Origin: Ophelia neglecta
Lineage: Eukaryota
Assembly (NCBI GenBank): GCA_965285935.1
Contig: OZ260662.1
Coordinates: forward strand, 101,060,001-101,124,000
Reading direction: 5' to 3'
Length of the DNA: 64,000 nucleotides
Below the pieces are notes generated by a model. It was not told where the DNA came from and ran no database searches. It saw only the letters and a program-made list of their open reading frames with translations. Shown piece by piece: positions 1 through 64,000 of the stretch. The translations under genes were made by a program, and so were the position numbers. The number at the start of each line of letters is the position of its first letter. The first letter of the stretch is position 1.

Positions 1-726
1 CCACCTGAGCCAAATTTAATATGAGAACCCAGGGAGGCACTGACCCCTAAACAGAACAGGGGTGTGCTGCCATAAAACTATACTCATAATAAGTGCAAAT
101 AGTTAGGGCAGATAATTAAGTGATTTGGCAACACAACCTTTAATAAAGGAGAAACGGCGGTTTTGGAATATTTCCATCACCAGGGGCCAATACACAAATA
201 ATCAGGATCTAAATTACCAAATAAAAAGCCACCTTTTTGGCACTTTTTGATATAAAAAAATACATTAATAGATAGACAACAGGGAAAATGGTATTTAGGG
301 GGTTTAGGCATAACCAACCGTTATCCCCAAACATCTATCTTGGCATCATGTCCAATTGAAGGACCTATTCTGGCAGCACATACCCCCACATGGATGGAAA
401 TGACAGTGCCCCCCACCCCCCTGGTGTGAAAATCGGCTACTCAGGGTTTAATATAACAGAGCAAGGAAAAAACTTGAATCAAAATGGTGACATTCCTGAG
501 AAAGACTGCTTTAACATGTGCCCAAAAACTGACATTGTCTGGGAGACAGACATGGCTATGTCTAACACATCTTGTAGGGGAACACAGCGGTGAAATTGGC
601 TTAGCCTTCTACTGGCAAATGCCAGGGAAAAACCAGCCAAGTCAGATAACGTTCTCCTCAATGGCTGAAAAGATAGCCTTCATATACCTCTGTCTGCTGA
701 GGAAAATAAATGTAGCAGTCCATCAG

Positions 727-957
727 AGCACTTACTCAGCACTTACACAGCACTTACACAGCACTTACACAGCACTTACACAGCACTTACTCAGCACTTA
801 CACAGCACTTACACAGCACTTACACAGCACTTACTCAGCACTTACACAGCACTTACACAGCACTTACACAGCACTTACTCAGCACTTACACAGCACTTAC
901 TCAGCACTTACACAGCATTTACTCAGCACTTACACAGCACTTACACAGCACTTACAC
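727..957. repeat. 11-bp tandem repeat (CAGCACTTACA / CAGCACTTACT), about 21 copies
   Basis: Direct inspection; explains the repetitive tail of ORF 484..996. Confidence 0.95.
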
Positions 958-1860
958 ACCCTCTTTTTTTCTAAAAGTGTCCAACAATTTGGTTAGAATT
1001 TCCCATTTCCGGTAAACAAGTTTTTTTGTTGATACAAAATGGCTGTATTTGTTGATATTTGTGGCTTTCACAAACAAGTAATGGCCTGTATAGGTTTTGG
1101 TATACAGTAAAGATTAGTTGATGATTTGTATTGTAAAGAGGGTGAAGAAGACAATGGGCGATTATGTGGCCTTCTTGTGACTGGACAGAATGGAGCTGTC
1201 AAGTCTAGGTCCACGGCAATAACTCTGAGGAAGAGAGCCACCATGAAGGCTGCAGACTGATACGGCTTATCTGAGAAGCTACAAAGATGAGCTGGGTATT
1301 CTGCCAGGATTAATACTAATGACGGCTATCATACCTGACCCTGATCTCAGTCTCTCCTTACTCTCACTCCTTTGTTATCTCAGGCAGTCTAGTAGAGCTG
1401 GTGCCTTTAACAAATGAAGGGCTCCAGGCTGCTCTCACTGTACAATACCAACTCATTGGTATGGGAAGGCCATAAACAAGTCACTCTGTAGCTGCCTACA
1501 GTGTCTGACTGCTTCAAGTTTTGAATCTATACATTATTTTTAATGCTTAAAGAAACTAGATCACATAAATTTGCATTTACAAAAAAAACATAGCCATTAA
1601 TGATGCTAGTGTTGTGGTGAAATGAGGCAATTCCCTTGCAGAAAGCGCTAATGGGATGAAACGATGCATTGTCGGCAAGCGATAGAATATCGCCATTCCG
1701 ACAGGGATCAGAAAGGAGAGCTCTCAATCATCGGCAGGGTGTTGGGAATTAGCATAGAACTGCATATAAGAACTCAGTCTAATTCAATCAGTCAGCTCCT
1801 TCATAGGCACTGCACATTGTTAACCAGTGAGGTGTTCTGTGGCTGGGGCTCACTGGCGTC

Positions 1861-2335
1861 CCTGCTGAAGTCCGACTAAATGGTTACCGATGGGTCCATG
1901 CTGAAGTCTGTCTCCCTATATAACCAATGGATCCATGCATAATATGTCTGGCACAAAATGGATGGATCTGTGCCGAAGTCTGTTTAAATGGTAACCGATT
2001 GGACCATGCTGAAGTCTGTCTCCCTATATAACCAATGGATCCATGCATAATATGTCTGGCACAAAACGGATGGATCCGTGCCGAAGTCTGGCTAAATGGT
2101 AACCGATTGGTCCATGCTGAAGTCTGTCTCCCTATATAACCAATGGATCCAGGCATAATATGTCCGGCACATAACGGATGGATCCGTGCTGAAGTCTCTC
2201 TGGCTAATAAACGTTGGGTCCATGCTGAAGTCTGTCTGGGTAATTACCAATGGATCCATTTTAAAGTCTGACTAATAGCCTATGGATCCAAGCTGAATCT
2301 ATTTGATTAATAACGGATGGATCCGTGCTGCAGTC
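1861..2335. repeat. Minisatellite of ~36-bp monomers arranged as a 108-bp trimeric higher-order repeat
   Basis: CCATGCTGAAGTCTGTCTCCC recurs at 1896, 2004 and 2112; internal monomers are 37, 35 and 36 bp. Confidence 0.9.
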
Positions 2336-2969
2336 TCACTCACTAACAACCACCAGACTGGCCACTGGATACATTAAATACAACCTGACCATCCAATGTC
2401 AATGAAATATGTCATTTAGGAATGGAAACCCTGGATTAGGGAATGATTGACTGACACCTTGGGGTATAATAAAGTGTACACTGAAATCCTGAGCTATTAA
2501 TAGATATTGAATGATTGGATTCAATTTATTTAGAACACTTTTGACAAGCTTTCTTTTAATATGATTAGGGCCTCAAGGGTGGTAAACTGAAAAAATAAAC
2601 ATTTGGTTAAACTGAAATGAATTTATGCTATTGGGAAGTTCACATATTTGTAGAGTTCAGGAGACCGGTATATTTGCAAATGGAGGGTCGAGTAAGGGTA
2701 CCTGAATTGGAAACGGCAGTTTCATTGTTCTTCAATTTAGATTACATCAGAATCTACAGTTTTTCATGTTGGGACTTGGGTCGAAATATCTCTCGTGTGA
2801 ATCAGTCTCCAATGATTTACTAATGTCATCACCAGTGGGGATAATATGCTTCTTTCAGGTTGTAAAGTTCAAAACTGAAGATTCATACATTGGGTGGTCA
2901 AGTCAAACAGAGTTCTGGCCTTGATTGTGCAAGAGTATTAGAAGGCATGATGCACAAGATGCTCTCAAA

Positions 2970-3690
2970 CATGCTCAACATAAAACGTGCATTCGAAACA
3001 TGCAAAGGCAAGATCAACACCACATGCAGCATTCCACACATAGCCTGCAGACTTCTGCTACATGCTCTACAGTAAAGATGGTGCTTTTCAGTAGTGGATT
3101 TATACAATTTGCTGCACCTATAGGTTCTGGGGCAACAAATTGCAGTTTAAATCCTGAAAAGCTTCATCTAAGCCACATGCTTTATCATTACAAGCAAGGA
3201 ACATGTACACACTAGAACTGTGACTCTATATTGAGGCAAGCACATGCAAATAAAATCATGCAAGATGCATAAAATGTTCATGCTCGGGCCAAGCGGTCTC
3301 ACAGCAATAAACACAGAGCGTGCCCAGTCGGTTTCACTCAGTGACAGCACACCATTACAAACATGCTCATAGCATATTCCACGGCCATCAGCAAGGCTAT
3401 CTACATGCAAAACACCAGCCAAAAAGATTGAATCATGCCACTAAATTCAATAATCAAATTTTCAGGCAGAGTTTGCATGCAGCTTTACATTCAAGAGAGA
3501 TAGACATGCGGAACAAATATCAAGCAGTTTTCAGCAACATTCAATAGAGTGTTGACGAGTGTTTTTTTTGGCAGGCACCACTTTCTACTACAGCAAGATG
3601 CATCGGTGAAGCTCTGAGGCAGACGTAAATTGCATTTGCCGACAAAAATTCAAAAATCACAAACACACACAAATTCATCATTTCATGCTT
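2970..3690 (-). promoter_or_regulatory. Cluster of Rbfox-type (U)GCAUG intronic splicing motifs
   Basis: About 14 CATGC on the + strand (GCAUG in the minus-strand pre-mRNA). Six are full CATGCA, at 2999, 3023, 3243, 3257, 3404 and 3476. Only about 2 occur in the opposite orientation. Confidence 0.6.
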
Positions 3691-3787
3691 GCAATCATTC
3701 TCAACAAGGCACAAGATGCATATTGCACGAAACCAGACGCGAGCAACGAAGAGCGTGCGGTTCTGACTAGACAACATGTGACCACAC

Positions 3788-3820
3788 TTTAACTGGAGAC
3801 AGCCTCGACAACTGTCCGCT
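3788..3820 (-). CDS. Candidate 33-nt alternative microexon (SGQLSRLSPVK) of the TNFR-Cys gene
   Basis: tcattgtag acceptor and a weak AAA|gtgtgg donor. Phase 0-0 fits the phase-0 end of exon 5992-6166, and it lies immediately upstream of the GCAUG cluster. Confidence 0.3.
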
Positions 3821-5329
3821 CTACAATGACACGTGTGCACGAAATCAGCACATATCGGACACCGGTATATATCCCCATCTGGCAATTAAACATTACTGTA
3901 CCTTTGCCTGGGTTAGTTTTCAGAACAATGTGTCGCACAGGAAAATGAAAAGATAAACCAATAAGGAATATTAGTAGAACAAGTAATGCAAGATTGTGTA
4001 ATGTTTTCTCTGAGCTAAGTATCTGTTCATTCCTTACACACAATAACCAAAGCAAAAAAGCCATATAATTGAATTGAGCAGCTACTCAAAAAAAAGACTT
4101 TTGATGAAAATAGAACCAAATTGTTTCAGATTATCTGAGTTTATCTGTGGAAAAAAGCAAGTGAGGTGTATAAAATCAGAAGTGACATTTTCTCAGAAGC
4201 TTATAGTAATTAGAATCACAAATATCTAAGAAGGCTTCTAAAGAAAAAGATGATAGTGACATCGACAGAGGCGGAATCCAAATCAAATTAGAATACACTA
4301 AGCTTCCATAACAAGGACAACACAAATCCTCACACCACAGTTAATTAAATTAACAACAACCATTGATTAAGACGGCAAAGGAACACAAAATGCTAAATTC
4401 TGGTTGAATTATAAAAAAAAATGCCCAGGAAAATTATCTGCGAATTCTATTTTCTACCCTAAATATTAATCAGGTTTATGATAGAAAATAGCCTGTTAGT
4501 ATAATTTTAGTATAAGCAGGTAACTAAATACTCATTAAAAGGCAGCAGGTGCATTTAAGAAACACATTTTAATAACCTGAAAATTTTAATCTTTGAATAA
4601 TCCTTTTTTTGCTGGTAGAGGTAGGATGGATTTTTGGTACAATGCTTTTCAGTACTAAATACTTACACTTTGAAATATCCTGTGCATTCAATAATGGGAC
4701 ATGATTTCAAATGGTTCTACATAGAAACTTTTAAAGATGGGACGAAATGTATTAAAACTGGGCAGTAGTGTCTAATGGCCTAGGTTTTTAGCCAAGTACC
4801 TCACCAATGTCAATTATATTCCTAAAGTGCTCTAGTAACATTATCAACAGCTGGAATAAATTAAAAACTGTAATTTGGCCTTAAGGTCAAGTTACTACCC
4901 AACTGAGTAAATATATCTACTGTCTATTTAAAATAGTTCCAACCCTTGATAATCCTGGCTTTGAATATATGAAAAATATTGGTGACATAATTGCCTTGGG
5001 CCTTAATTGATCATTTTATCTTAATTAAGGAAGAGATGGCTGAATTTCCTATAAGGCCATTAATAATACAGGTATTACTTCTGGCATCCTCTGGTACTAG
5101 CAGCTGGTAAATAAGCCACTCCCAGGACCATAATAATGCCAGTCTCTTATGGCACAAAATGACCATGGTACAGACTTTTGACCAACTTTTCACTGAAATT
5201 CTGAATTTGGTAAAGAAATGCCCTGTTGCTGGGTTATTAATGATGTCCCACCTATCCAGAATCAAATTTTGTTTTCTCGCCCTTGGCTTATATGGAACCT
5301 TGGGGTAAAGCCAAGCACTCTTGGCTTAG

Positions 5330-5830
5330 GAAAAGGCCTAATATAGGACCCTAGGATGGATGGCCTAAGGTAGAACCCTTGGCCTAAGCTAGGACTCTTG
5401 GCCTTAACTAGGACATTTGGCCTAAGCTAGGACCCTTGGCCTTAGCTAGGACCCTTGGCCCTAGCTAGGGCACTTGGCCTTAGCTAGGACCCTTGGCCTT
5501 AGCTAGGACACTTGGCCTAAGCTAGGACCCTTGGCCTAAGCTAGGACCCTTGGCCTTAGCTAGGACCCTTGGCCCTAGCTAGGGCACTTGGCCTTAGCTA
5601 GAACCCTTGGCCTTAGCTAGGACCCTTGGCCTTAGCTAGGACCCTTGGCCCTAGCTAGGGCACTTGGCCTAAGCTAGGGCACTTGGCCTTATCTAGGACC
5701 CTTAGCCTTAGCTAGGACCCTTGGCCGTAGCTAGGACCCTTGGCCATATATAGGAACCTAGGACAGTTGGCCTAAATTAGAACCTTTGGCTTTAGCTAGG
5801 ATCCTTTCATAGCTAGGACCCTATCCTAGT
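5330..5830. repeat. 19-bp tandem repeat (TTGGCCTTAGCTAGGACCC)
   Basis: Period of 19 measured at 5417/5436; edges are degenerate. Confidence 0.95.
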
Positions 5831-5991
5831 TCAATTTACTTTGTCTTAAGCTACCAGGTATCCATTCTCATTTTTAAACACAAAGTATTGTCTAATGCTA
5901 ATGAATCAAATTTCCCATGAAGTTTTTGATATATTAGATTTGCATTAAAAAAAAGCTAGCTAAAATTCAAACGATATCTTAAGGAACTGAC

Positions 5992-6166
5992 CATTTTCGT
6001 GCAGGCCTCGTTGAGGGTTCTGTGGAGGAAGGTGTCCCCCTGGTTGGTACCGGCCGGACATTGGGGCTGCTCCATGTTCTTGGAGTCACAAACGAAGTTT
6101 TCAGCAGCTGTGGTCCTATCTCTAGATACCTCCAAGGTTATACTATAATAGTCAGGTATCGGGTGT
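5992..6166 (-). CDS. Internal coding exon (175 nt, phase 2-0) of the TNFR-Cys-module protein: (R)HPIPDYYSITLEVSRDRTTAAENFVCDSKNMEQPQCPAGTNQGDTFLHRTLNEACTKM
   Basis: tttttttttcag acceptor, ATG|gtcagt donor, open frame, and phase match to exon 7061-7337 (AG+A = Arg). Confidence 0.85.
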
Positions 6167-6626
6167 CTGAAAAAAAAAATTTAGTACACATACACTAACG
6201 GACACGGCAGAGGTAAGCTTCATCATAACTGAAAAATGTCTATGAATACATTAAAAGTATTGTTCAATACACCCTGATGCAATGCCAAATATTGGGGATT
6301 TCTTGAAACGAGTTGCAACCTTGATACTGGATATGTTTTCCAATAAACAGGGGTGCTCAATAATTATTTTCTTACAAGCTTACTTAAAATTAGGGTATTT
6401 GTTTTGATTTTTGTGGACCTGAAGCTAACAGTTCCTTATGAATATGATTTGATACAATATTTGTGATTCTGGATTTTGCTCTCTCTGCCCTGTATCCATT
6501 CCTGTTTATCCAAGTCACTACAATTAAAAGGTTGGTAACCAAATCTAATTTCAAAATACAACTGGAGCATTCTAGACATGAAGTATGTTGGAAGGCAGCA
6601 GCTGTAGTGCTACTGGAAATGGTTCA

Positions 6627-7083
6627 GACAAAATTTAGGATCACGACCTCTAGTAGTTTCAGACTATTTTTTAGGGTCATTACCTATAGTTGTTTCAGAC
6701 TATTTTTAGGGTCATTACCTATAGCAGTTTCAGACTATTTTTAGGGTCATTACCTTTAGCAGTTTCAGACTATTTCTAAGGTCATTACCTATAGCAGTTT
6801 CAGACTATTTCTAAGGTCATTACATATAGCAGTTTCAGACTATTTCTAAGGTCATTACATATAGTGGTTTCAGACTATTTTGGGTCATTATCTAGAGTAG
6901 TTTAAGACTATTTTAAAGCTTAATTACCTATTACAGTTTAAGACTATTTTAAAGCTTCATTACCTATAGTAGTTTCAGACAATTTTTAGGGTCATTACAT
7001 GTGGTGGTTTCAGACTATTTTTGGTCATTACAGTTTCAGACTATTTTATAGCTTCGTTACCTGCAGTGGTTGCGGACTATTTT
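6627..7083. repeat. ~35-bp minisatellite (TAGGGTCATTACCTATAGCAGTTTCAGACTATTTT) whose last unit overlaps the exon/donor junction at 7060/7061
   Basis: CAGAC recurs at 6660, 6696, 6731 and 6766. The unit at ~6953 matches 7050-7083 at 27/34 positions. Confidence 0.9.
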
Positions 7084-7337
7084 GCTGAACTTGGTTTTAT
7101 CCTCGCTGTTGTTTGGATTCCCCAACATATATTTATTGTCACTTTCATGGTCGCCATCTTCATACTCCGGAATCAGATGGACATTAAGTATGCCGATATT
7201 AACTTCAAGGCCAGACTCGCGAATCCAATAGAAGTCCGAGGCCTGGGTCATATCAGTAACATAATATGTAGTCTCCAGGTTCCTAGTGCTGTGTAAATCC
7301 TCCAGGAATAAATTGTCAGAAGCTTCTACTTTGAGCC
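7061..7337 (-). CDS. Internal coding exon (277 nt, phase 1-2): LKVEASDNLFLEDLHSTRNLETTYYVTDMTQASDFYWIRESGLEVNIGILNVHLIPEYEDGDHESDNKYMLGNPNNSEDKTKFSKIVRNHC
   Basis: Core of ORF 7057..7353; tttccgtttcag acceptor, CAG|gtaacg donor; phases match both neighbours. Confidence 0.85.
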
Positions 7338-8226
7338 CTGAAACGGAAATCAAAGCATATCCAGGTGACAGTATGATGAATGCTAGACTCGCTGAAATGG
7401 AGAACCATTATGAACATTCTTGGAGATGTCCTAACTCCCAAAAAACCAGACTTTGTAAAATCACATGTAATGACCAGTTACAATGTAGTGAATAGATCAA
7501 CTGCCCTCTTTAATGGATTTGGAGAAATCATAAGGTGACCTTGGTGTAAAATACTGAGGGCCAAATATTAGTCGCTTCAACAGGCACCTTGTCAAAAAGA
7601 TGAAGCAATTTTGAACCTGTCAACTTGCAGCCAGATGACATCATACCTTCTTTGACTGAAAATGAAATTATACACAAAAAGCACACTGCTTCTTAACTAG
7701 TTAACCTGCCAAGCCACTGACAAGGGATACAGAATTTATCGCAAAGAAACTTAGTCCAATGGTGGGTAAAAAATCATCACTGACGAAATTATGGCATATA
7801 CATGTACATGTTATTAAGAACCGAATGGTGAGATAAATGCCACATGTTAATCATCTAAAACTGCAGTGTGGTGTAAAACCTAATCTGGCAACTAGACATA
7901 CATGTACAAGGCGTTTAACAATCACACCGACAGCGACATCAAGTGGTTGAGCCCTATCATGGAAAGGAATGCAATGAATTTAAAAAAATGATAAATTAAC
8001 CCATGCCACTTTTATTAAGTCTAACGGATCATAAATAATTAGATGTACGAGGCACTAAAATTGTATTTAACGTCCTATAAGATATTATTAATACATAATG
8101 ATATCATTAATAATAACTAGATGAAAGGTTACTATTTACAGAGATATCTATTCGCTTCAATTTTGTAATTCAAATTTTACCTGCACTTCTATTGCAAATA
8201 AAGGGCCAATTATCCAGACTGTTGCT

Positions 8227-8618
8227 CATGCATTATTAATTTTGTCAATAACCATGGCATGCTTCCTTCAACATGCAACCTAGAGCCACAAATCTGTTGG
8301 CCAGACATTCCATACAAATAAAATTAAGCTCCCAACAAAATCCAAATACAAATATTGATTTAATGTTTTGAATCAAGGAACTTTTTAGAGCATTGCAAAC
8401 CAAAGCCCTTTGAAATTATATCAACTTCATGTCATGCAAATGTCTAAGACCAAACAATATCTAATAATACTGGGTGCACATAAAATAGATAACATAATTA
8501 GTCAATAAATTTGGTCTCTCGAAGCATGCAGCATTACCAAGACAATAATAAAACACAAATTATTGTGTTTAACAAAGCACACACGAGAATTAAACATTCA
8601 ACATGTCCAATGCATGCA
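8227..8618 (-). promoter_or_regulatory. Cluster of five UGCAUG (Rbfox-type) motifs downstream of the candidate microexon
   Basis: CATGCA on the + strand at 8227, 8272, 8433, 8525 and 8613, plus CATGC at 8258. Confidence 0.6.
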
Positions 8619-8745
8619 TCTAAATGTCTAAACTACAGATAGATCATTCACAATACCAAACAATCTTACGAGAAAAGTACAAACAAACAAGAAAAAATTG
8701 TGTGCCACCAAAGGAGAAAGGTCACAAAATGTCACTTGCTTTTAC

Positions 8746-8781
8746 GCTTTTTGAGTGTTGGCTTCTTCCATTGCAGTTCTG
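8746..8781 (-). CDS. Candidate 36-nt alternative microexon (phase 1-1): AELQWKKPTLKK(R)
   Basis: Pyrimidine-rich acceptor tctttcctcccaatgtttcag (NAGNAG) and donor C|gtaaaa. An alternative in-frame A|gcaagt donor gives 42 nt. In frame between exons 10547-10603 and 7061-7337, with a downstream UGCAUG cluster. Confidence 0.55.
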
Positions 8782-10546
8782 CTGAAACATTGGGAGGAAA
8801 GATAACACCGGGGAGACAAGAGATGTCCAAATCACAGTGATATTGCCAATAACAGCAATTCAGACTGGGTATTATAGAGGGCGCCCTAGGTCGCTGAGTT
8901 CTGCTGGGTCTATTATCACTTACTTATAGGTTCATTCACAGTGTGATCTGTCGGCATATACAAGTCTAAATCGCATAACTGACTGCCACCTAATACATTC
9001 CACTCACCCACTCATTGTTAATTGGATGCCTTAATAACTATTTACTCACTAACTAAAGAGAGCTTAATAAATGCAAATTTCTTCTTTCAAATGATTGATA
9101 GTTATTCAGATGATGTTTGTTAATGTTGGAATTCATGAGCATGCATGAACTGTGCATCTGTTTCTCCGTGCTACTAGTAAACTTATAATGAGCAATTATA
9201 TAGCCATATGCACCCAAATACGTCTGCACTGAGTATAGAGTGCCTGAATAGGGAAGCATAAGGAGCCACAGAAAATCTTTATACAGCTTATTATTTAAAC
9301 CATATATAACATAACTATATTGATTCCAATTTTTTTAATTGCTGAATGACTGCCACAGAATTGAGCAAGCATATAGTTAAGTAAGATGATGCAAATAGAC
9401 ACCCACTGGGAGGTCAACAAAAAGTCAAACTGCAGAATTTAAAAAGCAGATTATAGGATTTTCAATGGAATGCCTCTTAGAAATTTCAGGAGAAAATTTA
9501 GACATACATATTAAGGTAGGATCTAGCATCAAACTGTTAAGATATTGAAGTAATATATTAAAGAAGATGACATAGTCTGCTCTTTGATGGAGGTTAAACT
9601 AACTTAACTCTTAGGTTAGCATGCCTCAAAATGGCACCACAAAAGTATAAAAAATTCTGCCTTGTTTTAAGCCCTCAATATAGGATATTGCCTAAAACGA
9701 GTTTATCCTTTTTCCATCATTTGTATTAGCTTGTGATAGACAAAGGGTAAAAAAATTAAACAAACAGTTAACATGCCATTATTAATCAGATCTTGGGGCA
9801 TGTGATATAGGCTCTTATTATTATAACGTATTCTCTCTTGGGCAAGTATCTGTTGTTTTCTGATTATTGGAATAAACGTTCAAAATATCGCTATCTTATG
9901 CCAACAGGAATAGTTGAATGATAAAATTTATTTTTATCTAACAGAAATAAATAACATTACAGTTGCCATTGGCCAGTGTAAAAAGTAAAATAAATACGTA
10001 ATATTGTGATATTATCAGAGGCAAGTTGATGACACCATATACATGAACTCAACGGAGACAGTTTATAATGTATACCATAGAGGAGCAGTTAAACAGAGGA
10101 AGGGGGTTTAATTACAGTACAACAGTAGTTTATTAGGCTGAGAGTGTAAGAGTGCAGCTCGAAAATCCTATACATATACTTGTGATGCATGGTCATTCAC
10201 AATATTGTCAGTGTTTGTTCCTCAACTAAATTCAAACTGTGCAGAACCATGCATACTTTGCATAATTTATCCAAAAATTCAAAATGCATACATATTCAAA
10301 CAGAAATTTTCATCATACGGAATGCAGACCGGACATGCACCGTGGGTAGTAGTAGTGGGCATATTACCCTACGAGGCCCAAACGGAAATCCTGGGCTTGC
10401 CAATAATAGTATTTTAAGTAGTATGAACTAAATAATTCCGGGGCAGTACACTAGGGGTGCCCATGACTATTAGTTTATTAATATGTTTAATTGGAGCATT
10501 TATGGTGGCAGATTTAAATAGTTCCTGTTGTGTGTTGGTGACTTAC

Positions 10547-10603
10547 CCTCCAGGAATGTAGGGGTGGTTATTTCACGCGTAATCAGCACAGGATGAGCCA
10601 CAT
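10547..10603 (-). CDS. Internal coding exon (57 nt, phase 1-1), linker: (H)VAHPVLITREITTPTFLE
   Basis: ttttgtttcatttcag acceptor, consensus GG|gtaagt donor, open in the expected phase. Confidence 0.8.
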
Positions 10604-10662
10604 CTGAAATGAAACAAAATAGGCTGCCTTAAAAAACAGTTTGGATAAAAATAAAATTTCTG

Positions 10663-11625
10663 GGGCTGGTTTCTAGAATAAGTATTAAGTTTTGGATTAG
10701 ATTAGCCTATTTCCGATTCGCAGAGACTGAGTTTATCTGTTTTTCAATTGACCAGGATTAAGTTAAAACCGAAATGGCTAGGTTTCACACCAAATCCAAA
10801 AAACCCAACTAGGCCAACGCTGTCGGGGGGCCGACAGCAAGGGGTATATCCGCGAATGCGTTCAATAATCGAATGGGGAACATGGCATAAGGCGAGGTAG
10901 TGAATATCGTGGTTTTTAGTTGGCACAAAAGATAACAACCTCAACTAATAAAGTTAAACTAGTTAACTTATTACACAGTACTAGTCAACTTATTACACAG
11001 GTTGTAGTAGGTTCTATATAACCTCAATAATAAGGCAGGTCATTAATAAAGTTGGTTCCATATGACCTCAAGAATAATGCAAAACCACCTTAACTAATTT
11101 TTTTTCAGGTATTTAATAAAGTTAACTAGTTAACTTATTACACAGCTTGTATATAGTTATTACATGAATCATGACACAAAACTTCAAGCCAATATCAACT
11201 ATACTTTGGAATATTTGATAGAAAATGTGTTTTTGACATAATTAATTAATTATTTTAACTAATTAATAATTATCAGAAATTCACCAGAATAAATACAGGT
11301 GTTCCTCTCCATAAGGTCTATGGCTGTGTCAAATTAGAAAAAGATGTATCAAATATTTTTTGTGTTATTGCCGAAAATGCGTTTCTGACGTAATTAATTT
11401 CTTGTTTTAACTAATTAATAATTATTGGATTTTCACCAGAATCTAATCAGTTCCTCCTCTTCATAAGGTCTATGGCTGTGTTGAATTTGAAAAAGATGTA
11501 CAAAATAGTTTTTGAGTTATCGCGTTAACGACTAAAATCTGCGGCGACGGCGGGGGTGCTACTGAAAACATAATATCCGCATTTCGCGGCTATAATTAGC
11601 ATGTTAAGATCCGTTAAGAAATTAA
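10663..11625. mobile_element. Harbinger/PIF-like MITE interrupted by a Helentron-type element
   Basis: Starts ctg|GGGCTGGTTTCTAGAA. Joining 10738-10808 to 11596-11620 matches the reverse complement of the copy at ~55051-55287. Confidence 0.7.
10808..11595 (-). mobile_element. Non-autonomous Helentron/Helitron2-type element (HINE/DINE-1-like)
   Basis: AACTAG terminus; GCTGTCGG-GGGG-CCGACAGC hairpin (10819-10838); subterminal inverted repeats TATATCCGCGAATGCG (10845) and CGCATTTCGCGGCTATA (11578); internal ~150-bp tandem core repeats (11239/11391). Confidence 0.75.
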
Positions 11626-11994
11626 ATGAATATTATGTTATTATGATTCCAATCTTCCACCATGTGGCATAAGTTGAAACATATGTAATCTAGAGCAAGT
11701 CTGGCAATTTCAGGTTATTGGAATAAAAGTTCCTTTCAAAAGACATCAATGTTATGCCAGCATAACATATTTCCTATGATATAGCTTGGTTTGGCTGCCA
11801 GGTATCCAATCCAGTTTTTCCATACTAGTCTAGGCTTTTAATAATTTATTGATGATCACTAGCTACTTTGTCTGTAGTGTATCCGTTCCAATTTCTAAAC
11901 TTTTCCTACAAGCCATTTACTAGTTCACAATGCTGAAATGGCTTGTCAGGCCCTTACCTTCTACCAGACCTGTTGAGGGCTATGGCCAAAGAGA

Positions 11995-12160
11995 GGAAAC
12001 CAGTCTTATCAGGTCCGTCAAGGAACTGGAAACAACTGACCTTATTATGTAGATGACCTTAATAGGAAGGTCAGTTAACACAGGCATAAATGGGGATTGG
12101 GCTATTATTAGTAGGCAGGACACTATATTACACAGGTGACCACAAACACAGGTTTTACTG
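11995..12160. mobile_element. Degenerate CAGT-ended MITE (family ending CACAGGTGACCACAAACACAGGTTTTACTG)
   Basis: Homologous to 28075-28251 and 54210-54363; followed by TA. Confidence 0.7.
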
Positions 12161-12669
12161 TACTAAAATAAAGTCAACTAGCCAATGCAAGGTCATGTTT
12201 TCTAGAGAGCAAAATACTTCAAAATACTTCATCCATATGATCATGATGGTTTAAAAGGCACTCAATCTTAAGTTTACTTAAAATATAGAATGCATTCTCA
12301 TTTGAATAATCATAACTTAAATAGCGTTAATAGTATAGTCTTGAAGTATTCAGTGAGTGTCCTGCCCGAAGTTCGTAATAGAAGGACAGAATGTTGTAGT
12401 TCTTATGCAGTCATTTATAAATTCGGCCATGCTGCAACACTATGCCTTATCTTGTGTCTGGCCAAATAGGAATCTGGCATATGCACCAAATATCCTTAAA
12501 GCGGCTGACCAAACCAATGTATACTACTTAAAATTTGCTTTTTTTGATACTTGTGTATACTATTTTTGTGGCAAAAACTACAACAATGATCCCCTTGTGT
12601 GTTTTGGCTTTTTTAACAATATTGAATATGTTAATTATCTATATATCTATATATCAATATATCTATATA

Positions 12670-12847
12670 CAGTGAAACCTGGAAATTAGGGACAGGCAAG
12701 GGACTGTGGTAAAGTGCCCTGTTTTCTAAGGTGCCCCTAATTTCAAGGTTATTTTACATATAAAACGATATGTTGGGTCCTAATGTAGCTGTCCCTAATT
12801 ATCAGGTGCCCCTTATTTCCAGGTGCCCTTTAGACCAGGTTTCACTG
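12670..12847. mobile_element. 178-bp Tc1/mariner/pogo-superfamily MITE
   Basis: Perfect 13-bp TIRs CAGTGAAACCTGG / CCAGGTTTCACTG, with TA on both sides. Confidence 0.9.
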
Positions 12848-13939
12848 TATCTATATATTTATAAATTTATAGATATATGGATATAACATATTCAATATAA
12901 CATATTCAATATTGTTTACCTCAGTGTGACATGTTTAATCAAAGTTATATCTGAAATGTGTCAAACAAAACTTCCAGTGGAATGCTGCAGTGTAGTAAGC
13001 TGACTCAGTAAAAATGCAATGCCAGTACTTTTTTCACAATATTCTCCCGTTTTGATGTTTGCCTCAGCTAGCAGAAATTGGTTGTCTGATCCCAAAGCAG
13101 CAAAAGACGATCCTTATTGTTCATGCAACAGGCCCATAACTATAACAGTTTATCACTGGCCTGGGGGTCCTTCACTGCGGTAATCGTGACACACAGTTTT
13201 CTTAAACCTATAAAGCGTGGGTTATTATTTGTCTGGGGAAGCCGTGGTTCGTCCCAAAGCAAAAATAACTACAATGATCTCCTTGTGCGTTTGGTCTTTT
13301 GTTGCTCTGATGAGGCAATAAAGCAACCACATATAATCTAGTTTCAGGGATACCCCGACTAAATGTTACATGTACAATGTTAGTTGGCCATAATGTACAG
13401 CTGAAGCCATCAGAATGTGATCTGTGTATGTATACGTCATACGTGTACAATCTACAGGCCGGAGAGGCAGAAAGGGCACCTCATAAGGCAGTAACCCACA
13501 TGCTGGCTATGACATTCTAGGCTTTTAAAATAGCAAGTTCACTCTGACAGCTCTGAAATGTATTGTTTATTTATATGGATCAAAACATATTTAGAGGCAA
13601 TCATAAACATATTAAACATTTTTAAATGTGGTTATCAGTAAGACCCCAGCAGGAACTAAGCCTGTTCTCATGTACTCTAATGGTATAAATAACTATAAGC
13701 TACAATCGGACTACTAATACCAGACTACAAAATTATTGTAGTCTGGTGGTTTGGACTACAGATGAGAGTTTCTCAGTCCAGACCATGTATATTGTAACGA
13801 TATAACTCTCATCTGTAGTCCAAACACCCCAGGGGGGGGGGGGGGACTGTGTACAGCATAAAATCAGACTTCTAATACCAGACTACAATATACATGGTCT
13901 GGACTGAGAAACTCTCATCTGTAGTCCAAACACCCCAGA

Positions 13940-14245
13940 GGGGGGGGGGACCTTGCCCTGATAATGGGTACATATTTGCCTTGTCAACATTGAGGCCCAG
14001 ATTTAATGGGTCAAAATTCTACAATATAACTAATGATGGGGTCAAAATTCTACATTAAGACTTATTATTGGAGTCAAAAAAGTACATATTTGCATAAGGC
14101 AGGGTCAAATCTCTACATCATGTATTATTCCTGAAAAGTGCCAAAACTCTACTGCATATGGCACAAAGGGGGGGGGGGATGGTTGTCAATACCACTGCAC
14201 ATAGATGTATGTACTTCCCAAGGTATAGGATGTCCCCCCCCCCCC
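13940..14245. mobile_element. G/C-ended dispersed repeat (probable non-autonomous DNA transposon)
   Basis: Inverted homologue at 41587-41880 (CATTGAGGCCCA...GGGTCAAA; GGGG.ACCT.GCCCTG end). Confidence 0.55.
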
Positions 14246-14324
14246 TCCCCTCTACCCCTCCAAACAAGCTCAACCTCAATCCTCACCCACATAAATGTCA
14301 AATTATTTTAATACAAAAACACAA

Positions 14325-14646
14325 GGGGCCATATGCTAAAAGATTCTTGAGTTTAAGTCAATTTTCCCCTTGCCTTTTTATGACTTGAGTAAGTCTTTTT
14401 TAGAACTTAGGTTTAAGTCGGTTGTTAAAATGTCTTTGACTTGAACTTCTAGCAGCCATCTTAAGTCAGAGTTCAAGTCTAAGACACCTTTTGAGAATAA
14501 GAAGTCTTGAGAATAACCCAAGTCTAAGTCTAAAATCAGACTCGACTTGAGCCTTAGAATCTTTCAACAACCAATTTCAGTCTAAGTCATATAATTTGAG
14601 GTCCGAATTTCAAGTCCAAATTTTCAAATCCTTGAACGAGGGGCCC
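14325..14646. mobile_element. Probable degenerate GGGCC-ended (Harbinger-like) MITE with internal AAGTC repeats
   Basis: GGGGCC...GGGCCC ends with an imperfect TIR; TSD not clean; ends about 20 bp from the donor of exon 14669-14740. Confidence 0.4.
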
Positions 14647-14668
14647 TGGATTAGGCTGTATTACTTAC

Positions 14669-14740
14669 GCATGCACTCGCGGTCACTGGTCGCCCCACAC
14701 GGCCTGGCTTCATACATAGATCCTTTACATTTGGTGCATT
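14669..14740 (-). CDS. Internal coding exon (72 nt, phase 1-1), TNFR-Cys-like module: (E)CTKCKGSMYEARPCGATSDRECM
   Basis: cttcttgcag acceptor, gtaagt donor, and a C-x2-C-x4-Y-x4-C-x4-DRxC pattern typical of TNFR cysteine-rich modules. Confidence 0.9.
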
Positions 14741-15024
14741 CTGCAAGAAGGTAAACATTCAATTTTAAGCATTTTGTTGACAACATTGAGTAATGAAGCA
14801 GAGCCTCAATCAGAAGGTGATGTAGTTAATACAAATATCCATTACCGCAAACACTAATAATCTGCCATCCGCTTACAATTGTAGTTAAAAAAAATGTGTG
14901 GGTCTTATGTTGAATAATATTAGGAATGAAGCTCAACTGTGGTTTGATCAAATATCTAGTCATATGATAGACATTAGATGTAAACTTTGTCTTGAAGCAA
15001 CACAAACATGTTTGTGATGGCATA

Positions 15025-15199
15025 CAGTGGTCCCTGCAATGAAGGGACCCTTCGATGAAGGGACCCCCTCCAACCACAGGACATTTTTCAATGCCCATGT
15101 CCTATCTTTCTTATGTCAATTTCCCTCTGATCGAGGGACACCTTTTTGTAGGGACACTTGCTTGGATGTAGAGGTGTCCCTACTCCACAGGGACCACTG
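15025..15199. mobile_element. 175-bp MITE, CAGTGGTCCCTG family
   Basis: 12-bp TIRs CAGTGGTCCCTG / CAGGGACCACTG with TA TSD. Confidence 0.9.
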
Positions 15200-16873
15200 T
15201 ACTTGACTGGATAATATTTTTTCTGATTCTATCTTGCATTCAATTTCCTTGGGTTCAAAGCTTTTCAGCAATTTGCTAACCATTCTGGCATGCAAACAAT
15301 GCCTCAAAATTCCTCATGAAATTGATGTGGCGTTTTATGGGTCACCTCTAAAAAGCCCATAACTTTCAGCAATTTCTGGAGATGATCATGCAGCCCTCAA
15401 GAGAATCAGAAGAGCATGAACTTCCATAAATTTTAAAAACCCATTGCACATCCTTCATAATGCAACATGGCATGAAAACCACAGCATTCAACAACACTAC
15501 TTTTTTAATGTGGGAGAAACACATGTTAGTTCAGGGATACCAGGTATCCCTAATGGCAGTGAAAGAAAACAATGAGGCTGCTAAATATTTGATGGCAGTT
15601 GTTATATGGGGCACTTGGAATTTATGGGTAGACTCCACTCGACCCCTACTCATGCCGGCGAGGACCTTGTCTGACCCAATGGGCAGGAATTTCATGCCTG
15701 GAAAATTACCACACATGGCTTATGCACTAAATCACTTCAAGCAAAGTCAAAGGCCCTTTTCTAGGTCACTAACTCAGAGTTGGTTATATTCTTTTAGGCT
15801 CCGAGCCCAAATCCTGGGCAGCATACATGTTGTTATTCTCACTTGGCATAAGCAAATGAGCAGCTTTAAAATGTAGGAGAAGAGGTTTAGTGAAAATAGC
15901 TCCTATACATTTACAGGTATTTAGAAATACAAATATGTTACCAAAGTGGAAATTTATAAACATAACATTGGAAAACAAGATTGTTTTAATTAAGCAGGAC
16001 TGCAATTAATTAAAGGACATGTCTGCACAGGAAGTGGTCATTAGAGTACATGCATACTGTACATATGTATGTACACATGGATTTAGAACATTAATTCCTA
16101 CAATGATCATATTGACTTTATCAAGTTGCTTCTACGTAATAAGGAAAAAGCTCCCTAAACAAACACCTCATGGAAACATCATAAACGATGTTCTTATAAA
16201 TCGCATTAACTTTGATTTGTATTTTTCACTGTTTGTACACATGTTTGGAGAGTTTTAATCAGACTATGAGATCCTCGTTGCAGTGAGCATCCCCTTAGAG
16301 AAAGTACTCTTATAAAGGAGACCATTTGGCAGCTTTGATTTAAGATGACTGATTTCAATCCACCACGGTTAAGTGAAAACCTCTGTTAAAATTATTGGCT
16401 ATAGTTAATAAATATAAATTTAAGGTTAATCTTTAACATATATACCAGACTTTATAATATTAATTAGCTTTACATAATTTCATAATGTCTTAGTTTCAGA
16501 TGTGGCAATGTGGGGCCAGATTTTATTAATAATTAATTATATTGGAAGCTGAATAAAAGGCATGCTTGCATACTGATGCAGTCCCCTTGTGACTGCAAGA
16601 GGAATAGCAGGCCTGGGGTTTTGTTCTCTTGTAGTATATGTGGTGTTAATTCATCAATTTTGATTTTGCCTGTGAGGTTTTTGGGCTCTAGGTCTAAGAA
16701 ATTAAAGATGGGTAATGAACAAGTTAAAATGATATCTTTATAACTTATTTATTACCCATTTTTCAAGCCTGATTTTATAATATAATGCATACAAGACTAG
16801 TCCTTTAACCCTTACTGTCTGCTCAAAGCCCAAACACTTCCTATTAATCAATGCAACAGTTCATTATATCCAG

Positions 16874-17110
16874 GGGCCGGTTTCTGGAAGTGGTCTTAAC
16901 TCTAAACTCGGATTAAAATCAGGATTAAACTGTTTAATTGGTCTTAACTCACTAATCGAGGTTTCTGGAAGCTGGATTAGGTCTTAAACCAAGCCATTTT
17001 GGTCTAAAACTTGATCCTGGTCAGTGGAAACACTGCTTAACATGGCCTCAGCTAATCGGTCTTAGGCTAATCTAATCCCAAAACTTAAGACCCCTTCCAG
17101 AAACCGGCCC
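16874..17110. mobile_element. 237-bp Harbinger/PIF-like MITE
   Basis: Perfect 17-bp TIRs GGGCCGGTTTCTGGAAG and a 3-bp CAG TSD on both sides (CWG TSDs are known for animal Harbingers). Confidence 0.85.
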
Positions 17111-17813
17111 CAGATGTTTAACAGTAATTCAAAGGATATGATTAGTGAAATCATATTTCTTTCATTCTTTTAACTGTTAAAGCCGTGGGTAAATAACAAA
17201 GTAGTCATTCTTTAGATAAATCCTCTGTGGTGAGAGCCTTTTCATTCGTAGCTAGTAGACGAATCATCATTTGTTATGATTTCAGGGATTGCTGCGTGTA
17301 CAGAATAGAAAAATAGCACCCCGTTATTGCCATTTAGTTTTTGTTGGTAGATGTATTTTCTGGCAGACTTTATCAATTTGTTTCCTGGGTACTACATGAC
17401 AAGCCTGACAGCATGAGTAATGTCCATGTGATTCTGTAACAGATGAAGATCAAGCCGACTGACTTGTTCACTTCATGAATATTAAAGTTCATGGAAGCTG
17501 TCTAAAGTTGGATCATTACTCTCCCCCAGCTAGTTATCTCTGATGGGTCATCATCCTGTGGGCCCAGCCTGCTATATGAGACAGGCTCTGGCTAGCATAG
17601 GGCCTGCAGACAGAGACAAATGACATGGCCTTCACTGAGCCTGTAGGTGTAGTGCAGGGCGCTTTGCCCTGATTTGATTGCCTTGGGTGTATGAAACCCG
17701 CTCTTGACCTAGTGGGAAATTAACATTGACCTTGACGGAAAGACAGCCTGCAGGAGTCGTTTGTCAGAATGCCCTATTTTCTTCTACAGCCCTTATGAGT
17801 GAATTTAAATATA

Positions 17814-17972
17814 CAGTGACACCTGACAATTAGAGACAGCCAAGGAACTCAGAAATCTGTCCTCTTTTCTTAGTTGTCCTTATTTCACAGGTTACTTTAC
17901 ATTAAAAGTATTACAACTGTACTAAAACAATGTCCTTAATAGGCAGTGTGTCCTTAATTGTCAGGTGTACTG
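17814..17972. mobile_element. CAGT-ended MITE
   Basis: TIRs CAGTGACACCTGACAATTA / TAATTGTCAGGTGTACTG (1 indel), TA flanks. Confidence 0.8.
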
Positions 17973-20394
17973 TAACTCTTAAGACTTGAATCTATGACCA
18001 AGGCCTTTCAGGGAAGTGGCCTTTCCTGCTGCACACTGCATATCGCTCGTGAAGATTAAAACAATGAATGGGTACATTTTCTTTCATACGTACAGCTTGA
18101 CATAATTTGCTGAGGCACATGAGACTGTAATACCCTCCCGGCCCTCTCATGAACATGTCAATGCAGGAAGTCATTTGGTGTAAATTCTCCACTTTAAACA
18201 GGGCCTTATGGTGGAGTGTGGCCATTGAGATATAACAGGGACCAGTCAACAAGCTGACATTTAATATGAATAACCCTGCACTCCTCTGCTATACCACAGC
18301 AATAAGAGTTTGACAGGTTACTAAGGTGAGAAGGATGCAGGCGTCACTTTCTCACACCTACATGACAGAGAGCACTGCAGCGGTCTTTATTACAGACATG
18401 TCCTTCGTCAAACTGTGCCACCCAACTCACACCATTAGCAAGTCGATGAATTGCTTTTTTTGTCCAGGATTATTTGCTTCCTCTGTGGGCAGGGTGGAGA
18501 GGTGCTTCTCAATGCGTCGAGGCCAAAAGTCGGCTTCAAGTGGGCAACTTGGTAAATGTGAACTGACACTTTCATTTGCGCCTTAGTATGGCTAGGCCTC
18601 ATATCATGCCACGGAGCACTGACACATGGTTTTCGACTCTAAATGTGACTCGCACACACGATGCCCATAATAATTTTCTGAGCTCGAATGGCAACCCCCT
18701 GTCCAGGTCTACCATATAATCAAACTCTGCTGGATACTTTAGTTTGTGCCATTCATTTGGCGATGGCATGCCACTGTTGGTTTCTGGCCAGTGAATTACT
18801 TCTGTCCCAATCTGACTCTGACAAATCACAAAATGGACCATTTCACGCCATGTTCTTATATTCATGTAGTTTCTGCTTATGGGGATGATATTCACCAACA
18901 TGGGGAAGAATACATGTTTGTGAAGTCACACACCAGTTAAGCCCCTTCTTGGGCCCCATAAAAGTAGACTGCCAAGCAGCAAAACAGCCAGACACTGGGG
19001 AACTCTTCTGAGCCACGATCATCTAATTGAGCAGTTTTTACATGGGAGTATAATGTTCTGGCTCTGGATCTACAATTTTCCGGTCCTTCATTCACACAGG
19101 TTGACAGCTAGACACATGCAGCCTGTCTTGTTAATTATGTAGTTTTTCCCTTTGCAGGAAGAACCCATTCATCTTTATGCATAAAACTCTACCCGAGCCC
19201 AGATGTTCTCGGCAAGATACAAGTGGGAAAGAACTTGAATAGATTGCAGATTCATGGCAGAGGACTGCAGTCCATCATGGCCAATTGCCTCTTGCCTTCA
19301 ACAATCTAGGTTTTTCATTTTCTGGATTTTCTTATTTTTTGTTTTTCAATTTTAACATCAAGTTTAGACTGACAGTAACTTCAACTAAATTTTCAAGCAA
19401 TGAGCCGATCTATGTAGCCTTGATCTCCAAGCCTAAATCTCCCTTCCCAAATTCTCTGCCATACAATACTTTATATTCAGCATTTCAATCAGCTCAAGGT
19501 TACTCGATCAAGTCAAAAAAGCTTAACATAGACTTTCTTCTTAGCTCAAGATTCTTCAATGGGGCCATTTGGAGGCAAGGACCTCTTTAATGACTAAAAC
19601 TCTAAATATTGACTTGATCAAATCTTCTTCCAATTGTATATATGATTCTTTGCCTGAGTTTTTTAATCAGTATAGGCCCCAGAATTTACAATCTTGAGCC
19701 AGATCTTTTGCTACTCTCTGTCTTCCATCTACAGGTTCTGCTAGCCAACCCATTCCATGCACATTTATCACTGTCTGGTCAATTGCTCCTCAATATTATA
19801 GTCCACATGGAAAATGCATCAATTTATACCCTAGATCTCTTCTGGAGACTCATTTGAGGCAAATGCTTCTCTCTTTTAGGCCAAGCGAATAGAAAATCTA
19901 CCATAGTTTGCATAATTCCTGCTTGGAAAGTCAAGCAGTGGTGTAAAAGTCAAGCTGGTGTCTGGCCAGGCAGGTGGGTCAGCATGCAGTCTATTACTCT
20001 CTGGGGTAATCATCAGCAGGGTACCAGAGTAATCTACTTGTCCTCTGACTCAGCCAGGGCTTATCCAGAGATGTCCGTTTGCCTATTTCAGTCAAAGATT
20101 ACTCTAGAGCCCGCACTTCTTCCTCCCCTCCACTCGATCTCAACTGCTTGGGGAAAAGGCCACTCCCGTTTTATGCGCCATCCAGGAAATTAAAATAGTA
20201 AAGCAAATCTCAGGCTATTACTCGGCAATATACCGCGCCAGATTATCCTCCCTGCTACAATGCTGCAGCTCCCACGAGGGGTTCACACATGACCTGCAGT
20301 CCTGTATTAATTTCCAATAGATTTGTTGCAGTGCTGTTTTTATTGGTAATAATCACAGTGCAGCACACTTAAGCCATTGTCATAAGTGTTATCA

Positions 20395-21350
20395 TAGCCA
20401 AACAGGACTCCACTATGTGTTATTCGTGTTATTGGGCCTTGTGGCCACTGTTACTATGACCTTCAGAACAGGGCTGCAGTACGTGTTATTGGGTCCTGTG
20501 ACCACTGCTTGTTATGACCTTCACAACAGGAATCCAGTACGTGTTATTCATGTTATTGGGCCTTGAGGCCACTGTTGCTATGACCTTTAGAACAGGGCTG
20601 CAGTACGTGTTATTGGGTCCTGTGACCACTGCTTGTTATGACCTTCAGAACAGGACTCCAGTACGTGTTATTGGGCCGTGTGACTGACCACTGGTTGTCA
20701 TGACCTTCAGAACAGGACTCCAGTATGTGTTATTGGTCTGTGTGACCACTGCTTGTCATGACCTTCAGAAGAGGACTCCAGTATGTGTTATTGGTCTGTG
20801 TGACCACTGCTTGTCATGACCTTCAGAACAGGGCTGCAGTATGTGTTATTGGTCTGTGTGACCACTGCTTGTCATGACCTTCAGAACAGGACTCCAGTAT
20901 GTGTTATTGGTCTGTGTGACCACTGCTTGTCATGACCTTCAGAACAGGACTCCAGTATGTGTTATTGGTCTGTGTGACTGACCACTGGTTATCATGACCT
21001 TCAGAACAGGACTCCAGTACGTGTTATTGGGCCGTGTGACCGACCACTGGTTATCATGACCTTCAGAACAGGACTCCAGTATGTGTTATTGGTCTGTGTG
21101 ACCACTGCTTGTCATGACCTTCAGAACAGGACTCCAGTATGTGTTATTGGTCTGTGTGACCACTGCTTGTCATGACCTTCAGAAGAGGACTCCAGTATGT
21201 GTTATTTGTCTGTGTGACCACTGCTTGTCATGACCTTCAGAACAGGACTCCAGTATGTGTTATTTGGCCGGGTGACCACTGGTTGTTATGACCTTCAGAA
21301 CAGGACTTCAGTACGTGTTATTGGGTCTTGTGACCACTAGTTTTAATGAA
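20395..21350. repeat. 58-bp minisatellite (62-bp variants), about 16 copies
   Basis: Unit GACCTTCAGAACAGGACTCCAGTATGTGTTATTGGTCTGTGTGACCACTGCTTGTCAT. Confidence 0.95.
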
Positions 21351-22747
21351 CTTGAACAGCCTCAGCCTTATTTAACATAACGTTAATATTTCTATCTGCC
21401 TCAGAATAAAGAGTGTACATTCTTTAGCTATCTGATAATATACTCACTTTTTGTTTGGTATTTTAAGTGCCGCTTTCTATTAAAGTATTGCCATATAGAT
21501 TTCCTCTTCTCTTTTGATCCCAACGTGGCTGTTTTGCCATGCTTCTAGCATGTACATCATGAAATTCCAAGGAGATTCTCTCAAGATAAATCAATACATT
21601 CCTTATTTTTTCCACTAAAGATTCCCCCATTTTACCTGCAAACTTGATTTGTTGGTATTAAGTAGTATAACTGTAGTTTATATGACCCCTGCCCACATAC
21701 AAACATTCCTCAATACACAGTGATTCCTAACCTGTGTTATGTCTAGCTATCCTGATTTTCTATAGGATCATTATGGAGATTGAGAAGCAGGTTCTGACGT
21801 TAAAACTGGTCCATTGTTATCGTTGTTTAGGATACAGTAAACAGTTTGTTGCCATTTTCATCCTTCTGCCCCGTTCTTCAGAACGCTGTTTTCATGCCTG
21901 ATTAGATCTGGCTAGATCATGTTTGCTGATTGGATGCTCTAGTTATGTAGATGGAGATGGTGTTTTGCTGTTAACACGGAACACTGTGAGTACTGCACTG
22001 ATGCTATGTGATATATGGCTCTAATCTGATAAGAAAAGAAATGCAGCTAGGAGAAAATTATCCATTAGGATTCTGCTCCGTCTACCTCACCTATTGTAAT
22101 TAAATTTAGCTTAGGTAATGTGCGTGTGTGTTTCACAAAGGGATTTGGTTTCTGCTGGCTGTAATTTACTTAACTCGTTATTGCATGCTGGCCCGCGAGT
22201 GATCAGTCTAGCTAAAACTGGGCTTGAGCCTACCACTAGATTCCTGGCCTTAGAGCCGCTCTACATAGCTTGTTAGCTACAACAAGGCACAAATTGACGA
22301 GCACTTTTCGAGTCAATGATGCGTTGTTTTCCAAGCAGCAGAAGACTCCTCTTCTTGCTGCGAGCTCAGGTCCAGACCTTATCAGTAAAGCCTGATACAC
22401 TTTACAAAATTCAAGAATCAATGGGGTGGAAGTCTCGGTTTGGAGGGAACAGGCATGACCTGAATGACAAAACAGGCAGAAGACACCATTACAACACCCA
22501 CATTTCTGTATTTGTAAATGTCTTTACATCTCTAAATATATTAAGATTCAATGAAAAGCATATACAAAGCACAGGTTGTCAGAAAAAGAAGTTAGAACCA
22601 TGTAAACATTTTCAATTTAAATTTTCTTAAGGGAAGCCATTTGATAGTGATCAATTCTGATCTTAAAATGTTCTTCTTGACCTATTATTAAACTATTTGA
22701 TTACTTATGATTTTTACACATTAAGTTATTATTTACTTTTTTTACTT

Positions 22748-22841
22748 TCCTATGTTAATGTCCTTCTGATGAAGGGACACCTTCTATGTAGGGCCACTTT
22801 TCCTTGGTTTAAGGGGTGGCTCTTCATCGCAGGGACCACTG
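22748..22841. mobile_element. Truncated MITE, CAGTGGTCCCTG family (one end only)
   Basis: Ends GCAGGGACCACTG|TA; body similar to 15025-15199. Confidence 0.75.
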
Positions 22842-23461
22842 TAGACCTTAATCACAGCAGCAATAATGTAAGAAGGGTTCCCCTTGAATAATCAGGACAG
22901 TGAAAACCACTATAAACAACAGATGTTCAATTTATACAGTATAAGACAGGAGAAATGGGATGGGTGCTAACAAGAGGGTTGGTGATTATACATAGAATAC
23001 AGCAGCACTCATGTCGAAATAAAACTAATTGTTCCTGTTATAAGTTCACAAAGAATGGGTTGCTAATGAGTGACATATTAAAATGAATACCCCTTGTGGT
23101 TATCTCAGGAGCCCTTGTCTGCTCTAACCTATCTCAGTCTCAGGCTGTCTGACAAGGACCTGGGGCCCAAACATAACAGACAGGAGATTATACATTGCAC
23201 TGGTGGTTTGACAGCAAGATCAGATTTATATACACCAATATATCATGTGGAGTGAAATGTCAAACACTAACTTCCGTCTCTAATGTGTGCATTTACAGGC
23301 TCCCAGGATCTACCAGTAAAGCAGTGATCTGGAGCTCAAGATTCTTTTCATATCTTAATGGGGCTGATCCAAGTTTTACTCCACCCAGTCCAAGGCAATG
23401 AACAAAACAGACCAAAACCATGCAGCTGACTTATAGGACCTTGTCATATATAATACATAAA

Positions 23462-23560
23462 CAGTGGTCCCTGCAATGGCCACCCCTATATCCTAGGAAA
23501 AGTGGCCCTACATTGCAGGTGGCCCTTCATCAAAGGGGCCCTACATCGCAGGGACCACTG
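23462..23560. mobile_element. 99-bp internally deleted MITE, CAGTGGTCCCTGC family
   Basis: Both TIRs present; body is a deletion derivative of 42473-42686. Confidence 0.85.
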
Positions 23561-23656
23561 TAAACCAACTGAACACACAGCTAAGCATTTATTCTGAAAT
23601 ATTAGACTTGCCGTAATTCCTCTAGTTATTCAAGGTACCATATAGATAACCTGACT

Positions 23657-23810
23657 ATTAGAGGCTAAAAAATTAAATTATGTAAAACTGGAGCATAAGG
23701 ATTAATAGAGTGTATGAGGAATGAGAGGAATTTTGGTATGTCTAATTTTTCAAACACTCTATTGATCCATAAACTTCAGTATCACATAATTCATTGTTTT
23801 AGGCTCTAAT
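23657..23810. repeat. Fold-back inverted repeat, 61-bp arms, 32-bp spacer
   Basis: 23657-23717 matches the reverse complement of 23750-23810 at 49/61 positions. Confidence 0.85.
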
Positions 23811-25270
23811 TATTACTACCTACATGGTTCCCTAAATTGGAGACTTGTGAATAAACAGTTACCAAAATAGTAGTAAAAGTGGTTTTGACCCTTATAATTC
23901 AGACTGCTGGAATTTAGAATAAGTTTGGGTGCCTTAAATATAAGAGAAATTACAGTATATTATTTTGAAACTTGAAATAGTTATATAATAGAGCCTTTTA
24001 CCCAGTTCATTATAGATTTGGCATGAAATTGTTGCTCAGATGACTCTGATGACACATTAAGTTGTCATGGTAGTCCAGAAATTGGTCCATTATGGCAGAA
24101 CAAGCGATCAACTTGATTCATTTTTTATCCATTTTGTCTGTCTATTTAATGTTGGCTGGATGAAGCTAAAATGTATTATTTCAGGCAGCACAAATATTCA
24201 ATGTACCGTTATCAAATAGGTCTTGTCTAGAGGGAATGTATATATATTAAAAAAATGATGATAAGCACCTGAAAAATATATAATTTGAAAATATGCAATT
24301 CTTTACACGATGGAAAAATATGTAAATTTGAAAATTAAAGTAATGACTTGCCAGCAATTTCTAACAAATAATTTATCATCTAAAATTAATCCTGTGCTGA
24401 TATTTCTCCTTTTTTTCATGATTCTAATATGTCTGTTGACTCACACTGAATTCAGAAATTGCTTGAAATTGCCAATTGAAATGTTTCATTGTTTTCATAT
24501 TTTAGCCTCCTGCTGTGTCTTCATCAACATTTAATCATTGAGTTTTCAGGTAGATCATACATGGAACCTACTATCATGCTCATGTATACCACTTAGTCAA
24601 TGGAAGCAATTTTCCTGAAAGCTACTTCATACATAACACATGTTAGGGCATATATCCCAAGTATACATGTGGGCTAGTTATCTTTAGGGCTGGCATGCTG
24701 CTCTTAGTGATATTGGGACATTCCAGCTGAGAATTATTTTTGGATAATGGTGTGAAATGGATTCTACTGGGGCTTGTTTTTTGCCCTTGAAGTTTAATTG
24801 AGCTCACTCACTTGTCTCTATGAGGAAGCCAGACAGCCATCAGGTTCCTTATAGGTGTCAACTGAAGCATAACTTTTAAATCCACTCCAAATATATAAAC
24901 TGCTCAAGTTTACAAGTCATTTTTTATGAGCGGTTCGGCAGTGACATTTTTACAAACAGCTTTCTTGTTTTACCTTATTGGTTGCATAATGATATGTTAT
25001 ACTAAATGGCTAAAGGTTTTAAAAATTAATGTTCTGGTCAGACACTCAAAAACCCTGAAAGACATAGGACATACAATGTTTAAGTGCTGGTCATAAAGAG
25101 GTGATAAAAGTGTGAAGCAGCTGTCCAGTGACATTCAAATGGCCAAGCACATGTAGCGGAGAGCGGCTAAATGGTGCATTAACATTCAAGTCACAATCTA
25201 GTCAGGCAATAACCCAGGGAGTAAAAAATAACAGTGAGTTTTAATTGGAGAGATAGAAAGCTGTTCTTAC

Positions 25271-25345
25271 CTTGGCAGACTCTGTCCCCGAAGTTCGAGC
25301 AGGGATGGGCCTCAAACGTGCCAGGCGGACACCCGGTGCTGCATG
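25271..25345 (-). CDS. Internal coding exon (75 nt, phase 1-1), TNFR-Cys-like module: CSTGCPPGTFEAHPCSNFGDRVCQ
   Basis: tttgttttag acceptor, AAG|gtaaga donor, and a CPPGTF...PC....DRVC pattern typical of TNFR cysteine-rich domains; part of ORF 25191..25394. Confidence 0.9.
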
Positions 25346-28074
25346 CTAAAACAAACATAAAAAGAGAAGCCGGTTGATCGGTGTTCGAAACCATGGTGCG
25401 TTTTGTATGACTTGAGATTAATTAAACTGGCGTTGTTCTTTTCTGTGGTTGTCTACTTCTGTCAGACTCACAGAAATCCACTCAAACATCCACAGATACT
25501 CAAAAACACTTGAATTGTAATATCACTCAATACTAAGTGAATTACAACTATACTACTGAGGTTGTTAAGGGAGCAGCACAGTTTGGCAGCAGAGCTCAAT
25601 AAAGTCCATGTATTATGAGCTGGCAATGTGACACCAAGCTGTCCTTGTGATGTGTTAGGTACATGTTAACACTGCGGGTACTCCCATACTTGGTTCTAGT
25701 TGTCATTCACACCTACTTGGCCACTTGGCGCTCAGCCTGGTAACACCTCCTCTGGCTCCGCCCGGCCTAATTCACAGCCAGTTGATCACCAGTCCATGTT
25801 CCATTTCACACTGCTCAGTATTAATAATATAACTGCTGCTCTGATAGAAGCTGCTACACCGACTCAATCAAATCCCTCTATATTTCAGATAGCCTGATCA
25901 CCATCATGGCCGCCCCCAATACAAAGCTTGGCGTAATGGCACAAGAACAATACTAGGAGCTGGGACTGAATAATCCTGAGAAATGTAATGCCATCAAAGC
26001 CCCATGAGGTGGCAAAATGTTACTTAAGATGGGCGCCCAAATGCAATTACAGAATTAATTCTCTGTATCCAATGTCGTGCCAGCCACCAACATTCAGATT
26101 AGCGGAGGTAATCTTATTCTTGAAGAGAGAGATTTAACATGCACAAGGAGCGGAGAAGTGACAAGCCGGGTGATTTTCGATGAGAGGGGACTCGGAAAGC
26201 CTGTCCTCAGCCGGGTTCAACTTAAACTAGATAATGACAGCTAGCTTGATGTCTGACCTGGCTTGGGTCGGTTATTGTTGCCAAACGGTCTCCTTATAGA
26301 TGGTCCGTCGGCCTTCCATTAGGATTTATGTATACCTCTTAACAAACCTTTGTGCTCAAAGCCTGGAACTAAATTAATACCACCCTGTTATAATCTGCTC
26401 CAAATGAAAATTCATGGACAGCTATTTCTTTGATTACCACCGGCTTGTGATTTGTGCTCAGAAATGAGCAGGAGAGCTGCCGCTTGAGATTGAAGCAATC
26501 ATAGCCCATTGTAGGAGCTGAGCCCAATCGGTAATGGAAGGGAATAATGGTCCTAGAAACTAGCTTACAGCTAACAAGAATTGATGGCCATCCACGGTCC
26601 AGTTCTCATTATTACAGGGGCCTATCCTAGTGACCATCATCTGCTTGCTGATACCCTCTTAATGGTTTTCTATTTCATCTAATTCCAGCCAAACAATGCA
26701 GTGGTCGGTGCTGCTGGATCTTGAAGAGTGTGTCAATGGAGGCTGGACAGTCTATAAAACACACTTAATGAAGCCAAGTCCCGGGCTGCAGCTAACCTTC
26801 CTTACAGTGAATAATTAATAGTCCCTGACACACTTGACATGAAAGATTGTGTACAAATGATATTTGTTAGACATCTGATAGCCATCTGTGGTCTGCCATT
26901 ACCTGCCACTGTTAAAACTGACTGCTGAAACAAGAGCTATTGCATGAAATGGCAGCGACGGCTGTGAATGATAATCTACCAGTGCCTGGGATGTGATGGA
27001 AGCCAAATTTATTGACAGGCCTAATAGCGGGCCAGTCACCATTTCTTTATCATAGCAATGCAGGAGCTTTTCATTACTGAACTTTTTTCTATCAGCCTGA
27101 CATTACTATTGGAATTGATGAAGAAAGAGAGGTCATTTTGCGCAATTAGGATTACTTCAGCCCGAGTTTGCTGCAATTAGGGATTATATTGATGGCATCT
27201 GGCATCAAATTCCTCCTCCCTTTATCACGGGATAATAACTCGCTCTAATTTGGGTCGATCATAGGACATATAGCAACAGACGGGACAGGGCCGGGAAGGA
27301 GTGCCGCTATCGGCGATATAATTATAATACCCATGATCCTTTGGTAACAGTTTAATGCATAATACACACCAATAGCTATATGGTTTGTTCATGTCCTAGG
27401 TTAATATATACAATTAACGTATAATTTGCTGCAACCATTGCCTACCAATAGTACACATTAAACCAAATGTCCCAAGCCAACTCTCTCTCTCTCTATATAT
27501 ATATTATTTGTTATTATTTGTTATTATATTTTATAATATATGATTATTTAAATAGATATGTAGATATATAGCAGTCATTTATTGATAAAAAGAATAATGT
27601 GGTCTTGCATTATCTCAATGGTTGAATTAGCTGTAGATATTTCCATCTTTACTTTCCAGATATTGACATCTGCCGTGGTCGTTTGATAGAGCATCTACGT
27701 TATTTGTAGATTTAATATTCACCGCTGCATCCATAGCGCTGACTGTGTAAAGAAAAACATCCAATTTCCCACTACTTATTACACATGTGGGCCTGTGAAC
27801 CAGGCTTAATGGAACTCCCCAGTCAGCAGCCATTTTATGATAGAATTCTGTTAATATACTTCTAAGTACCGCTTAATTCCTCGTCAAGTGTCCTAAGCCG
27901 ACTTATATTGAATTGTACCATCTTAATTTTCTTATTATATGTAAATCTACATTTGCCCCAAGACATTTTGGCCTGAATTAAGACAGGATTGGATCAGCGA
28001 TGAAAAGAATTGCTAAGAGGTAAAACCTCGATCATACTGTAAAGGTTCGTAAGGGGAAAATGTTTGCCAGTTAC

Positions 28075-28251
28075 AACAAAACCTGTCTAATCAGGTCATT
28101 TAAGGGACTTGAAAACTTGACCACATTATGTAGCTGACCTTAATTTGCAGGTTAGCTAACACAGGCATAAAGGGGGATCGGGCTACTACTAAGAGACCTT
28201 AGTGGGCAGGTGACCTTAACACCCAGGTGACCACAAACACAGGTTTCATTG
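28075..28251. mobile_element. Degenerate CAGT-type MITE (same family as 11995-12160)
   Basis: Shares CAGGTGACCACAAACACAGGTTT and the internal ACACAGGCATAAA.GGGGAT.GGGCTA. Confidence 0.7.
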
Positions 28252-28934
28252 TATGTAAATGTTCTGGTTTACAGTAAGGCCAGGCCTCATTTGAGGGGCA
28301 ATATGACGCCCACAGCTGGAGGTCTCGCCCGGCTCCTCTCCAGCCATAATCCTGGTTATAACTGCCAGTGATTCTGAATATGCCCAGAATACATGTTCTT
28401 CAGGAGCAATTATTGAGGAGAGTGTAAACCACATTATAGTCTTACGGCCCAGCCGTAGGAGAATAAGGGAATCTTGGCAGATTCTCATCATGAGCTGCTT
28501 TCTCCGTTTGACATTACCAGCTACTGTCTGATCCAAGCCCTGATCAAAGCACTGCTTATTTGGACAATATTCAATATTCTGCCTCACGGAGGAGAAGAAT
28601 TGTCGGTCTGAGGAACATTTAGCTGACTCAATTGACAGAAGACAACAAGCAGGTCTGCGTAAGGCACAGTGACCCCTTATCAGCCATGTTTAAACATTGC
28701 CATAAAGAACCCTGCATGTTATATCAATATTTGATCCTCCTATTCCTCCTACAGGGCTAGGATGACAACTGCCATCTTACAAAACAGCAGTGTCTCCTTT
28801 TACCAATCAGGCAAATAGGATGTGATTTTAGAAGGCTGCTATCTAACAAGCACTCAAAATAACTCAATTTCCATGGAATGTCTGCATGCTGCTCAACCCA
28901 GGCCTTACTGTAATACCACTGGCCGATTAAACAG

Positions 28935-29612
28935 AAAGGAGGGGGAGGATCTGAGGGGGATGGGGTCCGGTTCTGGTCCCCTTTAGGCCCCAAGGGGTGT
29001 CCAGCAGGTTTATTCCAGTTGGTGGCCTGGGGTAGACCAATCCTGTATCCACCACTGACTTACCCTGGGGGGGGGGGGGGGGGGGTAAGAGGTAGGGGAT
29101 CCTTGAACCCTCCCCCCCCCCATGGATCAAATCCTGGCCACCTTTAGGCCCCAAGGGTGTCCAGCAGGTTTATACCAGTTGGTGGCCTAGGGTAGACCAA
29201 TACTGTATCCACCACTGACTTACCCTGGGGGGGAGGAGGGGGGGGGCAAGAGGTATGGAATCCTGGAACCCCTCTCCCCATGGATCAAGTCCTGGCCCCC
29301 TTTAGGCCCCAAGGGGTGTCCAGTAGCTCTTTGTACCACCTGGCCCCCTAGGGTGGTACAAACCTGTATCCACCACTGACATCCCCTGGGGTGGTGGTGG
29401 CAGGGAGGTGGGGGTGGGGCAAGGTGTCCAGCAGCATAAGACCAGCTGGCCCACAAGGGTGGTACAATCCTGTATCCACCACTGAATTACCCTTAGGGCA
29501 AGGGGTAGGGATGTCTAACACCCCCCCCCCCAGGGGGTACCCACTCTGGTCCTCTTTCTGCCTCTAGACGTGTCCAGCAACTGCCAACCCTGTGCAATCC
29601 TGTATCCACCAC
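28935..29612. repeat. Degenerate ~110-160-bp tandem repeat with poly-G tracts
   Basis: CTGTATCCACCAC motif near 29042, 29203, 29363, 29470 and 29599; intervening sequences are homologous to each other. Confidence 0.8.
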
Positions 29613-29924
29613 AGAATACTGTGTTCGGTGTAAAAGGCTCACATTTTACTCAAGCTTAGACAACTTTCTCCTTCAGAGGACATCCTACACCAACATACTT
29701 CTAAAATATTTAAGGAAAAACCAGGAAATAAATGCCAGGATGACCAAGTGTCGACAGCTGTAGGCACGAAGACCTGACACTGATTAGATCATGATCACTA
29801 CTTTAAAACAGTACATGAAAGACCTGTCAATGATTTGGACTTAGTAAAAAAAAGCAATATATACGTATCTTTAATAGGGGTTAGCCAGATCTATAAGTAT
29901 GTAGCTCCACGCCTTTGGAACAAA

Positions 29925-30211
29925 GTTAAATCGGCCCTACTTTTGATGTAGGTAAAGTGCCAAGGACCCCTCAAATCGGCTCTATTTTAGTATTCTCCAT
30001 AAAAAAAGAGCATTCTAACACCATGTCAGCCTCTATTCCACTGCAGTTTTGTTTTATATCATTGTTGAGGTTCTGCCCTTTCAGAAATATATAGTTCGGG
30101 GATATTTAGTTGCCTATAACACTTAAGCATGAACTTTTGGAAAATATGCTTATTCTTTTGGCACTTTACAGACATCAAATTCCATAATCTGTTTGGCACC
30201 AAAAGTGTTAA
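29925..30211. mobile_element. Dispersed repeat fragment ending GTG|TTAA (piggyBac-like non-autonomous element end)
   Basis: Homologous to 55975-56439; both copies end ATCTGTTTGGCACC....GTGTTAA. Confidence 0.55.
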
Positions 30212-30449
30212 TTTGCTCTATATGTTGCTGTAAACTTTACTGTACTGTATAATGAATATATTGTTTCATTGTATATTATTTTAATTGCTGTAGGCCATTT
30301 GTTCACTGTGTTGGTGTAAAATATTAAAATCTGCTTGATTGTTGAAATATACTGATAACTTATTTGCTGATAACTTATATGCCTTAATTTTATAGAACTG
30401 TATAATGATAATTTTCATTGTAATGTACTATTTCTGGGCTCCTTGGTTA

Positions 30450-30512
30450 AATGTTAAATGTATGGGTTTTAACATCCCTTTCAACACTTGAGAGGTCATA
30501 TCGGGACAGGGA
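30450..30512 (-). mobile_element. Probable SINE 3' tail fragment
   Basis: Minus strand reads CCCGATATGACC...GTTGAAAGGGATGTTAAA plus a short repeat tail, resembling invertebrate tRNA-SINE 3' ends (pattern recall only). Confidence 0.4.
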
Positions 30513-30672
30513 CTTGGGAGAACAGCGTGGCTGAAAGGGCAAACCAGGTTAAAGGTGTTTATAAATAAACAACTAAATAAATAAATTTCTTTAAGTTCCT
30601 AGTACTTCAATATACTAAAATACACCTGTCAAAACCAAGCCCTTATATTCAAGGATGTTATAATGACATATA

Positions 30673-30830
30673 CAGTGGTCCCTGCGATAAAGGGACCCTC
30701 AGATGATAACAGGACACTTTTTCAATGCCAATGTACTATCTGTCCTAAGTTAATGTGCTTCTGATGCAGGGACACCTGCTATGTAGGGACACTTTTGCTT
30801 GGATGTAGAGGTGTCCCTACAACACAGACA
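30673..30830. mobile_element. MITE, CAGTGGTCCCTG family, right TIR decayed
   Basis: TA|CAGTGGTCCCTGCG start; body aligns to 15025-15199. Confidence 0.8.
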
Positions 30831-31988
30831 CCCCTATATGAGGATAAAAGGTAAGTTTAGATCCAGGGCTGTCCATGTATGTATATTGTAGTTTGCTGTT
30901 TTACACCCCTTTATTTGCTGAATGGTGCTGTTGTTCAACATGTAACAGCAGGAGAGCATTTAGACCTGGTGCTTTGTACAAACCATCCCTGCATATTCTC
31001 AGTCTGTGTTATAATCACACAGAAATTTAAATTATCACCAAATCTGCAAATAAATCTAAATATGGAAGTGAATATCTGGTAGACAAAGCCAAATCATCGA
31101 TAAAACCAGTTCAAACTGGTCCAAAATCACCAGGAACCAGCGGCCACAGTACCACACACATCCATATAGCAATATCTCACTTGCCAACACTAAATAAACA
31201 TATAACAAAATAAAATATTCCATAACAAAAGTTCTGCAGCTGTCTCCATTTTTAGGCTGTAGCTAAGACCATACGCAGGTAAAAACAATAAAATTGTTTC
31301 ATAAATAATTACACAGACGGCGAATATGTGAACATAAATAGAGGTGTGGGTGATTCTTTTTTATCAAGTAAGGCATACGTACATTTCTAAATGTCACCAG
31401 CTTTTATGTCAGCAGGCGACCACTATCAAAGAAGCATCCAGAAATAGCTTACAGGTAAATATCATTTAAACAAGCTTTGTTCCTCTATGGCCATCTTGTT
31501 TTCCACCCCTGTTTGAGGACAATTCATGTGCACCTTGCAATAAGACAGAAGAGCGAAGAGCCTACTTCATGGGTGGTGTATGATTGTAGCTCTTCTTTCA
31601 AGGACTCATTGTCTTAACTGAGACAACACAGACTTTAGAAGAAAAGTCCATATCATAAATGAGGCTGTCATATCATCAGAGTCTGGGAGACAGGGAGCCA
31701 CCACTCTCCAGGATTGGCCGTTTGATAAAGCCAATGCTGGCCTTAATAGTTGGTTTCTCACTTCCTTTGAGAGCAGAGTTTCTTTGTCTTGGGAAACAAA
31801 AAAGATTGCTTCTGTCATGAAAAAAATAAAATTCATTAGCAGAAGAACGGTGAATAATTTATTAGGCTCTGGCTCAACGTACTGAGATAGCTGTGGGTGC
31901 CAATAATATACATATGGTATGTAGACAGCAGCCACCTACCTCGAGACAGAACACTGTTCTCTGTAATAAACCATCTGGGTTCTAATTA

Positions 31989-32536
31989 CTGTGAAACCTG
32001 CCTAAAAGACCACCTCTGTGTCCAGACCATCTGTCAATTCAGGCCACTAATATCAAGAACTTACTATACACTTCAATGTGGAAGAAGTAGGTCAACTGGC
32101 CCATTTGTCTCCCATAGCTATGGGAGTAGGCCCAACTGGCCCATCTGTCTCCCATAACTATGGAAGTAGGTCAACTGGCCCATTTGTCTCCCGTTGCCAT
32201 ACAGTATTAACCACAAAACAAGAGACAAAATCATGCACTACATGGCTTTGAGTCTGATTTTCCTTCAGCAGTAACAGGAGACAAGTAACCGGTCTAAACC
32301 AACCACCTCCATAATCAGACCACCATTTCAAAACACACTATATTATGTATGTTTATGTACAATGAAACCTGCCTTAAAGACCACCTCCATAATCAGACAA
32401 CCTGTCAAATCAGATCACTAATATGAGCACCATGCTGTATGGTTCTAATTTTAAATAACCTGTCTAAACAGACAACCTCCAAATTCTGACCATTCCTTTC
32501 CATTCCTTTGGTGGTCTTAGTTCACATATTTCACTT
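31989..32536. mobile_element. Two adjacent degenerate CAGTGAAACCTG-family MITEs; the first contains a 40-bp triplication (32083-32192)
   Basis: GAAACCTGCCT.AAAGACCACCTC starts at ~31989 and 32360; similar to 55701-55878. Confidence 0.7.
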
Positions 32537-33211
32537 TTTGAAACAAAGCCAAGAGAGGTTTTATATACAGTGTATTCTTTTTTTTTTTTTACCTTTGAGC
32601 TAATTTAAGTGAAAAGGAGTGCCCAATATTATTACTATCATTATTAATTGTGAATTAACAAGCCGGAGAACTTGGAATAATTTTTAATTTATTGTTTTAG
32701 TAACTTATTGATCTGTTTTACAGGGTGTAAGGTAGATAATATACACGAACTTTTACGCATGTAATAATTTCCAAGTTATTTAAATGTATGTGCCTATACA
32801 AATCTTGGATGCTGGCCAGAGTATGCTGGAGGTGGTAATCATTGTTTAACACTTAGTTTCTCTCCTGGGCTGTGACTCCAGACCCTACAAGCCTTTCTAC
32901 GGCCTGAAACTTGAGTGCCATTCAGTGCACCTCAGTAAAAAAACATTTCTTTAAGAGTTACAAAAAATAGAATGGCAGCTCATTAAGATGAACATAATAT
33001 ATCACATCTGGTATGTACTACGATGCATGTATTTACCCGATACATAAGCATCATGTGAAAAATGCGAAATACAAAGATTACAAAAGACAAAGAGACAAAA
33101 AATAAAATATAAAAGATACAAAAAGGCTCTGAAACTTTAGTACATAAAATACTGGATTATCTTTTAAAGCAAAAAATAAAAATATAAAAAAATAAGGGCT
33201 GTTGATTTTAA

Positions 33212-33282
33212 CTCTATCAACACTCAAGCCCTGTACAGAGGGCAGATACCCCCTAAATTACATATGTTAAGAGTTGAAAGAG
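33212..33282. mobile_element. 71-bp TTAA-flanked miniature inverted-repeat element (piggyBac-like)
   Basis: TTAA|CTCTATCAACAC ... GAGTTGAAAGAG|TTAA. Confidence 0.5.
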
Positions 33283-34351
33283 TTAATGTACTCAAAAATT
33301 GCAAATATTAAGAAATGCAGACTTAAACTCCTTCATGTCAATTGCTAATTTCAGACAGGGTTAAGCCCATAAAGTTGCACAACATTACTCAATTCTGAAT
33401 AGACACAAATGTTCTTTTCATAGCAGCAATATCTATAACTGGTGGGCTTACTGATGATAATCTATCTATCCTGCTGATCATGAAAAACTAATTCCGGCCT
33501 CAAGGCTAGGAATAGTTATTTCCTTTTAATAAAGTACCATTAGTTCCCTGAGGCTATTACATATTGCTGGTGGCGCTATTTGGCAGCGATGGTGTACCGT
33601 GTCACTTTTCATTGGTGGACACATACATCACACCTTAATCCCCGATTGACGTGGGTGACCTAAGAGCACCTAGCCTAGGCAGCCTTGGGGCAGGTTTATA
33701 TGTATAGGAGCAGTTTGTAAGGGCTCTACAAGCCAGTAGAAGACAGCAATCAGGGGGATAATCAGGCCGGTCGCTTTAAAAAGAATCATTATGTTATCTA
33801 TGGAGCTTACTTACAAAAGCTTATGGCCAGTTATATTGCCTGGTGTACTAAAATAACACTGGGTCCCAATGAATGTTACATTCACTGTCAGAGGGGCTGT
33901 AGAGTCCAGTGTAATCACTCATAATAGTGCATTCAAGCTTTAACTCTTAAGGAACTCAAGTTTTCTCTTGTGGGAGTGGCTCAGTGCTGAAGTTGTTCTC
34001 GATCACTACAAGTCTGAATGCACTGTAAATCAGAAAAATTTCGCCAGCAGGAAATTTTTATGAATATTACGATTATGGCAAAGAAAAGAAAAAAGACCTG
34101 CTTGCTGAAATGTCCTGTAACCATTTCCCTATAATGCCCTAATTTCTATAGCAATTAACTCTATATACTAACTCAGCTACCAAAAATCGAAAAATGTGTC
34201 GCATATTTTGACTACTTATGAACCTTTCTTTGTCTACGGTATAGAGACTCGAGAGTACAACGCGATCCTTTATGGCACAGTCGTTTTACTGTAGAAATTT
34301 AGGCCTTGGCTACACTGGGAACTCATAGCAACTTTTTTAACAGCTGCCAAC

Positions 34352-35630
34352 TTTTTGTAGTTTACAGTAATAAGGCTAGTCTTAAAGGTCAGTAATGTGT
34401 CTCTATTTTGTGTTTACAGTAATAGGGCTAGTCTTAAAGGTCAGTTATGTGTCTCTATTTTGTGTTTACAGTAATAGGGCTAGTCTTAAAAGTCAGGTAT
34501 GTGTCTCTATTTTGTAGTTTACAGTAATAGGGCTAGTCTTAAAGGCCAGGTATGTGTCTCTATTTTGTAGTTTACAGTAATAGGGCTAGTCTTAAAGGTC
34601 AGTTATGTATCTCTATTTTGTGTTTACAGTAATAGGGCTACCGTACATTCTGTTATATAAGACTACCGTGCAATAAAGGACGCACCCCTTGTTTGAAGAT
34701 AACTTGGGCCCTTTTCTCGGAGCTGAAATATTTTCTTAAAACCCCTTAATTAAAGTCGCACCGCTTTTCTTGGAGGCACTAAGTGCGTATGGCTTGGTAC
34801 CTGATACGATTTGGCGCGCAGGGACGCAGTACTCGTAGTAAACAAACTCTGTAACAAACATTTCCGGAACAAGTGCTAGACTAGCCTCTAAAGCTACGGC
34901 CAGCGTGCATTCACAAGAAATACGTCTTAGATTGGTCTTTGAAGTCTGTCGATTGCGTATCACCGGCGCCGGCCTAGGCCCCAATTGTTAACAAAAAACT
35001 GTGAAAGTTCCCGGTTATCAGTACTAGTAGTATAATAGAACAGTGTTAACTTGCCTTTCATATAGATGGCGTCACCAGATAGTGCTGAAAAATACTAGTA
35101 CTTCCTGTTTTGTTTGCAAACGAAGTAATGATTATGCTAGTGAATATATTTGTTCGTTTAAAAGGAATTGCCATTCAAAAACCAAATAATGTCAAATAAG
35201 TTATCTCACAATTAACCTGTCATTTATTAGAAATCAGATTATATCGACAATCATCATATTTGATTAAACGCCTATTTTCGCCCATTGAAGTTCTGCATGA
35301 ATTCTGCCCACCCATCGAGTTTTCGTGAAAATTCTCAGTAATACCATCTATTACAAGACGCAACCCTTATTTTCTGCTAGATTTTAGGCTTCTAGTCCAT
35401 CTGAAATTGCCAAAAAACGCGTCTTGTATAGCAGAATGTACGGTAGTCTTAAAGGCAAGGTATGAGTCTCTATTTTGTAGTTTACAGTAATATGGCTAGT
35501 CTTAAAGGTCAGTTATGTGTCTCTATTTTGTAGTTTACAGTAATAGGGCTAGTCTTAAAGGCCAGGTATGTGTCTCTATTTTGTAGTTTACAGTAATTGG
35601 GCTAGTTTTACAAGCCAGGTATATTTGTCT
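34352..35630. repeat. 52/53-bp minisatellite split by a transposon insertion
   Basis: Unit GTTTACAGTAATAGGGCTAGTCTTAAAGGTCAGTTATGTGTCTCTATTTTGT(A) is present on both sides of 34641-35443. Confidence 0.95.
34641..35443. mobile_element. 803-bp non-autonomous pogo-type element (CCGTA termini)
   Basis: 23-bp TIRs match at 21/23 (CCGTACATTCTG[T/C]TATA[T/C]AAGAC); TA duplicated inside the unit GGGCTA|GTCTTAAAGG; no transposase ORF. Confidence 0.92.
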
Positions 35631-37003
35631 ATCCTTGTGGTCAGCAGTGATTAACGTCACCAAGTGGAGTTTCTTGACTGTAAAGACAGAAATGCCAATC
35701 CCCCTCTTCTCACACCAAGCATGTCCTGTAGAGCACACCTCAGGTTTTGTTTAATACTGCTGTCTGGCAGAAGAACATATTAGCTTAGTTTCCTTCCCAC
35801 AACCCATTGCAGCGTGCAGACTACCAGCTCTGTCAAGGTATTAAATTGACTGTATAGCCTTTTAGAAAATTGTGGAAATCAGTTTCCAAGGGCATAAAGA
35901 AACAAGGTTTCAGATCTGCAGGGAATACATCCTAGAGATTACCGTGCTCACTCGATAGGTAACCGCGTTAGTAGGCGTTTTCAGATCAGAAAAAGTGAGC
36001 AAATTAGGGCAAAAAAAGGGGTTGCGGTTTAAATTAGAGTTAGCAGCTCAGCAAAGTCAGTTTTCTTCCCACACGATCGATCGCCAGTGCACTGCGGAGC
36101 TGGGCGATAATGAGCACATGGTATTACAATCATCTTCTTTGTTGATTTAATACATTAAAACTATTGAATAAACTTTACACAACAACTGCGTAGTGTTATT
36201 TGTTTATAATCTAACCATTAACCTTAATCTCGGGCTTGCTTAATGTCATTTTGGTGTTTTTAGATGATATTTCCAATCGACATAACGATCACTAAAAGCA
36301 AAATGCAGGCCGCTATATACATTACGGAACAAATGGCTCCACCTGTTGCATTAGTCATCAGATCGTGGTTGGAGTTTTACATGGAAGTGGTAGTAGTTTA
36401 GAGTGACATTCAAATCATTATCAATTATCATTGGCAATCATTATGCTGATGCACTGTGCACTAATTCTGAGAAATCTGATGAAGAATTGCTAGTCAGAAA
36501 AAAATAAATCCTCGTATGAAGTATTTTTGATCTATTTTAAGTATATTTGCAGGTGGAGCAGGACTTGTAAACCACGAGGCTCGACGTGATCAGAACGCTG
36601 AGGAACCTTCTCCTTACGCATGCTCAACGATACAGAGCATGCCATACTTTGAGTCGTAATCACTAGTGACGAGTTCTCAACACATAAATAAAAATTATGA
36701 AAAGCCGCATAAAATGAACAAGGCACCATTAAACTTATATACATACATTTATTTATTAACAGAATAACTTTCGTGAGGCTTCAGTATACTTCAGGACAAT
36801 AAACAAGGCACTATCAAACTTAGGCCAATATATACAGACATTTATTAACAACTTTCGTTCAGGACAATTTTCTAGCTTAGCCTATGTTAGCCTATAGACT
36901 ATAGACCTATATTGGCCATAGCGATAACTGTCTTTTACCATAATAAACATTATTCCAGAAGGCAAAGATGCCTGGTAAAATGTCCGTTTAACTTTTATCG
37001 TGT

Positions 37004-37849
37004 TCATTTCACTAAGTCCTCTGGCCCGAAACCCCAAAATTCCTCGCCATCGTCGTCGGACAACGCAGCCGGCTCAAAATCACTGCTGTCAGAATCATTG
37101 TCAGTGTCAATAGCTTCCCACAAAGCATCTTCTTGTGTACCATCCAATGCGTTACTGATGCCAGTCTTCAGGAACGACTTTTGGATGGTTTCACTGCTGA
37201 TGGCAGCCCAAGCGTCTTTTACCCATCCTATAATAACCTCCTTTGTTGGGGAGCGCTGGTGTCCGGCTGGTGTGTAAGTGTGGCTGCCCTCAACCATCCA
37301 TTGCTGCCACATAGCTTTGATCTTATCCTTGAATGGTTTGTTGAGGGCAACGTCCAATGGCTGGAGTATCGAAGTGAGGCCACCTGGTATCACCGCTGTA
37401 TCCACTAAACGACGAGTCAGCTCGTTCTTGACAGAGTCCGTCAAGTGGCCACGGAAACTGTCCCAGACTAGAAGTTTTCTTTTGTTGGATCCCAGGGGAA
37501 ATACAGAACGTATCCAAGCAAGGCAGCCATCCTCGTCCATCCACCCTTTTGCTTGGACCTTGGCTACTACGCCAGGTTGACGGCAAGAATCTCCCAGCTT
37601 TCGGACGCCTTTAAAGATTACATGCGGAACAACTTTCCCGCCATCCGCTGTGCAAGTCAGCACAGCTGTGAATCCCTTCTTGTCGGCCCCGGTTGTTCTC
37701 ACTTGTATTGTCTTCTCTCCCTTCTTGTTGAGGGTTTGGGTGGCCGGACTGTCGAACTTCATCGGCGTCTCATCCATATTGTAGATTTGCGACAAAGCAT
37801 ACTGATGCCGACCGCGCATTTTGAGCACAAATCTATGGAAGCTGAGGAT
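37004..37849 (-). CDS. Transposase exon 2: DDE_1 catalytic domain (NMDETP / LVWDSFRGH / LQPLDV) and acidic tail
   Basis: ORF 37004..37828 extended to the tttttacag acceptor (ILSFHRFVLKMRG...). There are 35 residues between the second and third Asp. Confidence 0.93.
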   Translation of the reverse strand: MLSFHRFVLKMRGRHQYALSQIYNMDETPMKFDSPATQTLNKKGEKTIQVRTTGADKKGFTAVLTCTADGGKVVPHVIFKGVRKLGDSCRQPGVVAKVQAKGWMDEDGCLAWIRSVFPLGSNKRKLLVWDSFRGHLTDSVKNELTRRLVDTAVIPGGLTSILQPLDVALNKPFKDKIKAMWQQWMVEGSHTYTPAGHQRSPTKEVIIGWVKDAWAAISSETIQKSFLKTGISNALDGTQEDALWEAIDTDNDSDSSDFEPAALSDDDGEEFWGFGPEDLVK

Positions 37850-37892
37850 CTGTAAAAATAAAAATATAAATTTAATTTTTTTTGCTGGTAAG

Positions 37893-38075
37893 AGTGGTCG
37901 ACATTGGCAATATGGTTGGGTAATAAAACTATCCCAATGATCCGTGTAATATTAAGTAAATATATTATCATGATGGTAATTTATAGTGGTCGACATTGGC
38001 AATATGGTTGGGTAATAAAACTATCCCGATGATCCGTGTAATATTAAGTAAATATATTATCATGATGGTAATTTA
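37893..38075. repeat. 92-bp tandem duplication inside the transposase intron
   Basis: AGTGGTCGACATTGGC... at 37893 and 37985; near-identical copies. Confidence 0.95.
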
Positions 38076-38190
38076 GTTTCGTAACCAAATAAATTAGAAT
38101 GATCTGGATGATATAGCCTACTTAAAATAGGGGAGTTTGGTAGTCCATCTAATTATTACATGTATTTTATCTTAAGATTTTAAAACGCAC

Positions 38191-38625
38191 CTTTTCCTCA
38201 TGGTCCTTGGGTAACCGTTGAGCTAGGGAAGTTCTTCGCCGGGTGGTAAGGGATTGACGGGCCTTGAACTTCCCTAGCCAGCCCTCTGAGGCCTTGAAGT
38301 CGGTAAGACCCCGAGCGGTAGCTTCCTTCTTAGCTTGAATCTTCAGGAGTGGCCCAGAGACGGCATGCCCCTCCTTGCGTTGAAGATCGACCCATTCGGC
38401 CAGGGTGTCCTCAAGGCCTTGGTCACGGACTTTTCGGCCGGCTCCCTTCAGCTGTTTTGCATTCCTTGGCTGTTCTTGCAGTTTTTCCGACGACTTAACC
38501 CAGTCTCGGACTTGGCGATCTGACAATCCAAATTCACGGGCCGTAGCCCGAGCATTCTTCAACTCGGCGAACCGAGCAATCACTTTCAGCTTTTGGCTGA
38601 CTGTGTACGATCTTCTTGGCGGCAT
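38191..38625 (-). CDS. Transposase exon 1: Brinker-like HTH plus CENP-B/Tc5 HTH DNA-binding domains (145 aa)
   Basis: MPPRRSYTVSQKLKVI...AREFGLSDRQVRDW and FKASEGWLGKFKAR motifs. The phase-0 donor AAG|gtgcgt joins exon 2 in frame, giving 426 aa. Confidence 0.92.
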
Positions 38626-39137
38626 CTTGCTTCATGGATTGTGGTATATCTTCGATGTGTAGCGCAGTGAAAAGTCGTGATATGCATATAGCGAATCTCA
38701 AGAGGTGAGTGATCAGTTGAAAACCGAGCTGCCATTTATACGTTGTCCTCAAAATTAATTGCAAAGCCACCCATGTTTTTGTAAAGTTACAAAAGCAATT
38801 TAGATACTCGACATCTACTCATGTGTGTTTATTTTGTACTATTTATGGATACAGGATTGGCCAGTGTAGACTAACTGTCGGCTTTTTGTGTGGTCAGTCC
38901 GTGATCGTGGTAGATGAATCCACAACATGGCGGGCCATTGGCGCCGTAGTGTGAATGCAGTTGCTGCTTCGTGGCAAACTCACACCTTTGATGACCAGCC
39001 CTGTCTGCGTTCACGCCTACCGTAGTTTGATTGCGTATTAATTGGGAATTGTAAACCAACAGTCTGCCAATTGTGTTTTTAGTCAGAGATAAGAGTGTTA
39101 GGATTAGTAAGCTTACACAAACCTGCACAATGCGATC

Positions 39138-39180
39138 TCATTGGCTGCTTCCCGCCCCGATTGTCGCACTTGATGACGTT
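39138..39180 (-). promoter_or_regulatory. Putative transposase promoter elements (GC box, CCAAT box, CRE-like)
   Basis: Minus strand GGGGCGGGAAGCAGCCAATGAG with an adjacent TGACGT, about 500 bp upstream of the ATG. Confidence 0.35.
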
Positions 39181-39593
39181 TTCAATGTTAGCACGGTACT
39201 ACTAGAATTTGGCGCGGTTTAATTTGGGGATTTTAGGAATTTAGTTTCATTTGGAGAAAAATGTGGGATTAAAAGCAAAAAATGCAGACGCGGTTTATAT
39301 TGGAGTGCGGTTAGTTTTCGAGAGAGTACGGTAGGTCTTGCAATAAATGATAATGTAAAGACTGAAAACCTAGCATGGTTCAAATCACCCTAAGGCACCA
39401 GATGGGAGATTTACATTGATGCATAATAAGTAAATTAAATGTCACTCAATAATGATATATTTATTATTTATTTTTTTTGCAGGATTTTTTGGGCAGAATT
39501 TTCATACAATATGTTCCAGCCAATAATACTGATGATTTCACATTAAAAAGTTTTAGATATCTTATTACGTTTATTAATTGGTGAAACACTCCA

Positions 39594-39782
39594 CAGTGAA
39601 ACTAGCCTTAAGTTAAAACCACCTCTATGTTCAGACCACCTGCCCACTATACTATGACCATTATAAGGGAAGACCAAGCAGTACCGTTTCAATGTAAAAT
39701 GACCTGGCTAAACTGACCACCTCCATAAACAGACCAGGAGGATCCAAATCCCATGGGTGGTCTCATTTCACAGGTTTTACTA
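39594..39782. mobile_element. Degenerate CAGTGAAAC-family MITE
   Basis: CAGTGAAACTAG ... CACAGGTTTTACTA with internal GACCACC repeats. Confidence 0.7.
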
Positions 39783-40179
39783 TATTTACTCACATGTACA
39801 CAATTGGGGATGGCTTTTTTTTTTAGTAATATCCATTTGTTGACCAGGAATTCCCAAAGGGTTCTGGGGACACATGTAACTGGCTAATAGATTGAAACAA
39901 AACATTGCATGCTGCATTTAGAGCAGACTTTTCCTGGAAATAACAAATTTGACGGACATAGATATGCAGATTTAATAAATGAATTCACTGTTTTTCCAAA
40001 ACCTACTTAATTTTTTCTTTTCATGTTTTAATCTGATGCATGGAAAACCAGAACCACTGTCTTTGCGGGGCCAGAGACAAGTCTGTATTGGCATCTGGCA
40101 GGCAAAACAGTTAGATTATCAGAGTAATGTGGTTGAAAATGAAGAAAGTGGGCTGGGAAACCAATATACTGGAGTGTGG

Positions 40180-40870
40180 AAACCCAAAAAACTGGACTAG
40201 AAAGCCATCTTAAGGTGCAGGACTGATGAAGAAACTAGACTAGAAAAGCAAGAAACAGGATTGGAAAACCAAGAAATAGGACTGACAAAAACCAAGAAAC
40301 TGGACTAGAAAACCAAAAAACTGGACAACAAAACCAAGAAACTGGACTACAAAACCAAGAAACTGGACTACAAAGCCAAACAACTGGACTACAAAACCAA
40401 GAAACTGGACTACAAAACCAAGAAACAAAATTGGAAAACCAAAAAATAGAACTGACCAAAACCAAGAAACTGGACTACAAAACCAAGAAACTGGACTACA
40501 AAACCAAGAAACAAAATTGGAAAACCAAAAAATAGAACTGACCAAAACCAAGAAACTGGACTACAAAACCAAGAAACTGGACTACAAAACTGGACTACAA
40601 AACCAAGAAACTGGACTGACAAAAACCAAAAAACTGGACTACAAAACCAAGAAACAGGATTGGAAAACCAAGAAATAGGACTGACAAAAACCAAGAAACT
40701 GGACTAGAAAACCAAGAAACTGGACTACAAAACCAAGAAACAGGATTGGAAAACACAGAAATGGAACTGATGAAATCCAAGAAACTGGACTAGAAAACCA
40801 AGAAACTGGAAAAACAAAAAACCATGAAACAGGTAGATAGAAAACCAAGAAAACCAAGATTAAAAGCTAT
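40180..40870. repeat. 21-bp minisatellite (AAAACCAAGAAACTGGACTAC) with variant units
   Basis: Direct inspection; source of the (PVSWFCS)n and (VQFLGFV)n ORFs. Confidence 0.95.
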
Positions 40871-41586
40871 ATGCTGGAAGGGAAGAAATAAGACTGGAAG
40901 GCCAACAAGCTGGCCAGGAAAACCTAGAAACTTGATAAGAGAAGCAAATACCAAGAAATAGACAGTAAAAGACATGATTGGAAACTAAAAATTGGACTGG
41001 CAAGGAAAATATGTTGGAAACGAGGAGGCCAAGAAATTCAACTGGAAACCAAGGCACAGGTCTTGACAATTGAGAGGCAGAATCCATGAATCGAGATAAT
41101 TGTATATCAATAGAGCATTTATGAATCCATGTCAACAGTGTATCACCCACCAAAAACTATAATCTACTCAAACTACTGAAAACACGTTATAACTGGCAAG
41201 AATCCACACAGACAATTTTATATCTGATGACTGAAACCAAATCAATGCAGCAGGAGATATGTATCCCATACATGAAGGTCACGGCTCCATGGGTTTTGAC
41301 GCCAACGGTCAGGGGGCTCATAAATATAGTCCCATAGGCTACTATGAACTCCCCTAGATGACTGACCAAGGACTGATCCAGCTATATATACTGTACCTGT
41401 CTTATGACCCCATCTGGGCAGTCTCTCAGCGTCTATCTGTGTACAGGGGTCCCTCAAGTAGGGATTGCTTCAGACCCAGGAGAGCAATTACCCAAACCTT
41501 GACCCACACTTAGCTCCTCTCCAAACACAGTAATCCAGTCTCGCTATCAGTAACTGGTTTCCCTTCTTGTCAAAGAACCAGTATAG

Positions 41587-41880
41587 CCTGGGGGTACCTT
41601 TAATCGTACATATGTGCCTAAGATTTGACCCCCCCCCCCTATTTTCGCTATCTGATGGAGTTTTTTACCCCTATTTTTGGGAATAATACATGTTGTAGTT
41701 TTTTTTTAAATGCAGCTTTTTGAACCCCATAATTGGACTCAATCTAGAACTTTGACCACATCATAAGTTATAGTTTAGAGCTTTGACCCCTTAACTTTGG
41801 GCCTCAATGTAGAGTTTGCCCCTTTATTTTTAAGTTGAAGCAGCATGTATTGTACTCTTTTTCCAGGGCAGGTGCCCCCC
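41587..41880. mobile_element. G/C-ended dispersed repeat, inverted homologue of 13940-14245
   Basis: CCTGGGGGTAC ... GTGCCCCCC ends with internal TTTGACCCC repeats. Confidence 0.55.
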
Positions 41881-42472
41881 TAGCAGTGTAGCAGGGTCCA
41901 TGCTTCCCAGTCAATACAGGCTTCTGATATGACAATCAATCCATCATGTTTTTTCTCTGCCTCCTGCCAGATTCCTGCTGTTACACAATGCCTGAAGGAC
42001 AGCTTTTCATCCAGTCAAATTGTGATCGAACACTGCCGATATTTGGCAGATTTGATTTCTTTCAGGACAATAACATGATTTTCATTTCAATTTAGCAGTG
42101 GCTGTTGCACAAAGTGTGGATCCACATTCAGTGTGGAAAAAAAGGATGCTAAATTTGAAGGAAGTGATGCGGATATGAATTAGTGAAAATGGCTGTAGCC
42201 AAGGAGACAATATTTGGGTGAATTTCCTTGACTTAACCATCTGAGTCCACTAGACTCCAAATACCTGATCTTATGCTGTACCATAGTAAAATTTACACCC
42301 TAGGCAGAGATATTGGGGATTTTCACCGATTGAATAAAAAAACTTCATAATTCCCATAGGGGAGAAAATCTCAAAAAATTAGGTATCCCTTTGTATCTGG
42401 TGCATTAACTTTTGCCAATGTCATTCTCCTCCAAGGGATATCACTGCAGCTAGTTTTAAACTTCACGCACTA

Positions 42473-42686
42473 CAGTGGTCCCTGCGATGTAGGGCCACCC
42501 CTAAATCCTAGGAAAATTGGCCATACATTGCAGGTGGCGCTTCATTGGAGGTACTTTAACATGGAAGAGATAGGATATGGGTATTCAAGCCAGTCCTGCT
42601 ATCACTAGTAGCCCTTCACTGGAGGGCCCTACATTACAAGGGCTGCTGTCCTTCTTTGGACAGGCCTTACATCGCAGTGACCACTG
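42473..42686. mobile_element. 214-bp MITE, CAGTGGTCCCTGC family
   Basis: TIRs CAGTGGTCCCTGCGATGTA / TACATCGCAGTGACCACTG with TA TSD. Confidence 0.9.
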
Positions 42687-43316
42687 TATGTGTGTATGCT
42701 AGACTTTAACTTCATGGTTTTTACGTGGACCCCCCCCCCCCCCTGCCAAAAAACATTGCCTTTTCCCAAAAATTGTCTTGTCTTTCCAAATATCTTCATA
42801 TCTTCAAAAATAACTCATTATAACCAGTCATGGGTGGAATTCTAATAGTTATTTTATATTAAACACTATAAGAAAGGGTACAGGTTAAATATTACAGGTA
42901 CCAAAAGACATAAAGGTACCAAAATTGGCAAATAGCAGTCAGATGACATCTGACAAGCCTGTCATTTGATATGTGCTCCAGCTACACTCCTATCTCAGAC
43001 GGCCATCTCTGATATGGCTGCCAGCTCGGCCAAGCCAAGCCACCAGCCAGCCAGAGACAGCTAGTAGATAATTAATCCGGTGCTCATCTTACAGCTGACT
43101 GGAGCCAACAGTCACGGGCCGGTGGACAGACTGGGAGAATGATGTATCCCTGCCTCAGATATGGGCTGCTCCCCGACTCACTATGACCCTTGGTGGACAG
43201 TCAATATCCAAGATATCAGCTCTTCTCTCCGATCAATGTGGAGTCGAGCTTGCCTGGGTAATAATCCACTGAGAAGATCAATCTTATTCATCTTGTCAAT
43301 TAGAAAATAAATGAAG

Positions 43317-43620
43317 TGCCATCAATGTACCTGGTTTTCACACTTGTATAACATTAGGCTGAAAATGCTGCGGCTGAGAGCTAACATCCCCCTGGTGGTG
43401 GGAAATAACACCAATTCATATACAATGATAACACGTAGGGTGTACGACAATTAAAAAATAACGATTTGCCATCAATGTACCTGATTTTCACACTTGAATC
43501 ACACTCTAAAACTATAAAACGTTGCGGCAGAGAAGTGAAATCCCCCTGGTGTTCAGAACTAGCAACACTTCATAGACTGTGCTTATATATAGGGTAATAT
43601 AACAGTCACAAATGCTATTG
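43317..43620. repeat. Old ~150-bp tandem duplication
   Basis: TGCCATCAATGTACCTG.TTTTCACACTTG at 43317 and ~43467; both copies contain ATCCCCCTGGTG. Confidence 0.8.
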
Positions 43621-45470
43621 AAAAATAGACTAATAAAAGAAGAATTCAAGAAATGGCAGGGTGACTTATGCAAAAACAGGCATTATTTCAGCAAGGCTAT
43701 GATTGCTGGAGAGGAAATGAGGTCGTTAACTGAGCTAAAACAAAACCAAATGGTCCCATAAGAGCTGCCGGTGTGGTCTCTCGCCGTTCTGCACGCTCCC
43801 CAGGGACCAACGCACAGCATTGATATATCATTCACCATGTTTATGTGCTTTCAGTACATTTACTAATTTGGCTGTTTATCAGAAAAAAGACACCTTTCTG
43901 GTCTTCCTTCATGTAAGCACCCTCAAAACACAGCACTTTCTGCTTTTCTTTCAATTATCCAAGGAAACATAATCATGTAGGTGGTGCTTACATGAAGGAC
44001 CAAGCCATTCTCTTGCAGGCCAACAGAAAAAGGGACAATCTAAAATCACTTCATCATATTGGACTGTTAACCATCCAGATCACATGACAGTTGAACATAC
44101 TTCATTTGTTTTCATTACAAGACACAACAGAACATTAAAAACATTAATAGACAGATAATAAGTGATATTTTTCAAATAAGATTCCAGCTGACTATCTTAT
44201 TGTTATTTCAACTTGACTCCTAACATGTTATTTATTAACAAACCCATTGTAATCTTTGAAAGAAGAAGCCCATAAAGTAGGAGAGGCAGACTCTCTTGAA
44301 GATGCCTATCCCTCTTCCTCTATCAACAGTTCCAGATTCGCTTGTGATTAATACCCATGTCCTTGACCACAGATACTTACTCCAATACCCCTCTGTAAAT
44401 CAACTAAAGCAGGAAATATCTGCCATTTTGCAATACTCAGAAATGTGAACAATTCCCTGCTTAGGAAATGTTCCTGTTTAGGGAACAGTAATGATTTTAA
44501 GCCAGTGAGGCCCTGGGGATAATTAAGAGTGTGTGTAGGTTGCGGGTGGGTTGAGGGGGTGGGGTGCTGCAACAAATAAACTGCCACAAAGGGGGGGGGG
44601 GTTTATTAGTTATTAAAAGGGCTTATCAAGGAAATTGCATGACAAAAGACAAAATGGGCGGGAGGGTGGTGTACTAAATTGAGGGTCTGCAAAGGATCCT
44701 TCAAATATTTTATGCAAAAGGTTCCTACCCCCTCCCTGGGGCCTGGAAAAATGAGCCACCCCTACCAAGTCTTATTTGCTTACAGAAATCCTTTCTGTGT
44801 TGATAAAGTCAGGGGGAAAATGTCCTATCGTGAATATACCCAGAAATTTTGCACATAAAAGCTGCCTGAAAAAAATTTGCACTACACATATAGTAATCGA
44901 TGTCTCGGCTGGTTTACGCCTGCTCGGAATCTCGCAATATCTGAAGTACGATATAAATCAAGGAGAAGGCACCCGAGCAGCGGTTCTCTGGAGATGATCC
45001 AGCAGCAAACTCAGTACAAGACCGCGAGCACGTAATTGCATGACAATACACCATAATTCTTTGATATCGGCCGGGTCCCGATGTGCCATGCGGCCTGTAG
45101 CTTGGAGATCGGATCGGGCCCAAGGTAGATGAGAGGTTCTCTAGGGTCACAAGTCCTTGCCACGGCTCGGAGCTGCTCTGCAGGCATTCTACCGATAAGG
45201 TCTCCCAGGCCCAATGACAATTCAGGGTAGTCTCAGGCAGATGAAGAATTGCTTAGAAAAAGTCAATGCATAATCTGCAACCCCCTGGGACATGTGCTTC
45301 CCATAGCATGACCTACTTGTAGTAATGCTGTACACACTCTGAAGACTGCACTCAACTTAGTCACAGACAAGTTTTAAGAAGGAAGACATAAGTTTAGTGA
45401 AGGCCCTCATTCTCAGTCCCTTTGCTATGTTTAATACTTGTCTTGAATCAGATACCATCTTAAAGTGAAA

Positions 45471-45490
45471 TTGCCACCAGGGGGCGCCCA
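45471..45490 (+). promoter_or_regulatory. Consensus-like CTCF binding site
   Basis: TTGCCACCAGGGGGCGCCCA matches the CTCF core CCACCAGGGGGCGC exactly; lies in unique sequence. Confidence 0.55.
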
Positions 45491-45701
45491 GGGCACGCAG
45501 CATCCTCTGCCAATATAATTCAAAGCAAATATTTCTCCGGTTGTCGCAGGCACTGTTAGTGATAGGAACATCCTTAAGCACTGCCAAAGGACGCCTGCAC
45601 GTATCAAATGTTCTCCTATAAGTAATGCTAGAGGATAGTTCTATATATATGTATATATCTGTATATATCTATATATAACTATATATATCTGTATATATAT
45701 A

Positions 45702-45870
45702 CAGTGAAACCTGTGACATGGAGACCACCTAAGGGACTGGAAAATACTGGTCTCATTATGGAGGTGGTCAATGTAAACAGGTTATATAACACTGATAATG
45801 TATAGTGTGGTTTTCATATCACTGGTCTGAATTGACAGGTGGTCTGAATACAGAGGCGATATATAAGGCA
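45702..45870. mobile_element. CAGTGAAACCTG-family MITE next to a TA-rich microsatellite, one end decayed
   Basis: Reverse-orientation homologue of 55701-55878. Confidence 0.75.
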
Positions 45871-46030
45871 TATTTTTAAATATAAACTGTGAAATGCTTC
45901 ACCGGGGATAAATATAATGATGAAAAAACACAAATATTACATGTAACAGTACACATCGCATCATGGCTGAAACAAAAGTATTAACACCTCAATGCTCTCT
46001 AATAAAAATGTGCATATTGAAAAATACACT

Positions 46031-46270
46031 TGGTCTTGTTTCTGGAACCGGTCTAAAGTCTTAACTCAGATTAAAAGCAGTATCAAAGGACTTAATCAGT
46101 CTTATCTGCCTAATCTCGAGTCTCTGGAAGCTGTATGTGGTCTTAATCCTAGCCATTTTGGTCTTAAACCTGACCCTGATCAATAGAAACATCGTTTAAT
46201 GCAGTCCTAGAAAATCGGTAATCAGCTAATCTGATTCAAAACTTAAGAACACTTCCAGAAATGGGGCCCT
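46031..46270. mobile_element. Harbinger-like MITE copy (family of 16874-17110)
   Basis: TTTCTGGAA ... CTTCCAGAAATGGGGCC|CTG with internal GTCTTAA repeats. Confidence 0.75.
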
Positions 46271-47549
46271 GCTCTGTAGAACAGTGTAGGCACAGAAACA
46301 GTGAGCTTGAGTTTCACATCTTATACATTATTTAGATGGACTGTCTTAGTAAAATGACGCATTGCAGACCCGATCAAGTTTTCAGTTCAGACAGGGGGCT
46401 CTGATAATTGGTGATTTTCACAAATACGTAAAATTTATCTGAACGAATGTCGATTTTCACCAATAAAAGAGGAATTATCCAAATCTTTATCGGAGAAATA
46501 GACCGATTTTATTAGGAAGTCCCTACGTGCAGCAGGGCCAATGGGATCAGCATAATGGAGTCCTCAGGAGGTTAAGAGATTAAAAGCATGTGGTTCAATG
46601 TGATTATTGTCATGAATGTTTGATATCAGCCCAGGGCTGGAACCACGAACAATGAAAACAGAGAGACCTTCAATATTTAATGTCCAGTATTGGCAGCGAA
46701 CCCAGCAGCACCCAGAGATGTATAGCTCCCTGCGCCTGCAGAATCTTAACGGAAAAATAACATTTCTCACCAGGCCGGCAGTACAAAAGTTAAAAAAAGA
46801 GTGGCATGTCGCTTGTACTTGGCTATTTTCTAATCTAAGGAAACGTCGTCTTCCGCTTGCTGGAGAAGGTAGCGGGGCACGAGCAATACTTAGCGCCTAT
46901 ACATCTTCATTTAAAAGGAAGTCATTGGAAGGCCAGGCGTTCTAACATTGTAGCTGACAGAATATAATTGAAGCTGGATCGCAGTTCCCTCCATACATCA
47001 TATATGTTATGGTGACAATTATATAGTCAGCCCATTTGTTGTACATTCAAATTCTCTGAACTTTCCATAAAGCAGCATAATTTGCTGAATTTCTGGCAAT
47101 TGTATATTGCACACAAAAGGCTACAACTATGAAAAGGGGTAATTTTCATGCAGACATATATATCATGTACAGCTAATATGCTGACAAATGTCTGCCATTT
47201 TAAGAAGCTGGGAAATAAAGAACATACAGGGACCTAGCCTGCTCAGTATATGTCAAAGCATTGCTGGTCATGAAGACTTCACAGAACTTACGTAGTTTTT
47301 ACTAGAATGACAAATGTAGCCTGCTTGCTTTTGACATCAGTGAGTAAACATATTATCTGGAGACTAAGCTTAGGTAATGGTTCACTGGAACAGGGGCCTG
47401 TTTCTTATATTAAACTTAGGTAAGGATTCACCGGCACAGGGGCCTTTTTCCGGACTAACAGCTTTTGGACGATTCCACTTAAGACATTTATGGAGCAGCC
47501 ATAGTTATACAAATCTCAACAGGCAAAAAGGAACATGTCACCATATCCT

Positions 47550-48860
47550 AGTACCCAGGTTACCATTCACTAGTAACCAAGGTGATTGGATACTGGTAAC
47601 TAGCTAGGTTATCACACTAGTAACCAAAGTTATCACCATGCTGTGTTACCACATTGGTTATCCATGTAACTATAAAGGTATCTCTGTAAGGCATATGAAT
47701 AACACAGGAAACCACACACTGGTAACCAAGGTTACCACATACTGGTAACCCAGTGAACACCATATACAGGTAACCCAGTGAACACCACATACTGGTAACC
47801 CAGTGAACACCATATACTGGTAACCAAGGTTACCACATACTGGTAACCCAGTGAACACCACATACTGGTAACCCAGTGAACACCACATACTGGTAACCAA
47901 GGTTACCACATACTGGTAACCAAGTGAACACCACATACTGGTAACCCAGTGAACACCACATACTGGTAACCAAGGTTACCACATACTGGTAACCCAGTGA
48001 ACACCACATACTGGTAACCCAGGTTACCACATACTGGTAACCCAGTGAACACCACATACTGGTAACCAAGGTTACCACATACTGGTAACCCAGTGAACAC
48101 CACATACTGGTAACCCAGGTTACCACATACTGGTAACCCAGTGAACACCACATACTGGTAACCAAGGTTACCACATACTGGTAACCCAGTGAACACCACA
48201 TACTGGTAACCAAGGTTACCACATACTGGTAACCCAGTGAACACCACATACTGGTAACCCAGTGAACACCACATACTGGTAACCAAGGTTACCACATACT
48301 GGTAACCCAGTGAACACCACATACTGGTAACCAAGGTTACCACATACTGGTAACCCAGTGAACACCACATACTGGTAACCAAGGTTACCACATACTGGTA
48401 GCCCAGTGAACACCATATACAGGTAACCCAGGTTACCACACAATGGTAACCCATGTTACCACATACTGGTAACCCAGATTACCACACAATGGTAACCCAT
48501 GTAACCACATACTGGTAACCCAGGTTACCACACAATGGTAACCCATGTAACCACATACTGGTAACCCAGGTTACCACACAATGGTAACCCATGTAACCAC
48601 ATACTGGTAATCCAGGTTACCTCACAATGGTAACCCATGTTACCACATACTGGTAACCCAGGTTACCACACAATGGTAACCCATGTTACCACATACTGGT
48701 AACCCAGGTTACCACATAATGGTAACCCATGTAACCACATACTGGTAACCCAGGTTACCACACAATGGTAACCCATGTAACCACATACTGGTAATCCAGG
48801 TTTCCAGCCTGGTAACCCAGGTAACCACTCACTGATATCCCAGGTTACCACACATTGGTA
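47550..48860. repeat. Palindrome-rich minisatellite: a 25+23-bp (48-bp) dimer block followed by a 23+23-bp dimer block
   Basis: Units CCACATACTGGTAACCCAGTGAACA and CCACATACTGGTAACCAAGGTTA. Confidence 0.95.
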
Positions 48861-49179
48861 ACTGTACGGAATCCATGTATGTTTTAATCACCATAGTCAC
48901 AGTGTCATGTAGTCACTGCTGCAATATTGGAGAAGCCCAGTCACATACTTTTCATTTCTACTTAATTGCCGACATAAGAACCTGTCCAAGTATGGCATAT
49001 CTCAGTCGTTGTCTCACTTGTCCTGGTTACCTGGCCTGTCGCCCTATTGGCTCAGACACGTTCCAATCCCAGAGGACCTATCAGTAATAGTTCTCTGGAT
49101 GGTTGTGTTACCTCGATGAATGGACATGCCAGGCATAGTCCCCACATCTCCCCAAAGACATGCCCCCTGGGCTGTCAAT

Positions 49180-50090
49180 ACGCTGTACACACCTTGCCAG
49201 GTGGGGCCTGCCCGGCTTAGTGTTACACCTGTGCCAGTATGCTGGACACCTGGCAAGGCGCGGCCTCCCTGGCTTACAGCCATACCTGCCCTAGGGCTGT
49301 GACCCCCTCAGCAGTATGCTGTACACCTGGCAAGGCGCGGCCTGCCCGGCTTACAGCCACACCTGCCCTAGGGCTGGGACCCCCTCAGCAGTATGCTGTA
49401 CCCACCTGGCAGGTTGGGGCCTGTCTGGCTCAGGGCAACCTTTGCCCAAGGGACCGGGACTCAACAGTTTGCTGTACAGTGGTCCCTGCGATGTAGGGAC
49501 TCCCTCCCACCACAGGACACACCTGGCAGGGTGCAGCCTGCCTTGTTAAGTTGGGGGGGGGGGGGGGGGGTAGTGTGCTGTACACACCAAGCAGGGTGCA
49601 GCCTGCCTTGTTAAGTGGGGGGGGGGGGGGTAGTGTGCTGTACACACCAAGCAGGTTGCAGCCTGCCTTGTTAAGTGGGGGGGGGGGTAGTGTGCTGTAC
49701 ACACCAAGCAGGGTGCAGCCTGCCTTGTTAAGTGGGGGGGGGGGGGTAGTGTGCTGTACACACCAAGCAGGTTGCAGCCTGCCTTGTTAAGTGGGGGGGG
49801 GGGGGGGTAGTGTGCTGTACACACAAAGCAGGGTGCAGCCTGCCTTGTTAAGTGGGGGGGGGGGGTAGTGTGCTGTACACACCAAGCAGGGTGCAGCCTG
49901 CCTTGTTAAGTGGGGGGGGGTAGTGTGCTGTACACACCAAGCAGGTTGCAGCCTGCCTTGTTAAGTGGGGGGGGGGGGGTAGGGTGCTGTTAACACCTGG
50001 CAGGGTGCAGCCTGCCTGGTTAAGTGCTACTTCTGCCCACTTAGCAGGTACCAGGACCCCCTCACCAGTATGCTGTACACACCTCGCAGG
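49180..50090. repeat. ~60-bp minisatellite with variable poly-G tracts (homogeneous core 49520-50020)
   Basis: Unit GTGTGCTGTACACACCAAGCAGGGTGCAGCCTGCCTTGTTAAGT(G)nTA. Confidence 0.92.
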
Positions 50091-52094
50091 GAAGCATGGC
50101 CTTGAAATTCCTCATCCATCCGGTCAGCAACCACCAGCCAAATCTTCCCAGACACATCAGATGGTACAAATGGACAGACAATTAAATCTTTTATTGGCTA
50201 ATCCATCAGCGACGCTGTCATTAGCCTATAACGATGAAGGTAATGGAGGCATTGTAACAGCAATCGAGGGACCATCCGATTCAGACATCTGCAGCATTTA
50301 TAAACAGCAGGATGTCTGATTTGTTCACTTCAACTCATCTGCTTGCAATAAAAGGACAAATTGCCGCATTTTGGTCTTGACTGGCATAAGTAATATGGTC
50401 AGAGATGTCATACTCAAACACTGGAATAGCCAAATAGCTCAAGACTCAGATCTGTAAATAACAGGCCCAAACTAAGAATCATGAGTGATGAATTTGTACC
50501 ATTAACATTGTAAGATACTCCCAAAATGGCACCTTTCTAGGTATAATTGACACTAAATTGACTTTGGTTCCCTGGTGGCTCTCCACAATGATTATCTGAT
50601 GCTATTGTGATTAACAGCCTTCACAGGGAGGGGAACACTCCATACCAAGTATGGTGGTAAGTGGGGTGAGTGGCCGGCCTGGGACTGGCCAAATGGAGGT
50701 AACGTGCTAGAAATGGCGGGAGGACAGCCTCTGTGCACACTGACACCTCCGTCTGGTTAACTGGGGGTTTGCACACAACTTATTGGTTTAAAGCTGGCAG
50801 GCTGAGTGCCAGAGACAGGCCTGGGGATGAATGGCCCTAGCCATACATGGATAAGCTTCTCCCCAAGCACATTAATCATGGCAGACAAAAGCAGGCATCT
50901 TGTCACCACTCGTACATTATGTCGCCTGACTTAACATATCTGTTAGACTTACAAGCCATTTAGGACAGAGAGTTATGTAGAAGACACCTTCAAATTACAG
51001 TGGAGAATGATTTAGGAAGATATTTAAGAGATAACCTGTAATAGATTGCCCCTGCCTTTGACTGGAGGTGTGAGCCAGTGCAGGGAGGTAAGGAGTCCCA
51101 ACCCCTGCTCCACAGCACCACTGCCAGCCTCTCCAGAGGTAAATGTCTGCATTTGTCCTATTGTTACTCTGAGTGGTGTACTAGTGCCCATGAATTAGGA
51201 CACTGTTTAGTTAATTTTTAGATGGTTTAATTTTGCTGCACTTGCCAACCTCAGGAGTTAATTAGCTGCAGGTGACAAAGACTTTATTACTATTTAAACA
51301 AATTATATACTTGGATATAAACTTGAAAAAGATAGCCTCCTGTCAGCCATGTTTGCCCTTGTTTTGGCCCCATACACATACAGCTGAGGCAGAGACCCAG
51401 GGAGGCACTCGTATTGTCGTGTGTGGACATCAACTTCTAACTTTTCTCCAAACTCTGACCTGGATGTGGGGAAACAAATGCAAAAATACTGACATGTATT
51501 TAAAAATATGACCCTAATCGCAGACCAGCATTTTTGAATGCATACATTTTTTATAGACAGAGGTCGCCACGTATGTAGGTAAGAAGTATCATGACCTGGG
51601 AAATGGTGCTGCAGTCAGAGTAAAGTTTCACACTGCATTAATCCTGATATGGAAAAAAAACATGGCGGAAGCCACAATTAACATGAAAAAGGGACCCTAA
51701 CCCCGGACCTTGAGCATAAAAACCTACCCCTTTTCAGCCACAATTCTTGTAAAAGACATCTAAGTGCTGGTCAGCGCCGGTCAGCATCTGAGGCTAAACA
51801 CAAAACCTTTCCCCCTTTTTTTGGCATGGACATGACTCCAGATTCTCCGGAAGTGGCCCTGCCCCTGGGGGTAGATCAGAGTGTGTGTGACAGGCAGGGC
51901 AGTAGGTGGTATGGACTGCAGCCACTGAGCACACTCATACCTACACCTGACAGCTTCAAGTGAGAAGATCTCAGAGTGACCCCGGCCTCCTCAGGGAACT
52001 GTCATCTCCAGACTCAAGTCACTTCTACTACAAGGCAATATACCTAGTACACAAAAGGGCAGGGGAGCAATCAGGCAGTGGGGCCATGAGGGGA

Positions 52095-53365
52095 GACGAA
52101 GAGCACTGCAGGAGAGACCAACAGGGGAAGGGGGGCCAGGAGGAGGCCAAGAGAGCTGCAAGAGAGACCAACAGGGGAAGGGGGGCCACCAGGAGGCCAA
52201 GAGAGACCTACAGGAGAGACCAACAGGGGAAGGGGGGCAAGGAGGAGGCCAAGAGAGCCGCAGGAGAAACCAACAGGGGAAGGGGGGCCAGGAGGAGGCC
52301 AAGAGAGCTGCAAGAGAGACCAACAGGGGAAGGGGGGCCACCAGGAGGCCAAGAGAGACCTACAGGAGAGACCAACAGGGGAAGGGGGGCAAGGAGGAGG
52401 CCAAGAGAGCCGCAGGAGAAACCAACAGGGGAAGGGGGGCCAGGAGGAGGGCAAGAGAGCCGCAGGAGAGACCAACAGGGGAATGGGGGCCAGGAGGAGG
52501 CCAAGAGAGCTGCAGGAGAAACCAACAGGGGAAGGGGGGCAAGGAGGAGGCCAAGAGAGCTGCAGGAGAAACCAACAGGGGAAGGGGGGCAAGGAGGAGG
52601 CCAAGAGCACTGCAGGAGAGACCAACAGGGGAAGGGGGGGCCACCAGGAGGCCAAGAGAGACCTACAGGAGAGACCAACAGGGGAAGGGGGGCAAGGAGG
52701 AGGCCAAGAGAGCCGCAGGAGAAACCAACAGGGGAAGGGGGGCCAGGAGGAGGGCAAGAGAGCTGCAGGAGAGACCAACAGGGGAACGGGGGCCAGGAGG
52801 AGGCCAAGAGAGCTGCAGGAGAGACCAACAGGGGAAGGGGGGCAGGAGGAGGCCAAGAGCACTGCAGGAGAAACCAACAGGTGAGGGGGGGGGGGCAGGA
52901 GACCTGCAGGAGACACCAACAGGGGAACGGGGGGCCAGGAGGAGGCAGAGAGAGAGCTACAGGTGAGGGGGGGGGGGGGGGGCAGGAGGAGACTGAGAGC
53001 ACTGCAGGAGAGACCAACAGGGGAAGGGGGGCCAGGAGGAGGCCAAGAGCACTGCAGGAGAAACCAACAGGTGAGGGGGGGGGGCAGGAGGAGGGTAAGA
53101 GAGCTGCAGGAGAGACCAACAGGTGAGGGGGGGGGGGCAGGAGGAGGGTAAGAGAGCTGCAGGAGAGACCAACAGGGGAACGGGGGCCAGGAGGCCAAGA
53201 GAGCCGCAGGAGAAACCAACAGGGGAAGGGGGGCCAGGAGGAAGTGGAGAGACCTGCAGGAGAGACCAACAGGGGAAGGGGGGCCAGGAGGAAGTGGAGA
53301 GACCTGCAGGAGAGACCAACAGGGGAACGGGGGCCAGGAGGAAGTGGAGAGACCTGCAGGAGAGA
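52095..53365. repeat. ~50-bp purine-rich minisatellite
   Basis: Unit GAGAGCTGCAGGAGAGACCAACAGGGGAAGGGGGGCCAGGAGGAGGCCAA; explains ORFs 51960..53126, 52071..53369 and 52208..53386. Confidence 0.95.
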
Positions 53366-54209
53366 ACATTGGTAGTGGGGCCTCAAGGAGGTTCAGTTAA
53401 CTGCAGTAGAGGGCCATGAGAGGGCAAGTCAATGACCAAGAGAGGGTAAGCCGAGAGGCTGCTGAGGGCAACAAGCCCTGGCCTAACAGCCAGAGTGACA
53501 ATCACCATGCCCTTCAATGGCCTTCTACAGCCTTCTGACATTTCACAGGGCTAGGCGAAAACGCTTGAAGCAAATCCAGCCAAGGCCAACAAGCTACAAT
53601 CTTCATGAATAACAAAATAAAGACTTATCTCTTGGGCAAGGATAGGATATGAAGGGGATACATATACAGCTTGAATGTTACTATAGGATCACAATGAAAT
53701 ATTGCTTTTACAAGAATGTCTGTACAGATTTTTGTGTTGTTAAATTATGACAATATTTACCAAGCAGTCCCTTGGCATTCTGATTATTTATCATGGCAAA
53801 ATGGTCCTACAGATGTACCAGATTAATGTATAATCAGAGTTTACTGGCAAGTTGAATGCTAAAAATCCCATTGTGATCCCATCTACACCACAATAAATAA
53901 TACTTAGTGTGGCTCAGGAACTCCTGACAATGAACTCATGTATAATTGATCCCCAGCCTACAGAATTGTCTCTCAGTAGCAACTGTGATTTCCTACTAAC
54001 TTAACACACCAGAAAATTAAGCTCATCAACATGCAGAAAAACCATACCAGATTAATATATAAATATACCTACATAATAAACCTACAAAAAGTGTCAGATA
54101 ACATAGAGCTAAAGGAGTAGACTCCTTGGGCTAAATGGTCATGTATTGTAGGCCTCACATAGAAGTTACGACCCCTAATATGTGCCACATACTATTCAAC
54201 TATTTATAA

Positions 54210-54363
54210 CAATCAGGTCAGTCAAGGGACAGGGAAAACTGACCACATTATGTAAGTGGCCCTTGAGGCAGGTCAGTTAACACATGCGTGAAGGGGGATT
54301 GGGTTATTATTCAGAGGACAGGTGACCTTATTACACAGGTGACCACAAACACAGGTTTTACTG
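54210..54363. mobile_element. Truncated MITE (family of 11995-12160)
   Basis: Ends CACAGGTGACCACAAACACAGGTTTTACTG|TA. Confidence 0.7.
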
Positions 54364-54394
54364 TATTTTCACTTATATTACATTTTATTGCCTA

Positions 54395-54775
54395 TCATTG
54401 CTAGAGACTTGTCCTATGAGTAATGCTAGACTTGTTTTCTAGGAGTAATGCTAGAGACTGGCTCCCTATGAGAAATACTAGAGACTGGTTCCCTATGAGA
54501 AATGCTAGAGACTTGTCCTATGAGAAATGCTAGAGACTGGTTCCCTATGAGAAATGCTAAAGACTGGTTCTATGAGTAATGCTAGAGACTGGTTCCCATG
54601 AAAAATGCTAGAGGCTTGTTCCCCATGAGTCATTCTAGAGACATTTACCCATGAAAAATGCTAGAGGCTTGTTCCCCATGAGTAATGCTAGAGGCTTGTT
54701 CCCCATGAGTTATGCTAGAGGCTTGTTCCCCATGAGTTATGCTAGAGGCTTGTTCCCCATGAGTAATGCTAGATA
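54395..54775. repeat. ~27-bp minisatellite (ATGAGTAATGCTAGAGGCTTGTTCCCC)
   Basis: Period of 27 at 54678/54705. Confidence 0.92.
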
Positions 54776-55050
54776 AGGGCAAAGTCACATAAAAATAAAA
54801 CAATTCATAATGTTTGCAAAATTATTATTGCGAATGTTGCAAACATTGTGTGCTCAAAGAAATTTCCTAACTTACTGTTAATTCCTGGCAATAAATAGAA
54901 CTCGATCATTGCACATGACAGAAAACTCCATCCAGAACTGATAGTAATTAATACAGCAGAGAATGAAATGAACAACGAAGCTGAGCTATAAGTTTGTCTT
55001 ACAATCACGTCATCTCCAAGTTTGACTCAGATCACAAATCACAATCTACT

Positions 55051-55287
55051 GGGCTGGGTTTCTGGAAGCTGTATTAAGTCTTAACTTGGATTAGAATCAG
55101 GATTAAAGTGCTTAATCGGTTCTAACTTGCTAATCAGGGTTTCTGGAAGCTGGATTTGGTAGTAAACCTAGAAAGTTTGGTCTTAAACTCAATTCTGGTC
55201 AATGGAAACACTGAATAACAGTCTTAGCTAATTGGTTCTAAGCTAATCTTATCCCTAAGCATAAGACTGCTTCCAGTAACCTGGCCC
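55051..55287. mobile_element. Harbinger-like MITE copy (family of 16874-17110)
   Basis: GGGCTGGGTTTCTGGAAGC ... GCTTCCAGTAACCTGGCCC. Confidence 0.8.
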
Positions 55288-55700
55288 AGGTTTGACTCCG
55301 AGCACAAATCAGAATCGGTAAATTAACACTCATGAGTTACCGGAACGACACAAGAAGCTTAGGCTGCAAATGTCAACAAACTCGTATAACAGATTCAAAT
55401 GCCTACATACTTATGTCAACAAACTCATATAGCCCATTCAATAGTCAACAGTCATACTACCTAGTTCACTATAATACTGTATGACTGGATAAAGTTTGCG
55501 AAAATGGATATTTTGACCAGATTGTAAAAATTTCCCGCAAGCTATTTAGATATGTAGCCCTACATTCTCTGGTTCAATACTACTTACAAAATATAAGGTT
55601 ACCTATGATTCGTGCAAACTTCCTGTTTAAAGAATAACCTGTGACGTTTATAAACACTAGGTCCTTGGAAGGTCCTTCAATGATCCTCCAAGGAAATATA

Positions 55701-55878
55701 CAGTGAAACCTGCCTTAAAGACCACCTCTATAATCAGGACACCTGTCAATTCAGACCATTAATATGAGGACCATGCTGTATACTTTCAATGGTAAACAAC
55801 CTGTCTAAACAGACCACCTCCAAAATCAGACCTGTATTTTCCAGTCCCTTTGGTGGTCTTAATTCACAGGTTTCACTG
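55701..55878. mobile_element. 178-bp CAGTGAAACCTG MITE
   Basis: Perfect 12-bp TIRs and TA TSD. Confidence 0.9.
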
Positions 55879-55974
55879 TAGTCAGACAGGACTAGAGAAG
55901 GGTGAAGTTTTAAAAGGTAGTCCAACTCCAATAAACAGACATTATAGTGCAGCAGTTCAAGCCAAGGGGCTCTG

Positions 55975-56439
55975 AAGTCGGCTCTACTTTTAATGTATAT
56001 AAAGTGCCAAGGGCCGCTATAATTGGCTCTATATTTTACCTAGTACTCTCTATTAAAGAGCCCCCCTAACACCATATCAGCCTCTATTGCACTGGAGTTT
56101 GTCTTGTAGCTTTTGGGGCAGTTTTGGGACTGTTTATACAGTGAAACCTGTCTTAAAGACCACCTCTTTATTCAGACCACCTGTCCATTCATACCATTAG
56201 TATGAAGACCATAGTATACATTTTCAGGATAAAATAACCTTTATAAACAGACCACCTCTATAATCAGAGCAGTATTTGCCAGTCCCTTGGGAGGTCTTAT
56301 TTCACAGGATCCACTGTACATGTATTTGTCTTTAATTTCTCCATTGTCAGTCAGAGAGGAACTTTTAGAAAATATGCTTATTCTAATGGCACTTAAGAGA
56401 CAGCAGTTCTGCATATCTGTTTGGCACCCACAGTGTTAA
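55975..56439. mobile_element. piggyBac-like dispersed repeat carrying a nested MITE
   Basis: Homologous to 29925-30211 on both sides of the 56139-56316 insert. Confidence 0.55.
56139..56316. mobile_element. 178-bp CAGTGAAACCTG MITE (nested)
   Basis: TA|CAGTGAAACCTG ... CAGGATCCACTG|TA; same length and family as 55701-55878. Confidence 0.88.
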
Positions 56440-56787
56440 AAACATGCTCCTAATCGTCTAGAGTACAAGTCTCTGTACAAAGTGAGGTGAACAATGGAGC
56501 CCAATGAAGCTTTTATAGTTCTCATCAACAACATGCCACCCAATATGCTGTAAACCCAATTTATTACTCAGCCAAGAAATGTTAGGCATGAAACTTAGTT
56601 TAAACATATACTTGATAGATTTGTACAAGACGGAGCAATAAAAGCATGGCCCTTTATATGGCTTTCCCATTGCCAAGTTCCTGCCAAAGGGGCAGAAATC
56701 TCCTCATCTATTACACTGAAGGGATACACAGAAAGATGTGACACGCCTAAGTTCATTATTGTCTAAATGTCACATGCTGTATGACAA

Positions 56788-57155
56788 TGTCTATTGACAG
56801 GTTTGACTGTGCTGTCCTCTAGTGGACAGGTTTGACTGTGCTGTCCTCTAGTGGACAGGTCTGACTGTGCTGTCCTCTAGTGGACAGGTCTGACTGTACT
56901 CTTGTGGACAGTTCTGACTGCGCTGTCCTCTAGTGGACAGGTCTGACTGTACTCTAGTGGACAAGTCTGACTGTGCTGTCCTCTAGTGGACAGGTCTGAC
57001 TGTACTCTAGTGGACAGTTCTGACTGCGCTGTCCTCTAGTGGACAGGTCTGACTGTACTCTAGTGGACAAGTCTGACTGTGCTGTACTCTAGTGGACAGT
57101 TCTGACTGTGCTGTCCTCCAGTGGAAGGGTCTGACTGTGTCTGACTGTAATTGAC
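56788..57155. repeat. 29/24-bp minisatellite (CTCTAGTGGACAGGTCTGACTGTGCTGTC)
   Basis: Direct inspection. Confidence 0.92.
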
Positions 57156-57619
57156 AGTTCTGTCGTTGCTCTCTTCAGGAATATGCAGTATATTGTTGGC
57201 ACATCAGTTCCATTCAAACAGGTATGTTGGACAGAGCTCATCCCATTAGTTATCTACACATATATATGTACAGTGCTCACTTCATGAAGGAAAACAATAA
57301 AAGCATCATGTAAAATTAAAGATGAATATTTCATTTGCAAATAAAACTGGAAGTTATCACAAAAGCCAAAGCACATTATACCTTCATTCAATTTCTGAAA
57401 TAACATACTCCAAATGACATTTCATTTGGTTGAGTCAAGGTATGGTAGCAGCGTATAAAATGCCTGGAAAAGGGGGAGGCATAGCCTAATATTAAATAAG
57501 TGGGAGGGGTGGCAGGCTTAAGGAATTTTACGGATGGCAGCTTAATAGCTCCATGACCCAATGGCCAATACCAAGTTAATATCTATAGGTTTGGAGAACA
57601 GTGCTCAGCCCACCCATAC

Positions 57620-58795
57620 ACCCCCTCCCCCTCCTATATTGCCTGTGATACCCCCACCCTTTCTCCTTACTGGGATCCCCCACCTACCCCCTGTCCTACC
57701 TGGGATCCCCCACCCACCCACTCTCCTACCTGGGATCCCCCACCCACCCCCTCTCCTACCTGGGATCCCCCACCCACCCACTCTCCTACCTGGGACCTCC
57801 CACCCACCCCCTCTCCTACCTGGGATCCCCCACCCACCCCCTCTCCTACCTGGGATCCCCCACCCACCCACTCTCCTACCTGGGACCTCCCACCCACCCC
57901 CTCTCCTACCTAGGATCCCCCACCCACCCCCTCTCCTACCTTGGATCCCCCACCCACCCTCTCTCCTTCCTGGGACCTCCCACCCACCCCCTGTCCTACC
58001 TGGGATCCCCCACCCACCCCCTCTCCTTCCTGGGAGCCCCCACCTACCCCCTCTCCTTCCTGGGATCCCCCACCCACCCCCTCTCCTACCTGGGATCCCC
58101 CACCCACCCACTCTCCTACCTGGGACCTCCCACCCACCCCCTCTCCTACCTGGGATCCCCCACCCACCCACTCTCCTACCTGGGACCTCCCACCCACCCC
58201 CTCTCCTACCTAGGATCCCCCACCCACCCCCTGTCCTACCTGGGATCCCCCACCCACCCTCTCTCCTTCCTGGGACCTCCCACCCACCCCCTGTCCTACC
58301 TGGGATCCCCCACCCACCCCCTCTCCTTCCTGGGACCTCCCACCCACCCTCTCTCCTTCCTGGGATCCCCCACCCACCCACCCCCTCTCCTTCCTGGGAC
58401 CCCCCACCCACCCCCTCTCCTACCTGGTACCCCCCCACCTACCCCCTGTCCTACCTGGGATCCCCCACCCACCCACTCTCCTACCTGGGATCCCCCACCC
58501 ACCCCCCCTCCTACCTGGGATCCCCCACCCACCCACCCCCTCTCCTTCCTGGGATCCCCCACCCACCCCCTCTCCTACCTGGTACCCCCCACCTACCCCC
58601 TGTCCTACCTGGGTTCCCACGCCCACCCTCTCTCCTTCCTGGGATCCCCCACCCACACCCTCTCCTACCTGGTACCCCCCACCTACCCCCCCTCCTACCT
58701 GGGATCCCCCACCTACACCATGTCCTACCTGGGATCCCCCACCTACCCCCCCCCTCCTACCTGGGATCCCCCTCCCACCGACTCCACCACCTGGG
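57620..58795. repeat. 30-bp C-rich minisatellite (CACCCACCCCCTCTCCTACCTGGGATCCCC)
   Basis: Columns stay in register across the 60-bp lines; explains Pro-rich ORF 57561..58964. Confidence 0.96.
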
Positions 58796-61474
58796 AAGTT
58801 TTAAATCACAAGTGCTATGGACCATGTGTCATATTCATCCACCTGTAGCTTTTAGAATGTTTTTAAATCATATCAATCCTAGTCGACTTGGTCACGGAAC
58901 ATTTGTTATTGCCTTTAGCAAAGAAAAAAATCAATTAAACAAAGCAATTATTATAGATACTTAAACAGGACATATACAAAAATCCTTCTTATAAAAAATA
59001 CCATACAACTGCATATTTAAAATCAGGAAAAATTGAAGTGCGTTCTTTGATTACAGGGCAACCCCCTGTCTATGTATTAATCTGCAAAGTATTTCTGGGT
59101 ATGCCTTTAACATGCAGCACACCTGTTTGAGGACAAATGGTATAAAGAGAATGCTGATTATGAGCAGGCCTACCTCTGTTAGCATTGTAGGAGGTCCCAC
59201 TCTGGAAATAGTGCATCCAGAACAGCAGCGATACAAGTATCCTCAGAGCTGAAGCCATTTTGTCTACCGATTAGTGCACCTTATACATTGACAGTGTGCC
59301 AGGCCATGGGTTACACGCCATACATAGCCCTGTGACACTCACAAAGACAGTATCCTCCTTGGAGTTGAGTGCAGACACCTTGACTACTTGACTACAATCC
59401 GGTTTGACATCGGAGTGCCGGCGAGGCTTGTTGCTGTCCTAGCACTGCTTGGCTCTGGTGGTCTGCCTTACCAGCCCCGGCCTCGCGCTGTGTCCTGTGT
59501 ACTATACACTGGTTCTCCGACCCTCAGCCTCTCCCAGTCCTTGCTGGCCAGCGGTCCACTACATACAAAACACGGTATATAGCCCACAATCCCCTAGTTG
59601 TTTTATCTATGACCAGCAGGTTGCGGGCACTTCACACCTCCTTATTTCACACCTCCTTACTTCTCCCCTGTTATCTTAACAGCCATCCCAGCCAGACAAA
59701 CACTATTGAGCGTCCTTTGACAAAGAATGCTTCTTCACTGCACATCATCTGACTTACAATTCCTATCATCCATCTTCAGCAGATTTGCCCGTTCTCTTGC
59801 GCAGGGCTCCGGTTTCAGCGGGCTGCAAAATCCAATTGAACGAGATGTGTTTTTCTCATCTGAAGGGAATCGCAGTGCATGTGAAGGGAGTCAGGCTCTC
59901 ACACACAATACCCAGTTGGCAGCTTTTTGCTGCCCAGCCTCCATCCCAAGGGCTATCATGAGCATGTCAGGCATGTGCATTTATACCTCCAAATAAAATT
60001 CCAAGTGTTGATGCCTATTTGATATTCAGATGTCTAAAGAATGGTCTACGGCTAAAACAGGCCTATTTATACTCAGAAATATGTTTGGCAGCCAGAACCA
60101 GCGACTGAGGCAATTGAATCAGTATAAAGACAGACAGATCGTTCAAAATGCTGGCAGCAGCTCTGTATATAGATGAACTGCAGTTTCCCCAGCATGTATG
60201 GTGTAAGTTGTATTGCAATAAGCTAGCACCATGCGCCAGACGCTGCACCCGAGCACTTAAACCATAATAAACAGCCCATTTATGAAAGAGTTGCCTGTCC
60301 ACCAGGTACATCTAAGTCCAATTGACATTCGGCTACCAATCCTGCCAGGTTGAATGGGATCACTATCCTAATTTGGCTGAGCCTTGATCTGATGCTCCGT
60401 CCTGGTTGTCCTAATGTGGTGGTTCTGGCAGGAAACCTGTGGCCGTCTGTCCCTCTCTCACGGTGTGAGTACCGTGGCACTCTGGCAGTGTCAGACAAGT
60501 CAAGTGATCTGGGTACTCCCAGCCCAGCCTGATGCTGGTATCAACCTCTAGAGATGTCACCTGACTCGAGTGGCATGGCTATGAAGGCCTATCGTCAGAT
60601 TGGCCGCACACTTACAGCCAGCACTGCTTACAGCCAGCACTGCCGAGGTGTTTAAGACACTGTCTTATCTCTGCTGACCGCTGCTTGCCAGAGACCCGCT
60701 GGAGAATCACACGCTCCCAGCAATAAAGCAGCTAGCCATGCATGCATAACCCGCACAGAGCCGTGGGCTACGACCGAGAGTGGCACTGAAAGTGGGGCTG
60801 AGAATGGGACAACGGCAGATAGAGGCCGCTCAGGCGTCGTGTTGAGGCCACCTTGTGCTGATCATGCTCCTGCCACAAATGTGTGCCACTGCTCCCCCCG
60901 GCTCTACTCAAGGAGGCCTATTAAAACATGGTCATCAGTCTCCAGAAGCATGGAGGCTTGCTACCAGCGGATTCCAATCAATACTGATAAACACTGCTAA
61001 AAATGAAAAGCTATCCTGCATAGAGTAACACCATCCTCTTAGAAATCCTATAATCCTAAACTCCCATTCTCACTTTCTGCTGCTATAGCTTTATTGTTAT
61101 TGGGGCTGGTTTGTCCATTTTATGCCTGTTTGGACCAATTCAAAGATCCTGTAGCCTAAATCCACGAGAAAGGCTGGGGTATGGAAGGCCATGGAGGCAG
61201 GATATTATCATGCAATAGGTTTATTAATCACTGTTATTTGACAGCCTACCAGTACTACTTAATGGACATAGTGCTTGAACAAGCGGCACAGATATTTTGT
61301 TTAATCCAAACATTAATCTATTATGCCGCCATCTACAATATCATGCGATCAGGCAATAATGGACAGAATGAAATGTGAGGAGGCAGCATTTGTTTGCCTA
61401 TCAAGGCATTGTACAGGTCATGTAGGATAGACAGGTACATGGACTTGTGGGATTAGGGCAGGGTTAAGTCATGT

Positions 61475-64000
61475 AGGCCCCTCGCTAGCTGCCACAGCGG
61501 CCCCCTCACTAGCAGTCACAAAGGACTCCTCGCTGGCCCTCACAGCGGACCCCTCACTGGCCCTCACAAAGGACTCCTCACTGGCCCTCACAGCAGACCC
61601 CTCACTGGCCTTCACAGCCGACTCCTCACTGGCCCTCACAGCAAACCCCTTGCTAGTCCTCACAGCTGACCCCTCACTTGCCTTCACAGCAGACCCCTTG
61701 CTAGTCCTCACAGCCAACCCCTCACTGGCCCTCACAGCAGACCCCTTGCTAGTCCTCACAGCCAACCCCTCACTGGCCCTCACAGCAGACCCCTTGCTAG
61801 TCCTCACAGCCAACCCCTCACTGGCCCTCACAGCAGACCCCTTGCTAGTCCTCACAGCCAACCCCTCACTGGCCCTCACAGCAGACCCCTCACTGGCCCT
61901 CACAGCGGACCCCTCACTGGCCCTCACACCAGACCCCTCACTGGCCCTCACAGCAGACCCCTCACTGGCCCTCACAGCCGAACCCTCACTGGCCCTCACA
62001 GTGGACCCCTCACTGGCCCTCACAGTGGACCCATCACTGGCCCTCACAGTGGACCCCTCACTGGCCTTCACAGCAGACCCCTCACTGGCCCTCACAGTGG
62101 ACCCCTCACTGGCCCTCACAGCCAACCCCTCACTGGCCCTCACAGCAGACCCCTCACTGGCCCTCACAGCCGAACCCTCACTGGCCCTCACAGTGGACCC
62201 CCCACTGGCCCCCACAGCAGACCCCTCACTGGCCCTCACAGCCGTCCCCTCACTGGCCCTCACAGCAGACCCCTCACTGGCCCTCACAGCCGACTCCTCA
62301 CTGGCCCTCACAGCAGACCCCTCACTGGCCTTCACAGCAGACCCCTCACTGGCCCTCACAGCAGACCCCTCACTGGCCCTCACAGCAGACCCCTCACTGG
62401 CCCTCACAGCAGACCCCTCACTGGCCCGCACAGCTGACTCCTCACTGGCCCTCACAGCAGACCCCTCACTGGCCCTCACAGCGGACCCCTCACTGGCCCC
62501 CACAGCAGACCCCTTGCTAGTCCTCACAGCCAACCCCCCACTGGCCCTCACAGCAGACCCCTCACTGGCTCTAACAGCCGACCCCTCACTGGCCCTCACA
62601 GCAGACCCCTCACTGGCCCTCACAGCAGACTCCTCACTGGCCCTCAAAGCAGGCCTCCCACTGGCCCTCACAGCAGACCCCTCACTGGCCCTCACTGCAG
62701 ACCCCTCACTGGCCCTCACAGCAGATGACTCACTGGCCCTCACAGCAGACCCCTCACTGGCCCTCACAGCAGACCCCTTACTGGCCCTCAAAGCAGACCC
62801 CTCACAGCAGACCCCTCACTGGCCCTCACAGCAGACCCTTCACTGGCCCTCACAGCAGACCCCACACAGCAGACCCCTCACTGGCCCTCACAGCAGACCC
62901 TTCACTGGCCCTCACAGCAGACCCCTCACTGGCCCTCACAGCAGACCCCTCACTGGCCCTCACAGCAGACCCCTCACTGGCCCTCACAGCAGACCCCTCA
63001 CTGGCCCTCACAGCAGACCCCTCGCTAGCCCTCACAGCCAACCCCTCACTGGCCCTCACAGCAGACCCCTTGCTAGTCCTCACAGCCAACCCCTCACTGG
63101 CCCTCAAAGCAGACCCCTCACTGGCCCTCACAGCAGACTCCTCACTGGCCCTCACAGCAGACCCCTCACTGGCACTCACAGCAGACCCCTCACTGGCCCT
63201 CACAGCAGACCCCTCACTGGCCCTCACAACAGACCCCTCGCTAGCCCTCACAGCAGACCCCTCACTGGCCCTCACAGCAGACCCCTCACTGGCCCTCACA
63301 GTGGACCCCTCACTGGCCCTCAAAGCAGACCCCTCGCTAGCCCTCACAGCAGACCCCTCACTGGCCCTCACAGCAGACCCCTCACTGGCCCTCACAGCCG
63401 TCCCCTCACTGGCCGTCACAGCAGACCCCTCACTGGCCCTCACAGCAGACCCCTCACTGGCCCTCAAAGCAGACCCCTCGCTGGCCCTCACAGTGGCCCC
63501 CTCACTGGCCCTCACAGCAGACCCCTCACTGGCCCTCACAGTGGCCCCCTCACTGGCCCTAACAGCAGACCCCTCACTGGCCCTCACAGCAGACCCCTCA
63601 CTGGGCCTCACAGCAGACCCCTCGCTGGCCCTCACAGTGGCCCCCTCACTGGCCCTCACAGCAGGCCTCCCACTGGCCCTCACAGCAGACCCCTCACTGG
63701 GCCTCACAGCAGACCCCTCGCTGGCCCTCACAGCAGACCCCTCACTGGGCCTCACAGCAGACCCCTCGCTGGCCCTCACAGTGGACCCCTCACTGGCCCT
63801 CACAGCAGACCCCTCTCTGGCCCTCAAAGCAGGCCTCCCACTGGCCCTCACAGCAGACCCCTCACTGGGCCTCACAGCAGACCCCTCGCTGGCCCTCACA
63901 GTGGCCCCCTCACTGGCCCTCACAGCAGACCCCTCACTGGCCCTCGCAGCAGACCCCTCACTGGCCCTCACAGCAGACCCCTCACAGCAGACCCCTCACT
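61475..64000. repeat. 24-bp minisatellite (CTCACTGGCCCTCACAGCAGACCC), about 100 copies, running off the window edge
   Basis: Direct inspection; explains the (RASEGSAV)n ORFs. Confidence 0.97.

Follow-up and report, generated by a model that had tools for sequence, protein, structure and literature searches.

Organization of the locus

The stretch of the Ophelia neglecta genome that was analysed (64,000 nucleotides, hereafter the window) corresponds to C2:101060001-101124000 of the 762 Mb genome. It contains five exons of a gene that is encoded on the minus strand and runs past both edges of the window (Table 1). Each of the exons has an AG acceptor and a GT donor, and no stop codon arises across the junctions when the exons are joined in the matching phases that the first-pass annotation had claimed. 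The separately deposited JGI protein P0006 is 65% identical to the Ophelia gene over 232 columns with 2 gaps, and spans the junctions connecting exons 3, 4, 5 and the next exon, so that two of the three junctions crossed are within the window and one leaves it. A paralogue located about 1 Mb from the gene is spliced at matching places, and full-length database proteins can be aligned to the Ophelia protein with 31-32% identity over about 1600 columns. The splicing of the five exons is thus beyond chance, and these sequence comparisons give good, if indirect, support for a real spliced gene. Three sequencing runs behave as DNA, since they cover the introns evenly and, among the matches listed, none joins the exons by splicing.

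The eight exons past the left edge of the window complete the ectodomain and contribute the Ig-like domain, each of the five hydrophobic segments and the stop codon. The four upstream exons past the right edge encode a signal-like segment, a small domain, an EGF-like module and a calcium-binding EGF. The gene has at least 17 exons distributed over 160,186 bases, with AG/GT ends at every intron, and they form a single stop-terminated open frame of at least 1631 residues. A search of 39 kb beyond the outermost upstream exon did not reveal the first coding exon. Because this outermost exon is preceded by an acceptor site, the start is probably located further upstream.

Table 1 Features of the gene, its protein product and the surrounding region. 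Positions without a prefix are those of the window; residues are numbered in the 1631-residue frame.
Feature	Position	Strand	Remarks
Exon 1, first TNFR-type four-Cys module	25345-25271	-	75 nt, phase 1-1
Exon 2, second TNFR-type four-Cys module	14740-14669	-	72 nt, phase 1-1
Exon 3, 19-residue linker	10603-10547	-	57 nt, phase 1-1
Exon 4, start of predicted fusexin-like ectodomain	7337-7061	-	277 nt, phase 1-2
Exon 5, predicted long strand and Cys-tied loops	6166-5992	-	175 nt, phase 2-0
Part of 7953-nt intron	1..5991	-	left of exon 5
Part of ~60 kb intron	25346..64000	-	upstream of exon 1
Eight further exons	C2:101058038 down to 101044502		past left edge of window
Four upstream exons	C2:101204687 down to 101145790		past right edge of window
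Signal-like hydrophobic segment	residue 23		followed by small domain
EGF-like module	residue 102
Calcium-binding EGF	residue 142
Two TNFR-type modules	residues 184, 209
Ectodomain core	residues 251-809		~560 residues, Ig-like domain at end
Five hydrophobic segments	first at residue 838, last at 1538		from hydropathy
Tail after segment five			75 residues
Divergent paralogue	C2:100998900-101033900	+	tail to tail with Ophelia gene
Compact paralogue (paralogue 3)	C2:102054313-102076395	-	about 22 kb
Pogo/Tigger-like DNA transposon	37007-38631	-	in long upstream intron
Very high-copy repeat	10760-11680		in intron between exons 14669-14740 and 10547-10603
LINE-like element	C2:100988000-100992465	+	identity judged by eye
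Six prominin-like genes	C9:41.1-55.0 Mb		each a single open frame, 834-974 codons

Two paralogues are located on the same contig. The compact one shares with the Ophelia gene the domain order, the splice positions and the four-residue tail end. The two proteins are 47% identical (708 codons), and the combination of saturated synonymous sites (pS 0.85) with a pN of 0.34 indicates purifying selection. In the divergent paralogue, the signal-like segment is followed directly by three TNFR-type modules; no EGF exon was found there, and several core exons could not be placed.

The transposon within the long upstream intron carries one frame for a Tc5-type DNA-binding domain and one for DDE_1. The two are not in the same reading frame and are separated by a tandem duplication of 92 bases. 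The summed contig depth of the high-copy repeat reaches several hundred thousand, compared with 10-50 nearby. The LINE-like element has two frames, of which one is ORF1-like and the other, long and split by a stop, is endonuclease/reverse-transcriptase-like.

Cysteine-rich modules of the N-terminal part

Both cysteine-rich exons match the Pfam family TNFR_c6 (E 2.4e-5 and 1.1e-6), in agreement with how they were read in the first-pass annotation. The scores of 25.1 and 29.4 bits compare with a cut-off of 29.4, and the matches cover only positions 18-39 of the profile, its second half. The modules are thus half-repeats of the Cys-rich repeat of the TNF receptor superfamily, and the family is matched in 11 of 17 alignment members. 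The suggestion that such modules, each on a symmetric phase-1 exon, could be skipped or shuffled agrees with the variation in their number: two gene models of Owenia differ by exactly the second 24-residue Cys module, the neighbouring paralogue has three modules, and none is recognisable in the flatworm member. The module missing from one of the Owenia models is that of exon 2.

The protein could be an invertebrate relative of TNF receptors whose Cys-rich modules bind a ligand of the TNF family. The TNFR_c6 matches speak for such a receptor, as does the fact that in homologues the end of the EGF and the first module read as one full TNFR repeat. We nevertheless regard it as very improbable, because the modules account for only some 50 residues in a protein of at least 1631, range in number from none to three among members, and precede the first hydrophobic segment by about 600 residues; moreover, the protein is five-pass, and the Pfam scan detected no death domain. 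TNF receptors have a stalk and one transmembrane helix after the repeats, whereas here about 600 folded residues and five hydrophobic segments follow. Assignment to a TNFR-like family is therefore abandoned, and the same segments show that the protein is not secreted, although the large ectodomain that had been offered as the alternative is present. The observation that the recovered part contains no transmembrane segment holds for the window but not for the gene, which extends beyond both edges of the window.

Distribution and conservation of the family

A search with P0006 against 1.84 billion representative sequences yielded 291 matches at E <= 0.001, of which 150 were listed. Two further large protein searches added nothing, since one provided no homologue among 563 candidates and the other returned only the query itself of 2778. 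Of the 30 homologues examined, 17 are assigned to a named species, in each case a spiralian, consistent with the invertebrate family that had been suspected; the other 13 are without species, and the family may therefore range more widely. The named homologues are from Owenia, Helobdella (3), Tubulanus, eight molluscs and four parasitic flatworms, and none of them carries a label other than uncharacterised, hypothetical or unnamed. Full-length members range from about 1570 to 1940 residues and have five C-terminal hydrophobic segments in common. Across the family members scanned, no Pfam families other than those of EGF and TNFR modules reached meaningful scores. A literature search, which covered mainly passages of open text and also used database identifiers, found no paper on the family. 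As judged from these sequences, the family is conserved, spiralian and without annotation beyond its small modules.

The tree was calculated from 12 ectodomain cores, omitting partial members and paralogue 2. It groups seven molluscs together (94/92) and places the Ophelia gene and its paralogue (99/99) beside Owenia and Tubulanus (87/94); the flatworm member forms a long branch. The tree broadly tracks animal groups, which fits vertical descent, and the placement of the gene is suggestive of a host that is an annelid or closely related to annelids. In the ectodomain alignment, 17 Cys columns are conserved in 10 or more of the 11 members.

Four gene models from annelids, nemerteans and molluscs (P0010, P0011, P0019 and P0159) have an extra N-terminal hydrophobic segment and a linker of 110-130 residues ahead of the signal-like segment. 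This arrangement resembles that of viral class II precursors.

Predicted fold of the ectodomain

The region downstream of the linker had been described as an unrecognised domain. Exons 4 and 5 indeed have no match in a Pfam scan; from the comparison of structures, however, the region is predicted to be the start of a class II fusion fold. Based on strand order, exon 4 probably encodes the first strands of domain I and the entry to domain II, and exon 5 the tip region of domain II. A Foldseek search of the PDB with the ectodomain model gave viral class II glycoproteins as the top matches (E 4e-10), together with EFF-1/AFF-1 (E 2e-8 to 9e-8 over about 600 columns). When the model was compared with 48,161 chains by a second structure aligner, HAP2, found twice, was the only full-length match among the 50 matches listed, with 326 (5OW3) and 300 (5MF1) aligned residues from the first strands to the Ig-like domain. 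PDB sequence searches detected EGF/TNFR modules only, plus three weak helical matches, and the ESM Atlas provided no usable match for the ectodomain. The ectodomain is thus predicted from the model to have the three-domain class II fusion-protein (fusexin) fold. Fusexins are described in PMC8784728 as having three beta-rich domains, a C-terminal anchor and a trimeric post-fusion form. In the Ophelia protein, the membrane anchor is also C-terminal to domain III, with the first hydrophobic segment about 30 residues beyond the end of the Ig-like domain.

The class II match could be spurious if an elongated beta-rich model with a generic Ig-like end attracted it, and the ectodomain would then have a new or a different known fold. 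We consider this improbable, since no other class of beta-rich proteins is present among the 43 Foldseek matches to the PDB that were listed, the second aligner listed HAP2 alone at full length, and block pLDDT values are 74-96 over most of the core.

The viral proteins (hantavirus Gc, alphavirus E1 and flavivirus E) resemble the ectodomain not only in having the top Foldseek scores but also in the position of the ectodomain after an internal signal-like segment in the annelid and nemertean members. The top scores would be expected of a recently captured viral envelope gene. However, identity is only 6-11%, the host gene has at least 17 exons with canonical introns over 160 kb, its splice positions are common with the paralogue, and the tree follows animal groups; recent capture is the least probable of the explanations considered. 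An ancient viral origin preceding the spiralian radiation may apply.

HAP2/GCS1 shares with the Ophelia protein a Cys-rich beta ectodomain that ends in an Ig-like domain beside the membrane. It differs in having one transmembrane segment (PMC9259645) instead of five C-terminal hydrophobic segments, in lacking the added EGF/TNFR modules and the ectodomain of about 560 residues with a Cys-rich helical insert, and in the placement of cysteines in the Ig-like domain according to our own assignment. EFF-1/AFF-1 (4OJC, 4OJD and 4OJE) are likewise encoded by animal genes with introns and have no obvious hydrophobic fusion loop, whereas the Ophelia family has a multi-pass anchor, N-terminal modules and exclusively spiralian relatives among those with species names. 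Neither PF10699 (HAP2/GCS1) nor PF14884 (EFF-1/AFF-1) is among the 25 of 26 families listed for 17 members, in the case of PF10699 at E up to 10, and neither was found in 14 proteins. A search of the Ophelia genome for HAP2-GCS1 and EFF-AFF gave no match, with controls equally silent. The archaeal Fusexin1 (7P4L) aligned over 93 residues only, and it has a domain IV, absent from the Ophelia protein, and three hydrophobic segments instead of five with two large loops. The protein is neither HAP2, nor EFF/AFF, nor a TNF receptor.

Five-pass membrane part

The loops separating the five hydrophobic segments are 58, 292, 113 and 161 residues long, in this order. Two large and two shorter loops between five segments resemble the layout of prominin and Tweety (TTYH), which hydropathy indicates for the Ophelia protein and for seven of the eight homologues examined as separate genes; the eighth is partial. 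Segment 4 of the Ophelia protein is borderline in hydropathy (1.65), and the sidedness of the five-segment part is inferred. TTYH1 and TTYH3 align with the membrane part over 294 and 275 residues, and the ESM Atlas gave weak prominin/Tweety leads (0.80 and 0.78, below 0.9). Foldseek found no match for the membrane-part model at E <= 0.001, and re-examination of this search yielded nothing further. Comparisons by hhalign with shallow profiles of prominin (E 0.51, 6 sequences) and Tweety (E 0.033, 1 sequence) were within the range of block-shuffled controls; prominin and Tweety matched each other with E 5e-5, also from shallow profiles. The tail end ETKV, which resembles a putative PDZ-binding motif, is common to the Ophelia gene, paralogue 3 and Owenia.

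A similarity of motifs hinted at kinship with DC-STAMP/DCST, but this gained no support, as there was no PF07782 match and hhalign gave E 0.49 against two partial genes of the Ophelia genome. The passages of literature examined offered no support for a link of Tetrahymena GFU proteins or DCST1/2 to Prm1/Tweety.

Elsewhere in the genome, the single-frame prominin-like genes on C9 are possibly expanded retrocopies. Several prominin loci on C1 and C8 contain introns, and a Tweety gene on C8 is one open frame.

Proposed mechanism

We favour, if with modest confidence, a large multi-pass membrane protein with a predicted fusexin-fold ectodomain that likely functions as a spiralian cell-cell fusogen. 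This replaces the earlier interpretation as a secreted or large-ectodomain TNFR-like protein, which is supported only in part. If the protein works as HAP2 and EFF-1 do, the ectodomain would first be extended and then trimerise on a trigger, and the Ig-like domain would fold back and draw the two membranes together. The EGF/TNFR modules would serve recognition or restrain the pre-fusion state, whereas the role of the five-pass part would be to curve or order the membrane where fusion takes place, in the manner of prominin and Tweety.

The presumed cd loop at the tip of domain II, defined as in PMC5332557 and identified from strand order only, is variable and mostly polar in 11 members, and no short conserved hydrophobic tip loop of the viral kind is apparent in their alignment. 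This argues against one-sided, virus-like insertion and fits either an EFF-1-like mode, in which the protein more likely acts from both membranes, or a protein that does not fuse membranes. The cd loop of EFF-1 is acidic and yet EFF-1 fuses cells, as described in PMC8784728, and therefore a polar loop is compatible with fusion.

A fusexin-derived ectodomain that no longer fuses membranes could belong to an adhesion or receptor protein, or to one whose five-pass part serves to shape membranes and release vesicles. The lack of a conserved hydrophobic tip loop would be explained, as would the N-terminal EGF/TNFR modules, the one or two further hydrophobic segments of several homologues (a possible tether) and the shared ETKV end; both membrane bending and vesicle formation are described for prominin and Tweety (PMC11405016). 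We consider such a protein rather unlikely, given the example of EFF-1 and the retention of the whole three-domain span and the Cys pattern from annelid to flatworm.

Implications

A broader proposal can be put forward tentatively, as a possibility that we rate below an even chance: the cell-cell fusogen favoured above would represent an unrecognised, Spiralia-wide fusexin lineage that combines EGF/TNFR recognition modules, a class II machine and a prominin/Tweety-like bending anchor in one chain. Canonical HAP2 is present in some annelids (PMC6089408) and occurs alongside DCST1/2 in some invertebrates (PMC13192892), and therefore the Ophelia family would be an additional branch. The cellular fusexins in the literature examined are HAP2/GCS1, EFF/AFF and archaeal Fsx1, none of which is a counterpart of a fusexin-like ectodomain on a five-pass helical anchor.

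If the proposal is true, the lineage would be a self-contained fusogen and a third animal branch beside HAP2 and EFF/AFF. As a fourth, sequence-invisible branch of cellular fusexins, present in annelids, nemerteans, molluscs and flatworms, it would enlarge the superfamily and be relevant to the question of how HAP2 came to be replaced or supplemented in animals. Even without cell fusion, the family, with members of about 1600-1900 residues, is conserved and its annotation is limited to small modules. With cell fusion, it would be a candidate agent of those fusion events in annelids, molluscs and flatworms that so far lack an explanation, among them the fusion of progenitors by which parasitic flatworms renew their syncytial tegument.

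Follow-up and report, generated by a model that had tools for sequence, protein, structure and literature searches.

On the minus strand of the 64-kb window (the whole stretch of DNA analysed here), a coding exon ends at a 5′ splice site and is followed by a minisatellite that repeats donor-like sequences. Two questions arise: whether the array was copied from the exon-intron junction, and whether the copied donors influence expression of the gene, both of which a preliminary description of this DNA had proposed. The array (6601-7047) has a unit of 35 nt, comprises 12 units and one degenerate unit, and fills the first half of the 894-nt host intron; about a dozen units at ∼ 35-nt spacing after the real donor had been reported. 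TRF called a period of 35, 11.7 copies and 85% matches over 6623-7031. We split the array into units by hand and named the junction copy U0, the units U1-U12 and the degenerate one U13 (Table 1). Six of the 12 units keep AG/GTAAT (the slash marks the splice position), in line with the earlier statement that many do, and seven keep AG/GT. U1 carries a 10-nt deletion and has lost the AG, U2, U6 and U7 read AT/GT, and U5 has no GT. The junction and unit sequences quoted earlier are correct, and the 27/34 match between the junction and the unit near 6953 (6986-6953) was reproduced. That unit does keep the AAGCT flank, as had been stated. However, the flank does not follow the proximal-to-distal order implied by the statement that distal units lack it: it is restricted to U3 and U4 and absent from U1 and U2, the units nearest to the junction. 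The array is therefore a mosaic without a clean proximal-to-distal gradient. In three contig sets, from one sample and none spanning the array, the only differences were one base substituted at 6981 and one lost at 7011, both in X2 only; the sets gave no alternative joint and no evidence of copy-number variation.

Table 1. Features of the locus and junction arrays elsewhere in the genome. Positions are those of the window unless a locus name is given; the slash marks the splice position.
Feature	Position	Strand	Remarks
Conserved coding exon ending ...KIVRNHC-R, phase 2	7061..7337	-	5′ edge 7337 inferred from pyrimidine tract, AG and phase
Host intron, GT-AG, 894 nt	6167..7060	-	donor G 7060; acceptor 6167/6166
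Next coding exon, R-HPIPDYY...CTKM	5992..6166	-	full-length homologues contiguous across the join
Junction copy U0	7048..7083	-	last 23 nt of exon and first 13 nt of intron; authentic donor CAG/GTAACG, G at 7060
In-frame TAA reached immediately when the donor is read through	7057..7059	-	...NHCR*
Units U1-U12	6636..7047	-	12 units, 26-36 nt each
AG/GTAAT donor-like sites in array	G at 6963, 6927, 6788, 6753, 6718, 6683	-	
AG/GTCGT donor-like site in array	G at 6647	-	
AT/GTAAT donor-like sites in array	G at 6998, 6858, 6823	-	
Degenerate terminal unit U13	6601..6635	-	19/36 match to U0
Upstream exon with TNFR-type cysteine repeat	14670..14741	-	tblastn, edges approximate
Upstream exon with TNFR-type cysteine repeat	25272..25343	-	tblastn, edges approximate
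Second donor array of mirage type in host gene, 57 nt ×15	L004:1207-2079 (G000:C2:101051207-101052079)	-	homology to P0063
Third donor array of mirage type in host gene, 34 nt ×13	L004:4515-4961 (G000:C2:101054515-101054961)	-	homology to P0063
Four arrays across junctions of a single dynein heavy chain gene, two at donors and two at acceptors, in 20 kb	L092-L093 (G000:C1:7924001-7944000)		
Dynein heavy chain intron array, 34-nt unit ×61	L081:2891-4952 (G000:C1:86803891-86805952)	-	

The ORF of the exon has 121 relatives at E ≤ 0.001. Its full-length homologues are uncharacterised proteins of 1,360-1,860 residues from a nemertean, an annelid and molluscs, and where 7061 is joined to 6166 they read CR-HP, CK-HP or CR-DP without a break. 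TNFR_c6 was detected in five of the six full-length homologues scanned and EGF in two; Pfam found no domain in the two flanking exons, and the domain calls come from the full-length homologues. Judged by these proteins, the host gene is predicted to encode an uncharacterised spiralian EGF/TNFR-repeat protein. The ESM Atlas gave no usable match for the exon or for the homologue P0063.

The alignment of U0 with the unit consensus scored 25, compared with 11.0 ± 2.0 (maximum 20) for dinucleotide shuffles (n = 10,000). Without gaps, 27 of 35 positions match, whereas the best of 126,852 other windows on both strands of the 64-kb stretch reaches 21; the exonic 23 nt alone match at 18/23, against a background of at most 15 (126,876 windows). 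Alignment against shuffled sequence had been put forward as the check on the claim of origin, and the junction exceeds all 10,000 shuffles and all background windows. The unit pattern occurs six times in the genome (762 Mb), always inside the array, and a DNA search of the genome with the unit, of a type that skips very common words, returned one match, the array itself. These searches indicate an origin local to this locus and not from a dispersed family; we rejected a repeat of dispersed or mobile type as the source, since the unit is found only here. It could still be argued that a repeat already present, or a mobile one, came to lie at the end of the exon and provided the donor, or merely resembles it, given the many unrelated minisatellites in the window (56 TRF rows) and the eight of 35 positions at which U0 differs from the consensus. 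However, apart from the similarity beyond all controls and the confinement of the unit to one locus, the last 23 nt of the exon encode conserved residues, and some array-free relatives, L132 and L137 among them, are near-identical to the window there, agreeing with it at almost every one of the last 20 exonic bases. These comparisons largely refute the landed repeat already, and we regard it as highly improbable.

Relatives of the locus were collected in a metagenome scan, in which 80 of 200 confirmed stretches were kept, 60 of them distinct; one was left out, its contig ending before the junction. Among the 59 informative distinct relatives the donor is GT in 58 and GC in one (L130, position 627, at the conserved junction). 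None of the 59 has an array at the homologous donor, at 61-89% protein identity and in short-read contigs, which can break at repeats. L128 has an unrelated two-copy 14-mer at the junction. Aligned locally with the relatives' introns, the unit scored at most 23, compared with 70 for the self match. The donor at 7061/7060 is thus authentic and older than the array. Since the exonic bases are near-identical in array-free relatives, the direction of copying is from exon to array. The relatives do not date the array closely, because they are 61-89% identical in protein. On the 27/35 match, the ancestral donor and the locus-specific unit, the proposal that the minisatellite derives from the exon-intron junction is borne out.

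By its sequence features the array would belong to the ‘mirage’ minisatellites, a class already described in amphioxus and human: it has minisatellite-sized, head-to-tail units, its terminal unit spans the authentic boundary, many of its intronic units keep the splice signal and it is locus-specific. PMC3087553 and PMC3902484 describe amphioxus mirages in Adh3, the globins BflGb6 and BflGb9, troponin C and PGBD5, which leave splicing undisturbed. As in those genes, an exon-intron boundary has been tandemly duplicated into the intron, the 35-nt unit is of a length seen in Adh3 (10-72 bp), the splice signal is kept by many but not all units, the boundary copy is excluded from homogenisation, and several arrays occur in one gene. 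The present array differs in coming from another animal group, the named homologues of the host protein being spiralian. Normal splicing and length instability have been shown for the amphioxus arrays.

Donor strength was estimated as the pairing energy to the 5′ terminus of the genome's own U1, a crude proxy. The true donor pairs at −8.0 kcal/mol, whereas the 10 GT-bearing decoys that were scored have a median of −6.5. Donor scoring had been advised as a check on function, and it went against the decoys: all 10 are weaker than the true donor, none equals it, and no copy matches it at positions −3 to +6. As the preliminary description had it, read-through of the true donor meets a stop immediately, and use of any decoy would give a premature stop, since the TAA is kept, with nine mapped exons downstream. 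By the usual rule, a premature stop followed by further exons makes a transcript a substrate of nonsense-mediated decay (NMD). However, the immediate stop is not specific to the array, because 13 of the 59 array-free relatives have one too; it is generic, the consequence of a phase-2 donor that starts with GTAA, GTAG or GTGA.

From the decoys and the stop it had been inferred that the array could be a splice-site VNTR whose length tunes expression, more units diverting more transcripts to decoys and thus to NMD or a truncated product. The stop kept in each decoy product, with exons still to come, and the six units with AG/GTAA would permit this. The arrangement is already known, and so is the idea of tuning; human genes bear on both (PMC1557585 and PMC5954066). 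In F7 intron 7 the first unit of a 37-bp VNTR spans the donor; only this first donor is used, and functional pseudo-sites stay silent, even when strengthened, unless the upstream site is destroyed (PMC1557585). Under such first-site selection, added distal units cannot matter. As cited in the same paper, IFI6 (6-16) and CBS, the latter with its junction VNTR in IVS13, use two proximal pseudo-sites besides the true donor, which favours tuning; in LMNB2 and PDGF, again as cited there, no pseudo-site is used. The F7 array resembles the present one in its boundary-spanning first unit and in a donor reiterated at about 35-nt spacing. However, its pseudo-sites are identical to the true donor, whereas all scored decoys of the present array are weaker; its unit contains four exonic bases, whereas ours contains 23 and is ∼ 25% diverged from the junction; and it is a proven VNTR, whereas ours is known from one sample.

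ABCA7 intron 18, with a 25-bp VNTR, is the case closest to the tuning model (PMC5954066). There too a donor-bearing unit adjoins the exon, and use of the next donor, which retains one unit, leads to a premature stop and an NMD target; VNTR length correlates inversely with expression and also alters skipping of the next exon. However, the one-unit isoform makes up 2 ± 1% of transcripts and is unaffected by VNTR size, so that expression and exon skipping follow length while decoy use does not. The ABCA7 unit begins at the GT, whereas the present unit includes 23 exonic bases. With F7 and ABCA7 as contrary precedents, no decoy as strong as the true donor, the two nearest decoys the most damaged, the array missing from 59 relatives and the stop generic, tuning by array length is unsupported, and we consider it very unlikely.

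The same arrangement recurs elsewhere in the genome (Table 1). Junction arrays lie at three of the 12 mapped donors of the host gene. In the 57-nt array, 14 of the 15 copies are identical to the true donor at −3 to +6, and read-through stops at once there too; in the 34-nt array the true donor comes close to the consensus, and the scored copies are all weaker, none of 12 being identical. A further sample covered 846 kb in the surroundings of myosin, dynein and kinesin genes, with 666 exon-like matches and 73 arrays (period at least 10, copies at least 2.5, score at least 80); one repeat-derived match was left out, leaving 665 exon matches. By inspection, arrays span junctions at eight donors, ∼ 1% of those sampled (8/665 exon matches), and at five acceptors, whereas a script counted 14 junction arrays, including one acceptor case that fails to reach the AG by ∼ 20 nt. 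A single dynein gene accounts for four of the 13. In the dynein heavy chain intron with the 61-copy array, whose unit is mostly exon sequence, 52 of the 60 copies scored agree fully with the true donor at −3 to +6. One unit upstream, the exon of that array holds a sequence nearly the same as the first bases of the intron, possibly a microhomology seed. With 14/15 and 52/60 identical copies, the perfect decoys in several arrays suggest that decoys are tolerated without being weakened.

These arrays also bear on the idea that the present one is mildly harmful and under purifying selection, its leaky decoys having been weakened or its length acting indirectly on exon recognition, much as in ABCA7. 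Such selection would account for the lost AG of U1, the AT/GT of U2 and the lack of any copy that matches the true donor at −3 to +6, and the decoys of the host gene's 34-nt array are likewise all weaker. It is not general, however: in six of 12 scored arrays the first decoy to be found equals the true donor, and selective weakening of first decoys as a general rule was rejected on these 12 arrays. The donor core is also conserved at 91.6%, compared with 89.4% for the exonic and 84.9% for the intronic flanks, in pooled counts where units are non-independent and one array of the 12 is open to doubt. We think purifying selection an unlikely account of this array.

The reading we favour, and hold to be quite probable, is a mirage minisatellite in which ∼ 35 bases spanning a conserved donor were duplicated into the intron, the copied donors being likely almost silent and the array a tolerated by-product. 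A single local duplication across the junction, by slippage or unequal exchange, would have left the exon intact and its donor in the 5′-most copy. The intronic copies would then have drifted and been homogenised among themselves, while coding constraint held the copy embedded in the exon. U0 and U10 differ at seven of their first 30 bases; six of the seven differences are transitions and both CpGs have become TpG, which looks like drift followed by homogenisation. The CpG observed/expected ratio of the window is 0.29, and the intronic units have changes in common that the exon copy lacks. By analogy with F7, ABCA7 and amphioxus, the spliceosome would pick the first donor beside the defined exon; the silence of the decoys is in this sense carried over from mammals and amphioxus. 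Rare decoy transcripts, probably at most a few percent, would carry the TAA and be cleared by NMD, which would mask any cost, so that the array could persist and turn over. The identity of 52 of 60 decoys in dynein fits such tolerance. The two nearest units without AG/GT and the lack of a decoy equal to the true donor could nevertheless reflect selection against decoys and not pure neutrality. Pseudo-site use in IFI6 and CBS and the length effects in ABCA7 (PMC1557585 and PMC5954066) also speak against a mere by-product.

A further point against the by-product reading is that junction arrays exceed random placement under a tight null, although not under a loose one. Under the loose null, nine donor arrays were observed and 5.9 ± 2.3 expected (123/1000 placements reach the observed number), and six acceptor arrays compared with 5.8 ± 2.2 (524/1000). 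Under the tight null (56 arrays, 609 kb), 14 were observed and 6.1 ± 2.4 (P 0.0025) or 8.5 ± 2.7 (P 0.035) expected. Exon edges in this test were taken from HMM matches, and the sample of genes is compact and biased; whether junctions hold an excess of arrays varies with the null, and a twofold excess is possible without being established. A wider claim would be that junctions seed or retain minisatellites at about twice the chance rate, that thousands of donors carry decoy ladders and that copy number sets a measurable NMD leak at some, this one included. We give that claim little credence; if true, it would mean a heritable control of dosage across the whole genome and would offer, outside mammals, a natural system for testing how 5′ splice sites are chosen. 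The single locus matters little, the class being known from amphioxus and humans; the value of the finding lies in its scale: ∼ 1% of sampled donors, three of 12 donors in the host gene and ∼ 60 donor copies in one dynein intron. The genome is suited to testing, in a spiralian, the first-donor selection seen for F7 in mammalian cells, and whether the number of decoys sets transcript level.

Several further repeats and rearrangements were seen in and around the host gene. The mapping placed no exon in the stretch (25400-64000 of the window and L010-L012) that separates the TNFR exon at 25343 from an EGF exon of the gene ∼ 22 kb past the window; this stretch is either a minisatellite-rich intron of ∼ 60 kb or holds unmapped small exons. 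A 32 nt ×62 array (L012:1949-3941; G000:C2:101145949-101147941) ends ∼ 35 nt before the acceptor of the EGF exon, and its unit contains a branch-point-like CTAAC motif and does not include the acceptor. The exon that ends at the junction has internal tandem repeats in two other sequences, threefold and possibly frameshifting in the relative L169 (1525-1701, 59 nt) and fivefold and in frame in the protein P0002 (10 residues). Downstream of the host gene, on the other strand and in tail-to-tail orientation, is a diverged paralogue (L006-L008; G000:C2:101015848-101033878, plus strand; tblastn). At 37004-38631 of the window, on the minus strand, two ORFs of 315 and 154 aa resemble a pogo/Tigger-type DDE transposase that a 92-nt duplication at 37893-38075 has split.

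What the first reader, a model, noticed from the sequence alone, without database searches (positions are those of the whole stretch)
8227..8830. Rbfox-flanked microexon that would switch on a basic (convertase-like) site between the TNFR modules and the downstream region
Seen: a phase 1-1 exon of 36 nt (8746-8781), or 42 nt with the GC donor, followed 130-520 nt downstream by five UGCAUG. Skipping gives ...PTFLE-G-LKVEAS. Inclusion gives ...PTFLE-AELQWKKPTLKKR-LKVEAS or ...LKKRKR-LKVEAS. In both cases the final Arg codon is created only by the splice junction (C+GG or A+GG). Known: KR dibasic and polybasic motifs are proprotein-convertase sites and heparan-sulfate-binding patches, and downstream Rbfox sites drive neural/muscle inclusion. 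Inference: tissue-specific splicing toggles proteolytic release or matrix binding of the TNFR-like modules. With the cluster at 2970-3690, this suggests a multi-microexon programme on an uncharacterised gene and is the best candidate for a new system in this window.
Basis: partly seen in the sequence, partly recalled or inferred. Interest (0 to 1): 0.8.

Follow-up and report, generated by a model that had tools for sequence, protein, structure and literature searches.

The report
Conserved polybasic microexon in orphan receptor
A tiny 42-base coding exon that adds a lysine/arginine-rich tail to the outside linker of an uncharacterised multi-pass membrane protein of worms and molluscs is real and conserved, but whether it is a protease-cleavage switch, or is controlled by Rbfox, is not shown.

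Summary
On the minus strand lies a frame-preserving (phase 1-1) mini-exon, 8781-8746 (36 nt, GT donor) or 8781-8740 (42 nt, GC donor), with five UGCAUG 122-508 nt downstream.

Comparative data show it is a real coding exon. It recurs between the same two flanking exons in a paralog 1 Mb away and in related metagenome contigs (at least five other lineages). Its length is always a multiple of three (36, 39 or 42 nt), it is always open in phase 1, and it always ends in a basic tail.

Only the distal donor is conserved, so the 42-nt form is the ancestral one. Annotated isoforms of a nemertean orthologue (Lineus) splice an 18-nt microexon in and out in the same linker, just before the next domain.

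The gene is an uncharacterised, roughly 1800-residue lophotrochozoan protein with EGF/TNFR-like modules and several membrane spans.

A furin-type motif is not conserved: P1 is Lys in three lineages and canonical R-X-K/R-R occurs in one. The UGCAUG cluster is seen only in the window and one related clade. In orthologues the TNFR-like modules are membrane-anchored on their N-terminal side, so cleavage would not release them.

No RNA data were available. I file it as a new member of a known kind.

The parts
8740..8781 (-). Conserved microexon, 42-nt form (phase 1-1). It encodes A-E-L-Q-W-K-K-P-T-L-K-K-R-K plus the first base of the junction Arg codon. The donor is AAA|GCAAGT, with GC at 8739-8738.
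   Evidence: Homologous exons of 42, 39, 39 and 36 nt were found in the paralog, L001/L011/L017/L022, L005 and L008, and a 42-nt one in L023. The distal donor is present in all of them.
8746..8781 (-). It would be a tandem alternative donor giving a tail two residues shorter (…L-K-K-R).
   Evidence: The inner GT is present in the window, the L001 clade, L023 and the paralog but absent in L008 and L005. It matches U1 at 5 of 9 positions against 7 of 9 for the distal donor (my count).
8779..8805 (-). Acceptor region: pyrimidine tract and a tandem CAG|CAG (NAGNAG) acceptor, which could add or drop one residue.
   Evidence: The same tttcag|cag arrangement occurs in the paralog and ccag|cag in L008.
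8227..8618 (-). Five UGCAUG (first bases 8618, 8530, 8438, 8277, 8232) and one more GCAUG (8262) in the downstream intron. These are candidate Rbfox enhancer sites.
10547..10603 (-). Upstream constitutive-looking linker exon (57 nt, phase 1-1), encoding V-A-H-P-V-L-I-T-R-E-I-T-T-P-T-F-L-E, with a strong GTAAGT donor.
   Evidence: 57-nt homologues occur in L008 and the paralog. It aligns with the linker after the last TNFR-like module in full-length orthologues.
7061..7337 (-). Downstream exon (277 nt). It starts with GG and then L-K-V-E-A-S, and is the first exon of the large conserved ectodomain.
5992..6166 (-). Next ectodomain exon (175 nt), conserved in orthologues.
14669..14740 (-). TNFR-like half-module exon (72 nt, phase 1-1). 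The equivalent 24-residue piece is a cassette in Owenia.
25271..25345 (-). TNFR-like half-module exon (75 nt, phase 1-1). The equivalent 25-residue piece is a cassette in Lineus isoforms X7 and X9.

Best explanation
The feature is a real, evolutionarily conserved cassette-type microexon. The ancestral form is 42 nt with a weak GC donor. A GT donor 6 nt upstream and a NAGNAG acceptor allow small variants.

It belongs to an uncharacterised lophotrochozoan gene for a roughly 1800-residue multi-pass membrane protein. The extracellular part of that protein carries an EGF_CA module, TNFR-like cysteine-rich modules, a short flexible linker and a large ectodomain of about 600 residues.

Inclusion inserts 13-15 residues into that linker. 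The insert has an aromatic/Lys-Pro core and ends in a run of four to six Lys/Arg. The last basic residue is made by the splice junction itself, because the exon's final A joins GG, AG or AA of the next exon.

Skipping gives a linker of the length seen in annotated mollusc, annelid and nemertean orthologues.

I infer that inclusion is regulated, for three reasons: the donors are weak, the flanking intron is ultra-conserved, and a nemertean orthologue is alternatively spliced in the same linker. In this species the downstream UGCAUG cluster makes Rbfox a likely activator.

I also infer that the insert acts as a charge switch on the ectodomain, changing binding to an acidic partner or to glycosaminoglycans, or changing the hinge between modules. 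Convertase cleavage is a possible extra in lineages that have K/R-R.

Shown: the anatomy, the conservation, the frame preservation and the protein-level conservation of the basic tail. Inferred: alternative use, Rbfox control and the biochemical role.
For: - Anatomy and junction codons.
- The only colinear intronic island conserved between the window and contig L001 (exon identity 73% nt) is the 3' end and donor region of the microexon.
- Homologous exons lie between the same flanking exons in L001 and L011 (39 nt), L017 and L022 (39 nt), L008 (36 nt), L005/L006 (39 nt, with GT at the distal donor place) and the paralog on the same chromosome (42 nt). L023 (42 nt) ends before the downstream exon.
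- All lengths are multiples of three and open in phase 1. Only 12% of random AG..GY intervals of 30-48 nt in the flanking introns are. The six chance hits of the same DNA pattern had lengths of 38-48 nt, and four of the six were not multiples of three.
- A strict scan of up to 10 kb upstream of the next exon returned only this exon in L001, L005 and the window.
- The basic tail uses different codons (CGT, CGA, CGC, CGG, AAA, AAG, AGA) and shows K/R swaps between the window and L023. This points to selection on the protein rather than only on an RNA motif.
- Between L001 and L011 (89% identity over 6.3 kb) the longest perfect run, 169 nt, is centred on the microexon and is longer than any run in the neighbouring coding exon. 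By established knowledge this is typical of regulated exons.
- Lineus longissimus isoforms X1 and X2 differ by a 6-residue insert in the same linker, just before the next domain; X4/X9 and X8 splice the linker in other ways.
- GC-AG introns are more prone to alternative splicing, especially of 5' sites (PMC7242645).
- UGCAUG enrichment: five against 1.1 expected. In 1-26 kb there are 25 on the transcribed strand against 6 on the other.
- Topology comes from hydrophobicity scans of seven full-length orthologues. The rest of the gene is present downstream in the genome.
Against: - There is no RNA evidence for this species: the only runs found are genomic DNA. Inclusion, skipping and tissue pattern are therefore all unobserved.
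- No annotated full-length orthologue (Haliotis, other molluscs, Owenia, Tubulanus) has a polybasic insert. The Lineus insert is not basic.
- UGCAUG enrichment is not conserved. There are none within 1 kb in L023, and counts are at chance level in L008, L005 and the paralog.
- The exon was not found in L004 (10 kb upstream) or L014 (2.9 kb upstream). The upstream linker exon was not found there either, so these are uninformative rather than negative.
- The function of the protein and of the insert is unknown. The AlphaFold model was poor (pLDDT 58.8) and the fold search was meaningless.
Confidence: 0.6

Rival explanations
1. One reading: inclusion creates a proprotein-convertase (furin-like) site, so that tissue-specific splicing switches on proteolysis between the TNFR-like modules and the rest of the protein.
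For: The window and the L001 clade end in K-R-K-R before Leu. L005 has a canonical R-K-K-R and the paralog has K-R-R. The site lies in an extracellular linker that is probably flexible: it sits between disulfide-rich modules and an ectodomain, and pLDDT is below 40 over the linker of the model. There is a direct precedent: ApoER2 exon 6B/7B is a 13-residue cassette that brings in a furin site between receptor modules (PMC7410921).
Against: Canonical R-X-K/R-R is absent from the window (P4 is Lys, P1' is Leu). If cleavage is taken at the splice junction, P1 is Lys in the paralog, L005 and L008. L008 has no Arg at all. What is conserved is charge, not a cleavage motif. In all seven scanned orthologues a membrane span precedes the EGF/TNFR modules, so cleavage would give two membrane-bound halves and not a released TNFR-like fragment. 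No cleavage predictor or experiment was available.
Confidence: 0.2
2. The exon is real but constitutive in this clade. On this view it is a lineage-specific lengthening of the linker, not a regulated switch, and the UGCAUG cluster is incidental or serves another exon.
For: There is no RNA evidence of skipping. The exon is kept in every close relative where the region could be read. UGCAUG is not conserved across them. Two UGCAUG also lie 208 and 294 nt downstream of the 57-nt exon, so the motifs are spread along the gene.
Against: Both donors are weak, and a conserved GC donor is unusual for a constitutive exon (PMC7242645). The 169-nt perfect block around the exon is typical of regulated exons. 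The skip form reproduces the linker length of all annotated orthologues. The Lineus orthologue demonstrably splices this linker in four ways.
Confidence: 0.15
3. It is not an exon: a conserved intronic regulatory element or a chance pseudo-exon.
For: No transcript has been seen. The most conserved nucleotides are a 17-nt A-rich block that could be a protein-binding RNA element.
Against: AG acceptors with pyrimidine tracts, a donor at a fixed place, length changes only in steps of three, an open phase-1 frame and K/R codon swaps in at least six lineages. There is no Rfam match.
Confidence: 0.04

Closest known systems
ApoER2 (LRP8) exon 6B (human) / 7B (mouse): a 13-residue furin-site cassette
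   Same: A tiny frame-preserving cassette that inserts a basic motif into the extracellular linker between cysteine-rich ligand-binding modules and the next domain. It is alternatively spliced in brain (PMC7410921).
   Different: ApoER2 carries a true RXXR site, and furin-dependent release of a soluble fragment was shown in cells. Here the motif is polybasic but not a conserved furin consensus, the N-terminal modules are predicted to stay membrane-anchored, and nothing has been tested.
Agrin A/y-site insert K-S-R-K
   Same: A very short alternatively spliced basic insert in an extracellular protein that creates a heparin-binding site and changes partner affinity (PMC6450144).
   Different: It is 4 residues long and lies inside an LG domain loop, in a secreted proteoglycan. 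Here the insert is 13-15 residues and lies in an inter-domain linker of a multi-pass membrane protein. Heparin binding is only inferred.
Rbfox-activated cassette exons with downstream (U)GCAUG
   Same: There is a cluster of five UGCAUG within about 500 nt downstream of a small exon with weak splice sites. Rbfox binds (U)GCAUG in introns near regulated exons (PMC10551640). That downstream sites favour inclusion is established knowledge.
   Different: Motif enrichment is not conserved in most related loci. Neither Rbfox binding nor Rbfox dependence was tested. A search for the Fox-1_C domain in the genome was uninformative.
Lineus longissimus LOC135494436 isoforms X1-X10 (orthologous gene)
   Same: It is the same protein family. 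An 18-nt insert is spliced in or out of the same linker, just before the next domain; phase 1-1 is inferred from the Asn/Asp junction codon. Other small cassettes occur in the ectodomain.
   Different: The Lineus insert is aromatic with one Lys and has no polybasic tail. Its genomic DNA could not be fetched, so exon homology is inferred from position only.
Tandem GC/GT donor choice, as in ING4
   Same: A weak GC donor next to a GT donor gives isoforms that differ by a few basic residues (PMC7242645).
   Different: ING4 is intracellular and the residues belong to a nuclear localisation signal. Use of both donors here is hypothetical.

Membership tests
Rbfox-activated cassette exon | (U)GCAUG motifs enriched in the intron within a few hundred nt downstream of the exon | tested here: met
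   Five TGCATG at +122 to +508, against 1.1 expected; P = 0.005 for the intron and 0.0004 for the 519-nt stretch.
Rbfox-activated cassette exon | Motifs conserved in orthologous introns | tested here: inconclusive
   The L001 clade has 2-3 TGCATG plus further GCATG (P 0.03-0.16), and all six are kept between L001 and L011. There are none in 1 kb of L023, and counts are at chance level in L008, L005 and the paralog.
Rbfox-activated cassette exon | Exon is alternatively included and depends on Rbfox | not testable with these tools
   No RNA runs hold this locus. The Fox-1_C search of the genome was blank, but its controls were blank too.
Proprotein-convertase (furin-type) cleavage site | R-X-K/R-R consensus with Arg at P1 and P4 | tested here: not met
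   The window tail is K-K-R-K-R before Leu: P4 is Lys. Only the looser basic-Xn-basic rule is met.
Proprotein-convertase (furin-type) cleavage site | Cleavage motif conserved in relatives | tested here: not met
   At the junction, P1 is Arg in the window and the L001 clade but Lys in the paralog, L005 and L008. L008 has no Arg. The canonical motif occurs only in L005.
Proprotein-convertase (furin-type) cleavage site | Site exposed in the secretory-pathway lumen or outside the cell | tested here: inconclusive
   It lies between disulfide-rich EGF/TNFR-like modules and an ectodomain bounded by membrane spans in orthologues. Linker pLDDT is below 40 in a weak model.
Proprotein-convertase (furin-type) cleavage site | Demonstrated cleavage | not testable with these tools
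   Needs expression of both isoforms.
Neural microexon programme (SRRM3/4 eMIC type) | Very short, frame-preserving exon with conserved flanks | tested here: met
   36-42 nt, always a multiple of three. A 169-nt perfect block surrounds it between L001 and L011.
Neural microexon programme (SRRM3/4 eMIC type) | UGC motif close upstream of the 3' splice site | tested here: not met
   There is no TGC in the 40 nt before the acceptor in the window or L001. One is present in L008 and one in L005.
TNF receptor superfamily | TNFR_c6 cysteine-rich modules | tested here: met
   The window exons score 26.9 and 25.2 bits, just under the 29.4 cut-off, because each holds half a module. Three of the four full-length orthologues scanned score 29.9-33.7, over the cut-off.
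TNF receptor superfamily | Single-pass type I receptor with a short stalk and a signalling tail (death domain or TRAF sites) | tested here: not met
   Orthologues are about 1600-1900 residues long with six or seven hydrophobic spans, and Pfam finds no domain other than EGF and TNFR_c6. It has TNFR-like modules but is not a classical family member.
Heparin/glycosaminoglycan-binding basic cluster (Cardin-Weintraub type) | Run of basic residues of the XBBBXXBX or XBBXBX kind on an exposed segment | tested here: inconclusive
   The tails are K-K-R-K-R, K-R-K-R, K-R-R-K-K, R-K-K-R-K-K, R-K-R-K and H-K-K. They resemble such clusters. Binding was not tested.

The most novel reading that the evidence does not exclude
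Splicing of this microexon gates a convertase cut that splits an orphan, lophotrochozoan-specific multi-pass receptor into two membrane-anchored halves that stay associated: an N-terminal EGF/TNFR-module half and a C-terminal ectodomain plus multi-span half. That would be a splice-controlled counterpart of Notch S1 or adhesion-GPCR processing. It would form part of a combinatorial code of small phase 1-1 cassettes in the ectodomain that is shared by nemerteans and annelids.
Probability: 0.12. Interest if true: 0.6.

Novelty: new member of a known kind. Interest (0 to 1): 0.4.

Why it matters
It adds an unannotated coding exon, probably with tandem donor variants, to a large protein family found only in lophotrochozoans, for which Pfam recognises only the EGF and TNFR-like modules.

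The linker between the cysteine-rich modules and the ectodomain proves to be a conserved site of isoform diversification, found in the window's clade and in a nemertean orthologue.

If the basic tail changes partner or matrix binding, or processing, it gives a simple handle (plus or minus 14 residues) for studying an orphan receptor.

As a mechanism it is not new. Basic mini-inserts (agrin), furin-site cassettes (ApoER2) and downstream Rbfox motifs are all textbook cases.

Tried and rejected
- **RNA evidence.** Contigs run straight through the introns and show no joints.
- **Earlier findings.** Nothing near this place. Two unrelated first-stage notes on Rbfox microexons elsewhere in the genome were listed.
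- **Orthologue gene loci.** Those of Owenia and Haliotis are too long to fetch, at 104 kb and 282 kb. One further contig had no DNA.
- **Word-index protein search.** With the Tubulanus protein it found only Lineus.
- **ESM Atlas.** No usable hit for either half of the protein.
- **AlphaFold.** A 451-residue orthologue fragment with an 11-row alignment gave pLDDT 58.8. The Foldseek PDB matches had TM-scores of about 0.1 (pore-forming toxins) and are meaningless. The fold of the ectodomain stays open.
- **Fox-1_C domain search of the genome.** Blank, and the controls were blank too.
- **Rfam.** Only a sub-threshold bacterial sRNA match, which is chance.
- **Plus-strand ORFs over the region.** Short and unconserved.
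- **L003, L004, L013 and L014.** These gave no microexon, but they also lack the upstream linker exon within reach.
- **Second UGCAUG cluster (3481-3004).** No phase-0 microexon or conserved island found.
- **Joined model.** The spliced protein was not searched.
Full report
**What is there**

All features lie on the minus strand.

- One search shows a pyrimidine tract ending in a tandem cag|cag acceptor, then an exon starting at 8781.
- Two donors are possible. GC|GTAAAA gives an exon ending at 8746 (36 nt). AAA|GCAAGT gives an exon ending at 8740 (42 nt).
- The upstream exon 10603-10547 is 57 nt, has a perfect GTAAGT donor and ends with a single G.
- The downstream exon 7337-7061 begins with GG followed by L-K-V-E-A-S.
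- Five TGCATG lie 122-508 nt downstream of the distal donor. TGCATG is the commonest hexamer of that stretch.
- A first-order Markov simulation gives P = 0.0004 for the 519-nt stretch and 0.005 for the whole intron.
- In the first 26 kb of the window, which holds this gene, the motif occurs 25 times on the transcribed strand and 6 times on the other.
- The stretch is single-copy in the 762-Mb genome, has no Rfam match of note and has no conserved plus-strand ORF.

**What gene it is**

- The exons at 25345-25271 and 14740-14669 each hold half a TNFR_c6 module.
- The 92-residue exon 7335-7060 was searched by reference against 1.84 billion proteins and found 121 relatives.
- The full-length relatives are uncharacterised proteins of about 1600-1900 residues from a nemertean (Tubulanus), abalones (Haliotis), other molluscs and an annelid (Owenia).
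- Pfam recognises only EGF_CA/EGF_3 and TNFR_c6 in them.
- A hydrophobicity scan shows a common plan:
  - one or two spans come before the EGF/TNFR modules;
  - an ectodomain of about 600 residues follows;
  - then come five more spans and a conserved C-terminal motif.
- The window gene is an orthologue. tblastn places its exons colinearly, and the remaining exons lie downstream of the window on the same chromosome.
- The linker exon 10603-10547 aligns with the 20-25-residue linker that follows the last cysteine-rich module in every orthologue. The skip form reproduces that linker length.
- It has TNFR-like modules but is not a classical TNF receptor.
- The fold of the ectodomain could not be resolved.

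**Is the microexon real?**

No RNA was available: the only runs that hold the locus are genomic. I therefore used comparison.

*The first relative, L001*

- L001 is a 241-kb metagenome contig whose neighbouring exon is 86% identical in protein and 73% in DNA.
- It shares nothing with the window's introns except one colinear 27-nt island, which is exactly the 3' end and donors of the microexon.
- Reading it shows tttcag, a 39-nt exon open in phase 1, and the same AAA|GCAAGT donor.

*Further relatives*

| Locus | Exon length | Notes |
|---|---|---|
| L008 | 36 nt | Lies between a 57-nt linker exon and the next exon. The inner GT is absent; only the GC donor is there. |
| L005/L006 | 39 nt | A canonical GT stands at the place of the GC donor. 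|
| Paralog 1 Mb away on the same chromosome | 42 nt | nhmmer E = 4e-6, again between its 57-nt exon and the next exon. |
| L011 | 39 nt | Close relative of L001. |
| L017, L022 | 39 nt | Found by a pattern scan of metagenome contigs. |
| L023 | 42 nt | Found by the same scan. Peptide closest to the window's. The contig ends before the next exon. |

*Tests against chance*

- The six chance hits of that pattern scan had lengths of 38-48 nt. Four of the six were not multiples of three, and some had stops.
- All true homologues are 36, 39 or 42 nt and open. Only 12% of random AG..GY intervals of that size in the flanking introns are both.
- A strict scan of up to 10 kb upstream of the next exon returned this exon and nothing else in L001, L005 and the window.

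I take the exon as real (about 0.9). Because the distal donor is the only one present everywhere, the 42-nt form is ancestral.

**What is conserved in the peptide**

The inserts, each followed by L-K-V of the next exon (for L023 the junction residue is unknown, because the contig ends before the next exon):

| Lineage | Insert |
|---|---|
| Window | A-E-L-Q-W-K-K-P-T-L-K-K-R-K-R |
| L023 | A-E-L-H-Q-K-R-P-E-L-R-K-R-K-? |
| L001 clade | A-L-A-K-D-S-H-L-H-I-K-R-K-R |
| Paralog | A-E-F-Y-G-P-L-Q-V-N-K-R-R-K-K |
| L005 | x-F-N-R-Q-K-P-E-R-K-K-R-K-K |
| L008 | A-D-F-Y-H-E-K-P-K-T-H-K-K |

- The constant features are an aromatic or Lys-Pro core and a basic tail.
- The basic residues use different codons and swap K for R between lineages. 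Selection therefore acts on charge in the protein, not only on an A-rich RNA element.
- The final residue is always made at the junction: the exon's last A joins GG, AG or AA.

**Is it alternative, and is Rbfox involved?**

This is inferred, not shown.

Evidence for regulated use:

- Both donors are weak. They match U1 at 5 of 9 and 7 of 9 positions, against 8 of 9 for the upstream exon.
- GC-AG introns are more prone to alternative splicing, especially of 5' sites (PMC7242645).
- Between L001 and L011 (89% identical over 6.3 kb) the longest perfect run, 169 nt, is centred on the microexon and exceeds any run in the coding exon next door.
- The nemertean Lineus longissimus has ten annotated isoforms of the orthologue. 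They differ in several ways:
  - X1 and X2 differ by a 6-residue insert in the same linker, just before the next domain. The junction codon switches Asn/Asp, which implies an 18-nt phase 1-1 exon.
  - X4 and X9 use a different linker exon.
  - X8 skips the linker.
  - Further cassettes of 8, 17 and 25 residues lie nearby.
- Owenia skips a 24-residue TNFR half-module.
- In the window the four exons of 75, 72, 57 and 42 nt are all phase 1-1, so any of them can be skipped in frame.

For Rbfox the evidence is weaker:

- The cluster is significant in the window.
- It is modest in the L001 clade: 2-3 TGCATG plus further GCATG, all six kept between L001 and L011.
- It is absent in 1 kb of L023 and at chance level in L008, L005 and the paralog.
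- Rbfox control is therefore plausible for this species (about 0.4-0.5) but is not a conserved property of the exon.
- The UGC motif typical of SRRM3/4-dependent microexons is not present upstream in the window.

**Convertase site or charge patch?**

- The window tail K-K-R-K-R before Leu fits only the loose dibasic rule.
- The canonical R-X-K/R-R appears in one lineage (L005).
- P1 at the junction is Lys in three lineages, and L008 has no Arg.
- The conserved property is a polybasic patch.
- Orthologues have a membrane span on the N-terminal side of the EGF/TNFR modules. A cut in the linker would therefore give two membrane-bound halves and would not release the modules.
- I could not verify that N-terminal span in this genome. 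The exons upstream of 25 kb were not mapped, apart from one hit 57 kb beyond the window. This step rests on homology.
- My preferred reading is a splice-controlled charge switch on an extracellular hinge, as with the agrin K-S-R-K insert (PMC6450144).
- Convertase processing, as with the ApoER2 exon 6B/7B cassette (PMC7410921), is a minority possibility.

**Limits**

- Each exon was searched by reference.
The relatives and the annotated homologues place it among lophotrochozoans.

**Verdict**

It is a new member of a known kind, of moderate interest.

Noticed in passing
window 3004-3481 (minus strand), also 1939 and 2047: A second cluster of six UGCAUG lies in the roughly 8-kb intron after exon 6166-5992. 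The Lineus orthologue has an 8-residue microexon exactly after the equivalent exon. I found no phase-0 mini-exon and no island conserved with related contigs here. The sites at 1939 and 2047 sit in a tandemly repeated ORF-like stretch.
   Followed up: partly
G000:C2:102057095-102071040 (minus), about 1 Mb from the window: A paralog of the whole gene with the same 57-nt linker exon and a 42-nt microexon ending in K-R-R-K-K. Some matches hold stops that may be introns or decay.
   Followed up: partly
window 25345-25271, 14740-14669, 10603-10547, 8781-8740: Four consecutive phase 1-1 exons (75, 72, 57, 42 nt). The equivalents of the two TNFR half-module exons are cassettes in Lineus and Owenia, so these may be alternative here too. 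Two UGCAUG lie 208 and 294 nt downstream of the 57-nt exon.
   Followed up: partly
window 8779-8784: A tandem CAG|CAG (NAGNAG) acceptor that could add or drop the first residue (Ala) of the insert. The same arrangement occurs in the paralog and in L008.
   Followed up: no
window 28700-29800 (minus-strand frames): Repeated proline-rich ORF pieces with a recurring S-V-V-D-T-G-L motif in all three frames. Similar pieces lie at 13700-14300. They look like a dispersed or tandem repeat inside the gene's introns.
   Followed up: no
window 52000-64000: G+C rises to 0.52-0.66 with very strong GC and AT skew (for example 52-54 kb: GC skew +0.33, AT skew +0.51; 62-64 kb: GC skew -0.47). This suggests satellite or low-complexity DNA.
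   Followed up: no
L005 5539-6060 and L001 18779-20366: Related contigs carry transposon-like ORFs in the introns of this gene: a reverse transcriptase in L001 and a 173-residue ORF just upstream of the next exon in L005. This explains why the microexon lies 5.5 kb from that exon in L005.
   Followed up: no
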